Source of the DNA: Chlorokybus atmophyticus
Lineage: Eukaryota > Plantae > Mesostigma and Chlorokybus algae
Direction: 5' to 3'
NCBI GenBank assembly: GCA_009103225.1
Contig: RHPI01002504.1
Location: forward strand, 1-64,000
Length of the DNA stretch: 64,000 bases
Numbering within the stretch: position 1 is the stretch's first letter; each line of letters begins with the position of its first letter. Below are positions 1 through 64,000 of the stretch, piece after piece. A program made the translations under genes and the position numbers. The notes under the pieces were generated by a model that worked only from the letters and a program-made list of their open reading frames with translations, was not told where the DNA came from and searched no databases.

Positions 1-1
1 C

Positions 2-2246
2 GCTGCTGCTGTTGCCGCCAAGGCTTCAGCCAACCCACCAGCTGATGACCATATGGCAGCCCTCATGGCGCGTATGGCACGCTTGAAGGAAGACAAGGAG
101 CAGGACTACCGCGCCTGCTACGCTGCCCGATGGGCGCTGATGGCTGCAAAACGCGAGAGAGATAGGAAAACTCCGTCCCGCGTTCATCATGACGAGCACG
201 AGGGGAAGCTGCAACAACATCAGCAGGCACCTCCTCCGAAGCCACCAGTGGTGCTGCCTCCGCAGCAACAGCCACACCGGCTACAACGTCGACTCCACCA
301 ACGTCAGCAGCACCCACTGCAATTGCACCACAACCTGGTACACCGATGGACACCGTGACACCGATACTGGTGAGCACAATGGCAACAGTCGCCATCTCTA
401 CCGAATCTGCACCAGCGAGCGGTGCACTTCCCACTGCAGCAGTGCCTCTGTCCGTAGGCGTTGAGACAACTCTCGCACCACTGACCGGTACCTACGCAAC
501 TGCCACAATTGCCATCGTCGAGCCCGCTGTCTTTGCAGCGACGCGCGCAGCCACTCTGCCCGCTCTCGACGCCACTCAGGCTGTCCCAACTGGTCAGCTA
601 GCTGAGCGAGCATGGGAGACCATCCTGCGCGGAGCAGACCCCACTACCATCGCCTTCGGTCGGGGGGGGGCGAGCGCACCACGCGTGTCGCCCGCAATGA
701 TCGCGTCTTCCCGCTACCAGAGGTCCACACCCTTCCAGCACTCCCTCAACACCAATTGGAAGACGAGATCCTTGCTGGCACTGCACCTCCGATGCGTGAC
801 AGGGTGTTCTTGATCAGCTACAGCCCACCTGTAGTGTTGGAGTTGGCCCTGCAGCTGTTCTGGGCGTTGCACAACAATATGCAGACCGCCCCGCACCAGC
901 CTGCACGTATGCCAACCACCACCTTTGAACCCAGCCCGCTGAACACGTATCGGGACCGCCGAGACACCGTCCAGCAGCGCATCGCCGACGCAGCCGACCT
1001 GCCTTTGGGCACTGATGAAGCACTCGGACCTCCTGCAACCGCTCGCCTTCATCAGCGCTACCACGCACTGAAACAAGCATATTATTGGCGACAGGATCAA
1101 GCTGCCGCCATTGCTGCACGTAAACAAGCTCTTGAAGCTACGCGTGCACCAGTACCTCAGTCACCAACTGCTGGTCCATCCTCCAGCACCACTCCGCTCT
1201 TCGTCGAGACCAACTCTGACTAAGCGAGCACGTTTGCTCAACAAATCAGGGGGGTGATCGCCCCGTTGCTGCCTGCGCTGGTGGAGGATCTGCCTAAGGA
1301 CCAAAGGGAGCCAGGGAGGGGCTACCTTACACCACAAGGGTGTACACAAAGAGATGGAGCAGGACTGGTTCGAGAGCAACAACTACGCACTGCTCTGTTG
1401 CGACAAGCAACCATGCTGCATCGGCAAGAAGGCATCGGACTTCGGCAGATGCTTGGGATGCGAGACAATGGCAACGCGGCACGCGCACAGTTAATGACGT
1501 GGCTGGTCACCAACCATCCCGCAATCCCGTTGTTCGCATTCGGCGCCAGAATAGCGTGGGTGGACGCATTCCTTCGCTCCATACGGCAAGCCTATGATGA
1601 AGTGGCTTCCGCCGCTACGGACACTCTGGAGGGAGCTCTGGAGGCTATACTGAGTTTGCCAGGAGTGGAGGCAGGACGTAAGCACAGGCGCATCGCTGCT
1701 GCTTACGAGCAGCACGTCCAACAGCCAGAGACCCGCCTCACTGTACGCACACGAGCAATAACAGTGCTGAAAGTGGGAGTGGTCAACGGCAGATGGGATG
1801 CTTACATGGCAGGGATCCTCAAGGTGCCCACCATTACCCACGACATGAGAGCGCGGCTCCTACGCGCAGTGTACCTGCAGCCCATGCCTCAGAACCATCG
1901 CTATATAGACGTGAACAACAATGCGACGGCTACATGGGAAGGTACACTAGTCAGAGAGGCAGCTCATGCTGTGCGATGGACCTATGCAGAGGAGCAGGCT
2001 GCACGAGAGGCAGTCCCGCAGACACCAGGTCCTCCAGGGTTCCCGCCACAGCCACTGGCCACTCCTCCTGGCATGACAACAGCTGCACAGAGGGTCAACC
2101 CTCCTGCACCTCCACTTGGACAGGTTGCAGCAGCACCTCCAGTGCCTAGACCACCACCACTTCTACCAGTGCAACCAGCCTGGTCAGCCGCGCCGCGCAT
2201 TACCCACACTTGTATCTTATCCAGGCTCCTACGCGTTCCGCAATGA
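2..2246 (+). pseudogene. gag-like ORF of the retrotransposon, broken by about 2 frameshifts and 1 stop
   Basis: ORFs 53-358, 346-813, 612-1223 and 1254-2246 chain together. 612-1223 and 1254-2246 share a frame separated by one TAA, and one shift falls in a G9 run at 662-670. Ala/Thr/Pro-rich linkers; no zinc knuckle seen. Confidence 0.55.
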
Positions 2247-2430
2247 AGGCGACGGCATGGTGTTAGACTCCAACACTGGACAGCTGGAAGAACCCAATGC
2301 CCGTGAGCGCGAGCATGCTATGGGATTCTTTTCAAGCAGCATCACAGGCTCCACGCTGACAACCAGTCAACAGTGTCAGTTGTTAGGGCGCGCCATGGAT
2401 CAAAACAGCATGGTGTGGTACTTGGAAATG
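2146..2430 (+). pseudogene. C-terminal remnant (TRD end, motifs IX and X) of a C5-cytosine DNA methyltransferase fused upstream of RT
   Basis: DHHHFYQCNQPGQPRRALPTLVSYPGSYAFR...EEPNAREREHAMGF...QQCQLLGRAMDQNSMVW; EPxxxERExAMGF matches motif IX and LGRAMD motif X; motifs I, IV, VI and VIII not found. Confidence 0.7.
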
Positions 2431-5400
2431 TGCTTTGATTTCCATGACCGCCATGTGTCCTTCCAGGAGCTCGAACACCTGGCTGGGGGGTGGATTGCTC
2501 GCTTTTCAGAGACCAAAGCAGCACACACCGCCCTCGAGACCGCCCATATGGAGGAGCAGGCAGCAGTCACTGTGGAAGACATTCCAGTGGTCGCCAACGC
2601 TACCTCGTGGTCCCACGCCATTGGACCGCTGGCCATAGGCCAAACTCGAGAGCAACTCGAGGCTCTCCTCAACAAGTGGAGGAGCCAATTCAGCTTCAGT
2701 GTGAAGGAGCTGGGCATCTGCTCAGCATACCAGATGGACATTGAACTAGTGGACACCGAACCGGTGTTCAGAAGACAGTACCGCCTCTCCAAGCTAGAAG
2801 AAGACTTGGTGGAACAGAGGTGCAAGGCGCTGCTAGATGCAGGCCTGATCGAGGAGTCCACATCGGACTTTGCGGCCGCGACCGTCATGCTACTGAAGAA
2901 AGATTCAGCAGGCAACTGGACAGACCGGCGCATGTGTGGCGACTATCGCCCCCTCAACAACAAGACCAAGCAGGACAGGTGTCCAATGCCTACCGCAGAA
3001 GGCATCTTTGACGATGTAGGAGACTGCACGGTCTTTAGTATCCTGGATATGCGCCAAGGGTACAACCAGATCGCCATCAAGGAGGAGGACAAGCACAAGA
3101 CTTCCTTCTGGGGAAACCGGCAGCTGTACCAGTGGAAGGTCATGCCCTTTGGACTGAAGAGAAGAGAGAAGAAGAGAACGCTCCGGCCAAGTTCCAGCGC
3201 GTCATGGACAAAGCCCTCAAGGGGTTGGACTTCGCACGCTGCTACATCGACAACATCCTCATCTTCAGTCACAGCAATGAGGAGCATCTCGAGCACATCG
3301 AAGAGGTGCTACAGAGGCTGAAGGAAGTCGGGATGACGGTGCACCCTGACAAGTGCACCTTCTTCACCCACAAGGTACCCTACCTAGGACACATGATTGT
3401 GCCCCATGGTGTGTACGTACAGCAGGCCAAAGTGGAGGCACTGGTGGCTATCCCTGCCCCCACAGACCTCACGCGGCTGCGGGCCTTCCTCGGCCTTGCC
3501 AACTATTACCGCCGGTTTGTCAAGGACTTTGCCAAGATCGCAAGGCCTCTCAACGAACTACTGAAGAAGGACACCGAGTTCTTGTGGAAGGAGGCACAAC
3601 AGGAGGCCTTTCAGGAACTGAAGCTCCGCCTCACCACAGCTCCCATTCTGCAACGCCCTGACTACACCAGGTCGTTCATCCCGCACACAGACTGGAGCTC
3701 GGCATGGGGGCCGTGCTCGTACAGCACGATAACAACAAGAAGGAGCGCGTAGTGTCGTACGCTAGCCGCAGCAACAACAGTGCTGAGGCCAACTACAGCA
3801 GCTACGAAGGGGAGTGTCTCGCCGCAGTGTGGGCCATCTCCTTCTTCCGACCCTTCCTGTTTGGACGGCAGTTCCAACTGGTCACTGACCATCAACCCCT
3901 CAAGTGGCTAATGAACAACCAGCACTTGACAGGAAAGTTAGCACGATGGGCGCTGCTGCTCCAGGAGTACGACTTCGAGGTGGAACACCGCGCAGGCCTT
4001 GCCAACCAGGATGCGGATGGCCTCAGCCGTAACCCCCACCTCAGCACCAACGACGCCACAGGCGCCCAACATGAGTTGGTTCATACAGCTGCACCTCCAG
4101 GTGTGGCCACCATGTTCTCTGTCGCTGCGCTACGCTCAGGACGCAGGACTCAGATCGCTGAGGCAGCAGCAGACAGGGACATGCCCGCTCTCAAGCCCGC
4201 CATCATCACCACAGCTCCTTTATCAGAAGAAGCGGTCGTTGCCGACCCTGAGGTGGATGATGAGGAGCTGGCACCCACCGACACACGACAAGACATCTGG
4301 CTGGACGAGCCATCCCTCGCACTGCTTCAGACTGGACAACTTCCAGCAGGCATGAGCGCACGCGAGAAGGACCGCGTCCGGCAACGCACTCAGCGTTACC
4401 GCTGGGCCAACGACAGGCTGTATCGACGGATACAAAATGCAGATCTGGAGGTCCCCACACCAGCTGCACGTGAAGGCATCATCTCCTCCCTTCACACCGA
4501 GCTCGGGCACTTCGGCGTTAAGCGCACGGTCAGCCTGGTCAGGACCCAGTACTGGTGGTATGGGGTGCACAGACAGGTGCGGGGGTTTGTCAGCAACTGT
4601 CAGCAGTGTGACATGGTTCGCGCCAGCCTCAACACGCGCAACGCCACCTTGCATCCCCTTCCCATTTCCGGGTTGTTCTACCGCTGGGGACTGGACATCC
4701 TCGGAGACCTAGCGCCCTCAGCGCGAGGCAACCGCTACATCCTCGTCATGATCGAGCACTTCTCCAAGTGGGTGGAGCTGGTGCCCCTGCTCGACAAGAG
4801 CAGTGAGGGAGTAGCCCAGGCTTTCCTCTCCCATGTACTCGGACGCTTCGGTTGCTGCACTGAAGTCATCACCGACCAGGGTACGGAGTTCAGAGGAGCC
4901 TTCGACAAGCTTGTCGACAGATGCTTCATCAACCACCGTCGCACCTCACGCGACCACCCGCAGGCCGACGGCCTCGCCGAGCGTACCGTGCAGACCATCA
5001 AGAAGGCACTGCGCAAGTACGTCCTCGCCTACGAGAAGAATACCTGGGATGATCACCTCCCATGGGTAGCAATGGGCTACCGGCTGTCCAAGCAGGCAGC
5101 CCTGCGAGAGTACAGTCCATACTATCTACTGTTCGGAAGGCAGCCATTGCTCCCTTTCCGCGCGCAGCAGGAGGTTGACAGAGTGGTGGACAATCTCGAC
5201 AACCCCGACGAGATGTTGTATGACCTGACAGTGCGCAGTGCGCTGTTCGAACACACAGTCCCCATGGCCTTCAACAACCTGCGCATCGCGCAGCACCGCG
5301 ACACGCTGCGCTACGAGCGTGTGCGCAGTGGTTTCTACAAGGAGCGGGAGCGCCGCTTCGAGTCGGGAGACTTCGTCTACCGTATGGCGTCTACACGCGA

Positions 5401-5755
5401 CACCCTCGATACCTCCGTCGGGCGTGCTGTCTACAAGGTATTGAAGGTGCACCCCACAGGGGTACTGGACCTGCTGGGACAACGAGGCGAGCGTGTGAAG
5501 GACAACATGGTCAACTGCGCGCCCTGTCATCTCCCCTACATTGCTGGCTTTACCAAGATCCAGCACCCGCGTCCGCTGCACAGCACCCGATGCGAAAAGT
5601 GTGGCAGCGCCGACGACGACCCATTGATGATGTTATGCGACGGCTGTAATCAAGGCATGCACTGCTATTGCCTTGACCCTCCACTGGACGCAGTACCCTT
5701 GTGGGAGTACTGGTGCGATGACTGCCGCATCAACGGTCCCCCACACAGTCGGTAG
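2431..5755 (+). pseudogene. pol: reverse transcriptase, RNase H, integrase (HHCC, DDE) and C-terminal PHD finger; frameshifted
   Basis: RMCGDYRPLN, LDMRQGYNQI, VMPFGLK, YIDN (YxDD mutated), TDW/MGAVL, YEGECLAAVWAI, TDHQPL, H-x4-H...CQQC, LDIL, TDQG, ADGLAERTV, CEKC...CDGC...HCYC...WCDDC. A 17-bp AG insertion at 3160-3176 and a second shift near 3700; no aspartic protease motif seen. Confidence 0.93.
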
Positions 5756-5801
5756 GAACTGAGTTCTGGAGCAGAGGGCTACCCCAGAATCTCAGGGGGG
5801 G

Positions 5802-6635
5802 TGGCTTGTTGACTGTGTGCACTACGACACAGTCTGTACACAAAGGTGGCGAGCGGCATCGGCTCGTCCACTGCACTAAACACCGCGTAGGCTCATCTTC
5901 AAGCCTATGCCCACGATTGGGGGGTTGTCTTTTGCTTGCATGACTCCAATGCAATGCACGGCACTAGCATGCGTGCAGCACTAGCACTCCTCCGCAGCCT
6001 GTCCGAGACAAGGTTGCCCTCGACCATGGCAGGCACGACAGCTGTCATGCCATCTACCCTCGCATGCCAGTCCTTCTCGAGCATGCCTACACCCAGACCC
6101 ACGCCCGGGCTACCAGCATGAAGACCGCGTAAGCCCCAGCCTACTGCTAGCTACTGTACCACTCATGTAGCATGTAGCTAGGGCTACGTTATAGACCTGT
6201 CTGTAGGGACCGCGCGTAGCTGATCAGTTGTAAGTCTGTTAAGAACACATGTGCTATATCGAGTCTTAGGAGATTTCCGAAATAGCATGAGGCCTCGATG
6301 TGACCGTTGGCCTAGTGCCCGCGTGGCACTGCACAGTCATGATTTGACATGTATAAGTAGGAAGTCACGTCACCAGACTGGCTGGTGACACTGTAAGTGA
6401 GTACTGTGAGTACTAGGAGTACTAAGAAGTAAAGACTCTCTTTCTAAAGAGCTTGTGAAGCGACTTGAACTGGAAGCACGCTGTCCCGGTTGCCAAGAAT
6501 TCCCTTACTGCGTGAGACACGGTGCATTCTCTTGTGCGCTGTGCCTGTCATTGCTGTGAGCTTGGCGGTGGTGTGTTGTCTCATCAGCTAGGGTGTTGTA
6601 TCCACGTGTTGCACACTCATTCACCTTACTTAACA
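5802..6635 (+). repeat. 3' LTR (~834 bp)
   Basis: Starts TGGC right after the PPT and ends ...CTTAACA; the 3' end is inferred from the canonical AACA. Confidence 0.75.
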
Positions 6636-6692
6636 GTGTATCATTCTATGCACTCATGCAAAGAACTGTGTCCACAGCACTACCTATCGTAG

Positions 6693-6931
6693 TGGCTTGT
6701 TGACTGTGTGCACTACGACACAGTCTGTACACAAAGGTGGCGAGCGGCATCGGCTCGTCCACTGCACTAAGCACCGCGTAGGCTCATCTTCAAGCCTATG
6801 CCCACGATTGGGGGGTTGTCTTTTGCTTGCATGACTCCAATGCAATGCACGGCACTAGCATGCGTGCAGCACTAGCACTCCTCCGCAGCCTGTCCGAGAC
6901 AAGGTTGCCCTCGACCATGGCAGGCACGACA
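6693..6931 (+). repeat. Truncated second LTR copy (239 bp)
   Basis: Direct repeat of 5802-6040 with one mismatch (A5880 vs G6771). Confidence 0.95.
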
Positions 6932-7021
6932 CCATCAAGCAGCGATGCACCGTCAGTTACCCACACGCATTACGCCGCGCGAAAAAAATGGCAGGCACGT
7001 TCATACCGATCGCATACCGAG

Positions 7022-7407
7022 ATGCCTTCGGCTCTGGTCACCGACGACGACCCCATCAACCGCGCCGTGATATCGCGCGCGCTCAGTACGGCAGGCTACA
7101 CCGTGGTGACCTGCGCTACCGGCGCGGAAGTCCTCGCGCAAGGCCCGCGGCTCCGCTTCGATGTCCTCATCGTCGATGAACGCCTGCCCGACATCAACGG
7201 GTCCGACCTCATCGAAACTCTGCACATTTACGGGATGTGCCCAAGGAGGCGCGAGTCGTGTTTGTATCGACCGCGGACCTCTCCGATCGCTACTCCCGGC
7301 TGCGCGACATGAACGTATGCGCCGTGTTCCGCAAACCGCTTAAAGTCACCGACGTGGTCAGTTGCATCAAGCGCGACCGCGGCGGCGCCTCTTTCGAAAC
7401 CTTCTGA
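7022..7407 (+). pseudogene. Stand-alone CheY-like response-regulator receiver domain, one frameshift at ~7226-7233
   Basis: MPSALVTDDDPINRAVI...FDVLIVDERLPDINGSDLI, then after a frame change DVPKEARVVFVSTAD...AVFRKPLKVTDVVSCIK. Acidic pocket, phospho-Asp, S/T and KP are all present. Confidence 0.85.
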
Positions 7408-7783
7408 TCGCGCTAGATTTTCGCCTCTAGGAGCGTAGGCCAGTCTAGGGGCCGGCAATCAGCGGCGGCCAGAGGATGTTTCGCAATAGGAACCTCAGCG
7501 TGCAGATCCCCGACAATTCAAGTAATCCGCGCATGCTGTGCGTGCTGTGCATGCTGTGTGGGACGATTATGACTATCACCGCTGCTGCCTGGCTCTTGCA
7601 GACGCTAGAAGGGACCGCGTCGTTCCCATATGCCCGAAGCCGAAGCCGCCGCCACCGCCGGCGGCCTTTGCGCCATGTGCGTTATTATGTTGGTTAGGGG
7701 TCGTGAAACCCGCACGCCCTCGTGTCTTAACCCGTTGCGTTCCAGGCAAGCGAGTAGCGGATGGCGAGCTGTGCCCCCAAGAC

Positions 7784-9004
7784 ATGGAAGAGCTGGCGAC
7801 GCTTCTCGAGATGACTCTCGATTCGTCCCTCATGGATTCCATGGAAGGTTCGGTCGCGCCGCAAAACTCGCCCGCAGTCGCCGCCGCCGTCGCTTCCGCC
7901 GACACTTACCAAGTGACGGAGTCCATGGCGTCGGTAAACCTGCGCAACGAATATCCGGAGCGCAAACTAAACCTCCGCGTGCTGTTCGACGCCCTGAACC
8001 GCAGCGACCTCGCGCCGGTGTTGCAACGAGTGTCCCCGAGGCACTTCACTTCCGCCCACCTGCGCAAGGTGGTCGCGCGCGTGCCGGGGATGTTCGGAAC
8101 GCCAAAACAGTTTCGCAAAGGATCTTCGGTGACGGCCACTCTGTTGTTCGCCGCCGGCGAAGGAGTCGATGACCTGCAGATCAACCCCGATTACATTCAG
8201 TGGGGTGACGCCGCGTACGGCCACCTCGACGTCTTTCTCACCCTGTTGACCTCTGACACGGAGAGCTACAACATCGCCGTGCGCGTGCATCGCAACGGCT
8301 GCATGATGCCGCGCATGAAGCCGCCATCGAGCGCTTGCCGCGGAAGAGAACTCGGCGTCATCGGCGCCTACATCGAGCTCGCCGGCATCCTCGCGCGTGC
8401 CGCCATAGCCTGCGGTGCGGCGGACGTCCCGTACGGCGTCAGGGACGTCGATCTTACCTGCCTGAACATCCAATGGGACGCGGGCAGGACGTTCGAGCCC
8501 CGCGCGACCTCGTTGGCGATGGGCGCCACGTACCGCCTCGCAGACAACGACGCGATCAAGCCCCCACTGTACTTCAAGACCGTCGGTCCCGACTCGCCGA
8601 TCAAGCTGGCGACGAAGGCGAAGCGGAACGTCGAATGCCATCCCAAACCCTCTGTTTGCGTGCACGTCGGTGGGGTGGTCCAGGTGTGGGGGTGCAAAGA
8701 CTTCGCGATGGCCGATGCGCACTTTCGGCAGGTCACGGCGCTCCTCGCCGACGTGCCGATGGACCCCACGGCGCAAACCCGCATGAACAAGAGCGGCGCG
8801 ATTCGAAGGCGCGCAAGGAAGCCCGACCAGAGGTCTGTCATGGGCGTTCAGTACCCCAAGTGGAAGGTGCCCGCTCTGCGCCGCTCGATATTTCAGCTCG
8901 CCGGGTACGAGCCTTCCCTCCGCGCCAAGAAGAAGGAGCTTTTCGAGGAACTATTAGCCGCGGTTCGCTACAAGGCTAGTCTAGAGAACGACAGTGAGTC
9001 TTAA
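7784..9004 (+). CDS. Divergent TATA-box-binding-protein-like factor (NCLDV type)
   Basis: Two TBP-like repeats: YQVTESMASVNL...KLNLRVLF / NIAVRVHRNGCMM and VDLTCLNIQWD / PSVCVHVGGVVQVWGCKDF...FRQVTALL; intronless; frame is open from 7538. Confidence 0.6.
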   Translation: MEELATLLEMTLDSSLMDSMEGSVAPQNSPAVAAAVASADTYQVTESMASVNLRNEYPERKLNLRVLFDALNRSDLAPVLQRVSPRHFTSAHLRKVVARVPGMFGTPKQFRKGSSVTATLLFAAGEGVDDLQINPDYIQWGDAAYGHLDVFLTLLTSDTESYNIAVRVHRNGCMMPRMKPPSSACRGRELGVIGAYIELAGILARAAIACGAADVPYGVRDVDLTCLNIQWDAGRTFEPRATSLAMGATYRLADNDAIKPPLYFKTVGPDSPIKLATKAKRNVECHPKPSVCVHVGGVVQVWGCKDFAMADAHFRQVTALLADVPMDPTAQTRMNKSGAIRRRARKPDQRSVMGVQYPKWKVPALRRSIFQLAGYEPSLRAKKKELFEELLAAVRYKASLENDSES

Positions 9005-9559
9005 TTGATCTAATGAGATTGCAATGCATCGCTCTTTAAAATTTATGCACATCGGTAATACATGTCGCGCGCGAACAACGTATCGGCTGCGGGCGGCATC
9101 GCCGCCGCCACAGCGGCCGCCGCGCCCTTCGGCGCGTGGCTGAAACCCGCCGATCTGCGCAGCTTCGCGCAGCGAACGGACTGGGTGGGGCTTCACAAAA
9201 CCACCCTAATCCTACTGCGGAACGTCTAGAGTACTCCAAGGCCGCGCGCCTCCTGCGCACCATGGCGATGCCGCTGTGTGGGTGCTTTGGAGCACCCAGA
9301 ACTATGCCTACGCGCATGGCCACGCCACCGCGAGTAGGATATTAGGACTTGAACAGGGAACAATACACAGGGCCGTGGGACAGTCCGCGGGACAATCCGC
9401 GGGGCCGCGGCCTGCCACTGGGACTCCTACCCTAACCCTATATATATTTGAGTCTGCAGGCGAGCATTGCGGCAGCCATCACCATAGGGTGTGCAATTGT
9501 GGTCTCCACTGTCTTCTATCGTCTGCGTTGCAGTCTTACCAGTGACCGCAGAGTCGACC

Positions 9560-11581
9560 ATGGCGAAGCGATGCTGCAAGTGAGTCACTGTACTACCTTT
9601 GCCCACCCTCTCTGTCTCTCTCTGTGCATGTGTGTGCGCACTTGAGCGTGTGCAACTTGCGCCGGTATGGTCTTAGTAATGGGCTTAGCGTGCACGCATG
9701 TGACTGCACGAGCTGGCTGGGGCATGAAGAGTTCTGTTACCTTCGCCCCACCTCATGGCAAGCATCTTATGATGAAATACTACCTTCAGGAACATACAGC
9801 TTGCCTGACATGTGTGACTGACTCTCCATGTGGTTCTGGTGTCGCAGTTTTGGCGTTTGCTTGGCTGACGTTCTGCTCTGCGCTGTTACCGCTGTTTTCA
9901 CCTTTGTCATTCCTGCTGCCGGGCAGAGCGCCATCTCTGCATGCGCTTCTGTATTAATCCAGGTAACCTGATGTTGTCATAGCACGAATGTGGGTGCGCC
10001 TTGAGGCATGAGTTCTCCTTTCATTTCCCCCCCACGGCGACCGTTTCCGCTATGTGTGTGCGAGGTTTTACAGATGGGTGTGAGTATGACATGTCCATTG
10101 TTTGTGTGCAGGGCGTCTACAACTCTATATCTTAGGGCAGTTCAAGCCAGAGTTATCAGACGTTCCAGACCACTGTATGCACTTGGGCAGATTCTTACAT
10201 GTTTCAACAGTATCAAAACGACTACAGCGCCAACAGCGCCAGCAGCACGGTGAAAAACATTGAAGCGACAGCGACCCAGTTCGGCGTTTGGAGTGCTAGC
10301 GCAGGCGCCAGCGCAAAAGAGTCGCACCTTTCATCCGACCAGTTCTCGCTATTTGTGAAGAACGTAGATGACTACAAGATACATGCCTGTTCTGCAGCCT
10401 CGTCTTCCGCATCGTCAAGCGCTGATCTTCAATACATTAGCAATTGGATCGATCCCAACGTCATCAATGCCTGGCAGTCCTGCGTTAGAAATTTCGCCAC
10501 TGGTACCACTATCCAGAGCACGACGGGTGTGGACGGCGACTCGTGGGCTCTTAACATTGTTTTCGATAGCACAGTGTCGGGCGCAACAGCCTCTCTCAAC
10601 GGCTACTCGGTCACACCTGCCAAGGCTGCTGTCTGCCTTCTCCACGGGCCCAAAGTCACGCCAAGCGCCAAACTGTCATTGACGTGGCCGTTGGCAACAT
10701 CTGTCACCTACAACGTCTATTGCGTTAGGAATGCGACGGGTCTAACTAGGGCCGTGGACGTGTTCATCTACACAAGTGCAGGTACGTGATAATTGTTGCC
10801 GTTGTGTTATGCCATACAATGACATCTTCTTTGTCATGTGTTGACTTGCTTTGCCATCTACACAGGGGGATACTATCACGCCATACTCTACAACGCCCCT
10901 GCCCCCCCGCAACTTTCTCAGCTTCAGGCGCTCGTCAACCAGCAAGGCGTTACGCTCAACAACAAGGTCGCAGGGCTGCAGGCGCTCGTCAACCAGCAAG
11001 GCGCCACGCTCAACAACAAGGTCTCTGAGCTGCAGACTCATGTGGACAGCTTTTACGACGAAGGAAAGCTTACTGCCTATGCCCTCGACCTGTACGCCTG
11101 GGACGACCCGGCTCAAACGATCAGATACATGATTCAAGCTGCTTAAGGGGGGGATCAGAACTTCTCTCCAAGTGTTTTCATCATAAGGGACATGATGGCC
11201 GTTGCCAGCAACTTGGATTACCGGATCGCATATTGGACTGGTTCTGTCGACCTGCAGATGGCGAAAGAGACGGACGGTACATTTCAAGGAGTGAATGCTG
11301 TGCAAGTAGCGCATGATGCTTGGAATGTGGCATCTAGCACCCAGCAGAGGTTGGCTTCCATCTACGACGGCTGGGCGCTCACTGCTGTCGCAATTCGCAG
11401 CACGAGCGGGCAATATTTTGGATCCGGAAACAATAATATGGTGATGTGGCAGGATGGCTGCGTCACCTCGTACGGTGCTGGAGGCCAGGCAGGGGGCATA
11501 ATAAGTAGACACAACAGTAGGAAAATGCCCCAAGCCTCCCTCTTGATGTGTCAGTATAGAGCATGTAGTCTGAGTGTGTGA
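9560..11581 (+). pseudogene. Intron-containing secreted/surface protein gene with two in-frame stops, inside the viral block
   Basis: Exons 9560-9579, 9848-9962, 10112-10781 and 10866-~11581 splice in consistent phase (GT-AG). Signal peptide MAKRCCNFGVCLADVLLCAVTAVFTFVIPAAG; TAG at 10133 and TAA at 11144; TATATAT at ~9439. Confidence 0.7.
10925..11023 (+). repeat. 54-nt (18-aa) tandem duplication encoding a coiled coil
   Basis: QALVNQQGVTLNNKVAGL / QALVNQQGATLNNKV. Confidence 0.9.
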
Positions 11582-11637
11582 TCTATTACTCTGTGCATTT
11601 AGCAATAAGTCTGCTTATAGCGCTTGAATATCAATCA

Positions 11638-11831
11638 TGACGTGGGCGTTGCTATTTGGCGCATGGGTGCTGTCCAAGGTGTCTTTGTTGTTGGTTCCAT
11701 GCGTATCGTCGACCTTAGAAATAGCTCTGCACAATAAATGACGTGGGTAGTGTTGTTGGCGCACGGGTGTTGTCCAATGTGTTTTTTGGGTTCCACTGGA
11801 AGTATGTCGACCTTAGAAATAGTTCTACACA
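11638..11831 (+). repeat. Degenerate ~100-bp tandem duplication
   Basis: TGACGTGGG...GTCGACCTTAGAAATAG(C/T)TCT(G/A)CACAA occurs twice. Confidence 0.85.
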
Positions 11832-12342
11832 ACCAATTCAAAATTGAAATTGATGGAGGTTTTGTGTCTGCTAGCTGAAGCTTTATCAATTCTCTCCTTC
11901 TCAAACTGCTCTGTATCCCCCCTTGCTGAGTAAACTTTGTCGCGTACACATACTGAGAGCAGAACAAGCAGTAGTATAGGCGTTGCGTGTACAGTGATTG
12001 TGAGATATACCCGTATCGTTCATGTCAGTACGCACGCAAGGAATGTTTCTGCAATTGATAGTACATCGTCCCAACCACTATGTCCTGTTTCAAACAAGCG
12101 AAAAGCGAATTAAGCGTCCTTGTACGCCTCCTCGAGCGTTTTGACCAGAATCTTAACGACGTCCGGCTGACTGCAGCCGTAAGCGCCGTTTGCGCCGTCT
12201 TCTCCCACTTGCTGTTCGGCTGCAGCGGGCTGCGCAGGCGCTGGAGACGCCAGAGCAGAATGCGGGCGGTTGAGATCGATGTCGAGTCGGGGTCGGAGAG
12301 CGGAAGCCGCGATGCGCACATCGCACATCTGCGTGACGCGCC

Positions 12343-12774
12343 TCAAGCACTGTACCTGGCGGCGATCGCCGGCGGCGCGGACAACAACGTACATCGCGCA
12401 AGCATCGCATCTGCGCGCCCCGTGCCACCTCGCCATCCCCATCCCGCGAGAATAGGATCCACCTGCGGGTCGCTCGCGAAGAACAGCCGCTTTCCGTGCG
12501 TCGGCCGCGGATCGAAGTAATCCTTCGACAGCCAGCCTTCCACCCCCCACTTCGACACCACAGCCACATACAGAGGCATGTCCTGAATGAATCGCAGCGT
12601 CACGTCGCCATCTGCGAGCTCCACCGTCGACTTGCGTCCCGCGCGACCGATCTCTAGGAGCTTCAAGCCGCCGCCGCCAGCTCCGCCCTCCGCCGCCGCC
12701 GCCGCCGCCGCCAGCGCTCGCTTGGGCGCCGCCCCGCCGCACGACTTCCTGGCGGTTCTCCTGATGATCGCCAT
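12343..12774 (-). CDS. Histone H3 N-terminal tail mimic fused to an SH3-like domain; C-terminus probably continued past a stop or frameshift toward ~12110
   Basis: MAIIRRTARKSCGGAAPKRALA vs H3 [22 protein letters not shown], 13/22 identical with no gaps. Followed by an Ala/Gly linker and TVELADGDVTL...YVAVVSKWGVEGWLSKDYF; no histone fold. Confidence 0.7.
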   Translation of the reverse strand: MAIIRRTARKSCGGAAPKRALAAAAAAAEGGAGGGGLKLLEIGRAGRKSTVELADGDVTLRFIQDMPLYVAVVSKWGVEGWLSKDYFDPRPTHGKRLFFASDPQVDPILAGWGWRGGTGRADAMLARCTLLSAPPAIAARYSA

Positions 12775-12864
12775 CCTCACCGCCGCCCGCTGTCCAGGAC
12801 CATGAGTGTGCGTCGCTGACTTGGCATAAAATGCTGAGCCTTATACCACGATCTCGCGCATATC

Positions 12865-13953
12865 ATGGCAACGTTCGAAGATGTTCTCGTACCGCTGATT
12901 CACAACGCGCGCGCGCTGGGCCTGGAAGAAACCTCGGCCATAGCTTGCTGCAGCAAGTTCTGCCGTGACACGGTGGCCTCGATCCCCGCGAGAGTCCCCT
13001 CAGCAGTAACGGAATTGCCCCTCGAGATCGATCTGGACCACCCCGATCGATGCTCGAGATGCGACCATCCCTACGCGCTGTTCCAGTGGCCGTTCGAGGG
13101 ATCCGACTGCGGAGCCCGGCTGTGCTACGACTGCCTGCTCCCGCGAGCCTGGCCGAACGCGGAACTCGATGACGCGACCGCGCCCCCTCGTGCCACCAGG
13201 CTGCGCGTAATACCCCACACCAGCGCGGTCAGGCTGTTCGGTCTCGGTGGCGACACCAGGCTCGCTCCGTACGTGGTGCAGCGGTCGATGGGCGGACGCG
13301 TCTGCGGCGTCTACTACAGCCTGCGCGACGTGGTCGCCTTGGCCGTATCCAAAAGCGGATCGTTGCAGGCCGTGCGCAACAAGTTCCGCAGGCGCGAACT
13401 CAACCGGCAGCGCCGGCGCGAACTGCCCGCGCAGCGCTGCGCGCTCGCCAAGGCGGCGCTCGCGAGGGCGAAAGAAACGGACCCCTTCCTGTCGGAAGCC
13501 CTGTTTGAAGCGGCGGTCGAGGAGTACATCCGGAACGGCCGCGGCGGGACCAAGCGGCTGGCGGACAGCGCGGCGCGCTGCTCCGCGCTACACGCGGCGC
13601 TCGCCGCCCGCGGGCTGTGAGCGAGCCCTTACGAGTGGGCGTGCGTCTCGTACGTCAGCGGAGGCCTCCTCGCCCTGGATTGCGTCGTCGATAGCGTCGC
13701 CGCGCAGAACTTTTATTCCACGGAAACGGACTTCTCGTTGATCTTCGCCGACATGATAGAGCGAGAGCGCGGCCAACTACAGGCCGCGCACCACTTCGTG
13801 CAGCACGTCATGCTCGACGCTGACACTTACGCCAGGATCCACCGGCAGGCCCGCGCGGCCGCTGTCGACCGGTGGCTGCTGTGCGGCGGAGACCCGCGCG
13901 ACCTCCCGCCCGCAATCCGCGATGCTACATCGCCGCCACTGCCAGCGCGGTGA
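12865..13953 (+). pseudogene. F-box-like + XPA-like zinc/DNA-binding protein, in-frame TGA at 13618-13620
   Basis: CSRC-x20-CYDC, VIPHTSAVRLFGL, YYSLRDVVALAVSKSGSLQAV; the same frame stays open after TGA (ASPYEWACVSYVSGG...) to 13953. Confidence 0.55.
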
Positions 13954-14173
13954 GGCCCGTGACGACGATCTTCGTGGCCTCCTCCCCCGCGGCCGCCATC
14001 GCGCGCTGCAGCAGGATGCACTCCACCGACGTGTGCGCGCGGAACATGCTGGCCACAAACCCCGACGCGCAGTAGGCGGCATGCATCCGCGTGGATGCGA
14101 ACCAGATCGAGTGCAGCACGACGTAGGTGATCGCCGCCGTCCCTATGGCCCCGCACGCCTCCCGCCACACCAT
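13925..14173 (-). CDS. Small NCLDV-type membrane protein
   Basis: Hydrophobic N-terminus, H..W...MHAAYCASGFVASMF...SVECILL pattern, GC3-rich codons. Confidence 0.5.
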   Translation of the reverse strand: MVWREACGAIGTAAITYVVLHSIWFASTRMHAAYCASGFVASMFRAHTSVECILLQRAMAAAGEEATKIVVTGLTALAVAAM

Positions 14174-14238
14174 GCTCCCGGATTCCGCGCGCGCCCTTAC
14201 GTCGTCGCGCGAACAAAAGCGCGCGGACCGACATCATC

Positions 14239-14547
14239 ATGGAAGCGGCCGTCGCGGGGCTGCTGATGGTGGTGGTGGTGGCCGCCCTGCTGTCTTGCGT
14301 CGCGCGGTGCTGCGAATATTTCTCCCTGCCATGTCCGGCGAGCGAGCCGCTCCCACCGATCGTTCCCACGCACGACCTCGCCTGCGGCTCGCACGTCGTG
14401 GTGGTCAACCCCGACAGCAGCACCTGCGTCGGCGTGCTGAAGGACACTCATCAATCCACCGACTCGGCCGCGACCATGTCGAGCAGCCCCGACCCGTCCA
14501 GCAGCGCCTTGCCAACGGCGCCACCGGCGTCGACGGGAGCCCATTGA
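14239..14547 (+). CDS. Small N-terminally anchored membrane protein
   Basis: MEAAVAGLLMVVVVAALLSCVARCC TM segment, VVVVNPD motif. Confidence 0.45.
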   Translation: MEAAVAGLLMVVVVAALLSCVARCCEYFSLPCPASEPLPPIVPTHDLACGSHVVVVNPDSSTCVGVLKDTHQSTDSAATMSSSPDPSSSALPTAPPASTGAH

Positions 14548-15047
14548 TCCCACTCGTCGTAAGCGGCGTTCATCCCCCGGCACAGCGCGCACTCGCACAT
14601 GCTGCACGCGAACGGAGGCGGTTTGGCCTCGTCGTCTGCCGGCTGCGATTCCAGAGACGCCCCCGTGTCCCGTCCGAGTTCTTGCTCTGACGGCGCGCGA
14701 CACCTGAACCTGAGTCCGTACAGCACGTCTTCCAGGTGGACGAAACCTCTCCCCGCGTGCGCGCTGTACTCCACGGCGTCTGCCAGAGCGGACGCCACGA
14801 TGGCTCGCACGGTGGTCGCGTACGCTTGGGCATCAAAGACTCCATGCACGATTTCAGGAGCGCTCAACGCTCGGCCGGAGCGCATGAACGCGTAATCCTC
14901 TCTCGGCCTGCACGCGGGCTCGGGCGGGCGCTCGCTATCCCAGAACACGGCGCACGTGTAGCCGCGGTTGGTGCGCAGGAGGACTAGCGACGAACTAAAC
15001 GATACCATCACGGCGTGCAACACGCGATCCTCGTCACCCATCATCAT
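14451..15047 (-). CDS. Viral hypothetical protein with an H4-like alpha2-L2-alpha3 half histone fold and a Cys/Trp C-terminus
   Basis: DAVEYSAHAGRGFVHLEDVLYGL vs H4 [23 protein letters not shown], 12/23 identical; then CSMCECALC..MN..YDEWDQWAP. Confidence 0.6.
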   Translation of the reverse strand: MMMGDEDRVLHAVMVSFSSSLVLLRTNRGYTCAVFWDSERPPEPACRPREDYAFMRSGRALSAPEIVHGVFDAQAYATTVRAIVASALADAVEYSAHAGRGFVHLEDVLYGLRFRCRAPSEQELGRDTGASLESQPADDEAKPPPFACSMCECALCRGMNAAYDEWDQWAPVDAGGAVGKALLDGSGLLDMVAAESVD

Positions 15048-15390
15048 TACGGTTAGCGCGAAATTTGCTTCAAAGCAGACGCGTGCTGCTGCTCATTGCA
15101 GCTGCTGTTCTTCGTGTGCGTCTATTCCCGAACAACTACATCTCGCCAACTTCACCTCCGTGCGCCCGGCGATGCTGCTCGACGCTCCTAAAATCAAAGG
15201 ATACGTTGATGGCGTACGACTGTCGTTGATTCCTCTTAGGAATCGACAGTGCTCGCAACATTGCGTTGCGGGCAATGCGAGATGCGGCCACGTCAGATAT
15301 GGCGTGCTCGTACTGCGTTCGTGTACAGGACTTCAATGCGATGTCCGTGAACGTTCAGGTTTGACGTATCGGGACACCGGCAAAACGATA

Positions 15391-15852
15391 TCACATGGCG
15401 GACGGCGGGACAACGATGGCCACCGGTGGAAGGGTGCCTATCAAGGGAGCGTCGACGGCAGAGATGGGGTACATGCCCAGTTCGGTCGTCAGCACCGGTT
15501 CGGGGCCTTCGGGCCGCGCCGTCGCGGCAGCCAGGTTGGGCAGTGGGTCGATGGCGATCGGCAGATCGGTTGGGGGCACCACCGCCGGCTGCTGCGGGAT
15601 CAGAGGCGCGTCGCCCGCGATGTCGCCGTACACGGGGGACGCCCCGGTATCTTCGATGCCGCTGTCGGGGGACAATGGTGCGTACCCGAGAAAGCCGCTC
15701 TTACCCTTGAAGAGGCCCCAGCCCGACATGATGCCCACGGCGAAGCCCAGGACGAAGGCCATCGCGATCCAGCCGAAAGTGCCCATGTTGAACATGGCGG
15801 ATGTGTCGCCCGTCCCATAACCGGCGGTGCCGTAATAATCCCTGTAGCCCAT
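15391..15852 (-). CDS. Single-TM Pro-rich viral hypothetical protein
   Basis: ATG start, TM FGWIAMAFVLGFAVGIMSGWGLF, GC3-rich. Confidence 0.55.
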   Translation of the reverse strand: MGYRDYYGTAGYGTGDTSAMFNMGTFGWIAMAFVLGFAVGIMSGWGLFKGKSGFLGYAPLSPDSGIEDTGASPVYGDIAGDAPLIPQQPAVVPPTDLPIAIDPLPNLAAATARPEGPEPVLTTELGMYPISAVDAPLIGTLPPVAIVVPPSAM

Positions 15853-15922
15853 CGTTTGGTATGTTCGAAAGAAAAATAGCTGACGCTGGCGGGCGCCATA
15901 CCATTTTTCTCAGCCACTCGCA

Positions 15923-16300
15923 ATGGAGTTCCAGCGGCTGCGCTCCCGCTCCCGCTGGCGCAGGCTCAAGCGCATCCTCCGCGAGAGCTTCGTGGAGAGC
16001 GTAGTCGTTACGATGACCTTCGTCCTTATCTACTCGGTGAGCAACCACGACTCGAGCCGGACGCTCACCCTCTCGCGCCTGCCCCTGTTGCTGCTCATCT
16101 TCGTCATCATTAACGTCCTCATCAAGACGAGCTCCGCCACCGACAGCAAGTCACTGGTATTGGGCACGGTCAGCTCGCTGGGCAGCATGGCGATGTCGAA
16201 CCTGCTCTTAGTGCAAATATATATATTCTTGCGTACCGATACACGATGCAGCTGTGGCCCGAATCGACAACCGCGCGGGTGGCGATCGTCGCAGTTGTAG
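15923..16300 (+). CDS. Multi-TM viral hypothetical protein
   Basis: Basic N-terminus followed by 2-3 hydrophobic segments; divergent from the 15852 gene. Confidence 0.5.
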   Translation: MEFQRLRSRSRWRRLKRILRESFVESVVVTMTFVLIYSVSNHDSSRTLTLSRLPLLLLIFVIINVLIKTSSATDSKSLVLGTVSSLGSMAMSNLLLVQIYIFLRTDTRCSCGPNRQPRGWRSSQL

Positions 16301-16581
16301 CGCTAGCGGTCTGCGCGTTCGTTCTCCACCGCATGGGCGGCTTCAAGTCGGCCTTCGGCAGCCGTACCACCCGCTGCCACCACGCCGTCGAGCAGGTGTG
16401 CAAGTACGCCTCCCTCGCGGAGGGCACTAGCCCCGACGACGGGTACGCCGATTGCATGGAAACTATCAATTCCCTCGGCCCCCTCAAGTGCGCGTTTGTT
16501 ACCGAACGGCTGGCGTCCTGTCTCGCCGATTTTGAGGGCTCGCCCGACCTAAACAAGCTCTACCAGTGCTCTCAAAAGTGA
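16246..16581 (+). CDS. N-anchored Cys-rich small protein
   Basis: TM VAIVAVVALAVCAFVL, 6 further Cys, intronless. Confidence 0.55.
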   Translation: MQLWPESTTARVAIVAVVALAVCAFVLHRMGGFKSAFGSRTTRCHHAVEQVCKYASLAEGTSPDDGYADCMETINSLGPLKCAFVTERLASCLADFEGSPDLNKLYQCSQK

Positions 16582-16590
16582 TCGGCAAGC

Positions 16591-18331
16591 CTACCTGACC
16601 GGCGGATACTGCGGGAGCTTCATCCTCTGTGCTTGATGCGCGAATGTGTTCAAGCACACGGTGGCTATCCCACCTAGCACGGCACCAACGACATCCGGGT
16701 TTGCATTCTCAACTATGAAGGTGAGGAATGGAGGTGACGTCCACCCCGAGCCAGCTTCGTCGGGCCGATGGCGCGGCGGCGATGGTATCTGCGCGGCGTC
16801 GTTGTGCGAACCTGACATCGTCGCGTTACACGTCATGTTGAATACCGTCTTATTCGCGTTGCGCAAGACTTCCGGCGTCAAGTGCTCGTTTGTAAACGTT
16901 CTTCCGTTATTGACTACTTGAACTGGTGTCGCCGCCAAGGTTATGATCTCGGGTAACTCGCTCCATTTGAGGGGAGGATTAGCGCCGTCTTGGCGCCTCA
17001 TGTGTATGCGGCTCGTTCCGTTACCGTCCTGGCGCACGCACTGCGCGAGGTTGCGGACGCCTGTCCCACCGCCATAAACACGTTCGATGGCATCTGGGCC
17101 AGCATGCTCTCGAAAGTTCCGTTTTGAAATATCGTATCACGGAACTCCGGATCGGATGTTGGCTTAACGACCTCTTCTCGGGGTGCGCCCATATGAATTG
17201 CATCAACATCACCGCCGTCGCCGTCGAAGCGACCATCACGTTGAGCATGCGCACGGTCTTGCGAGGAACTCTCGGGATCCGCCAGAACGGCCGTTGGCTA
17301 CGCCACGACTCCAGCTTTCTCAGGACCGGGCGGGCCACCATCGCCGAGGCGGTGATGAGCTGCAGCGGCACGTTCCCGGGAAGGCAATAGCACCATACCT
17401 GCCGGGCGGCTTCGTTTATGAGACGCCTCCAGGTAGCTACCGGCACCGGAATCGGCCCTACTGGCTGGGGCGGCGGGGGCGGCAGGGGCGGGATGACGAT
17501 CGGGACGGGCGTCGGGTACACCAGTTCCTCTTGTGTGGTGTGAAAGCTGTTGTTGCTGGTAGCGGTGTGGTAGCTGCTGGTGCTGCTGGAGGAGCTGCTG
17601 CTGCTGCTGCTGCTTGTATCCGAATCGCGCAACGGGTACGGCGGGGGCCACCACCACCATAGCGGAGGTTGTTGGCCCTGCATGTTCGGGACGTGCGCGG
17701 GGGGCACCGGGGGAAAGTTTACGGGGTAGACGGCGTTGGCAGCAGCAGCGGCCGCATTGCCTGACCCCAATCCCCCGTTGCGCGCGCCGCTCCCGGCGCC
17801 TGGAAGGCTGTTAGTCGGAGTGCCGTTGTTCAGATACCGCGCGCTGCAGTAGATCACGTAGACCCCGTGCGACGCGTGCGGGCCCCAGAACGCCCAGAGG
17901 TCCTTCGCGTACCGCTTTGAGGTTCGCAAACCTCCCGCCAGCCACGAGGCCAGGACCGCGATCGCCGCCCAGACCTGCCATCCGAACAGGACGAGCAGCA
18001 CCTGCGCCAGCCGCACCAGCAGGGGCGACGAGCGCTTATTCAACAACGCCGTGCTCAATCGCCGCAGAACGAACACCAGTTCCCTTGCGAATCGGCGCTG
18101 CATTGCCGGGGTGTTGGCGGTCGTAAGAGGAATCGCCAAGTTCCTCCGTTTCTCGCTGCAATAGCGCTTGAACGCTTCGTCCAGGAGACCTTCCGCCAGC
18201 CGGATCTCCCTGGGCCGCGCTGTCGCCATGCGCTTCTTGTTTGCTTGCGCGGCCATCACGCCCGTCAGCGCGGCCGCGGACACCGCGCCCACTACCGCAG
18301 CCACCGTCAAGGCTTTCGTCGAACTGAACAT
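16591..18331 (-). pseudogene. Large membrane protein gene with at least 2 frameshifts
   Basis: ORFs 17021-18331, 16998-17192 and 16591-17037 overlap in succession; TM segments, Ser run and Pro-rich linker. Confidence 0.5.
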
Positions 18332-18896
18332 TCCGGGACCGTTCTATATGGCCGGGGATGGCCTCGCGCGCAGCGATCGAACTGTACTCCTTGCCCTCTT
18401 GTTTCGCACAGCCGCCCCCCTGGCGGCCGCGAGCGTTCGCCACGTCGTCATGCTCGAACTCGAGAAAAGATTGTGTGCCGATGCCAATGCGCGCGATGCC
18501 TCGCACGCCGGCGGGATTTCAGCAGAGGTCGATGTCGGGAAACCTTTTGGATTTGCGCGTGAATTCCGTCGTTAGGCTACGCGCCCTCGGGCTATCCCCG
18601 AAGCGCGAGTGGCGCGTGTAACGCATACTCGTCCGTCTCGGGTGGTTGCAGCAGGACTACAAGTACGAGGGGGCGCGGGAGGACCCCCAGCGGCAGAGGC
18701 GCCGCGCTCTGAGGGTGCGCGACCGCCGAGCGCTAGTCCGCGCCGGCCTCGTCGGGCCGCACCAGATAGTGCACCACTTCACGTTTGACGCACGAGACGC
18801 CGTGCGCATGCGCGGGATCAGCATCGTAAGTGCAGACTCGCACCAGCGGCACCACTCGCGGAAACATCTAATCGAAAAGCTCGGTGAGCTCATCGA

Positions 18897-19585
18897 TCAC
18901 CGCCGGTCGGGCAGCCGCTCGTCGCCGCTGGACGCCATCGCCATAGCGTCCAGCTGAACGAAGCGCACGCCCAGCGTGCGCGCCAGCGCGTCCGAAGCTC
19001 GCTTGGTCGGCCGGCCGCGCACGACTCTGAGGCTGTCGTTGGCGACCCTGGTCTTCGCTATGGCGTCCAGGCGCTGCTGCTGCCGCTGCAGCTGGTTGCT
19101 CTGCTCCCGCGCGGACCGCTTTTCCGGTGTCCGAGGCGGCGACCGGTTCGCGGCCGCCAACGACGAGGGAGCGCCCACCGGCGCGGTGATCGGAACCGTG
19201 CGGCCCTCGTAGTCGCTGTACATCATGTCGGCCGATAATTCGCGATACTTGCGATCCGAAAGGCCCTCTCCGAACCGCCGGAACTCGTCCAGGGACATGT
19301 GGTCCCCCCGTAAGCCCTCAGCAGCAACCGCGGCGGCGCGGCGCGGATGCCTCCGCCGATTTTCCCCACCACTTGCTTTCGCAGCAGCGTCAGCCACGTC
19401 CCGCACAGGTCCTTCCTCGCGCTGTTGCGGCTCAGGTTGAACGACTTTGCGCACGAGAAGCTGCAGAAGTTCCCGATCGTTTCGAACTTCTTGAGACGCT
19501 CATCGTACTTTATCGGCAGCCCGACAGGAGGCCCGCTCAGGGCGTGCCCGTCGTACCAGCATACGAGCTGGTCCGTATCTGCCAT
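18897..19585 (-). pseudogene. Poxvirus A1L/VLTF2-like late transcription factor, frameshift at a G6 run (~19303-19310)
   Basis: CWYDGHALSGPPVGLPIKYD...IGNFCSFSCAKSF...APPRLLLRAYGG, then shifted HMSLDEFRR...RPTKRASDALARTLG. Confidence 0.85.
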
Positions 19586-19663
19586 CGTCGCTTTCGGGCC
19601 GAGGTAGGCGCGCGCTGGCCTTACGCCCGCGCGGCTGGCAAAATTTGTGGCGCAGCGGTAGGC

Positions 19664-20430
19664 ATGAACATCATCCCCGGATCGTCCCTCGACGACCGCA
19701 TGGCGCAGATCATAGCAGCACCTCCACGACAACCAGGCCGGTCAAGCCGGATCAGAACCTCTCGATGGGCGCCTCGACGACATGGAAGTTGCGCTGGTGA
19801 CGCCGTCGGCCGCGGCCTCGCCGCGGCGACGACGGCCGCAGAGTCGCGGTTGGGAGAGCTCGCGGATCGCGTGAGCGCCGGCTCGCAGCTCGCGGACTCG
19901 CGAACTTCAGCCGTCGAGGCGCGCGTGGGAGAACTAGCGACGCGAGTCGCCGAGATGAACAAGCGCCTGTCTGCCCTCGACGCGCGACTCATGGAAGTGA
20001 CTAACCGCAACGACTCTGGGATCCAGCGCACGAGGGAAGCGGCGACGCGCATCTCGGACATGAAGCACGCCTCGCGGCCATGGATGCGCGGGTAGGCGAT
20101 CACGCCAACCGCAACGATACTTCGCTGCAACGCGCGGGGGAATTGGCGTCGAGGGTCTCCGATATGGACATGCGGCTCGCGGCCACTGACGCGCGGATCG
20201 CAGAGCACGCCAACGGAGACGACGCTGCGATCCAGCGCGCCGGAGACATAGCGACGCTCGTCACCGACATGGACCGGCACCTGGCCGCCATCGAGGCGCG
20301 GAATACTACGGAATTTTCGCCATCAGCAACAAACACGGGTGCTGGGGCCCCGGACGAGATACATACCGTCGCCCAGCGGGTCGACGCGCTGGAACGTAGA
20401 CTGGACAACCGGCTCAAGCTCATGCATTGA
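19664..20430 (+). pseudogene. Coiled-coil protein with ~35-aa repeats, frameshifted
   Basis: ELATRVAEMNKRLSALDARLMEVTNRND / ELASRVSDMDMRLAATDARIAEHANGDD / DIATLVTDMDRHLAAIEAR; ORFs 19373-20095 and 20080-20430. Confidence 0.6.
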
Positions 20431-22147
20431 CGACTCTAGCTGATCTACGATAACTTGCTGAGCCCTGCATGTACATGACGCTGACTGTGTAACGCCTGGT
20501 TGTTCAGGCGCAAGAGCGGCTTGCGGTGCGCCTCCTGCAGCGCACAACGCATGTCCTTGCTACTGGTTTACTGGCAGCGTTCACTTCAGATGATTAGTCC
20601 ATAAGCTGCTGGTATAATGATTGTGTAATCGCGGCCAATGTATAGTGTGAAGCAAATGCTGCAGACCCAATCAGCGGTGTCCTCAAGATAGCGCGCCCTT
20701 CACAACCTGCGCCCTTGCATGAGGTACCACTGCCTGCAGGTTGAGAAGGCGATAATTGTGCAAGTCTTACACCTTGGTTTCCTCCATGCAAGAACTCATA
20801 TGGTATGTGTAAGTGCTATTCAAAGAGTTGATGTAGTGCCCGGAACGATGCTCTACTTTTGTTCTTGATTGGAGGCATACCCAGGATTGTGACTGTTTGC
20901 CGTCAGCGTGCGTGGCGTGCACATTGCAGAGAGCGCAAGCTTATCCACGATACTATCAATGGCGCTTTGATCGAGATTTTCAGAGCGTCTACTGCACGAA
21001 AGACCGAGCATATATCCTTAAAGTCTTGTCCCACGACGTCGTCGCCAACTGTCGCCCGTGCGGGCTCCATGCCACGGTCTGCGCCCCCCCGCAACTGTGG
21101 CCCCTGATGTTCTTTTGTGCAAAGCAAGCATACCTGCATATCACACGCGGTCTGCATTGCTGCTAATAGTTAAAAGACAGCAAGCAGGTCAAGTGTGCAC
21201 CTGAAGTTGGAGTGTTACGTGTTCACGCACATACCCACTGCAGTGTAACAGAATGCTGCCAGCCGCGATGCTGGGGCATGTGCTTTTCCATTAAACACGA
21301 GCGCCAGCATATGCACAGGTATGCGAGTGAAAGTATTACACGGCAATGGCTGGTGTAAACCCCTGACGTGACCCTGACTGCGCCATTGCAGAGCGGAAAG
21401 CGTCAGGGTTGCACTGTTTTTCATCAGGCAGCAAGCAACGTTACGCACACACAGTAGACTACCTCTGATGTGTGCAAACGCTGACCCTAAGCCACGCACG
21501 GCGAGCAAGCATGTGGAACGACTGACCCGAACAACCAACGGCGCGCGCACATGCACTGCCTTTTGCAATACAACCACACATGACATGCTCCCCGCTGCTC
21601 ACCTCTCCCACTCTCCCGCTCAACCAGCCAGCCGCACTTCACAATCAGCGCTTGTATAGTTCCAGTGGTTCCTGTGGTTCTTCCCCTCCTCGTTGTCCTC
21701 CACACCCGCCTCCGCCTCTCCCTCGCCGCCATCCTACTGCTGCTGTGCCAGTCTGCCACTTGCTGTCAGCAGCAGCAGCACCCACCTTTGCTGCAGCGAA
21801 GCTCTCAGCAATCGATATAAGCATACTTTGCTGCAGACTTCCGAGTCGAAACACTTCCGACAGTAACTACTGTCTTGCAAAGAGCATACGCGGCGGCGGC
21901 AGCGGAGGAGGACGCGGAGGTGGAGGCGGCGGCAGTGAAGGAGTTGGAGCAGGAGAGGGTGGGATGAAAAGTGTTAGTACCATCTGTGGCGTTTAGAAGT
22001 TGTTGCGGCCGTTTAGGGGTTTTGTTTTGTTTGAAGCAGTAGATACCAAGCCTGCTAGGCCGAGTTGGACTTCTCCGTCTTCCCAGGCCAGGCCAGAGCT
22101 AGAAGAGAGCGGAGGCGGCGGCGGCGACATCGTCACTTTCCTCGACC

Positions 22148-24029
22148 ATGGCGTCGTCCACGGCGAATTTCCGCAACCGCGACGAGCACCGCAAGCAGAT
22201 GGAGCTTGAGGAGGCTCGCAAGGCTGGTCTTGCTCCAGCTGAGGTGGACGAGGAGACGGGCAAGGAGATCAACCCTCACATCCCTCAGTACATGTCCACT
22301 GCTCCCTGGTACCTCAACGAGTCCAGGCCTACGCTCAAGCATCAGCGCAACTGGAAGCAAGGCGGGGGAGGCGCCGCCGCAACGCAGGCGGAATGGTATG
22401 ACAGAGGAGCGAAGACGTTCCATGCAGCCAAGTATAGGAAAGGAGCATGCGATAATTGCGGAGCAATCACGCATAAAGTCAAAGACTGTGTGGAACGCCC
22501 TCGAAAGGTATGTGTTGTTGCAACAAACGAGAATTGCACAGCTGCTGTGCTTCCATGCAACAGTACAAAGCTTATGCAGAGCAGTGTGTTTGTGGCACAA
22601 CACGAGACGGATTGTTGTGTTACTGCAAGGACAACAATTAACAGAACATTCTGTCTCGTGTTGTGTCCGTTACGCAACAAGCGTCTTTCTTGTATATTCT
22701 GGCTGATGCTTGTGTGCATGCACCCTTGACATGCACGCCAATCTTAGGCAGTTTGCTCAGAATCATACGCGCGCACAGACACGCCACTTTGCATGCGTGA
22801 TGGGCGTACTCCTGCACACTGCTCTCCCTGTGCAGGATGGCATTCATTATTGTTCAACCACCTTAATATGAAACCCTTGTGTGTAAGACAGCATTGTTTT
22901 CACTTCTTTGTCTGTAACAATTTAATTGCTATGAGCGACTTGCCTGTAGTTCCAACTCTTCGCTCTCTGCGTGCTCAGGTTGGTGCAAAGTGGACGAACA
23001 CCAACATCGCTCCCGACGAGAAGGTTCAGGACTTTGACCTCGACTACGAGGGCAAGCGCGATCGCTGGAACGGCTACGACGCCTCAACCTACTCGCGTGT
23101 CATCGATCTTCATGAGAAAGTAGATGAGCTCAAACGCCACACAACCAAGCAAAGAGAACTGCAGAAGAAGTTCACACAGAAGGAAGGTGCCACAGAGGAT
23201 AAGGAGATTAATGAGGAGGAGGAGGGTGACGACAACAGCGATGAGGATGATGTGGATGATGACGCGAAGCTCGATGAGAGCGAGCAGATGGATTTCGGCA
23301 AGGTCGAGAAGCGTGTGAGAACGGCGGGAGGCGGGTCCACGGGTACGGTGCGCAACCTGCGCATCCGCGAAGACACGGCCAAGTACCTCCGCAACCTTGA
23401 CACGAACTCCGCCTACTACGACCCCAAGACGCGCTCCATGAGGGAGAACCCAACACCCAACGCGGACGCTGACGCTGCCGTGTACAAGGGAGACAACTTC
23501 ATTCGTGGCTCGGGATCCACTAAGGACTTCCTCCAACTCAACCTTCACGCTTGGGAGTCATTTGAGCGCGGTCAAGATGTCCACGTGCAGGTATGTGTCA
23601 TGTAGGCATGCAGCACACAAGCCACTCTGTCAACTTGCATACACATACCTATGAATAACGCGGTGGTTTGTGCAGGCCGTTCCCTCCCAAGCTGAACTGC
23701 TGTATCAAGAGTTTAGGGGGAAGAAAGAGAAGCTCACCACCAAGACAAAGCACGCCATACTCGAGCAGTATGGCAATGCTGCTGCTCAGGACTTGGACAA
23801 TGATGGAACGGACATGCTTCCTGCCCAGACAGAGCAGTACGTCGAGTATGACAGAGCTGGAAGGGTAATCAAGGGCCAGGAGGCAGCGAAGCCGACGAGC
23901 AAGTATGAGGAAGACGTGCACGTGCACAACCACACGGCCGTGTGGGGCTCATGGTGGAAGGACCACATGTGGGGCTACGCGTGCTGCCATCAGACGATGA
24001 AGAACAGCTATTGCTTGGGACATGCGTAG
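22148..24029 (+). CDS. SLU7: Pre-mRNA splicing factor SLU7 (3' end uncertain)
   Basis: Exons 22148-22507, 22979-23590, 23676-24029; [13 protein letters not shown], zinc knuckle [45 protein letters not shown]...WGYACC. Confidence 0.95.
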
Positions 24030-26386
24030 ACTCTGCTGTGCAGGTGGTGACTCCTTATCTGCCTCTGCTTGTATGAACTTTTTGCTGCTGCAATATGTCC
24101 TGCCTCTGCTAGGGTGCAATCCCTAGCGGTCTAGCTGTAAGCAGGAAGTAGGTGGTACTGTACATCTGTAGAAGAGTTGTTCTAGGTGGCGTGTGGTCGC
24201 GCTGGTTTGGCCCGCCAAATCTGATTAAATGTCTTTTGCGCTTGCTTTGTATCTGACCAGTGTGGTATGTCGTTGTAGTTGCATGCTTCGGCTTGATGCG
24301 CAGAACTCTGCGCCAACGTGCAGGTGCAGCGGGCAGTGTTGTCAGAGGCGTGCAACCCCGCATACAACCTGGACAGCCTAAACAAATGTGTGCGCGGATT
24401 CACGTGGTTGTAAGTCCTGAAAGCAGAAACGACTGGCGCATATGCACACAAGACTACTTGCATGCCACAATCGTGCGTATACAAGCAGTCTCTGTTTGCT
24501 GGTGACATGCGCGCACATGTCACCAATAGTGCTTGTGTTGTGCATGCCACAACCCAGCATAACAGTCTTTTTACACATTTGAGTCTGCTGCTGCTGGCAT
24601 CGCTGCAAGGATGGAAGCGCTAACCAGCGCCCATGGTGCAGGTGACTCAATGCATGCATGCTGGTCTAACGGGGGTCAGGGCAGTAGTGAACTTAGGTAG
24701 TAAGTGAGTGGTTGACTGTGTGTAGACCGGTGGTTAATAAGCTTGGTAGTAAACGTTGCCGTGTGCTTTGCTTTTGCATGTGTGCTGTGGATTGCATATG
24801 TCAGCACGGTCATATGCATCACATTGCATATTTTGTACACACGCGCATGCTTAAGCAAACCCACACACGTATGCGCAGACAGCAGCAGTACTGGAGCACA
24901 TGTCAAGCCGAAACCGAACCGCAAAGAAAGGAGTATGTTGCTCCATCTCACACGCGTACACATGCATGGTGATAGTCAACAGGCATTACCACTGCGACAG
25001 CACTAGATTCGACTACACACCCAAACACATCGATAAAGATGGCTCACCTTTCCATGCACTGTGCAACAGTCAGTCGCGAGCAGGACTTGGCTGCCTGCAC
25101 GCAGGTTGGTTGTTACGTGTGCTCCTCCTTGTGGCGTGGGGCGGCCTCCTGGTTGTGGCCAATGCCGAGGGAGGTGAGCGCAGGGGGTGATGCAGAAGGA
25201 CGAGAACAAGGAGGAGAAGAGCGTGCGTGTAAGTATAGAGGATGCGTGTACACGTGGATGTGCGCATATGCACACATGCAAGCACCAGTGCATGCCCACA
25301 CATGCACGGGTGCGTGCACAAGCGCACACATGCGCAGCCGCATGACACTCGCATGCACACACACGCCGCACACAAGCGTGCACATGCTCACAAGTAGTTT
25401 CTGGGAGTTAAGTCTCCACTGCCAGTGCAATGCACCCGCCGCAAACACCTCCGCTACACGTGCTGATGGTAAGTGTATCAGCAGGCCGCTCATGATGCTC
25501 CTTCTCTTCATCTAGCGCATGTATGGCCCAGTCTGAGTGGGACGCTAGCTCCGAACCATTGGGTTGGGCCTTCAACCCGCACGCCACACCTCCACCCGTA
25601 CACACCCACGACAACACCCCCGCATCGCGCATCCTATCAAATTCGATACACTCTCACCTGAGGTTGGATGCCACAGTCAGCATATGTGTGTGATGTTGGA
25701 GTGGTGTTGTCGTTGGTACATGCGTCCATGTGCGCTTGCTTGCAACAGGGTGCGAGCTTGTGCCACAGTGTGCGTGAGCGCACTTGCGGTCCCCTGTACA
25801 TGTGCGTGTGTCCGTACTTGTTGTTGTGTATGCACCCGGTCGTTCAGAAGCTCCGGGCTGGGCCACGGGTCAATTGGGTCCAACCGGCCACCATTAGTCC
25901 CACCAACTGTCGTATGTGATGTTTGTTGGGTCAGTCACGGTGATGATGCCAGCCGTGCTGAGCACAAGATGCATGAAGTCGTGGTGGTTGCCTTGTACAG
26001 GATGACAAAGAAGTTGCTGGTTCATGAGTGCATGTGGTGTCGTGTGCCCTCATGTGCAAGCGCAAGGACTTGCACGCGTGTGGGTGGTTGTGCACGTGCA
26101 CATGCGTGTGCGCACATGTGTGAGCGTGGCTGCATGCGAGCATGCCTACATGTGTGTCTACACGCCTGTGTGCAGCAAGTGAGACACCTAAACCACAAGC
26201 AATCCAGCAACGTAGTACCTCAGAGTGCAGAACACCGTGTCATGGCACGACGTGAGCGCAGTGCAGAACATAAAGCCAGTTGTTGGCTCATACCCACCCC
26301 AGCAGGGACCCGCCCCTTGCGCTGAACCGATCTGGGACTCTGAACCTGGATCAGCTGATCTGGTTCCGTAACGACCTAACTGCCTG

Positions 26387-26395
26387 AAACCCTAA
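26387..26395 (+). promoter_or_regulatory. Telo-box AAACCCTAA upstream of SEC13
   Basis: Exact motif about 130 bp before the ATG. Confidence 0.55.
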
Positions 26396-26526
26396 TCTTC
26401 AGGCAGGGCGTGGCGGTGGCGTCGTTGGCGGTGGCGTCCGTGGCGCCTTCAGCGGCATAGGCGGGTTAAGCAGAGACGTCTCACGTGGTTGCTGGAGTTG
26501 CTGTGAGCCTATACTGGTCGTCCAAG

Positions 26527-27832
26527 ATGGTGACCACATCGCACTCAGTGGAGACTGGGCACGAGGACATGGTGCATGATGTTCAGCTTGATTACTACGG
26601 CAAGCGCATGGCGACGTGCTCAAGCGATAGGACGATACGCATATTTGAAGTATCCGGAGATCAACAGGTTGGCGAGGAATGGATGCAATGCTAGCACTCA
26701 GTGTGTTGTGCTCGCACTTGCCGCATGCCCTGGACGTCTGTTGCGCTCATTGGCCTGTTTCTGAAACACAAAGTTTGCATGTGGACAAGTGGGTTTCTCA
26801 CAGCATGTGTCTTTAATGCAATGGTGTTAATCTCAGCCTGATTGTCGAGTTGGTGCTTCGCAGACACCGCTTGCTTCTCTCACGGGGCATGACGGACCAG
26901 TTTGGCAAGTGTCTTGGTCGCACCCCAAGTTTGGCACCCTTTTGGCTTCCTGTTCATATGACCGCCGCGTGATTGTTTGGAAGGAAACCACAGACCAGGG
27001 CTGGATTCAGGTAACAATGTATCAGCTGCTATTGTTGTTTGCTTGTCTGCTACGCATGCATGGACACAAGAGCAAGCACTGCAGCAGCTGTTTACATTTC
27101 CATCAAACTATGTCAATTGAGCTGCACTGGCAGACAAGTGATAGCTGCGTTCAATGTATGTTGTTGAATCATTGCGCCATTTGTTGTGTATTACAGGTGT
27201 TCCAGTCGCCACCTACCCTCCACGAGTCTTCTGTCAATAGTGTTTGTTGGGCCCCACATCAGCTGGGCCTCATGTTGGCTTGCGCGTCTTCCGATGGGTC
27301 CGTGTCTATACTCACAAACCGACCAGACGGCTCATGGGACACCGCGAAGATAAAGAATGCACACTCGATAGGTTGCACAGCTGTCTCATGGGCTCCAGCT
27401 GTTGCTCCTGGTGCTTTGGTCTCATCCGGTGCGTCTCCCGGATCCGTGAAACGGTTGGTTTCATCTGGTTGTGACAATTTGGTAAAGACGTGGAGGCAAA
27501 GCGACAGCGGCGATTGGATAGAAGATCAGGTGTTGTCGGGTCACACAGATTGGGTGCGTGACGTGGCGTGGGCTCCCAACTTGGGGCTGCCCATGAACAC
27601 TATTGCGAGTGGGTCCCAGGATGGCACGGTTAGGATTTGGACTCAAGCCAAGGAGGGGGAGCAATGGAACAGGTTGGTTATGCATGACTTTAAGACGGTC
27701 GTATGGAGAGTCAGCTGGTCCATCACGGGGAACATTCTGGCAGTCGCAGCGGCGGGTGAAGGCGGGAAAGGTGTGACGTTGTGGAAAGAAACATTGGACG
27801 GGCAGTGGTCTCAGATATCAACTGTGCAATGA
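26527..27832 (+). CDS. SEC13: WD40 COPII/nucleoporin protein SEC13
   Basis: Exons 26527-26667, 26864-27010, 27197-27832; [46 protein letters not shown]. Confidence 0.96.
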
Positions 27833-29055
27833 CCATTGCCATGGCTGGTCTTGGTGTGCATGAGCGTGCTGCTGGTGCGTATATGCATGCCTTTGTATAT
27901 GAGCGTCTGTGCGTGATCGGTACTCCATACCAGTGTTGTCTACAATAGAGGTGTGCGTGCATCCGTACACCTGCAGTGTCTGCATCACCGCGGTTGGCAT
28001 AAACAACATCACTTGTATGGCAGTTTTGGTCAGCAAGACAGGGATGGTAGAAGTCTTGTGCACAGTAAATGTGAAAGGAACTGTGTTGCCAACGCACTTT
28101 ACACCATAGAGTCATGTCCAAAGAACATGCTGTCCTTAGAGGCGACCGAGGAGTTAGAGTTGTGAGGCTTGGCATAGGACTGTATGTCAAATAAATACAC
28201 TGTGAGGAGGTGAGGCAAGCATTTGTAGTGGCTGCTGAACTGCTACAAACATCCTCTAACACAAACACTACCCTGAACACATGCCCAGCACATTGATGAC
28301 GAGTTCTTGGCTGTGTTGGGGTGCAACTGCCACTAGACTACAGTTTACTTGTTGATGGCTCGGACAGTGAGCATGTTGGGTGCGCTCGGCTGCCATGCCA
28401 TTGGCACGCTCACGCAGTAGGGAACTCCTAGCCAATAGGCTAGGAGTCATTCGTGCTGACTTGGGTTGCAGGGTATCTTCACATTCTGGATAGCTGCGCA
28501 TGGGTGCGCGCAGAGCCTTAGACCTTAGATAATTCGTATGGCAGCATTGACCTCAGTCACAGCGAGGGTGTGTGGTTGAGAAAATGCTTGACTGCGAGCA
28601 TGCTCTGTATTTCGCATGACACAGAGACCTATATTTCACTGCGGCAGTGATCAGGGCGAAGGTAACGGAGTGTGAAGGAAAGACTGCATTGTGCGAACTT
28701 GTCAGCACATACCACGTGGATGTCCACATAGCTCTTGAGACAAGGAGTCCAGAAATTGGCATTAAGCGCATACTTATGATCAACAAGCACTCACCAACCT
28801 GAGTACTTGTTTGTAGGTACGCACTCCTACTTCTGCCAAGCAATTGAGTAGCTGCATGCTTGCTGGTTTGTGATACGCACTCCCTCCTAATGCTAACAGC
28901 ATAGCATCAGTACTGATACTAATCATAAAAACCGTCAAGCGCACTGGTGTGACCCCACCCGCAATGATATGCCTGTGTATGCTACGCTAACTGGCTCCTC
29001 ACCATGCGTGACAGTGCTAGGGTGCTTGTCAAGTGCAAAGCAGCCAACAATTGCA

Positions 29056-30102
29056 TCACGCCTCCTTCTCCAGCTCCCGGATGCGCTCAATGATGACCTG
29101 TAGCAATTGCTCACGCATCAGATCACAACCAAAGTGCAGCATAGCATGCTGCTGACAAGACAGCGACTGAGCCACTATCATGCGTTCCCTGTTTTACCTT
29201 TTTACTCGTCTCCTGGATCTCTCCCGCCATGATAAACTCATCAAGAATGACATACACCTGCCCATGCCGGGTCAACACGTCAACATGTTACTACAGTAGA
29301 AGTAACTGAATGCATCAATGCATATGTACGAACCTTGTGGAAGTTGAACACAAGGTCCAGCTCGCAGACGTTGCTGAAGAAGTGGTCCAGCACTTCTACA
29401 AAGAGGTGGATGCCCTCCAGGTAGGCCAGCTCATTGTCAGTGACATCCACGCAGAAGGAGAAAAACAACCCGGCGTAGCGCCGGTAGATGACCTTGTAAG
29501 TGCGAAACTGCAGCAGAGTAACCATTCAGTCTAAAAACCCACTGCCAGTGCACTATGCAAGCAGACGGGATGGGAGTAGCAGCATGATAGGTGGCAATGT
29601 GTATGACGAGCTCACCTCGACAAAGTTGGTGTGCTTGGGATCTCTGTTGACCACAAGCCTATGCACCTAAAGGGAACATTAGTAACCGCGGGTGACTAGA
29701 CAGCTCACATGCATCAATTGTGCAGTCGATTGGATTCTCCATCCGTTGCGAAGCAGCAGTACCTCTTCTTCCAATTTGTGCTTCTCTTCGTCTTCGAGCG
29801 GTATGTAGTATTTCGCCAGACGTGTCTTGCCTTGTCTGTTTTGCAACAACATGAAGCGTATCTGCATGGTGAGGGCCAACAGATTCAACTGATCAAGCAA
29901 CCACGGGAAGATCTGGAGAATGCTGCTGCATCAACACTCAAAGCTAGTACGTACGATAGCTCATGACAGCTTTGCAACAGGCAAGCGTCGGCACGCATGC
30001 ACCCAAGACAACTAACTAACAGACCGTTTGACGTGTGTTCCGCAGCCCGGCATGCGCATTGTACACAGTAAGTGTGTGTCAGTCGTTTCAAGCTCTTACC
30101 AT
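29056..30102 (-). CDS. AP2S1: AP-2 complex sigma subunit
   Basis: Exons ATG (30102-30100), 29861-29763, 29666-29616, 29510-29334, 29257-29198, 29097-29056; [41 protein letters not shown]. Confidence 0.95.
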
Positions 30103-30406
30103 GTTGGCGACGCGAAATGTGTGTCAGCGCAGTTCCCGCCCCGCCTCACAAAGCTGGCAACCCTGCTTGCATTAGCAGTGCGAACGGTTCCTTTCCCCCC
30201 TCTGAGGCGGCGGTTGAAAGCAACGGTGTGCTTTGGCAAAGCAGCTAAGCACACAGCCAAGGACAAGATGAAAGTAAACACTAGGCCTACAGCATCAGGC
30301 TAGGCTTCCTCCCAAAGGTCTCGTTGGCCGTCCCGCGCCTCGCCCTCCGCCCACTCCTTGGTGCACGACTCCGCCAGGTAACCACTAACGTAGTGGCACT
30401 ACGCCC

Positions 30407-30415
30407 AAACCCTAA
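30407..30415 (+). promoter_or_regulatory. Telo-box AAACCCTAA near the AP2S 5' region
   Basis: Exact motif. Confidence 0.5.
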
Positions 30416-31019
30416 CTTCGCACACGTTGTACTCAAATGAACTTCATGAATTCATTGCTACCAAGAAGCATGCTTATTACCGGTAAGAAGAAGTTGACAA
30501 TTACCTTTATACTGTGCCTCACCTGTTCTGTAGCAATGCTGAAAAATTGGTTCTGCGGAGTTTGCAGCAACTGCGGCGGCGGCGGCGGCACTCTCAGCGA
30601 CAGCTTCTTGTCTGTTAACTGTTGTCGGTGCTGCTAGAATTCTTGCTCTAGCTATTACAGCTGTATTTCTACCTCTGGTTCTTCTTGCGAATGCTTCGTC
30701 TTTGGCGGCTGCTGCGTACTTCATGGGCAGCTGGTGGCACATCAATATTGCTGCAGTTTAGCTGCAGTTGATGTTGCATGTGCGTACTGCAGGTGTTCAT
30801 GCAGCAGTTTCGAGCACTCAGCAAACACTTGGCGATATGTTCCTTGTCTTGTAAGTTATTGTTGCTGCCATGAATCTTGCTGTTGCTGCTGTAGCTATTC
30901 CAGCTGTACCTCCGTGTGTGGGGTTGGTCTTCTGCAGCTGCTCAGTGAGCAGTGCTCACTGCTTCATATGATGGTTGCAGCTGCTGGCATAGCGCTACTG
31001 TTGCAAAGGTGTCTGGGTG

Positions 31020-34000
31020 TCCAGGTGTTTGTCGGCAGTAGTTTGAGCACTTCAACAAGCACTTATAGCGACCGACCAGCAACCGGTTCTTGTCTTGTAA
31101 GTTGATGCTGCTGCAACTCAATATGGTTGATACTACAGCTACAAAGAGTTGTTGCTTCTCTGATTGCTACATTGCAACGCATGTGCGCGCTGTGCCTTGT
31201 GTGCTTGCAGTGGCCAAGTGGGCGCCATGGCGATGCCGCTGCAGGTGGAGGGTCTCCTGTCCCCTCAAACGCTGGACTTTTCCCATGAGCGCGCAAGACA
31301 GGGCCATCTCTCTGAGGGGCTACTCGAGCCCGGCCAACGTCCCCACCGTGGAGGCAGCAAAAGAACGAATTCTTCACGCGGTGTTGTGGGGTACAGCTCG
31401 CGAGCACGAACCACCAAGGGGCATGCAGCTGACAGCCCCTCCGGGCCAGGTGGTAGAATATATCTTTTACTGGCACCTTTTCACAGTTCGATGACGCCGT
31501 GTTAGCTTTAGCAAGGCAGGAAGGTCTGTGGCACCATGTCGAGGGACACCCAGATGCAGCACAAGTGCTGCTTGTCATAAAGCAGGACGGCGAGCCCGTG
31601 TATTACCGCGCGCCGATATACAGCACGCCGTTGAGCGGTAAGCTGTCGAAGAAATTTGTCATTTATGGTTTTGGTTGTTGCATTATTGTAACATGCATTT
31701 TTGCACTTGCTTGTTTGCGAGTAGCATTCTTTCAGTGTTTTTTATTTGCCTAGGCAAAACTATCATCAGTAACGTCTGTGTGCAGACCCAATTCAGAGTT
31801 TTATTGATGCGGCCAGAGCCTCGAGACGAGATAGGTAGGGGAGGGGAGGGGAGGGAGGGAGGGAGGAGAGGGCGGGCTTTTTATGTACATTGTATAGACG
31901 TATTGTTCACAGTCTTTTACACGTTTGGCACTCTTTCTTGCAATGATCGCACTCAGCGCTTGCATGCACTCACGCAAACACGCAAGTTGCGGTCTATGGG
32001 CACAAATGGTCATGCATGCACTAGTTGACGCGTTGCCAATATCCCTTATGCGCGGTGTTTCCCTTTTAAGTCCATGTGAGGCTGAATGCTTGTGCCACAC
32101 CCGGGGTACAGACGTAACATGCTATGCTAAGGTAGGTGACTATCACGTGAAGGTTTGCAGGCTGACCCTTTGTAATAGTCGCCGCCTTCTTTCTTGTGTG
32201 GACAACTGTGTATACGGCCCTGGAGTCGAGGTCACGAGGGAGGCCAAGTGTAACGGAACCGTTGGGTGAGGTCCTCCACATTGTGCACATGCACAGAAAA
32301 CAAGGTGTTTGAGCACGGAGTCTCAAAGCAACACTAGCTTCTTGTGGCTTCGTACGCGAGTACATAACGTTATAAGAGTTGCTATCAGCGAGCTCATAAT
32401 CAATGTAGTGCCACTAAAAGTGACCGCTTCCATTGATAGCTGCCTTCACTCAAACCAGTGCACTCACAATGTGGTTATTGCTCCGGAGTTCATTGATGAC
32501 CCGCTATGGCCCGCTCCTGTTGAAACCCAGCTCTGCACTATGCACATCTGCTCTGCCTGTTCTTCATCACTATCACCCTGTACAAGTGGCTGCTTTCCTC
32601 CTCATTATCGGTGGCAACAATGGCCTACTCCGTGGCGGAGAAGCTTGGCTCATGCTCTTGTTGGATAGATATACACGCCCTCACAAGCAAGAAGGTCCTC
32701 ATCATTGCAGTCCATGACATTATAAGCAGCGAAGAGCACGGTCTCTTTGGCATGACCAGTGCGTTTTTTGAGCAATAGGGGTGCCATCCAAAGTTTGTGT
32801 TTGTGTGCTTGCATTCGGGGCGGCACTTATAAGTGTGTATGTGTAAGTGTGCATATGTAGTTGCTTGCGTGCATGTGGGCGTGTACGTGTGCGTACATAC
32901 GCACGAGCGCGCGTGTGCGTCTGATCTATGCATGTGCGCGTGATTGTGTGCGTGCTGCACGTGTGCTCTTGGCAAACGCGTATATTGCGTGTGTGTGTGG
33001 AACTTCACTGATGTGTATGCACGCGCACATGCGTGGTTACGTGCGCATGTGCTTGCGTAGGCAGTCTGCACTACTTCACTGAACGTAACTCGTGTGTGCT
33101 GATTGTGCAGTAGTGTCCGACCCCCCCCCTCNNNNNNNNNNNNNNNNNNNNNNNNNNNNNNNNNNNNNNNNNNNNNNNNNNNNNNNNNNNNNNNNNNNNN
33201 NNNNNNNNNNNNNNNNNNNNNNNNNNNNNNNNNNNNNNNNNNNNNNNNNNNNNNNNNNNNNNNNNNNNNNNNNNNNNNNNNNNNNNNNNNNNNNNNNNNN
33301 NNNNNNNNNNNNNNNNNNNNNNNNNNNNNNNNNNNNNNNNNNNNNNNNNNNNNNNNNNNNNNNNNNNNNNNNNNNNNNNNNNNNNNNNNNNNNNNNNNNN
33401 NNNNNNNNNNNNNNNNNNNNNNNNNNNNNNNNNNNNNNNNNNNNNNNNNNNNNNNNNNCCCCCCCCCCCCCCCCCTCCTGCGCACCCGCACCCACACAGT
33501 TACAGTCACAGTCACGATGTGCAGGTGGTGGCGGGTGCAGTTGAGCTGCCGGCGGTCATGGTAAGGTCTCCGGCGTAGGTCATCATGTGTGGTGAGATAA
33601 GAGCTGCTGGCGGCGGGAGGCTCCCACCCTGACACGGACACATGCATCTCTTGGGACACCACCGTCTACCACTGCGTCAACCCCCGGGGGCCACCCTCGA
33701 CACCTGCCACTCGTGTGACTGCATGGTAGGCCTGAGATGGACTCGCGGTCATGCGAACGAGGGCCACAACTGTGATGCATGTACACATCATCTTGGTTGC
33801 TGCTTCTTACTGGACGGCACTGTTGGCAACTTGCGAGCGCGCGTTGCCTTGAGTGCATGGAGGCAACATGTACACTTTGCGGTTACCTAGCATTACCTGC
33901 ATGTACACGCTGTGCGTGTGAGTCTGCGCTCACGTATGCGCGTGCATGCGTGTGACTGCATGCATGTGACTGCAGACGGACGTGTGGACGTGTGCATGAG

Positions 34001-34700
34001 CGCCTCAGCTTTGCGTGCGCATGCGCACTCGCGTGCACACTGTTGATGGTATGCACTCAATCCACGAGAAGTCTTGTGTAGGTTAAATCACACTGATCTA
34101 CCTATCCTTAGTTTTGCGGTTGTGGAGTGACAGTGACATCGGCGGGTTTGATGCGAAACCGACACAGACGCTGCAGCCGAGCCTGACCACCGTCGCCTCT
34201 TCCAGCCCCGTTGGCACCGCTGTTGCCAACAACATTCACCAGCACGCCTTGATGGCGACACCCTCACCCGCTTCGTCGTCATCGGCGCATCCTTCTTTGT
34301 GCACAAACACACACACACACCTGCGTGCGAAGATAGCACACACTGGCCTGTGTGCTGTACGCGCTGGGTGTTCTTTGATGGGGAGCGGTTCGCGCATTGA
34401 CGCCATGATGCGTTCCTGTGTGTACCGACGTTACCGATACCTGACAGCTAGGCCAACGGGTGTGACATCCTACCTGTTCCAGGCTGTGGCTGCGGGCATA
34501 CCGTACCTGTTTACGGGGTAGTCAAAGTGGGGGTTGCATGAGGTGGGTCCACCGCATTTATGTCAATGCAGCACAACCTACATGGCGATGTGTATATGCC
34601 ATTGACACGCCTCCTTTCGGCAACATCGGGTCGCTTCTCAAAGGCCTTGGTAGCACCCACAATTCAAGTTCACCCTATGCGATTCAGGTCATGCAGTATA
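31020..34700 (+). pseudogene. Degenerate multi-exon 'LWHHV' family copy 1 (left arm of inverted duplication)
   Basis: NVPTVEAAKERILHAV...ARQEGLWHHVEGHPDAAQVLLV...YYRAPIY with frameshifts; later exon relics at ~31960, 32660, 33520, 34130, 34540. Confidence 0.6.
33132..33458. other. Assembly gap (N run) flanked by poly-C
   Basis: 327 N. Confidence 1.
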
Positions 34701-35428
34701 CTGTCATAGCATGTGTCCAATGACGGTGGTGTCCATAACTATTAGCAACCAGTTCTGTTCAGTTTGATGAGTTGCAATCGCTACCAACTCACCCAAATGC
34801 AAGCATGCACGACTGCAGGTGCAGTATGCGCATGCATGTCCTATCGTGCAAGGTTCGAAGTACAAGGGGGCCAACTCGAACCATAGAGCTGGAACACAGG
34901 TAACACACTGGCAACTACCTAGGGGTCCAACATTGACACCTGTTACCAACAAGGCATCAGTTTAAACAAAACAGGTCTCAATATAGTACAAATGTACAGG
35001 AGTTGGGTTCGCAGCATGACATGCTGCGAAGGCAGCGGCACACCACACACCGGCACACTGGCTCAATCACACCTCGTCACTCAGCACACGCACACCACGT
35101 GCCCCCTGTCGGCATCATCATCAACTCTGCCCCTGTGGTCGGCGGCCGCGCAACCCGGCATTGCCTCCCCTCCCCTCCCCTTGAAGGTAATCAATCAACC
35201 TGCACATGTACATACGCACTTCTGGTGAGAGACAAGCCCACGTCGGTTTGGGTGAACGAGGTGCGACATAAAGCTTCCTTGCTACATGAAGCCCCGTACC
35301 TGTACATGCGCAAGTAGGCGATGTTGCTTGCAGCATCCTGCGTGGCAGGATGCAGCGTGGCCTGATGTGCCATCCGCCCCGCACTGGCCGCATGGTTGAT
35401 GCTACGCGACTGACTTCTGCCACCACTA

Positions 35429-36778
35429 CTATGCACTTATGGTCAAGTCAATCAGCACCTCTTCCTGAACTTCGGGCGCAAGGTAGAAGCGCACATGACC
35501 CTTGTTCTCGATGACATACTCGACAGCGATTGGTAGTGCCTTAGAAAACCACAGCTTGACTGGGTGAGGGTGATAGCGATGTGGCCTTGGTGAAGTTGTT
35601 CAGGTACTGTAGCGCAAAAGTTGAAGCCACAGGTTTCTGCCAGTTCAAACAAGCATGAAAAGGTTGTTATCTGCAGTGCACATTGCAGATTCTGAATCTG
35701 CAATGTGCACTGCAACAGCAATACATAGACAACGGGAAGTGTTGTACCTGCACGGAAATAATGGTCTTTTCCTGACCGTTCTGAGGGTGAGCATTTTGTC
35801 GCACTGTGATGTTGGCGGCGCTAGTAACGCCCTTACAGAACAGAAAACTTGATGCCATTCTTACTGACGGAGATGACAACGGTGTCTGCCATACATGCCA
35901 GGTACTGGCAGATGCGCTGCAGCTCTTGTGAAGGCATGGTCACTGCGGCCGTGTAGTCCTGAAGAGTGCAGCAAACAGTCAAACCTCTGACTGTTGTTCA
36001 CTTGTACATCAGCTGCTGCACAAGCCAAGTGTCATCAAGACATGATCAGGGATCCCCAGGGATCCCCTCTGAGTCCATGTCCATCAATTTGAGCTCAACG
36101 TCTGCAAGCTTGTCGTCATCCTCGCCGTTGATTCCAATTGTGCACGTGTCTGCGCCATCCTCAACCTGTAACAATAACACGAAGAGAACCACGCAACCAA
36201 GATTGAGCAAGCACCAATGCATGTGCCAATGCTTTATTTTGCTGTTCGCTGTGAAGGAATATATAGCGCTGGCAGACTATATTGCTGGACTTACGTTGAA
36301 GGTTATGACGTCAGTGATTTGTGCGAGGCGCAGCATTTTGCCCAGATTATGAAAGTTGATGCCCAGCGACAGCGTGCGGTCACAGCGGTAGTGATCACAA
36401 CCGTCTGCTTCCAGCAACACATCCACCAAAGCAGCATGGCTTGTGTCCATCGCCTGCATGCAATGCAAGCGTGCATGGTAAATGCCATTACTAATTGGGC
36501 CACAGCTTGACTGCCAAAGAAGACTGACCCAACAAAGCAAACACAGAAGTATTCAACATGCTGCATTGTTCTAGGTGCAACCCAACTCTGCAGACATGAA
36601 CACTCATGACACCATGTACACAAGTAAGCAACAGGACAACAAGCTTGTCCTTCCCACCTTAGCCTACCTGCAAGGAAATGCCTGTGCTGGAGCAGTCGAT
36701 GCTGCCCTCCGTCACGAGGTTTCTGAACGAGTCAAGGATCTTCTTGAAGAGGGCGACTGCCATGCGTGCCTCAAACAT
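35429..36778 (-). pseudogene. PCNA: Divergent PCNA with three frameshifts
   Basis: MFEARM...DCSSTGISLQ / AMDTSHAALV...YRCDR / KLMDMDSE-GIPD / MPSQELQRIC / FALQYLNNFTKAT / GHVRFYLAP; shifts at ~36048-36067, ~35835 and ~35570. Confidence 0.88.
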
Positions 36779-37108
36779 CTTGTGCTGCTGCTCTGCTGAG
36801 CCCCAACTAGAGAAGACGCAAGCAGGTAACCTCTCCTTCAGCGGTACAAAGCACCTGCACGTGCAAGCACAACGACCACTACAAGGAGGCAGCGGCGGAG
36901 GCGCAGTGCTACACGTGACGGCAACTCAAGAGGCTGCACTTCACCAACGTTCACCATGCAGTGATGCCCCGCCGCGCAACTTGCCTGCTATATTGCACTG
37001 CGCAACCTTAGCCTCGCGACCACTTTGGCGCCAAAGCTTTGAAAATGAAGTGCCGTGCGCACAAGCCGCACAGACGCAAGCCTTTGTATAGCGCGGCGAT
37101 TATGCAAG

Positions 37109-37120
37109 CCCTAACCCTAA
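37109..37120 (+). promoter_or_regulatory. Telo-box-like CCCTAACCCTAA in the divergent PCNA/RPL12 promoter
   Basis: Two tandem CCCTAA units about 145 bp before the RPL12 ATG. Confidence 0.55.
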
Positions 37121-37264
37121 CTCAATCCGCAGAGCACCGGCGGGTTAGCTTGGTGAAAGCGACCCCGTGGCGGCGGCGGCTGCGGAGGACGACAACGACG
37201 ACAAGGACCAGGATCAGGACCAAACGCCGCGCCGCCCAGCTGCTCTGGTTTCTTTGTGACAGTT

Positions 37265-38661
37265 ATGCATGCGCTGCGGGCTGCGAGACGACTCGGCCAG
37301 CTAGCTAGGCGGAGCACCAGCAGTGGCTGTTGCAGCAGCGGTAGCAGTAGCGGCAGCAGCGGCAGCATTGGTGGCATTGCCGCTGCCTCACCGAGCGGCA
37401 GGACAAGTGTAGATGCGGATGATAGGGCACTAAGGCTGCCGTTCATTAGAGTAGTAGGATTGCATGGCACAGCCAGGCGTAGCCAGGGGAATGAGGGGAG
37501 TGCTGCTCAGCTGGATGAGCAGCAGCAGCAGGGGACGCGGCCTGCTGAGGGCAATTGGGATCCCACGCCGGAGAGGCTGGCCAGGGTAGAGGCCATCGCC
37601 GATCAGATCTGCGCCCTGTCCTTGCTGGAAGTTGCGGAGCTCACGCAAGTACGTGCGTTGTGCGTGTCTGTGTGTGCGTGCGTGCGTGTGTCTCTGCTGG
37701 TTTGCATGCTGCGGCCCGCTGCTGACATGGGTGCTGGTTGTCGCTGTTGTCGCTGAAATGTTGTTGGTTGCTATGTACGTATGCTCGGTTCTGCATCTCC
37801 AATTGTGACATCTCAGTTTCAGAACACTGTGCATGGCGCTCATTAAGTTTTTCAGTCTGCTTTCTGAGGGCGACACTCGCCATTCTCTGAATTTTCATGT
37901 CAATGCTTACATGTTTTATCCACACGCACATGCTCCGCGTGCGCACACCCAAATGCTCTTACACGAGCTCGCGTAGACAAGTGTCGCATGATTTCAGTGC
38001 TGCGCGTATGGGCTAAAGGCTGCACGCCATTATTGCCATTTTGCGGTACTGTGCGGGTTTTAGTGTTCTGCCAGAGTCAGCAAAAAGCTCATCCCAATGC
38101 ACACTGTGTTATTCTGCATGTAGGTCCTGCGTGTGCGCCTGAAGATTGATTCAATACCCATTGCGGGTGGATACGTCTCTGCGCCGGGTGCTGGAGGGGC
38201 CGCGGAGGAAGCGCCCGCCGAAGAGCCTGTCAAGGAGAAGACCGAGTTTGATGTCAAGCTGGAGAAGTTTGACACTGCTGCCAAAATCAAGGTAAGATTA
38301 TGTGCATGTGCGTGTGCATGCAAGACACGTGCAAGACATGTGTGCCTGCACGTAATTTGTGTGTGCGCAATGCCTGTTTCAAAGCCTTTACAACACGCAG
38401 CCTGTGCTTGCTTAACATCACCCACCACGCCAAAGCACTTATTTACATGATCGTGCACTGTTCCCTATTGTGGGTTCAAACTCACCCCCTTGCTTGCAGG
38501 TCATTAAGGAGGTTCGAGCTGTGACCAGCCTCGGCCTTAAGGAGGCGAAAGAGCTTGTCGAGTCGGCTCCGGCTGTCGTGAAAAAGGGCATCAAAAAGGA
38601 CGAAGCTGAGGCCATTATGGCGAAGCTTGCCGCCGTGGGTGCCACATGCACAATTGAATAG
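37265..38661 (+). CDS. RPL12: Organellar (mitochondrial-type) ribosomal protein L7/L12
   Basis: Exons 37265-37648, 38124-38291, 38500-38661; transit peptide, [52 protein letters not shown]. Confidence 0.92.
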
Positions 38662-40499
38662 CACAACAACAGGTCCGGAGAATTGGTCTTTAAATCCAAC
38701 AAGGTGTCCTATCATGTTCTACAAGTTGCCAACACATTCAACAGTTGCAATGGCTGCGTTAGTCCCAACACTAAGTTGTACCCCACTCGTGCAGTGCACT
38801 CGTACAGTGCACTGGTGAGGTTGCTTAGTGGTAGGACATATGCCCGACAACGTACAGCTACAAGTGAAGGTTGTAGCTATGCGGCAATATGGACAAGGTG
38901 GCTGTAGCTGTTGCTGTATTTGATTCTCTGTTATGCTTGAGCTAATTGCGTTCCCGTGACCTTATCCGTATCGGGGGTGGGCGTGGGGGTAGTGCACATG
39001 AATAGCGACGAGCAAGACATGTCTATCCACGAGCATGTGTCTGTTTTCTCAAAGACTTACTGAGAAACCATGCTTAGGGGGAGGGGAGGTGCATGCGTGT
39101 TCATGAGCCGCACGACACAAACAGTCTACTATGAGTAAACCAGGTTTGCTGTGCTTATGTGCGTGTGCATGTTTCTGTGCAGTGTGACATAAAGTTGTTG
39201 CTCTGAGAGTAACAGGTATGATGCGTGTACGCGCGCGCATCTCTGAACGTGTATGTGCGGTGTAACTCAACAACCAGCCCCATGTGATATGATGCCATAG
39301 CATGTCACATAAAATCAAAGGGGAGAACAAGCCCATTGCTTCAGCTGTTCTACCCCAACCTGACACGATTCGTCCCTGTGTCAAGCAACGCATTGCAGAA
39401 CTCTGCATGGTACAACAAAAACAGTGCATTTTCAACAAGCTGGACTACCCAACATGCAACCCCGCACACGCGTGCGTATTCAAAACAGCACTTCACATAC
39501 CCTATACCCTCACAACACGCCGGGGTGTGTGCGCAAGGCCTTGTTAGAGGTCGAGGGAGGTGTCGAATGCTGCCACAGTCGGGCGCAGGGCCTGCGAGAC
39601 CACAGAGGGCGGGCCAAGCGCTTTGAGCATGCTGGTCTCGCCTGCGGAAAGGAAGGAAGCATCTTGCTTGGAGACTGCACGCCCTGCGCGTGCAAGTGAC
39701 TTGCACCATAGTGTTGCACACGCATGTATGTGCGCATTGCGTATCTGCCGTACCCATGCAGTGAACAACACACCACAAAGCCAGCCATGACAAGGGTCAG
39801 GACCTGCTGCTTGTCCAGCATACAATAGTGTGGGCGACACTCATCTGCATTACAGAAATGTTGCGGCACGCGCACACGCATGCCCGAACATGCGCAAGCA
39901 AGTGCGCGTACACGCATCTAGGCCCACCGACACCGGCAGAGACACCCTGCAGGGCGAGGAGGACACGTTGTCGCATCCTTGATGCAACTCCTCACCGTCA
40001 ACATGAGGGCCCCAATGCTCGAAGAGAATACCAACATTGCGATGATGGCCTTGGGGTTCAGTCCGCCCACGCGGATGGCCACCCCAACCGTTGCCTTCGC
40101 ACTGCCCACCACTAATGGTCGATGCATGCACCACACCGACTTGTGACACCTCTCTACAAAAGAAGTATGTTGAAAAAGTTAGCATAGTTGAGTGGTACAG
40201 CGTATGGCTTAGGATGTTAACAACCAGGGCTATTCAGTGATCATGCAATCGCACTGAGTACACCCAGGCAATGGATTAATCTCTTACCTTCAACGAGCAC
40301 ACGCACGCATGCGCGCACGCCCAAGGTGGATGCATAGGATGTTCCCAGTGGCTGCGTGTATGAGTCCAAAGGGCGCCGTTTCAATCAGGATGTTGTGCAT
40401 GCGCTAAAGTCCACAGCTCACAACTACAGCACTCACTTGTGAATCAGGTAAAAAGGCGTCTGAGGTCCCGCTGCTTCGAGCCTTGAGCCCGTGATAATG

Positions 40500-43290
40500 A
40501 AGGTGTTGGCCCCACCCCACCTTGCGTGGACAAACCTTTGTCTAAAGGTACATGCAACATGCAATGCACATGTGGCTGCTCCCAAGGCCGGTGGGAAGAG
40601 ACCCGATGTTGCCGGGAGGAGGCGTGTTGGTGGCGTACAGCCATGTATGTCGTGTGTGCACGTTGCATTGGGGTGAGGATGTGGCTGGCACACCCCACCT
40701 CGTGCAACAGCGGCCCCCGATAAGCCCTTTCCGCAAACAGGTATCTATCTATGCCCGCACTTGCAGTCTGGACCAGGACAGCATGTCATTCTTCTTGTCC
40801 TCGCTGCAGGTGGCCATAACGTGCCTCGTCTGCGCACGCAAGTGCGCGTGTGCGTACGCATGTGCGCGCGTAGAAGGGTGTTGCCCATGACGGCACAGCG
40901 GGTGAGGGTGCCGCCTTTAGAAGCATGTTGATGGGTATTGTTGGCGGCGGTGCCGATGGGGTCGCAGCAAATCCCGCCATTGTCACCGTTAGGTGAACAG
41001 GATAGGATCGTCACCATAGAGTGCGTGCCATCAGCAATGCGTGCGCGCATTCCTGCACTAGCAAAGCTGAGGCGCACATGCTATGTAGGTGTGCGCATGC
41101 CCACGTGCTCGCACTCATACACGCACGGACACGCGCGCGCGCACACACGCTCACGCGCACACATACTCGTGCGCACACAGCGTGCTTGCACGTCCATTGT
41201 ATGCAACGAAGCTGCAGAGTGTACATGTTGTCTCCAAGCACGCAAGGTAACACGCACTAGTACTTACAAACTCTCAACAATGCAAACTATGAGGACGCAG
41301 CAACTGAAGGTGTACATGCATTAAATGTATGCGCGTCAGCCGTCGTGCGCACGAGTCCATCACGTATCAGCCCTATCTTGGTGTCATGCGAGTGGCAGGT
41401 GTCGCGGGCGGGGTACATGCAATGGACGCCGGTGGTGTCCCGAGAAAATATGTGTCTATGTCAGGGGTGGGAGCCGCCCGCCATCGGCAGCTTGTCTCAC
41501 CACCCATGATGACCTACGCTGGAGACCTCACAATGACCGCTGGCAGCTGAACTAGACCCGCCACCACCTGCAGATTGTGCGCGTGCGCGTGCGCGGGTTG
41601 GGGTGGGGGAAAGGGGGGCGCATGCATGTGCTTGCTGTGTTAGTCTGTGTAGAGATGATGATGGTACCAAGTGCAACAACCAACGACGACCACTTCGACA
41701 GCAATCTAGAAACTGTTGGTCAGTCCGGTCATTGACACCAAGTCCTATTGTTAACATTCACCATCTCCAACAGATGCAGCGCAATCCATATCATTTCCCA
41801 GCCCAGACACAACGCGCTGGCCACCATGAACGGCGTCATGTGCTGAAAGCGGACGTAGAAACGGTACGAAGAGAAACCCAGCGCCGGCCATAATTGTTGA
41901 GACAACGGGGAGAGTGTGCAAAAGTGTGTATGGTATGTGTGCCGCAGCACGGAAGGGGGGAGGGGGGCACTACTGCAAGATCAGCACAGACGAGTTACGT
42001 TCACTAAAGTAGTAGTGCAGACTGCCTACGCACGCACATGCGCACATAGGCACGCGCACGTGCGAGCGTACTTTGCGTGTGCGTGCGGAACTTCAATGAT
42101 ATGTGTGCATGCGTGTATCTGCGCGGCGCAGATACACGCACACGCAATGCGCGTTTGCCAAGAGCGCACGTGCAGCACGCACAGACTTACGCGCACATGC
42201 ATACACTAGATGCGCACATGCGTAGGCACGCCCACACGCACGCATACAATAGTATAAATGCAGCCCCGCATGCACACGAACACAAACTTTGGGTGGCACC
42301 TCGTTTGCTCTGAAACGCATTGGCCATCAAGGCCGCGCTCTCCACTGCTGATGACGTCTTGGATCACATAAAAACGAATGCAATAGGCCTGCAAGCGCGT
42401 GTGCTACAACAATGCAACAAAGCATACCATATCAAACGTTATTTCAATATGTTATCATCCAGCAACGTGCTGCATATCACCATGCAATAAAACACGGACT
42501 CGTCAAGTTGCTCTGTGACAAGCAACATTTTTGCGGCATTCGGGTGTCCATTAACATGGTGCCACAAGCGTCCCTGCCTCGACAATCCTATTAAGGCCCC
42601 ATCAGATACTGCCAGAGTGCCAGTCAAGACACGCTCTACCACCTGACCAGGAGCGTCGAGGGGTACTGCTCGTACGCATGAAGAACCAAGAGGCATGCAA
42701 GAGGCATTGCCGGACGCTCCAGGCCAGGTGGTAGAGCATGTCTTCACTGGCACTTTGTCAGCATCTGATGAAGCCGTGGTAGGTTTGTCGAGGCAGGAAC
42801 GCCTGTGGCACCATGTCAATGGATACCTGAAAGTACCTTACAACACCACTCAAAGGCTTCGCAGTTTTGCTGCCTCCCCCGAGCTCGAAGGGACGTTGAC
42901 CGACAACAACCAAAATGCTAGGCCTTGGTCATTCAAGCAAACCACCAAGCCTGGCTCGAGTAGTAGCTCAACGGCCGTGTCTCGCGCGCGCATGGAACAT
43001 GTCGAGCATATAAGGGGACAAGAGACTCTCCACCTGCACACCTTGCGTCACCACCGCCGAGCCAAGCAAGAAGGCAGCGCCATTGCCGTGGCGAGCACTT
43101 GGCCGCTGCAAGCCCACAAGGCACATACATTGCAGTGTAGCCATCAGAGAAGCAAGAACTATTTGTTGTAGTTGCAACAGTAACAATTTCAATTGCAGCA
43201 GCAACAGCAACATACAAGACAAGAAGCGGTCGCTCATTAGTCGATGAAAGTGCTTGTTGAAGTGCTCAAACCAAGGCTCATCAACACCTG
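40500..43290 (-). pseudogene. Degenerate 'LWHHV' family copy 2 (right arm of inverted duplication)
   Basis: Reverse-complement similarity to 31020-31300, 32700-33120, 33520-33730, 34130-34300 and 34400-34700; SRQGRLWHHVNGHPNAAKMLLV. Confidence 0.65.
42547..42823. repeat. Ungapped inverted repeat: 111-nt arms, 55-nt spacer
   Basis: Arms 42547-42657 and 42713-42823; 16 mismatches in 111 by manual count. Confidence 0.9.
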
Positions 43291-43342
43291 GAAGAGACAT
43301 GCAGCAATACCAGAATTGCCACAGTAGCGCTATGCCAGCAGC

Positions 43343-44499
43343 TTACTCTCGGGCAGCGTGATCTGTCTGCACCACAAGCTGCAGGCCTAATGGACTTAGA
43401 GCATGTGGAAGGCTTCTCGGCAACACGTCGACTAGCACATGCATGGCTTGGCTTACCCAAAAGGCCACAGCTGGCGTGTATGTGCGAGTGAATGCAAGTC
43501 CTTGAGTGCGCTGTGTGCAAAGAAGAGCGTAAAGAATGTGAAGCAATGTGAGCATCCCTAGTGTGTACATAGCCCCCCCCNNNNNNNNNNNNNNNNNNNN
43601 NNNNNNNNNNNNNNNNNNNNNNNNNNNNNNNNNNNNNNNNNNNNNNNNNNNNNNNNNNNNNNNNNNNNNNNNNNNNNNNNNNNNNNNNNNNNNNNNNNNN
43701 NNNNNNNNNNNNNNNNNNNNNNNNNNNNNNNNNNAAGGTTTAAGCTGCATGCTCGATCGCATGCGCTCGCACTCCAACAATAGTCTGCAAAGACACTGCA
43801 AGCTTGGCTTGGGCGGCACAATACAGATGGCAGTCAAGTACGAAGCATGTTAGTGCAGATGCATATCGGTTGTCTATGATGATTATTGCATCTCGACAGT
43901 CAACGTAAGCGATTGTACTCACAATAGCTCACCTTCCATGGCGTGATGTAAACTGGTGCACGATAAAACAAGGGCTCTTTGCCCTTGATGGCTGAGACAA
44001 GCAGCACTAGTGCTGCATCTAGCCATCCGTCCACATGGTGCCACAAGTGCTCTCGCCTCCCCAAACCACTGATAGCTTCTATACACTGTGGCAGGCTGCC
44101 CACAAAAGCACACTCCGTCCCATCAACCTCGCCATGCGTAATAGTGTTAGTAATCAGTTGCATTCCCCGTGGCTCCTCATCCAGCCAAGCCGTACCCCTC
44201 ACCACTGTGTCCAGAATGTGCTGCTTGGCCGCCTCCACCGATGGCAAGTTGGCCCTCGCCAACCTCAAAGCTAAGCCTGCATTGTCAAAGGCAACCACCA
44301 AGCCTTGGTGACTGTCTCCACGCAGGCGGCCGTCACGCGCCAGCTCACGGAAAATGTTGAGCGTGGCTGGGGACAGGAGGTGTCCGCACTCGCCCTGAAC
44401 CTCAACCTCCTCCTCTCCCTCCTCTCCCTCTCCCTCCTCCTCCCAACTGTCCTCGTCGCTGCCATCGCCAGGCATGGGATGGGGCAGCGCCGTTGCCAT
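43343..44499 (-). CDS. 'LWHHV' family copy 3; first coding exon open (189 aa, acidic N-terminus), second exon ~43500-43343
   Basis: MATALPHPMPGDGSDEDSWEEE...NLPSVEAAKQHILDTV...GRREHLWHHVDGWLDAALVLLV...FYRAPVYITPWK|gtgagc; then MHVLVDVLP exon. Confidence 0.5.
43581..43734. other. Assembly gap (N run)
   Basis: 154 N after a poly-C run. Confidence 1.
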
Positions 44500-46811
44500 G
44501 GCGCACACGCCTAAGGAGGTAAACTTCCCTTCCTACCTATGCCCAACTGACCGCCCCCGCCGCCCCCGCCGCCGCCCCAGGAGAACCTACACAAGGCCAC
44601 TACTACTAAACTACACGGAGAGAAGTGTGCTTAGCGCTGTCGTGTCGGTGGTGGTGGTGTTGGTTGTTGCGGCCTGGAGGTGGCTAGCAATGTGACTGGT
44701 GTGGGCGGCGCGGGTGGTGAGAGGATTAGCTTAGCTTGGTCACTGGCAGGTAAGGCATGCACCTTGCGAGAGACTATTCCACTATTCAACACGTGAGGCA
44801 TGGGCGCATTGCTTGCTTGAAGCAAATTCTGTTGATTGGTGGGTGGGTGTGCCAGTGCCCGTCAAGGTCGTCAATTAAAAGACACGTTGTTCAGCGTTGC
44901 TTGCGACACTCGTGGCCAGAGGGTCATCTCTTGTACGTGTATAGCCAGCATTGTGGAATGCATGCAGTAGAAGCAATGCGCAGTACTTACCGCCGCTCGA
45001 CATAACACACACACTCCGTTGTTGCCCGAATTGCTTCCACCAAATAATCAACGTGCACGCTGTTTGGCAAGCTACCTCTTGCTGACGCGGCCAACCTTTG
45101 GCGTCACAGGATGGTGAAGCTGATTCATCACACCAAATCCAGGACAGTTCAGTCAGTGTCAGGCCTGGAGACTAGTTGACCTTGTGTGAAGAAAAAACCA
45201 CGCACTCTTTTTCGGGATCATGCAGGAGGTCTTTTCCCGGGCAGCGGCACATAACGGCCCCACTTGCTCCAAACATGTCCTCATAGCAAGGTCTCCATCC
45301 GCTGCAACTACAGCAAAGTCTACCCAATACTCTTCATAGCACACACAAGCACGTGCACGCAAGCACATACGCACACACGCCCCCTCGCATGCGCACACGC
45401 GCTCACCAGCATTGGTGTGTGTAGTGCAGGAGACGCTGATGGCATGTGTGTTGTTGCCCGCTCCATGAGAGTGTTTTTCCAGTAACGCTTGATGCTCAGG
45501 TGCATAGGTGAATGCCCGCGCACTTCTAGCGGGGACTGAGTTTGGGCCAGGCAGCCAAGCTGCTGGCATGCGTGGCCATTCGACACGGGCACAGACCACT
45601 GCGCTGTGTTTGTATGTGAGCCAGCTGCATGCAGCTGCAACATTGGAGACAAACCTTTGCGCAGCACACTCATACTCTACTAGTCGTGTGCTGTATCCTG
45701 AGATGTTAGAGCGAGCAAGGGTGATACTCGTTACGAGCTAGTTCCTGACCTGTGCGTGAGATGGTCATGTTGGTTGCCAATCACTGCCATCCGAAACAAA
45801 CCACATAATGCAAATCTGTCCGACTCCTTAAGCATGCACAACCTCAACTACCTCGTCAGCCTGCTGGAGACGCTGCCGCGGGGGCTTCTAGATATATGTG
45901 CATGTGGCGTGCTGGTAGAGGCAGAGGCGCGAGCGAGAAGCGGGCTTAACTAAGCATGCCATCACCGGCTAGTTGGTGTGCAAGAGCAATGCTTGGCTGT
46001 GAAAAACTAAGCAATCTAGCTGTGAAGCATTTGTTTGTCAGGAGTATAATCCGGGTAGACCACGCAGGTGTCTACATGGTGCACTTGCATAGATGGCATA
46101 ACAAATGTTGGATGACGCACATGATGCAGAGTAGAGCAAGCACAAGTGACATGGCCACCCGCATCTTGAGAATGTATCTGCTCCCCTCGTGCGTCACACC
46201 ACTCCCAAAGACCTAAATGTTGCGAGCTCTGTGCCTGTTATGTAGTTCACTCGCACTCTTTGATCAGCATATGGACCAATTCGTTTGATTGCTTGCGCAC
46301 TGTAGCTGGTGCAGGCATTGGCGCGGCTGCAGCATGAGGAACCAACCATAGCTGCCAAGCTCGGTTGTGAAAGGACATACGTCTACCCTGCATGTTGGTG
46401 CATGATGCATGCAACATGCACATCATGTCTTGCAGACAAGCCATCTGTAAACCTAACTTATTCACAAAATTGTCCTGCCGTGGCAACCAGCTGCACGGGT
46501 GGCGGCTGAACCCACCAGGAAAACCCCGGCAGCTGGCACTGGAGCAATATTTGCTTTCTACAAAACCAGCTCTGCCCTTCACTGTACCGCTGCAACACTG
46601 TTTTGAACTCTCCAGCAAAACCTCAGTCGAGGAAGGAACGCGTTTCCCGAGGGCTTGTCCCGAGACATTATGAAGGGTGGCTGTATGCTTACACACTTAT
46701 GGCTGGGGCGGATGTATCCATGTGCGACTCTTTCAAGTGGGAGCCGGCTGCTACATACCAAAATCTCGTTTATCTCGTTTATCTTGTTTGTCTTTGCTCT
46801 CTCTTGGCCAC

Positions 46812-48267
46812 TCAAACGACCGGGGAAGGGTGAGGGTTGCCCTTACGTCTACAAGAAAACGACTGCTTGCTCTGAGCTGAGCACGAAGTCGGGAAAGAGG
46901 ACCCCCTGCTGCGTGAGGGAGAACCATCTGAGGAGGAAGGGTATGGGTGCGACGATGGTGAGGCGCTGGGGCTCCGGATCTGAAGCTTCTCCAGCTTCGG
47001 CTGTTTGTTGGCGGGAGAGTGCGTGTACTCGCTGCTGCAGGCGTCTACAGGGCTGTCGGCGGACGCACGCTTGGTGGAGGACACATTGCATGGCTTGCAC
47101 TGACCCGCATTGCACTGGCCAGAGGCATCGCAGCAGCGGCTGCGAGACTTCTTGACAAAATTGGACATGAACGAGCCGTCGAAGCTGTCGGAGCTGTTCC
47201 TGCTGTTGCTGGAAGATTCCTTGTTGCTGCTGCTGTGGACCCTCGCTTTGCACTCGTCTTTGGCGCGCGACGCGCTGGGTGCAAGCTCCTTCATGCTGCC
47301 TCCTCTCTTGAAAACAGCATCTACCTGCAATGCAAGAACATTGCAGGTAGCTTTGAGCAGGATGGTCAAATAGCTAAGCAAGAAAGAGCATGACTGCTTG
47401 GGCAAGCACGCAGACGCACAAGCACCACACACAAAAGCATAAGCACAAGCAAGCACACCAACCTTGCAGCAGACAGAGCAGAAGCGGTATGCATCTTGCA
47501 AGGACCGGTCGCAGGTCTCACACGCATTGGACAGCGAGCCCGGTTTGGAGGGGCGATGCTGCGGCCGCTGGTTGAGGAACACCACCCTGGCGCCATTGAT
47601 GATGTACGTCTGCACACCACTCCAGTCCAGCAAGCGGCCAATGTCACTCAGGCGTACCACGTCATGGTACACATAGCGCCGAATCTACAAGAAGAGGAGA
47701 AGAATTGGCCTCACGCGAGAACACATACACAACCAGCTGCTTCCAATCAACTTCAGGCACAGCGCAGCTCAAACTCGCACCTGGATGAGATTGTGGTCTC
47801 TGTGCGCGGGCAGGCAGTGCTGGCAGAGGACGCCAGCTGTGCCAGGTAGGGCAGCGCAGTCTATGCACAAAATGTTGGTCTCGTTCTTCTTGCTAGCCTC
47901 GTGCCGGCCGCAACCAGTGAAGAACTTGGCCGTCAGCAGCGTGTGAAGCCAGCCTGGACGCTGTTGCTGCTCAAACTGCTGCTCAAACTGCTGTTGCTGA
48001 CACTGGGGTTCGGGCTGCAGCTGCAACTGCTGAGGACGCTTCTTTTGCTGCTGCTGCTCAGCAATAAAAGCCTGGGCGGAGTCTAATTGCTGCTCATCGT
48101 CCTCCAGAACAGGCACAACTTGCATGAGGGCGCTCAGCGCATAGCCAACCTGTAGGCAGGCAACATCTCACTCAGTTCATGGCTGGAATGCACCATTGCT
48201 ACTTCTCAACGAACTTGCTCATGAGAATTGGCATACCAACTCTGCGGGCCACTTGCAAACTCACCAT
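46812..48267 (-). CDS. PLATZ zinc-binding transcription factor
   Basis: Exons ATG (48267-48265, tentative), 48149-47781, 47684-47463, 47324-46812; PGWLHTLLTAKFFTGC..H, IRRYVYHDVVR, VQTYIINGARVVFLNQRP, CETCDRSLQDAYRFCSVCCK, RRKGNPHPSP. Confidence 0.93.
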
Positions 48268-48801
48268 GATTAACGTAGCCCTTCTTGCGGCGGCGGCAAT
48301 GCTAGAAAGCTGAGCTTTGTTGCTATTATTCCCGTCTTGAACTGCTCAGAGTCGACACAGCACAGTTTCAACAGCATACGCTGTAACAAGCACACTTGTT
48401 CCACCTTCCAAGAACTACTGACGACAGCGCTACCGACGACGCCATGGACCAGCAGGATGACATCCTCCCAACCGTCGCCCACCCCGCCGCCCGTACACCC
48501 ATCCCAAGCCAAGCTTCAGCCAGAGTTGCTCTCTTCACCCCTACGCACTCCTCAACCTCAAGTCCTAGCCAACATCCTCCACGACACCTCTTTGTCCTCG
48601 TCGTGCTCCTGCTCCTCCTCCTCCGCCGCCAATTGGACACGGCTTCAGCCACAGCTACAGCTTCAGCTTGCTACTTCACAGCTTTGCTGCCAACAAGCTT
48701 GCAATTGACCTTGCGGCAGAAAAAACAGACAAGAGAGATCCTCTGCGGGGGAATTTTCGGGAATCCAAAAAGCAGGGGCGAGGGAGAGATTATTGATTAA
48801 T

Positions 48802-48809
48802 AAACCCTA
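48802..48809 (+). promoter_or_regulatory. Telo-box core AAACCCTA between PLATZ and the DUF2358 gene
   Basis: Motif in a divergent intergenic region. Confidence 0.35.
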
Positions 48810-49402
48810 CGCACAGAGGAAAAACGGGTAATTCTGTGCTGCGATTGCGGCTTCAATAGACCGGCAAACGCCAAAGGGAATATGTCGGCCAGCGTAGCAT
48901 ATTGCAACGCATTGACGATTCCACCCTATTCCCTTCCACTGCGAAAAGCCGCCCCAGCGTTAACTAGCTTCTGGAATCTCACCCCTGGGAAGATTCCCTT
49001 ACCACACCCGAGTCCTCTGGCATGGCAAAGTGAGCCTGACGGAATAATAATTTGTCAATGACTTCTGTTAGCCGCCCCCTGCCTGCGCCGCCGTTACTGC
49101 CATGCTGCGGCCTGTGCATAACGTAAGCACGGGGTCTGACATGTGTACGGGTCCGTTGAGATTCTTTGGCGCGGGGTGATAATCAATGAGACTCATGTAG
49201 CGGCGAGAGATCGATCGGTCGTTTGATCGGTTTCGGTCCTCCTCAGTGCTGTCCGCCTGTGCAGACAGCAGCGAAACGACCGCGCGAACGAACGCCGAGG
49301 GGATGGCTGTGCGGAAGTGCGGCGCACAAGGGAGCACAAGGCGCACAAGCCAGGCCAAGCTAGACCAGCCCGGACTGCGAGACCAGGCCAAGCGGAGATG
49401 GG

Positions 49403-50618
49403 ATGGCGGCGGCTGCGGCGCCCGCTGCGGCGGTGTTGATAAACGCAGCTCCATTGACGCCACCGTCACGCTGTAACTGGGCTCGTGGGAGAAGTCGGCG
49501 GCGAAGTGGTGTCGTGAGCGTACGCTCCTGCGCGGAGGGCAAGGCGGCGCCGACGGCATCACCGCCGCCGCAGCAACAACAGGCGGCGGCGCCTGTGAGG
49601 GCTGCTGTGAGTCTGGTCACCGGCCTGCTGTCGCTGGCTGGTAAATATGTTATCAACTCTACTCGATGAGATGTCACAAGCGCCGACACACGCTGATACA
49701 TTTTTGCAGGCAAGAGACAAGGCAGCACAACGCCAGGTCGGTTAACATGCATCGCACAGATTGCATGCACCATCATTACTCTTGCTCCATTGCAGTAGTT
49801 CAATGCCTGAGCTGAACTGCGTTGATAGTGGTTCCAGGCCATTGCATGTGTGCATGTGTGCATGTGTCATATGTGTCCTACATGCAGCTTCCTCCAAGAA
49901 GGCCAGCATTGGTTCAGTAGAGGAAGCCATTACGCTTCTGCGAGAGGACTTCGCTGAAGAGTACTTTGTGACTGCACGCATCAATGCCGACCTCTATGAC
50001 GATAACTGCCTGTTTGCGGATCCGACGGTATGTATGGGTGAATGACACTAACGCAACCTCACTCATACTGCGCACGTGAGTGTGCATGTGTGCATGTGCA
50101 TGCACGTGTGTGCGTATGTCTATGAGTGTGCGTGTGCGTGTTACTGTGGTAGTATGTGTGTGTCTGTGCGTCCAATGGTGCGCGCATGGATGAAAGACAC
50201 CAATACAACCTCACGCACTAACGAAATACATGTACGCATGTGTGCTTGCGGTGTGTGTTCATGCGTACAGGTGTCATTCAGGGGGTTGGAAAGGTGGCGT
50301 CGCAACATCAGTCTCCTGATGCCCTTCTTCATCAACCCGACAATAACTCTACTTGACGTCCAAGTGACTAGCCCGCTCTTACTGCTCGCATCATGGCGGT
50401 TGACCACGCACCTGAAGCTGCCTTGGAGACCATACATCAACATTAACGGGATGACTGACTACACGCTTGACCAGGAAAGCCTTCGCGTCACGGCCCATGT
50501 GGAGCGTTGGGATGTGTCGCCTCTGCAGGCCATTGGATTGATATTCCGCCCGGGCAGCCTTGTAAGCAGTAGAAACAGTGATGATAAGTCGCTGAGGCAA
50601 TATTTACATCAACGTTAG
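49403..50618 (+). CDS. DUF2358 (NTF2/SnoaL-like) protein, probably plastid-targeted
   Basis: Transit-peptide-like exon 1; LREDFAEEYFVT...LYDDNCLFADPT|VSFRGLERWRRN; KLPWRPYI; HVERWDVS. Confidence 0.85.
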
Positions 50619-53054
50619 CATCAATGTCAGCAGCTGTATGCATACAGTCAATGGGTTGGTTTGACTTCTGTTCCACGCAAGTGGTTCCTCACCAATAACA
50701 GGTCAACATGTGTGTAAAAGTCATGATGGTTGAAACCACTTCATGACTGTGAAATGTGCAATGAACCCAACGTGCGCCATGCTGTGTGCCGGAACCACGT
50801 GAACACCCTCCTCAACCTTGTGCATCGATTGCTGCTCAATGTGTCAGCTAGTGCACATTATACAGCAGCCAACTCAGAAACAAATGATAAACCGAAACAT
50901 AAGTGCTGCCTGCGTGTTTGGATATGCACGCAGCACATAGCCAGTCAGTGTCTAGAACATGTGCTCTGGCACACACATCCTGAAGAACAGCTGCCGATTG
51001 GCAAGCACACAATGGTTTACTTTGCGCAGTGACTCAACCACACCTGTAGAGATGCGTGTCCACTCATGCAGGGTGTGTGGCATGACAAAGTCACGTTGCA
51101 CCACCTCCAAGACTGCTCCACCGCTGTACACGGCTGCGCAGGTTGCCTTTCTACATGAAGGATGCAGCTGGTTGAAGTCCACGCCTTTGCGAGCACCTAC
51201 ACTAAGGGGCACAGTGGATTGGTATAGCAATCAATATGTGCGAACAGGACTGGTGTGGCATGGATGCTTGTTGAGCACGCTGCACAAAGCTATCTACTCT
51301 GATGATGTCCGCATGCTTCATAGAAACGCTGTGCATCCCACGGATGGCCACAACGCCTGATTTTGACATGCGGTTGGGGTTGACTTGACAACCGAGTGCG
51401 GCTGAGACACATCTGGACAGCAATATCAACACGGTGTCTGCTGGGGCTGAGCTTGGCAACAACATGATATTAACACAGATGCACCAATCCACTTGACATG
51501 AAAGTTCGTAGTCAACAAGCCATGTGGTCGTACCTTGCACACTGTGGCCTTCAATTAGGCTTACATCGCTGCATGCGGTATCGTGCACAGATGTCCACGG
51601 TATGCACACCAATCAACACCGCGCAATGGTAATGTTGATTCTGTCAATGACACGAGAAGCTACCTGCAGAGCAACACAACACACCTGCAGTAGGCTCTGC
51701 TGCATGCACTCATGCCCACTATGGTGCCCATGGAAACACGCGTACTCACAGATCGCATGGACCTCTGCAGCGCCGCATGGTGGTTGACTCCCAATGCTTC
51801 TTGACTGGAAGGATCTCCAGCCCGCTGAAAGCACAACATCAACACGTTTGATCCATTTTCTTACCTGCAGTCCATCACATAATCACCGGAAAAAGCGGTG
51901 AGTGCATTGCTGGCAACGCAGCTTGTAAGCACACCATGCATGTTGGCCTCGAATTTCTACAATATAACAGCGCCGCAAGTACACAGTGACAACCTGTTGC
52001 AGCTGCGAGCATAAGGGAGTGCACTGCGTGGCGTGCGTGCATGCAATCTGCGCGCCGAGTGAACGGAGCCCTAGCCTGCAGCAACCATAGCGGCAGCAGG
52101 GTAGGCGAGCGACAGTGCAGGCGGCGGAGGGGATGGAGGGGGAGGGGCGGGGAGTCGGCGTCCTGCTGCTGTCTGCATGGCTGCTGCGACCGACCCACTG
52201 ACCAAGACGCATGTGCAGGTGCTTGACCTTGCCGTGCATGCATGCCTGCCTGCATGACTAACAGGGGGGCAGTAGTAGTAGGATTAGGTAGGCGTGGTAG
52301 ATAGCAGGTGCGTTGAGCCCGGTGGTCGAATATACACATGTATGTAAGAAAAAAGTTGCAATCATGCGTACCTGATCATAACACCTGAAGTCCATTCGCG
52401 CTCTTCTCCGCCTGTTAGCAAGCTTCCCGCTGCGCATGCTTGCAAAACAGTACAGCTGTAGAGCTGTTGAGCCTGAGCCACATAGCGATGGCGCCATGAT
52501 GCAGACATTGTATGTATGCTGTAGTAAACTACCGCTTGGGGTTCAGCTGTTACATCAACAGCAGATGGCGAATGCGCACACACGCATGGCGCCGCACGCC
52601 AACTGTCAAAAAGCAAGCAAGGAAGCTGCTTACTGTGGCTGCAAGTCTGCCTGATAGACTTGAGCAGGCAAGACAAGTCAAGGGTGTTGTGACACAATTA
52701 TCTTCGCTTATTGCGGGGCACAAGAAGCGCTCTGTTGGGGGAGTGTTGGCAGGTTGGTAGAGCTGACTAGATCAAACCCAAGCAAGAAGCATGAGCAAAA
52801 CATCAACATATCCACCTCGCCTGTAATAGGTACTAGATAAGCGATGGTTATCTGCAATGCCTGAGGCAACTGCTACTCTACAAGCGAAAGGGCTATTGTT
52901 GTTAATACAAAGAGACATGTGTCTCTGAAGCTGACATGTGTGTTTGTATGGGGGTAGAGCAAACAAGCCCGCGCACTGGAATACAACAACAGCTACGCAA
53001 CTCGATGGACGCTGTCGGCAGCGCAAACAATGCGGAAAACAGGTTTCCTACCAC

Positions 53055-54642
53055 TTAAGCAACACGCTGTGAGACTTTATTGGTTTTGTACACTTTGTCG
53101 CACCTCTCCTCAAAGGACCTTACCATGCGCTGCACAACCTCAGAGAAGAACAAGTTGGCTGCCTGCCAAGGATAAGATCATGCCATCAGCCACACACAAG
53201 GTTGATGGTAATATGCAGCTTGAGGGTGTGAGGATTGTCTTACTTGTGCGTATAGCTGTGACTTGAATTGGAAGTCAACGGTAAAGGTAAGCCATGATGT
53301 GCCTGGTCTCGGGCCGGGTGAGAACTCCCACTTGTTTATGAGGTGGTGGAACAGGTTGCTTTCAATAGATGTAGCCTAACCCAAGCAGAAGGTACACACT
53401 CAGTGAGCACCCGGCTACTGAAAGCGTGCACAGAATACAAACAATACGTATTCCCTCTCCTCTCTCAGCAAGAACTACTGGCTAAATATGCGTTTTTGCA
53501 CACACTCACTCGTGCCCATGCACACACTCACATTAGCACAGCAGATAATAGTGGAGCATGAATTGGACGCGCACAACATTGACACATGCGCACGCGTGCA
53601 CGCATGCGCATGCATGAAACCACACATAGACACACAGACAGACAGACAGACAAATACACGTACGCACGCACAAAGAGAGCGCGCGCCTCTGTTCGAGTGA
53701 CGCACCTTCACCATTTCTGGCCGCTTGAGTGTGACAAGCGACACGTAGCGCTCCACAAAGAACTTAAACCCAACTTCGAGCTCCGCTTCCAATGACTCAG
53801 GCGATCTTTTCCGCAGCACGCGCGACCGCTGGCACCACGGCACGTACTGCTCATAGTGCGACACGTCCGCCACAACATCAAACAGCTGCTCCGGAGTGTA
53901 CCTGCGAATAAACACAACACGCATTATTGTACATACCCATATAGGCACGCAACCACATAAGCACAACAAACCAGCGTGGCAACAAGGCATCATTATAACA
54001 AGTAAAGGACACTCGCTCTACAGTATAGGTTGCAATCTGTTGAAACTGGTCTGCAATGCGCCACAACATGCTTCATGCACTCAGTCAGCATCAATCTGTA
54101 TTCATGTGCAGTCAAGAATGGGTGTCCAGCAAAGCAGGTAATCTTGACTTTAGCTAATTATGGCTGTGCTGTGCACAATGCTCCTAAAATTGCTGAGTTA
54201 CTGGCCTTCGACAGCAAGTGTACGCCAATGCACATTACGCTACACTTGTGCGGCCACACAAACCAACCTTTTTTGCAACGCAAGCACTGTTCTAATAGCG
54301 TCAAGCCATGCACGGGTATGGTGGTGATGATGATGGTGGAGGTGTTGAGGATGGTTGAGCATGCAAGCAGCGAGGCACGTACGGCAGCAGGCGCTTTTCG
54401 TGATGAACCTTGCGCAACTCGCCGCCGCCACCAGGCGGCGCGAACCTGCCGGCCAAGCCGAACAGCTGTCGCAGCTGGCCTGGCCTGGCCCAATCCTCCA
54501 CCTCCTGCTGGTACGACGTGGACGGGTGCGGAGGCGGCGGCGAGCATGCGGCGGTGGCTGCTCCAAGCGCTTTCCTCCTCGAAGATGACAAAGATGAGCT
54601 TCCCGACCTGACGGCACGCACCGCCGCCCTCCGCCACATCGC
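53055..54642 (-). CDS. COQ10: Coenzyme Q-binding protein COQ10 (START/polyketide cyclase fold)
   Basis: EKRLLP|YTPEQLFDVVADVSHYEQYVPWCQRS, ELEVGFKFFVERYVS, LFHHLINKWEF, VDFQFKSQLY, ANLFFSEVVQRMVRSFEERC. Confidence 0.92.
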
Positions 54643-54695
54643 CACCAACACCGCCGCCGCCGCTGCCGGCAGGCGGCTACACTAATCCCTACCAG

Positions 54696-54705
54696 CCCTA
54701 AACCC
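54696..54705 (+). promoter_or_regulatory. Telo-box-like CCCTAAACCC in the divergent COQ10/CDC27 promoter
   Basis: Motif in a ~200-bp head-to-head intergenic region. Confidence 0.4.
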
Positions 54706-54850
54706 AGTTTGTTAACCCAACTATACCCGAGGATAAACGGTCTCCGTCAACAGTTAGATTGGAACGCTTCCCGGGACGGCGGCGGTGGTGGCGGTGGCGG
54801 CGGCGATGGGGTTGGGGTTGGGGTTGGGGTTGTGAGGAGAGGGGTCAGCC

Positions 54851-57800
54851 ATGGACGAGACGGCGCTGTGGCTGGAGACAGCTGTGGTGGAGTCCCTTTC
54901 CTGCCACCTCTACGCTAACGCCACCTGGCTGTGCGAGCGCCTGCACGCCGCCCGTGGCCATGACGACGAGGCCGCCGCCCACCTCCTCGCCACATGCTAC
55001 TACCGCGCAGGCAAGATCTACAAAGCCCTCCTCGTGCTTAAAGGTGAGCCAATTTACTTGATAGGTTGAGCACAAGTACCTCTCTTGTCCTGTACCTGCG
55101 TGCTCAACCTGGTTGCTTCATTCTCAATTGTTGATTGCATGCTACAGTTGTCTTTACTGACTATATAATGGGAGCTCTTGCATTTATAGACAGAGTTGCT
55201 GGTGTTTGTTGTATGTAAATTGTGGATGTTCACAACATGCAGGAACAGTTTCTGTTTATCACCACGCACTTGATGGTTATCATGCTAATTGCAATGTCCC
55301 CCCTTTTTTCAGGTACAACTTCTCCCAACTGTCGGTACCTGTACGGGCTGTGTTGCTTGCAAACCGGCAAGCTCGCGGAGGCAGAGAGTGCTCTCACACC
55401 GCCTCCCGGCTCACATGGCCAGGTACTGTAGTTGTGTGCATCACAAATCTGAGTTGATTATTATGTCTAAGTTGCTTTTCGTCATCGAAACGTTGGCGTT
55501 TGTTGCTGTGCACAATGAGTGTGCATGTGTTCGGTAACTTTGCGAGTTATAAGCAGGTTCCGCGAGGCGCTGCTGGACACTATTTGCTGGGACTGATTTG
55601 CAAGTAAGGCTAACTGACAGTTGTTGTTAGACGGTGTGTGTACGCATGTGCGCACCCACGGGACAGTTGTTTGTGAGTTCTTCTCGATGCGCTTGCGTAC
55701 GTGTCATGCTTCCATGTTGTTGTACTTCCGTATTGACTGTCTGCCTGTTGTGCCTAGGCAGTCCAGTCGCCGCGAAGCTGCTATTCAGCAGTTCACAACG
55801 GCGCTGTCACTTGACCGCTCACTCTGGTGCGCGTATGAACAGCTATGCATTCTGGGTAAGACGCCGCCTGTGGTAGCAGTGCTTGCAAACCAATCAATCT
55901 TGCTCAACACTACGTTAGTCACATGCAGTGCGCATGCATGGGCGTTATAGAAACGGTTACTTCAACTTGCCATCTTATAGGCCGACAGTGCTATCGCTTA
56001 CTAAATAGCGTACCATGTGCAAAGGAATGAGTTTTGGTTTTTGAGCTCGGGATTCATTTAAGAAAAAGGGTGTGTTTGATGCAAGGTATGCGTCGTTGTC
56101 TTTCAGAATCATAGATATGTCGCACGTGACAGGTGCAGATGTGGACCCCAAGCTGGTGTTTGCGGACCCTGTCGGCGAGGAGCTCGCCCCTGACATTATG
56201 CAGACCGCTCATGTCATGATGCTGGCAAGCCCACACACCGCTCCTCACAAAAATGCGCCAACTGCCAGACTGAATTCACGATTACAGGTGAGAATGTTGT
56301 GACAGTGTTTTGAGGGTGATGTCGCGTGGCTTATCATATCGCTTGCAGAGTCAGGCCGAACCCTCGCAACCCAGCCCGTCTTTGGCGGAGTTCAGCACGC
56401 CGTCGCCGTCCGCGAACAACGTCACCAACCTAGCCGCTCCCCCGCGCGTTGAGCGCGCCAATCACAACAACCATGCGCACACGCCCCCGAGCACCACGCC
56501 CGGCAACCGGCGCAAGTTCGTGGACGAAGGCAAACTGCGCAAGGTGCAACAGTTGCGCACACACGCACACATTGTCAAGCCGTTAGGCACTTGCATGGCG
56601 CATGTGGTCAGTGTGCAGTATCAATGTGCTGTGGCTTGGTCATGTCAGGCACAGACATGAAGAATTCTGCTTAGTTTTTGGCATTACTACTTCAAGCGCA
56701 TGTAAAATCAGTCGTTGTGGCCATACGTGGGATGCACAGCGTTCTATGAATCATGCGGACATCAACAGAGTAGATAGCTTTGTGCTGCGTGCTGAAAAGC
56801 ACAACCATGCTGCACCAGTCCTGCTCTTACATACGATCATCGCTGTTAAAATCCACTGTCTGTGCTTAACCGCATCCAGATGGGTGACTTGAGGCAGGTG
56901 TCGGGACGGCTGTTTGGGGATGCCTCGGTGCCGCGGCGAAGCTCGCGATTAAATGCGGCTGCGAGCAACAGCGCTCACGTTGATGCAGTTGATTTCACGA
57001 CACCGCCGGCTGCAAGGTATGTGTGTGTTTACATGTGAAGAGTGCAACTTTGTGCAGTTATGTTGCACATGCACGCGCACATGACACTGAGTGTTGGTGT
57101 TGACTTGACAGTGCTGCGCCGCATCACGTGTCCGCGCGACAATCATCATTGTCACAAGCTTCACAGCGATTGCAAGGCGCAGTGGCACCAGATGTGATGC
57201 ACGCGAACGATCTGCATGGTGGGTTGTTGTGCTGTGGCTCGCTGTATTGTTGGATAATATTGTTGATCATAACTAATGAATACTCAACGCAGCCGTGCGG
57301 GAAGATGTACTGGATGGTGCACAGCCGTCACACGCACAGACAGCTTCTTTAGCCTTGCTTCGCACGCTTGGGGATGGCTTTAAACATATGTGTAGATACA
57401 AATGCTCGGTAAGTGCAATCGTTTCCATACATGCAGACCCACAGCCTGCTGTCCACTTTGCTGCTTATTGCATGTCATGCGCTAAGATACATGAATTGTG
57501 CCATCGCAGGCGGCGTTGAATGTGTTTTTGCAGCTGCCGACCTGTCAATACCAGACTGGCTGGGTACTCAGTCAGGTGAGCAAGATATACTGCATGCCGC
57601 AGCATACTGTTGTGACGCAGGTTTACTGGGTGCACGTTCAACAACTTGTAACAACTAACAGATTGTAAAACTGCCAACTCAAGCAGTCGTTTACACAAAG
57701 TCCATCAAACAATTGCGCAGTTTGTGTACACTGCAGTCGCCGTCCTTTCACAGGAAAAGGGCATGTTGTTCATGTGCAGGTGGGTAGGGCTTATTTTGAG

Positions 57801-59096
57801 ATGGTAGATTACACCCAAGCGGCACTCGTATTTGAGCAGCTGCGAAGGCTAGCGCCGCATCATCTGGAAGGCTTGGAGGTCTACTCGAGTGTTCTTTGGC
57901 ACCTCAACCGGGACGTGGAGTTGAGTTTTCTTGCGCAAGAAGTAGTTGCACTCGATCGGCAATCACCTCAAGCATGGTACGCGCAATGGATGCGATAGGA
58001 GTGTCATCCACAAGCATCAACAGCTGTTGAACCAACAGCTGGTGCTTGCTGTCAGTTGTGGGTGTTAGCTGGGTGAAGTCAAGACGCCTTTTCATCAACA
58101 GGTGCGTGATGGGCAATTGCTTCAGTCTGCATAAAGAGCACGACACGGCTATCTCGTTTTTTGGGAGGGCGCTGCAGCTGGACCCCAACTTCACGTAAGT
58201 GGCTGCACGCAGCTTGGTTGTGTTGTGGGTTAGTGTCTTTGTGGGTCGTCCCATGCAAACGAACACACCACACAGGTATGCGCACACGCTGGCCGGGCAT
58301 GAGCACTGTGCAAATGAGGATTTCGAGAAGGGACTGGCCTGCTACAGGGCAGCCTTGCGGATAGATGCGCGTCATTACAATGCCTGGTATGTGGTTTGAT
58401 TGTGATATAGCCTGACTGATGTTTTTCTGCACAAGGAGTTTGGTATAGGAAACATATTTTGTGTGCTCCTCAGGTATGGACTTGGCACGATATTTTATCG
58501 CCAGGAAAAGTTTGAGCTGGCGGAGTACCACTTCAGGCGGGCCCTAGACATAAACCCGCAGTCATCGGTGCTTCATTGCTACTTGGGCATGGCATTGCAT
58601 GCCCTGCAGGTGGGTGACTGTGTGTGCGAAGGTGTTTGTTGAGCCATCGTGCTTGTGTAAGTATACAGACTGATGTTTGTATCTCTCAGCGCAATGAGGA
58701 GGCACTGGCCATGTTGGAGAAGGCCATTGGAGCTGATGGGCGCAACCCTCTGGCTCGTTATGAGCGCGCGGGTGTTCTGGCAAGCGAGGAGCGGTACGCC
58801 GATGCGTTGGAAGACTTGCAAGCACTCAAGGACACGGTGCCGCGAGAGCCCAACGTCCACTTCCTCATGGGCAAGGTACCCATAATGTTGTCATTGATCA
58901 ATTGCACCATGTTGGCGTGCAGCAAACCAACACGAGAAGTGAGCAGATCTATAAGCGCATGGGAGATGTTGAGATGGCGATGGTGCACTACAGCATTGCT
59001 CTGGACTTGAAACCGTCATCAACCGATGTCAATTTGATCAAGTCTGCCATAGATAAGCTTACTGTCTCAGAAGACAGTGAAGATGAGGAGCTTTAG
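54851..59096 (+). CDS. CDC27: Anaphase-promoting complex TPR subunit CDC27/APC3 (multi-exon)
   Basis: LYANATWLCERL, LLATCYYRAG, GRAYFEMVDY, LEGLEVYSSVLWHL, GNCFSLHKEHDTA, TLAGHEHCANEDFEKG, C-terminal LIKSAIDKL...DEEL. Confidence 0.95.
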
Positions 59097-59916
59097 GGGG
59101 TAGGTTGTGACAAAACGGAAAGGCTTAAGATGCGATAGCTACTTGCCAATGCGCTGAACTGAAAACAGTTCCTTAAAACAGCCAGCACCGCGTAGTATCA
59201 GATGCATCATGATCAGCGGTGGCTGCGCAGTGCAGCGCGCTTCTTGTGCGCTATTCAACTTGAGGTTGGTGTCATGACCGCAAACAAACTGGCACTGATG
59301 TTGCACACTTGTAGCTTCCACTTGGAATGCATATGCACTCCACAAACACACACTCTAATATTGGCATCCACATGCATCCAGTTCCGACAGCCTGACCATA
59401 CCTAACAACACCACATACAGAGGGTGGATGGAATGATTACAATACCTGCAATAGTGGTCTTGCAGCTTCAAGTGATTGCATGCCAACCAACTTGTTAGCG
59501 CACTTCTAAGTGCCATGTTGAGTATGAGGGCATACAATTCTGGCCGCAATCGCTTGAGGCGCACACACAGCAGCTTGAATGCATGCATCATCTAGCTTAT
59601 CCTGTACACCACCATCTCATTCAGTGCTGTGGATGTGGTTTGTTTCGTTACTGCAGCTATCCCTGTACTTGCGTCTGCTGTGTAGGAGATATGCAATGTG
59701 GTTCATATGGCCGTGCTGACACATGCAATCCACAGCACACATGCCAATGCAATGCACATGCCAGCATTCACCGCCAAGCTTACTAATCTCCTTGCTACAC
59801 ATAGTCAGCAACTAATTCACTACCTAGCTTCACTACTGCCCTGACCCCCGTTAGACCAGCATGCTTGCAAGTTGAGTCACCTGCACATCGCCGGTGCGCT
59901 ATAAGCTATCATATCA

Positions 59917-60072
59917 GCTTTGCATGGGCCATGTGTTGCCTGTGTCTTTGTGTATCCGCTACCCCAACCATGGATGACGGCATGCAACTACGCAGCTTTG
60001 CCTGGGCCATGTGTTGCCTGTGGCTTTGTGTACCCGCTACCCCAACCATGGATGAAGGCATGCAACTACGCA
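59917..60072 (+). repeat. 78-bp tandem duplication
   Basis: GCTTTGC(A/C)TGGGCCATGTGTTGCC...GGCATGCAACTACGCA twice. Confidence 0.92.
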
Positions 60073-60251
60073 GGTGGTAGTCAGAGCGTTTTGAGTACAT
60101 GCACTTGAGCACTTACACCACCACCAAGTATGGTGCACACATTTTTATTCTATTAGGTTGCTAGACATGCCCTAACTCTGGACATTGGATCAATGACCTG
60201 TACACAATTTTCACAACAGCGTTTGTACCGCTGTTAACCTCCTGTTGTTGA

Positions 60252-62493
60252 CTACCTTATGAGCAAGCGCGGCACGGATGGCAGTGCATTGACAATGGAC
60301 GCGTGCTGCTCGGCCGACTCAAGGCTTGCAAGACTCGACTCTGACACGGCCGACTGCAGCTCCTGCGACGAGTCCACGTCACTATACGCCTTCTCAGCCT
60401 CGCCAAAAACTTGCAAGTCCGGCGCGAGCTCGGGCTCTTGCAGCTGCGACACGGCGCCAACGGGGTCAAGGATCCAATCAAGGAGGCCATCCATGCTGAA
60501 TTTTGTCTCCGCAACATAGCTGTCACGGCCTTCGGTACGAAGTTGCACGCCTTCGGCAGGAGTTCCATCTCGTGTAGTGTCAGGGGCGCTGCCGGAGGGT
60601 TGTGTGGCGGCGGCGCGAATAACGGACCAAAGCAGGCGCCTGAAGACAGGACTCCTGCGCAGGAACGGCTCGCTCTTGCACAGGTTAAGCAATGCCGTGG
60701 CGTCCATGCGTGGGAAGCGCACGAGGGGGAGGAGCTCCTCGAACCCGTGCGCATCGTGCGTGTTCTTGCACCAACGCACGAGTGCCCGCAGCACGTTGGC
60801 CTCCGAGTCGATGCGGAGCGTCTTGCAATCCAACACGTGCTTGAGCGTGTCTCTGTCCACCATCTGCAAGTCGCTGTCGGACACCTCCCCGAAATGGTGC
60901 GCCAAATACGTGCAGAACATAGCGTACAGCGAGTTGAACCACAGTGTGGCCTCAATCGTCATGTCACCCTTGCCGTCAAAGTAACCTGACGTGTCCTCCA
61001 ACAAAACCGATTTCTTCTCCACGTTTGCCCAACCCCACGACGAGGTTTCGCGGTTGAATATGTGGCCCGTAGACTTGCATATGGTCTTGTCCTTGTCGTT
61101 TATGTGGTTGACGATCTTCACGCGGTACTGCACGGCGGCGAGCCACGCCTCGGGGAAGGCGCCCGAGTGGCGCGGGTCTAACCTGTTCTGCATGTAAAGG
61201 CCGCACAAACCCGAGTTGCGATCGTCGGGGTACAGAAGCAAATGCCACTTGTACGCGTGAGGAATGTGGGTGAGGGGTATGAGGTCATATGTCTTGAGCG
61301 TATTCTTACGGAAATCCTTCATTGGAACCTGTGAACAAACATGATGAATACACTGCACAGAGCTCAAACAAGTACAAAGTCACACCCACCTTGTGGCACA
61401 GGTTGAAGCGCAGGGCAGTCAAGCCTTCATCAACCTCTGCGTGGAATGCAAACTCGCGAACGACATTAAAAGCGGCACCGAATGTGGGGGCATTGTGGTG
61501 TATCTTCATCCACTCCAGCACTGCTTGGAAGTAGTCGCGCAGCAGCTGGCGGTTCTCTTCCAAGCCATGGCCTACTAGCTCCGTCAACTCCAGCAGAGTC
61601 TGCAAGTCTAGAGCTGCAAGGCAGTTGGAGTCTTGACTAACTAGCCTATGAATGTCCTGTACACATGCACACTCACTGTCAGCACTTTGTGCATAATCAC
61701 ACAGCAAAGGAGTGCTTGTGACAGCGACAGCTAAGATTGTCATGAGTTCAAGTCAATGTCGTACCTGTCTTAAGCATTGAAGGCAGACGGAAGCAAGGCG
61801 CTTCCAGGCAGGCGCGGGGTCGTTGACGGCGTGTTTGCGTGCAACAACAAGGAGGTCAAGACAGTTTTCAGGGTTGACATACCCCGGCCGACCGGGTCGT
61901 GCCTGTCCCGCTAGGTACTCCACGCACAAGTCTCGCAAGGGTGCCACGCGGTACATCGCTGCCAGCATCAACACCTCCCGCACGTTGCTTGGTGTCAACT
62001 CCGCATGTGCAGTATACAAAAATCTGTGTGCGAAGGGTCAACCAACTGCAATGATAATGTCAACAACATCACACTCACATATGATGGATGACTATCGTTG
62101 TGTCTTGCAAGTGACAGCATGCAGTGACACTCACTTCAGCAGCACCATGAACGTCTGCGAGTTGACTTGAAGCCGAATGTGGTGAGCGTCTGTGGTTCGC
62201 AAGCTCTCGCGCAGTCCGGACGTAAACATGCTGCACACACAAAGACGTTACAGTGGCCAGTTAGCACCCAACACATGCAGCAACGCAAGAGTGTGTGTTC
62301 ATCATGCTTACGAGCGGAAGTAGCTGCAGGAGGCCGCCAGTATGGCCACGTGCGCATGCACCTCCACCGTCTGCCCCTCCTTGTGCCCATCCAGCACAAA
62401 AACGACGTCTGCAAGCAGAGGATTATCGACCATATCAGCCAGCTGCAGCCGTAGCTCAGTCGTCGCCTCCTCAGCAGCCGCTGCCTCCGCCAT
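60252..62493 (-). CDS. BTB-BACK-MATH-BACK protein (putative cullin-3 adaptor)
   Basis: ADVVFVL...VHAHVAILAASCSYFRS (BTB), NPENCLDLLVVA, KWHLLLYP...SSWGWANV...TIEA (MATH), LRIDSEANVLRALVRW...LLPLVRFPRM (BACK). Confidence 0.85.
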
Positions 62494-62897
62494 GTTGGTG
62501 ACAGCTTCCAATCAAGCTGCTTTACTGCGCGTTTACATGCATGAGCACGTTATCTCAACTGAGCAACAATCGCTGGGCGACACGCCTACTTTCTGAAATG
62601 AAGTGCACTGCACTCAACCGAGTTACATGCTTGCTTTCTCGTGTGTTTGTGTGCGCATATTAGAAAACAGAATATCGCAGTACGTGAATAACCTGGTCAG
62701 CTTGCAGGGCACAAACAGACACAACTACGAGGCCAGTGGTGTATCGGGTACTTGCCAAAACGCAGCTAGTTTGTGAAACGGTTCGCGAGGCTGGTTGTTG
62801 GAAGCTGCAACAATCAAGAGGTAGAGCTACTTGAGTTTGGAGCACTTTATAATGCTTGAAGTGTGCAGAGCAGCATGCTTTGCACAGTTCCAAGTTG

Positions 62898-62960
62898 CCT
62901 CAGCTTGACTTGGAAGTGTGCAAAGCAGCATGCTTTGCACACGTCCAAGTCAAGCTAAGG
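62898..62960. repeat. Near-perfect hairpin (29-bp stem with 2 mismatches, 3-nt loop)
   Basis: CCT-C-AGCTTGACTTGGA-A-GTGTGCAAAGCA-gca-TGCTTTGCACAC-G-TCCAAGTCAAGCT-A-AGG. Confidence 0.9.
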
Positions 62961-63456
62961 TAACAAACGAAAAGCGGCCTTGGAAACCGTCAAGCAAGCA
63001 GCCCGACTAGTTTATACAGAAAAACAACACACAATGACAGCAGCAGTAAGATGAAGCCCGTAAGAATTACAATTCCATTATCCATAATGGAGACTCCTAT
63101 GAGCAGCTATCTTCCTCTCCTTACCCGTTTCAGCCGGCAGTCACGCCGACCAACCAGCAGCAGCGCAGCAAAGCAGCAAGCCTGGGCAAGCTGCTGCTGT
63201 CGCCTCCCAAGCACTGACTCTCACCTACCCATCACATGAGCTAGCACCCATTCAGCAACCAGCTTGAGGGCCCAACCTACCTCCCAGCAAAACACCCACG
63301 CCCAACCAATGGTTATTGATGTTATTGACAAACAGAAACCAACCAACAGACCGCCGCCGAGTCTGGCCTGGCCTGGGCAGGCCTGGTGAAGCAGCGGCCT
63401 GTTTAACCAGGCCGCGCGCACAAGATTTAGTCTTGTGCGCTTGTGCGTAGGCCAAC

Positions 63457-63465
63457 AAACCCTAA
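63457..63465 (+). promoter_or_regulatory. Telo-box AAACCCTAA upstream of the RGP1-like gene
   Basis: Exact motif about 80 bp before the ATG. Confidence 0.55.
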
Positions 63466-63542
63466 TACTGAGGCAGTGACGCTGTGCCACGTGGCAGTAC
63501 GGGGAGGTCGCAGTGGCGGCGGCGGGCGGTAGGGAGGGCAAG

Positions 63543-64000
63543 ATGGCCTCGAGCATAGCGGAGGCGCCGTTTCTGCGGATTTCCGCCACCGTGGACCGCC
63601 TGCACTACCGCCCGGGCGACACTGTCGTCTGCATTGTTGAGGTGCGTGTTGCGTGTGCACAGTTGGTGCACAAGCAGTGAATTGTGCACCAACTGCATTT
63701 GCATTTGAATGCCTCCATAGCTGAGTCAAGGCTGACGGTCTATCAGTAAGTTCATTACTTTGTATCTCCTATGCAAGCGATGCCGTACATTATTGTAGCG
63801 TCATGCTGATGGTGAGACCTATCCTTTTTGCGACACAGCAGCGCCGCAGTAGCTTGCTCTGAGTGTTGTGACTACCATTTGCATTGCCAACCTCCCATTT
63901 TCAACAAGCCTCCAATAAGTACGTGGCCATTTGTTTAGGTGTCCTTGGCCATTCCTCAGAGTGCTCCCGCCTCCGTGGCAAAGTTTTCCGCTGTGCTGCA
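63543..64000 (+). CDS. 5' part of an RGP1-like (RAB6A-GEF partner, arrestin-like fold) gene; runs off the window
   Basis: MASSIAEAPFLRISATVDRLHYRPGDTVVCIVE|gtgcgt, next exon from ~63940. Confidence 0.45.

Follow-up and report, generated by a model that had tools for sequence, protein, structure and literature searches.

A remnant of a methyltransferase lies in frame before the reverse transcriptase (RT) of a broken Gypsy retrotransposon in the window, by which we mean the whole 64,000-nucleotide stretch of DNA analysed here. We put at roughly 80% the probability that it was left by an internal deletion in a gag–protease–DNMT–RT–RNase H–integrase–PHD polyprotein, DNMT standing for a predicted C5 cytosine methyltransferase of DNMT3 type. 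The parts of the element are as follows.

1–2157, +: coding region at the gag position with a Pro/Ala/Gln-rich linker at its end (ORF pieces 2–358, 193–813, 606–1223 and 1224–2246)
2107–2160, +: interval that would hold the deletion junction (per-residue profile scores; frame 3 upstream, frame 1 downstream; CCA-rich run at 2151–2160)
2149–2460, +: predicted C-terminal third of a DNMT3-type C5 cytosine methyltransferase, frame 1 (end of the target-recognition region, motif IX at 2290–2328 and motif X at 2380–2400; catalytic motifs absent)
2608–3398, +: Gypsy RT (Pfam RVT_1 in both frames; tblastn with P0157)
3585–3970, +: RNase H (Pfam RT_RNaseH_2 and RT_RNaseH; frameshift at ~3695, frame 3 to frame 2)
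4460–4951, +: integrase H2C2 zinc domain and core (Pfam PF17921, E 6e-15; PF00665, E 2e-06)
5591–5755, +: PHD finger, pol C-terminus and stop (Pfam PF00628, E 6e-07)
5794–5801, +: polypurine-tract-like run directly 5' of the terminal repeats (from sequence; putative role assigned by position)
5801–6931, +: 3' terminal repeats B–A–B (B 5801–6040, A 6041–6691, B 6692–6931)

A DNMT remnant native to its element

Frame 1 of the forward strand is open between stops at 2077 and 3321 (ORF list and sequence) and holds FYQCN at 2161, followed in that same frame by motif IX, EPNAREREHAMGF (2290–2328), and motif X, LLGRAMD (2380–2400). A phmmer search with the translation of 2161–2514 against 1.84 billion proteins returned 438 matches at E ≤ 1e-3, 121 of them at E ≤ 1e-10, the best with E 2e-22 and 52% identity; this similarity is far above chance. 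Among the 49 matches scanned (the top and the long ones of 150 listed), PF00145 begins upstream of the matched stretch in 22, and 13 of 30 Atlas feature matches belonged to a set whose leading cluster has PF00145 on 40% of its members. The motifs that the original prediction had read in the RT frame, FYQCN and methyltransferase motifs IX and X, are thus present and recur in relatives.

The segment itself gave no PF00145 match up to E 1, so the direct Pfam comparison that had been proposed came back empty and relatives were needed to identify the remnant; against the PDB, no DNMT was among its three matches up to E 10. These absences do not refute the assignment, because the relatives bridge the remnant to DNMTs. 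When the DNMT domain of the relative P0151 was searched against the PDB, the best 29 of 55 matches were all DNMT3A, DNMT3B or DNMT3C (best E 2.5e-09), with bacterial enzymes and DRM ranking below them, and its ERE.MGF and LLGQA aligned onto DNMT3 motifs IX and X. A 58-sequence profile that includes the window reached E 0.0012 against DNMT3A, half of that score coming from columns absent in the window. Motifs IX and X of the window align with the relatives and, via the relatives, with DNMT3; by alignment, the segment is a C5-methyltransferase remnant of DNMT3 type.

Alignment with ten full-length relatives revealed that the window retains only the region past motif VIII. A profile from 61 relatives gave a single match in the window, at 2110–2460 (profile positions 235–351 of 357), with a score of 136 bits that is not independent, as the profile's relatives were themselves found with the remnant. 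Profile positions 1–234, covering motifs I–VIII, were unmatched in all six frames of the 64 kb, a result independent of how the profile was built. With motifs I, IV, VI and VIII absent from the six frames, the window DNMT is a pseudogene fragment, and without the SAM-binding motif I and the catalytic cysteine of motif IV this copy cannot methylate DNA.

Downstream, the order RT–RNase H–integrase (Pfam RVT_1, RT_RNaseH, Integrase_H2C2 and rve) is that of Ty3/Gypsy elements. RVT_1 is matched in the frame of the remnant at about 2920–3159 (E 6e-07), where a GA-rich 17-nt extra stretch at ~3158 splits the RT and moves it from frame 1 to frame 3. The remnant had been described as in frame with the RT, which is correct for the N-terminal half of the RT and does not extend beyond the frameshifts at ~3158 and ~3695. 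The RT catalytic motif reads YIDN (3243–3254) instead of YxDD, and neither Pfam nor tblastn with P0157 found a protease in the window, whereas intact relatives have gag and an aspartic protease before the RT. Two pol frameshifts, YIDN for YxDD, the missing protease and a remnant out of frame with the upstream ORF together indicate that this copy is dead; it is unable to transpose by itself. Its two B repeats of 240 nt differ by one mismatch, and no second A copy was found within the window, outside which the 5' end of the element lies.

We distinguished two layouts among relatives, A with the DNMT before the RT and B with the DNMT between RNase H and integrase; the 150 listed matches to the remnant comprised 14 A, 40 B and 96 that were not classifiable. 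P0157, P0174 and P0193 are single ORFs of the order protease–DNMT–RT–RNase H–integrase, the first two ending in a PHD finger, and residues 1119–2299 of the 2,300-residue P0157 are colinear with window positions 2149–5734 (tblastn). Klebsormidium nitens KFL_009030040 and the Closterium gene models also have layout A. In the window, the remnant and the first half of the RT share one stop-free frame in the order seen in KFL_009030040, placing the DNMT inside the Pol frame.

Trees from three parts of the element placed the window with layout A. For the RT, support for joining A was 100/99 with 20 rows and SH-aLRT 82 with 44. The integrase (31 rows) joined four of the five A rows with a support of 98, and the remnant (36 rows), although filling only 29% of the columns, joined 11 of the 12 A rows with a support of 97. 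One long-branch row stood outside the A group in the larger trees (P0094 or P0220; P0094 in the 44-row RT tree). Near-duplicates were omitted throughout, and the 44- and 36-row trees contain all named B rows with enough RT and every fourth of the others (24 of 78). Because the RT, integrase and DNMT trees agree, we consider the remnant native to its element; that agreement rules out a DNMT fragment nested here from another element.

The probable deletion junction and other copies

Per-residue profile scores give a firm DNMT signal from 2149–2161, a weak one at 2110–2148 and none earlier, which places the junction within 2107–2160. The weak part scores 4.1 bits, a value reached by 1.2% of 1,492 control n-mers, and its boundary was picked post hoc. 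The upstream ORF (1224–2246) is in frame 3 and the remnant in frame 1.

A deletion had been predicted to have removed the gag zinc knuckle, the protease and motifs I–VIII. Protease and motifs I–VIII are indeed missing where intact relatives carry them; loss of a zinc knuckle finds no such footing, since the upstream ORF has no detectable gag homology and the gag-position ORFs of two metagenome loci, L002 and L004, also lack a canonical knuckle. In six full-length layout A relatives, 1,140–1,527 nt separate the protease motif from the residue equivalent to the junction, and 1,587–2,526 nt separate that residue from the last zinc knuckle. The missing stretch would therefore measure at least ~0.7 kb (from motif I to the junction), ~1.1–1.5 kb if counted from the protease active site, and 1.6–2.5 kb if the ancestor had a zinc knuckle. 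Template switching by the RT, or illegitimate recombination, between short similar stretches of the gag linker and of the DNMT probably made the cut.

The upstream ORF is presumably gag, judging by its position alone. It gave no Pfam, homologue, Atlas or gag-profile match, no longer relatives of it were found among 7,997 candidates, and its single-sequence fold was too poor for a fold search (pLDDT 37.7). One could therefore suppose that 1–2157 came from another element or gene that inserted into, or recombined with, the DNMT, so that the missing part was displaced and not deleted. None of 285 relatives shows detectable homology to the ORF, which scores −0.9 against a 29-row gag profile, no better than shuffled sequences (up to 7.0), as such a chimera would have it; yet the gag-position ORFs of L002 and L004 likewise lack a gag Pfam match, which makes an unrecognised upstream ORF weak evidence either way. 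The two sides of the junction are similar in contig depth and divergence and in GC and CpG content, and neither a terminal repeat nor a polypurine tract was seen where they meet. We consider a chimera very improbable.

An error of assembly among repeats seems to us a barely credible source of the junction. The window does contain 481 N in two gaps, the element exists in many copies and none of the listed contigs is shown bridging the junction, but the other lesions (the 17-nt extra stretch, a 4-nt loss and scattered transitions) resemble ordinary decay, and short look-alike motifs lie just where the break is.

Further copies bear on the age of the deletion. The region 1200–3400 is partly present in four public runs, two of which contain about half of its words, and in the related runs X1 and X2, compared over 1–7200, the element is covered by broken contigs ~96–99% alike. 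In both runs, the deeper contigs are without the 17 nt at 3158 (43 of a depth of 139.9 in X1 and 81.8 of 138.5 in X2) and have four extra letters at 3695 (52.5 of 62.7 and 68.6 of 73.9, respectively), so the common form of the family is less damaged than the window copy. Depth in X1 is similar across the junction (41.7 at 511–1731 and 45 at 2305–2880), contig depth not being the same as copy number. One X2 contig tracks the window to 2157 and is then unlike it for 211 letters; by eye, its 30 shown letters have no stop in any of three frames. TACCAG and CAACC occur both among the first letters of this divergent part and in the first bases of the window's DNMT, which fits a switch between look-alike stretches.

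If the junction were instead old and shared, the family would be an amplified derivative without protease and most of the DNMT, mobilised in trans, and the species would hold no intact DNMT copy. Several observations agree with such a history: depth at the family level is similar on either side of the junction, no deep left-side loose end lies at the remnant among 24 of 488 loose ends, protein searches found no near-identical intact protein (best identities 64%, a partial match, 48% and 50%), and loss does occur in the clade, 7 of 120 listed relatives being without DNMT and four of those forming one clade. Against it, the X2 contig departs from the window after 2157; the pol of the deeper contigs is free of both frameshifts, as suits an autonomous parent; the upstream ORF and the remnant are in different frames; and the remnant, like RT and integrase, is ~50% identical to its intact counterparts, which argues for selection until recently. 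We regard an old, shared junction as unlikely, and think it fairly probable that intact DNMT copies exist in this species, as the original prediction had supposed; the contigs of X1 and X2, from related organisms, hint at such copies indirectly.

At the 3' end, summed contig depth over most of the A repeat is 2–4 times that of the internal part, and five contigs of X2 diverge from the window after 6705, both consistent with a 5' A copy and thus an A–coding–B–A–B arrangement. Positions 6961–7200 are uncovered in X1–X3, which are therefore probably not from the window's own strain.

Within the upstream region, X1 and X2 also hold a second contig set at 1681–1920, of similar depth and with four small indels at 1819–1853. 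Before 1744, one X2 contig differs from the window; together with the indel-bearing set, it likely represents a sister subfamily with a different upstream ORF.

Methyltransferase-bearing relatives in green algae

KnitGypsy-Dnmt3 of K. nitens is described, in the accessible part of PMC5890265, as joining Gypsy domains to DIRS-type repeats, the DIRS arrangement being A–coding–B–A–B. It resembles the window element in its Gypsy pol with a DNMT3-related domain and in its DIRS-like repeats, which match the 3' B–A–B of the window. From its name and domains we take KFL_009030040 (P0284) to be a copy of it: this protein has a protease-like region, DNMT, RT, RNase H and integrase, and joins the window in the RT and DNMT trees. 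Its identity to the window is 38% in RT, 57% in RNase H and 47% in integrase, on which grounds the window element constitutes a separate family. The two also differ in that the window copy is frameshifted and lacks the protease and motifs I–VIII, and in the PHD finger, present at the end of the window element and absent from the partial K. nitens model.

The metagenome proteins P0157, P0174 and P0193 and Closterium P0168 and P0132 share the domain order of the window element, are its closest tree rows and have 47–53% RT identity to it. Unlike the window copy, they have motifs I, IV, VI and VIII intact in single ORFs of up to ~2,350 residues, with a gag that does not align with the window's upstream ORF. 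Chlorophyte PHD-Gypsy elements (Haematococcus lacustris, Chlamydomonas eustigma, Tetrabaena socialis and Pleodorina starrii) have related RT, integrase and PHD domains and a homologous DNMT3-like domain, but carry the DNMT between RNase H and integrase and stand apart from the window group in the RT, integrase and DNMT trees. Gypsy-7a_cRei is another PHD-bearing Gypsy, for which the legend in PMC9940879, the part of that source at hand, names no methyltransferase. Two further systems share a C5 methyltransferase with the window element and differ in its setting: SymbioDIRS-Dnmt3 is a retrotransposon with a tyrosine recombinase (accessible part of PMC5890265), and in EpiLTRs the DNMT is sister to DNMT4 and accompanied by an adenine methylase and a chromodomain (accessible part of 10.64898/2026.05.21.726589). 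The window copy thus adds a family, not a mechanism, to the class described in 2018.

Searching with the integrase–PHD region alone yielded 157 long proteins. Of these, 120 were listed, and the DNMT profile matches 113 of them (8 in layout A, 100 in layout B and 5 unplaced), leaving 7 without a match. Among the same 120, 109 span nearly the whole DNMT profile, and 73 of these fit all four patterns, for motifs I, IV, VI and VIII. The Pfam DNA_methylase model misses most DNMT domains of the 113 relatives. The named layout B rows are those of the four chlorophytes above, with a decayed DNMT in T. socialis and P. starrii. The DNMT also lies between RNase H and integrase in P0172, P0173, P0224, P0142, P0225, P0206 and P0237 and in loci L001–L004, PF00145 being mostly weak on these or blind to them. 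L001–L004 are what a metagenome scan with 124 pattern matches yielded: four loci that all carry the DNMT behind RNase H and in which a look for terminal repeats came up empty. In IMG/VR, none of 59 pattern matches proved to be a relative of the remnant. Among relatives without DNMT, P0187, P0200, P0215 and P0235 form one clade within the B branch (97) and P0175 lies in the A branch; such relatives are natural loss controls, some of whose models may start or stop short.

A G-patch domain is also found on the DNMT-bearing P0018, P0176, P0248, P0254 and P0277. P0068 carries the C-terminal part of a DNMT after its integrase core, together with a retroviral SH3 domain, and looks Copia-like.

The Gypsy-DNMT3 hosts named in 2026 are streptophytes only, in the accessible part of 10.64898/2026.05.21.726589, and green algae are loosely included, with no detail, among hosts of adenine- or cytosine-methylase retrotransposons in that of PMC6338049. 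Algal groups without gene-body methylation are typically without DNMT3 (PMC12344493, accessible part). The accessible parts of 10.1101/2021.11.30.470311 and PMC11982613 hold nothing on chlorophyte Gypsy-DNMT3 or on layout B, and in the literature found we met no description of DNMT3 in a chlorophyte Gypsy or of two positions, matters that subscription papers, theses, Repbase or supplements may cover. Green algae appear to harbour relatives of Gypsy-DNMT3 more widely than is reported in the papers found.

The two layouts may go back to one old Gypsy–PHD clade, to which the window element would belong, with a single capture of a DNMT3 before the chlorophyte/streptophyte split, the domain sitting before the RT in the streptophyte type and between RNase H and integrase in the chlorophyte type. 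For us this reading is evenly poised. The trees are unrooted and without host DNMT3, so that one capture followed by relocation looks the same in them as two captures. Were it true, self-methylating LTR elements would be common and overlooked in green algae instead of a Klebsormidium oddity, and would include chlorophytes whose hosts are reportedly without DNMT3. If the wide spread holds, the question left by de Mendoza et al. of how a retrotransposon profits from carrying a DNMT would become testable in culturable green algae, with relatives lacking the DNMT and broken copies like that of the window as natural controls. The window copy is useful as a pointer to the same DNMT3-like domain in these wider relatives.

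In the intact parent, the DNMT would have been made within Pol and packaged, and in the particle would have been either excised from Pol or still tied to it. By analogy, the DNMT of intact relatives would most likely put 5mC on new cDNA and the PHD finger could steer integration; for cDNA methylation by intact relatives, which had been suggested as self-methylation, we set the balance just on the favourable side. Domains of SymbioDIRS-Dnmt3 carried out de novo CG methylation in yeast; the K. nitens Gypsy DNMT domain, which is under purifying selection, produced no methylation there, in an assay that the authors deem inconclusive (all from the accessible part of PMC5890265). CpG depletion was rejected as a sign of self-methylation: the observed/expected ratio is 0.63–0.85 in the element versus 0.77 in host sequence at 22–64 kb, a resemblance that leaves base composition uninformative on methylation.

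Flanks of the element

On the 3' side of the element, 6932–10000 and 12001–21000 have a GC content of 60–63% and a CpG observed/expected ratio of 1.2–1.3, as against 52.5% and 0.77 in the host part at 22–64 kb. The long uninterrupted ORFs of 6932–21000 gave no Pfam or PHROG match except a response-regulator receiver at ~7034–7225, and the ORF at 7790–9001 had no match in the PDB or IMG/VR. Foreign DNA, perhaps a large DNA virus in endogenous form, may account for this block. No tRNA genes were found in the 64-kb window. The genes below were found in the host part; taken with the GC content and the layout A element, they suggest, tentatively, a streptophyte alga as host, the PLATZ gene presumably resembling those of land plants.

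22103–23605: SLU7 splicing factor gene
26831–27832: WD40 protein gene, presumably SEC13-like
46812–47684: PLATZ transcription factor gene
60252–61379: MATH-BTB/BACK protein gene

Between 31000 and 44100, a chain of inverted repeats 73–88% alike pairs 31.0–34.7 kb with 40.5–44.1 kb and suggests an old inverted duplication; a further inverted-repeat pair lies at 24651–24841 and 59679–59869.

Follow-up and report, generated by a model that had tools for sequence, protein, structure and literature searches.

At the left of the window (the whole 64,000-nucleotide stretch of DNA analysed here), a block of GC-rich DNA lies between a retrotransposon and the host gene for the SLU7 splicing factor. Its features, and those of its flanks, are as follows.

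1-5755, + strand: internal part of a Ty3/gypsy-type LTR retrotransposon (Pfam RVT_1, RT_RNaseH, Integrase_H2C2, rve, PHD)
5802-6931, + strand: 3' LTR region of the retrotransposon, with a polypurine tract upstream and TG...CA ends
6921-9335, no strand: viral-like segment A from dinucleotide segmentation (GC 0.62, observed/expected CpG [CpG o/e] 1.3)
7022-7404, + strand: stand-alone response-regulator receiver gene, frame broken near 7225-7250
7784-9004, + strand: 406-aa orphan ORF (GC3 0.80) that may encode a highly divergent TBP-domain protein
9336-12122, no strand: host-like segment within the block (GC 0.52, CpG o/e 0.88; weak coding signal and periodicity)
12123-20427, no strand: viral-like segment B (GC 0.64, CpG o/e 1.27), both strands densely coding
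12343-12774, - strand: 143-aa H3-tail-like ORF, its first ~46 residues like the histone H3 N-terminal tail, ARKS box kept
12865-13620, + strand: 251-aa orphan ORF with a Cys-rich zinc-finger-like motif (GC3 0.82)
14451-15047, - strand: H4-like ORF of an unannotated giant-virus family, intact, intronless and colinear with viral proteins
15391-15852, - strand: 153-aa orphan ORF (GC3 0.82; no family), hydrophobic in a segment at its N terminus
17021-18331, - strand: 436-aa orphan ORF (GC3 0.78; no family) that contains hydrophobic segments, a run of Ser and a region rich in Pro
18897-19585, - strand: VLTF2-like gene with an FCS-type zinc finger, full length, in two frames split near 19296
19664-20430, + strand: coiled-coil repeat protein in two overlapping ORFs, with 105-nt (35-aa) tandem units
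22148-23605, + strand: start of the host SLU7 gene, right flank (Pfam Slu7, E 5.6e-54)

A preliminary description of this DNA had set a distinct, high-GC block at 6932-20430 apart from intron-rich host sequence, and our analysis bears this out: GC content is 0.611 over 6932-20430 versus 0.531 over 22148-64000, and the Slu7 match is spread over split, intron-broken ORFs from 22148 onward. A dinucleotide Markov model, trained on 13000-19500 versus 23000-64000 and applied with 400-nt smoothing and a minimum stretch of 600 nt, marks only 6921-9335 (which lies outside the training set) and 12123-20427 as viral-like in the 64-kb window. Because the outer segmentation edges fall at 6921 and 20427, the ends given earlier are accurate to a few bases; the block is not, however, the uniform ~13.5 kb that had been described, as its two viral-like pieces surround 2.8 kb (9336-12122) that looks like host DNA and whose origin is unexplained. 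This inner segment contains small tandem duplications, has single-copy depth in sequencing run X1, and yielded neither terminal inverted repeats nor a target-site duplication when both were sought.

CpG o/e is 1.35 and 1.29 in the two 1-kb windows of 7001-9000 and 1.08-1.33 in the nine 1-kb windows of 12001-21000, while all remaining scored 1-kb windows of the 64 kb reach at most 0.98; CpG in the block is undepleted, in contrast to host and retrotransposon DNA. The block's ratio (1.27-1.33) also exceeds that of the nearest viral contigs (0.86-1.06), and its signature therefore matches no sampled relative. Across 12080-20430, 65% of 240-nt windows show three-base GC periodicity of at least 0.2, versus 23% in the host part, and the likely coding ORFs of the block have a GC3 of 0.77-0.87, close to the ~0.73 of host exons. 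Host exons are GC3-rich as well, and part of the block's high GC is owed to its dense coding.

The retrotransposon that bounds the block on the left encodes reverse transcriptase, RNase H and an integrase with a C-terminal PHD finger, extends past the start of the window, and has a depth of ~160-180 in run X1 versus ~1-4 for single-copy DNA. The first 240 nt of its LTR region (5802-6931) are identical to the last 240 nt, and the left switch in composition coincides exactly with the end of this high-copy host LTR. Runs of N occur only at 33132 and 43581; there are none in 1-33131, and hence none between the block and SLU7. Contigs from X1 with no differences from the window cover parts of the block (8449-8968, 10141-10391 and 15320-15540) and of the flank (21853-22630) at an equal depth of ~2-4, and none bridges the junctions of the block. 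X1 depth falls to zero at 18823-20024 and almost to zero at 6803-7403.

Identification of a viral late transcription factor gene at the right end, proposed earlier, is now well founded. A degenerate motif drawn from the window ORF has a single match in the window and is absent from all 100 shuffles. In IMG/VR it matched at least 120 stretches; of the 120 contigs among the matches listed, 26 carry GVMAG names. With tblastn, ORF 19223-19585 matched 114 of the 120 listed giant-virus loci at E<0.01, the best at 48% identity over 90 aa (E 1.7e-22). On either side of the frame break, the gene is intronless and colinear with full-length viral proteins, C-terminal motif included; the break itself sits at a run of six G. 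JGI metagenomes supplied 160 additional relatives, none of the matches listed there or in IMG/VR being more than 48% identical, while 185,579 prokaryote genomes gave only four partial matches of 17-47 residues each. Pfam zf-FCS was found in 11 of 11 family members. In a tree, the window protein is sister to a mid-GC clade (support 0.80) on a long branch (tip 1.30 versus a median of 0.19). Pfam has no model naming the family, which we take to be VLTF2 from the literature. The window gene has in common with VLTF2 (poxvirus A1L-type late transcription factor, NCVOG1164) the FCS-type zinc finger, an FGG..EEFR region and a C-terminal basic motif, and differs from known members in its identity of at most 48% to sampled relatives, its long branch and its one frame break. 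VLTF2 is described as a signature gene of the phylum Nucleocytoviricota (PMC11253617), and the alignments support an origin of the window gene in that phylum.

The H4-like ORF, which probably begins at the Met at residue 55, belongs to a family in which 11 proteins matched at E ≤1.8e-11 and to which IMG/VR viral contigs contribute 153 relatives; tblastn linked it to viral loci L020 and L063 at E 1.5e-5. The family consists of an H4-like alpha2-L2-alpha3 segment, a linker and a conserved C-terminal N..YD.W..W.P motif, and the window copy agrees with it in 21 of the 60 conserved columns and keeps the invariant residues. A search of the PDB with the family profile matched alpha2-L2-alpha3 of histone H4 (E 4.1e-5), in agreement with the H4-like fold noted before; the family has no Pfam Histone match and no confident alpha1. 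The likeness to histone H4 thus holds at the profile level, in a family encoded by large DNA viruses that, unlike H4, lacks the H4 tail and has an extra conserved C-terminal domain. These comparisons likewise support a Nucleocytoviricota origin for the ORF.

These two ORFs are the only ones in the block with detectable viral relatives; the full-length relatives detected for them all lie in giant-virus contigs, and for them the earlier reading as a Nucleocytoviricota relic is supported. When 26 ORFs or parts of ORFs were compared by tblastn with 276 loci totalling 2.3 Mb, the other block ORFs gave no match below E 0.01. Genes flanking the relatives include Capsid_NCLDV (twice), Pox_A22, PCNA, mRNA capping enzymes, TBP, TFIIS and PBCV-type minor capsid proteins P2 and P9. 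Among the matches listed, the closest VLTF2 relatives (40-41% identity) include records of 179, 125 and 70 kb (G001-G003), of which the 179-kb record has inverted terminal repeats and is 100% complete by CheckV. The H4-like family is present in all three and TBP in two; the 406-, 251-, 436- and 143-aa ORFs have no match in them. Within the 64-kb window there is no gene for a capsid protein, a polymerase, a packaging ATPase or VLTF3.

Only one of 17 block ORFs, the receiver domain, passed the Pfam cut-off (Response_reg, E 1.5e-12, profile positions 2-65 of 111). The response regulator named earlier is therefore present as a domain, but in a broken frame, its remainder being legible by eye in another frame where Pfam has no match. 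The 143-aa ORF does resemble an H3 tail, as had been claimed: phmmer against the PDB returned 125 matches, with H3 in all of the best 60 rows, and the best (E 0.0021) aligns query residues 1-46 with H3 1-45. No histone fold follows in any frame, however, and the ORF has no Pfam family. Dishui Lake phycodnavirus 1, described as a 181-kb prasinovirus relative with a histone H3 gene (PMC9145170), likewise combines an algal-virus-type genome with H3-derived sequence; according to that account its H3 is complete, with 87% identity to an algal H3, whereas the window ORF has the tail-like residues 1-46 only, joined to unrelated sequence. Histone mimicry by viruses is treated as an established idea (bioRxiv 10.1101/2023.06.13.544862).

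A TBP-like assignment for the 406-aa ORF is suggestive only. In favor, its neighbors in a language-model atlas are giant-virus TBP-domain clusters (0.88-0.89), and residues 290-306, which fit the strand-turn-strand G..G[AC]K signature of giant-virus TBP-domain proteins (PF00352), align with a viral TBP profile over 17 columns (hhalign score 22.9, E 0.034), a score reached by none of 185 shuffles. Against it, the ORF has no Pfam TBP match and no match among 1.84 billion representative proteins, and its fold model is unusable; no internal repeat was detected. Of 80 flanked viral loci, 13 have a TBP gene no more than 6 kb from VLTF2. The 251-aa ORF, previously called XPA-like, has no XPA match in Pfam or the PDB, and that identity is unsupported; none of 7629 candidates scored for it, and 110 coding-like codons continue in frame after its stop (13621-13950). 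The coiled-coil repeat ORFs, at the right end of the viral-like DNA, have a weak DUF7310 match under the cut-off.

Taken together, we read the block, with a probability of about 0.8, as what is left, in decay, of a giant-virus (Nucleocytoviricota) genome that integrated into the chromosome of a eukaryote. The orphan ORFs would then be viral too, among them the 406-aa ORF that may be related to TBP, the ORF with the H3-like tail and the frame-broken receiver gene, and the retrotransposon may have inserted inside or at the edge of a larger viral insert. The donor may have been a GC-rich lineage related to, yet outside, the sampled mid-GC algal-virus-like contigs; an undescribed lineage, as previously suggested, is possible because no relative closer than 48% appears among the matches listed from IMG/VR and JGI metagenomes. 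Signs of decay are the frame breaks in at least two genes, the VLTF2-like and the receiver gene, a correction to the earlier picture of dense, intronless ORFs. Both breaks could be assembly errors, as each lies where X1 depth is zero or almost zero and one is at the G6 run. As a unit the block has presumably ceased to work, although single intact ORFs could still be expressed.

An insert from a small virus related to Nucleocytoviricota (mriyavirus-like or 'Polinton-like', 35-45 kb) would fit the ~10.7 kb of visible viral-like DNA without a giant-virus hallmark gene, and such viruses are reported to encode VLTF2, some related groups having integrases (PMC11253617, bioRxiv 10.64898/2026.06.19.733378). 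We nonetheless find it unlikely: the closest listed VLTF2 relatives include the three large records, all with the H4-like family and two with TBP, the flanks of the relatives hold typical large-virus genes, and mriyavirus VLTF2 is described as too divergent for good alignment (PMC11253617). Somewhat less probable again, and not supported by these data, is a working transcription and chromatin cassette of H3-tail decoy, H4-like protein, TBP and VLTF2 for nuclear takeover or resistance to silencing, which the preliminary description had favored. The kept ARKS box, the intact H4-like ORF with its invariant residues, the undepleted CpG and the precedent of viral histone mimicry (bioRxiv 10.1101/2023.06.13.544862) speak for it; the broken VLTF2-like and receiver genes count against it, as do the unproven TBP and unsupported XPA identities and the complete 179-kb relative, where distances of 30-70 kb separate the VLTF2, H4-like and TBP genes, which thus form no cassette.

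Domestication of viral genes as host genes under selection, rather than a fossil, could account for the long intact ORFs (406, 251, 436 and 198 aa) and for GC3 near host exon usage. We hold it to be slightly more doubtful still, given that two of three recognizable domain-bearing genes are frame-broken, that the foreign CpG signature is unameliorated, and that the 406-aa ORF lacks any relative among the 1.84 billion representatives and therefore has no orthologues in other hosts. Least credible is an assembly chimera or contaminant wrongly joined to host DNA: N gaps elsewhere in the scaffold, the sharp contrast in composition with the flanks and the unbridged junctions would agree with it, but positions 1-33131 are free of N, the left switch falls exactly at the LTR end, and identical X1 contigs cover block and flank at equal depth.

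An eroding giant-virus insert is an already known kind of thing, and Moniruzzaman et al. 2020 is reportedly a source on endogenous giant-virus elements (GEVEs). As with GEVEs and smaller NCLDV inserts of algae and protists, the window has viral genes in a host chromosome with distinct composition; it differs from GEVEs in showing only ~10.7 kb, split by a 2.8-kb host-like segment and without hallmark capsid or replication genes. Viral inserts are reported in Chlamydomonas reinhardtii (PMC9693826), Acanthamoeba (PMC12210455) and Euglena gracilis (PMC12455990), and the account of the last describes erosion by frame breaks together with invasion by transposable elements, as in the window.

The stretch that a preliminary description had marked out as a giant-virus relic is set off from the surrounding Chlorokybus atmophyticus DNA by its base composition, with GC content, CpG observed/expected ratio (CpG o/e) and dinucleotide segmentation in agreement. 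GC content is 0.611 in 6932-20430 versus 0.531 in 22148-64000, and CpG is the sharper signal of the two: scored per 1 kb, CpG o/e is 1.35 and 1.29 over 7001-9000 and 1.08-1.33 over 12001-21000, as against 0.98 or less in all other scored 1-kb windows of the 64 kb. A dinucleotide Markov model, trained on 13000-19500 versus 23000-64000 and calling stretches of at least 600 nt, returned only two viral-like stretches in the 64 kb, 6921-9335 (which lies outside the training set) and 12123-20427. Because the segmentation switches at 6921 and 20427, the outer limits first proposed (6932 and 20430) are accurate; the uniformity of the 13.5-kb block did not stand, since 9336-12122 is host-like in GC (0.52), CpG o/e (0.88) and its weak three-base periodicity. 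The ORFs of this 2.8-kb segment are weak and for the most part plus-strand, and it contains tandem duplications of 54 nt (10921-11028) and ~100 nt (11656-11837); a search around it for transposon ends found neither terminal inverted repeats nor a target-site duplication. The viral-like DNA that is visible (GC 0.64, CpG o/e 1.3) amounts to 10.7 kb; on the left it is interrupted by a retrotransposon extending past the window start. We interpret the block as part of a Nucleocytoviricota genome that integrated and is now decaying, with a probability of about 0.8. The features discussed here are:

1-5755, Ty3/gypsy-type retrotransposon interior (Pfam RVT_1, RT_RNaseH, Integrase_H2C2, rve and a C-terminal PHD finger)
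5802-6931, LTR region with a polypurine tract before it and TG...CA ends, first and last 240 nt identical
7022-7404, plus strand, receiver-like ORF
7784-9004, plus strand, 406-aa ORF
12343-12774, minus strand, 143-aa H3-tail ORF
12865-13620, plus strand, 251-aa ORF
14451-15047, minus strand, H4-like ORF
17021-18331, minus strand, 436-aa ORF
18897-19585, minus strand, VLTF2-like gene
19664-20430, plus strand, coiled-coil ORF pair
From 22148, intron-split SLU7 gene (Pfam E 5.6e-54), with other split host genes beyond

Coding signal is dense in the larger viral-like stretch, where 65% of 240-nt windows in 12080-20430 have strong three-base periodicity versus 23% in host DNA. The block ORFs lie on both strands, with short spacers and GC3 of 0.77-0.87, and inspection by eye upstream of them revealed no shared promoter-like motif. 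At two ORFs, a coding-like GC3 periodicity extends beyond the stop codon without a change of frame, over 13618-13950 for the 251-aa ORF (110 more codons) and over 12080-12345 for the H3-tail ORF; this signal may reflect in-frame nonsense changes or overlapping genes. The coiled-coil pair occupies two overlapping frames (19664-20095 and 20080-20430) and contains three diverged 105-nt (35-aa) tandem units at 19964-20277, and its overlap may be a third frame break.

The VLTF2-like gene is one of the two block genes with viral relatives. VLTF2 (NCVOG1164) is described as a signature gene of the phylum Nucleocytoviricota (PMC11253617), and its identification in the preliminary description was upheld by matches to 114 of 120 listed viral loci, an FCS-type zinc finger and 160 further relatives in JGI metagenomes, none above 48% identity. 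For ORF 19223-19585 (minus), the Pfam scan gave a weak zf-FCS match and the language-model neighbours were three Nucleocytoviricota clusters at 0.93-0.94, while a word-index search (0 of 17 candidates) and a single-protein scan of viral contigs returned no match. From the two Cys motifs of this ORF we derived a degenerate pattern, which has a single occurrence in the window and none in 100 shuffles; in IMG/VR it recovered at least 120 stretches, with GVMAG names on 26 of the 120 listed contigs. The tblastn matches of this ORF to those loci were counted at E<0.01, and the best of them (E 1.7e-22) is 48% identical over 90 aa. Among 185,579 prokaryote genomes scanned, only 4 partial matches came to light. 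ORF 18897-19298 is colinear with the matched viral proteins over their C-terminal half, a conserved basic motif included; the single change of frame lies near 19296, where six G stand in a row. Because both halves align colinearly with the viral proteins in different frames, the gene is full length, with its reading frame broken once.

The name VLTF2 comes from no Pfam model; its basis includes the literature and the presence of zf-FCS in 11 of 11 aligned family members, counted at E<=1 (window copy 0.047, best 2.1e-5) rather than at the curated cut-off of 22.4 bits. The finger follows the form C-W-[WY]-[CD]-x-H ... G-x-F-C-S-x-x-C-A. The window copy reads C-W-Y-D. We had considered this a sign of decay and dropped the idea, since D occupies the same place in 8 of 117 viral copies (WD in 7, YD in 1). 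The phylogeny proposed at the outset (FastTree, 101 domain sequences) places the window copy as sister to 40 copies from contigs of 40-56% GC (support 0.80), on a branch of 1.30 versus a median of 0.19, in a sample biased towards sequences picked by a motif derived from the window copy itself.

Genes typical of large viruses flank these relatives. Among 54 flanking ORFs of five relative loci, Pfam identified Capsid_NCLDV (twice), Pox_A22, PCNA, mRNA triphosphatase, cap methyltransferase, TBP, TFIIS, deoxynucleoside kinase, N-myristoyltransferase, the PBCV-type minor capsid proteins P2 and P9 and several virus-only DUFs. Searching all block ORFs by tblastn against sets of 120, 188 and 276 fetched loci recovered the VLTF2-like and H4-like families only. 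In three viral records carrying related VLTF2 (G001-G003), the 406-, 251-, 436- and 143-aa ORFs, Response_reg and Histone had no match, a null that carries little weight in those records.

The second family shared with viruses was recognized through its relatives. Alone, the ORF at 14451-15047 (minus) resembles histone H4 residues 55-95 weakly (E 0.3). It matched an ORF in two viral loci (E 1.5e-5), a search with an alignment of the two then yielded 11 proteins (E 3.7e-92 to 1.8e-11), and the 12-sequence alignment matched 153 IMG/VR relatives as well as a single copy in each of G001-G003 (3/3, E 1e-32 to 3e-35). The H4-like similarity first suggested was confirmed at the level of the family profile, which matches histone H4 in the PDB at E 4.1e-5, the best 60 rows being all H4; this match is confined to alpha2-L2-alpha3. 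Pfam gave the family no name, offering TAF, TFIID-31kDa and CENP-T, all sub-threshold. Fold searches with the H4-like model returned weak histone-fold rows only, and a homodimer prediction in which the alignment was not used scored 0.02 against a mark of 0.32. Members (for example L142:7289-7798 and L121-L191 among the fetched loci) are ~140 aa long, with an acidic linker containing FTRYTG and an invariant C-terminal N..YD.W..W.P..K, of which the conserved N..YD.W..W.P has no known counterpart. The window copy is intact; of 60 columns with conservation of 80% or more across 40 distinct viral proteins, it shares 21. These results describe a widespread unannotated virus gene family with a histone-H4-like half fold (153 IMG/VR loci, 3/3 related records).

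Other identities fared less well. The 406-aa ORF had been called TBP-like, a claim favoured by its neighbours and by short-motif scores but not by Pfam, which detected neither TBP (PF00352) nor any other family even at E<=10, nor by an exhaustive HMMER search (0 hits among 1.84 billion proteins), nor by an internal repeat, none being detected. A single-protein scan of viral contigs likewise found no match, and a single-sequence AF2 model was unusable (pLDDT 31.7). In its favour, the nearest Atlas neighbours are giant-virus TBP-domain clusters (0.88-0.89), and hhalign against a viral TBP profile scored 22.9 (E 0.034) over 17 columns, a score reached by 0 of 185 shuffles (mean 13.2, maximum 19.8). 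The ORF ranked 23rd under a TBP HMM against 2000 shuffles, and BLASTP gave nothing in a comparison with one viral TBP and E 0.076-0.23 in a comparison with two viral TBPs, in the same region as hhalign. Region 284-340 was chosen by hhalign, HMM and BLASTP alike against independent viral TBPs, which is suggestive only of a TBP-domain protein. Two of the related viral records, G001 and G002 (L194, L195), each encode a two-repeat TBP of 266-276 aa and, in addition, a long protein (open frames of 665 and 895 aa) in which there is only one TBP-like domain; these long proteins resemble the cluster type nearest the 406-aa ORF in the Atlas.

For the 251-aa ORF, the proposed XPA-like identity was not sustained: Pfam gave no XPA family at E<=10, PDB searches gave no XPA chain at E<=1 with the whole ORF or at E<=10 with residues 56-192, and a word-index search gave 0 of 7629 candidates, leaving a Cys-x2-Cys spacing as the only XPA-like feature. 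The response regulator survives in part. Its first half matches a receiver (PF00072, E 1.5e-12, 48.1 bits versus a cut-off of 30.2, profile positions 2-65 of 111), but the whole domain is not present in one frame; the second half is readable by eye in another frame only, and alone was not detected by Pfam. Overall, the original interpretation is supported in part: VLTF2, the H3 tail and the H4-like similarity stand and a giant-virus origin is likely, while XPA and a takeover cassette are not supported.

Much less likely alternatives would be a donor virus of small size, a set of genes working as a cassette, host domestication or an assembly chimera. As to the size of the donor, Pfam found no major capsid protein, PolB, A32 ATPase, VLTF3 or primase-helicase among the 17 block ORFs, a count that covers the window only; among the relatives is a record of 179 kb that has inverted terminal repeats and a completeness rating of 100%. 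As to a cassette, 13 of the 80 flanked viral loci have a TBP gene within 6 kb of the VLTF2 gene, so that the two transcription-factor genes may be linked repeatedly, and one AT-rich contig has VLTF2, an H4-like gene and TBP within 10 kb. The 13 loci (L008, L011, L013, L014, L023, L045, L046, L048, L066, L068, L070, L075 and L078) are mostly AT-rich. The clustering is nevertheless not that of a conserved cassette, because the three genes are 30-70 kb apart in the complete 179-kb record.

Against a chimera stands the continuity of the block with host DNA, shown by gap-free sequence and equal read depth, although no independent contig spans the junctions themselves. The sequence, from a eukaryotic scaffold, has no gap between the retrotransposon and the far side of SLU7, the block included, the only N runs in the window being 33132-33458 and 43581-43734, and the left block edge coincides with the LTR end. 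A search of public sequencing runs listed one with this sequence, X1, at a small share of words, and no RNA run. Its contigs have 0 differences over block and host flank, at depth 2-4 in both. They leave 11611-15216 and 18823-20625 uncovered (bin 18222-18822 also lacks depth), and none bridges either block junction or either frame break. X1 offers weak independent support for continuity, because it may be the assembly's own source and bridges no junction. At an 85% likeness setting, a single X1 contig of depth 2.2 connects 22964 back to 17946, its shorter side being 57 letters long; it may be an artefact of low complexity or derive from a rearranged copy. The retrotransposon itself has a depth of ~160 in X1, about 50 times single-copy DNA; its PHD finger sits at the integrase C-terminus, and its 1130-nt LTR region, with the same 240 nt at both ends, could alternatively consist of a single 891-nt LTR together with a second, truncated copy.

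As an integrated fragment, the block as a whole is ordinary, one more endogenous giant-virus fragment in a well-known class. Its donor would be a GC-rich, CpG-rich virus, unlike the nearest sampled contigs (GC 0.43-0.54, CpG o/e 0.86-1.06). Because this base signature is unusual and no relative exceeds 48% identity among the IMG/VR matches listed or in JGI metagenomes, the block points to a virus lineage of this host absent from current sampling. The undepleted CpG would fit either an insert that arrived fairly recently or the absence of decay driven by methylation. In a bolder reading, which we consider very improbable, a giant-virus lineage missing from current samples, rich in GC and CpG and with its own chromatin toolkit, would have integrated fairly recently, and the block would be the edge of that integration. 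Here an H3 N-tail decoy retaining only the K9 'ARKS' box would titrate host H3K9 writers or readers, alongside an H4-like factor specific to the virus and a strongly diverged TBP, and the undepleted CpG of the insert beside CpG-poor host and retrotransposon DNA would mark escape from host methylation.

The H3-tail ORF had been described as a mimic, and the likeness holds for the tail. It has 125 PDB matches at E<=10 (best E 0.0021), of which the best 60 are all H3, and its residues 1-46 align with H3 1-45, the ARKS box being kept. No H3 histone fold accompanies this tail: the alignments end at residue 46, Pfam assigns no family, and nothing H3-like was found in other frames. The ORF would be a concrete histone-mimicry candidate in an algal-type virus. 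The prasinovirus relative DSLPV1 is described as carrying a full H3 (PMC9145170), whereas the ORF in the window has a tail-like N-terminus only; because DSLPV1 carries the full protein, it is plausible that the H3-tail ORF is a virus-borne H3 remnant.
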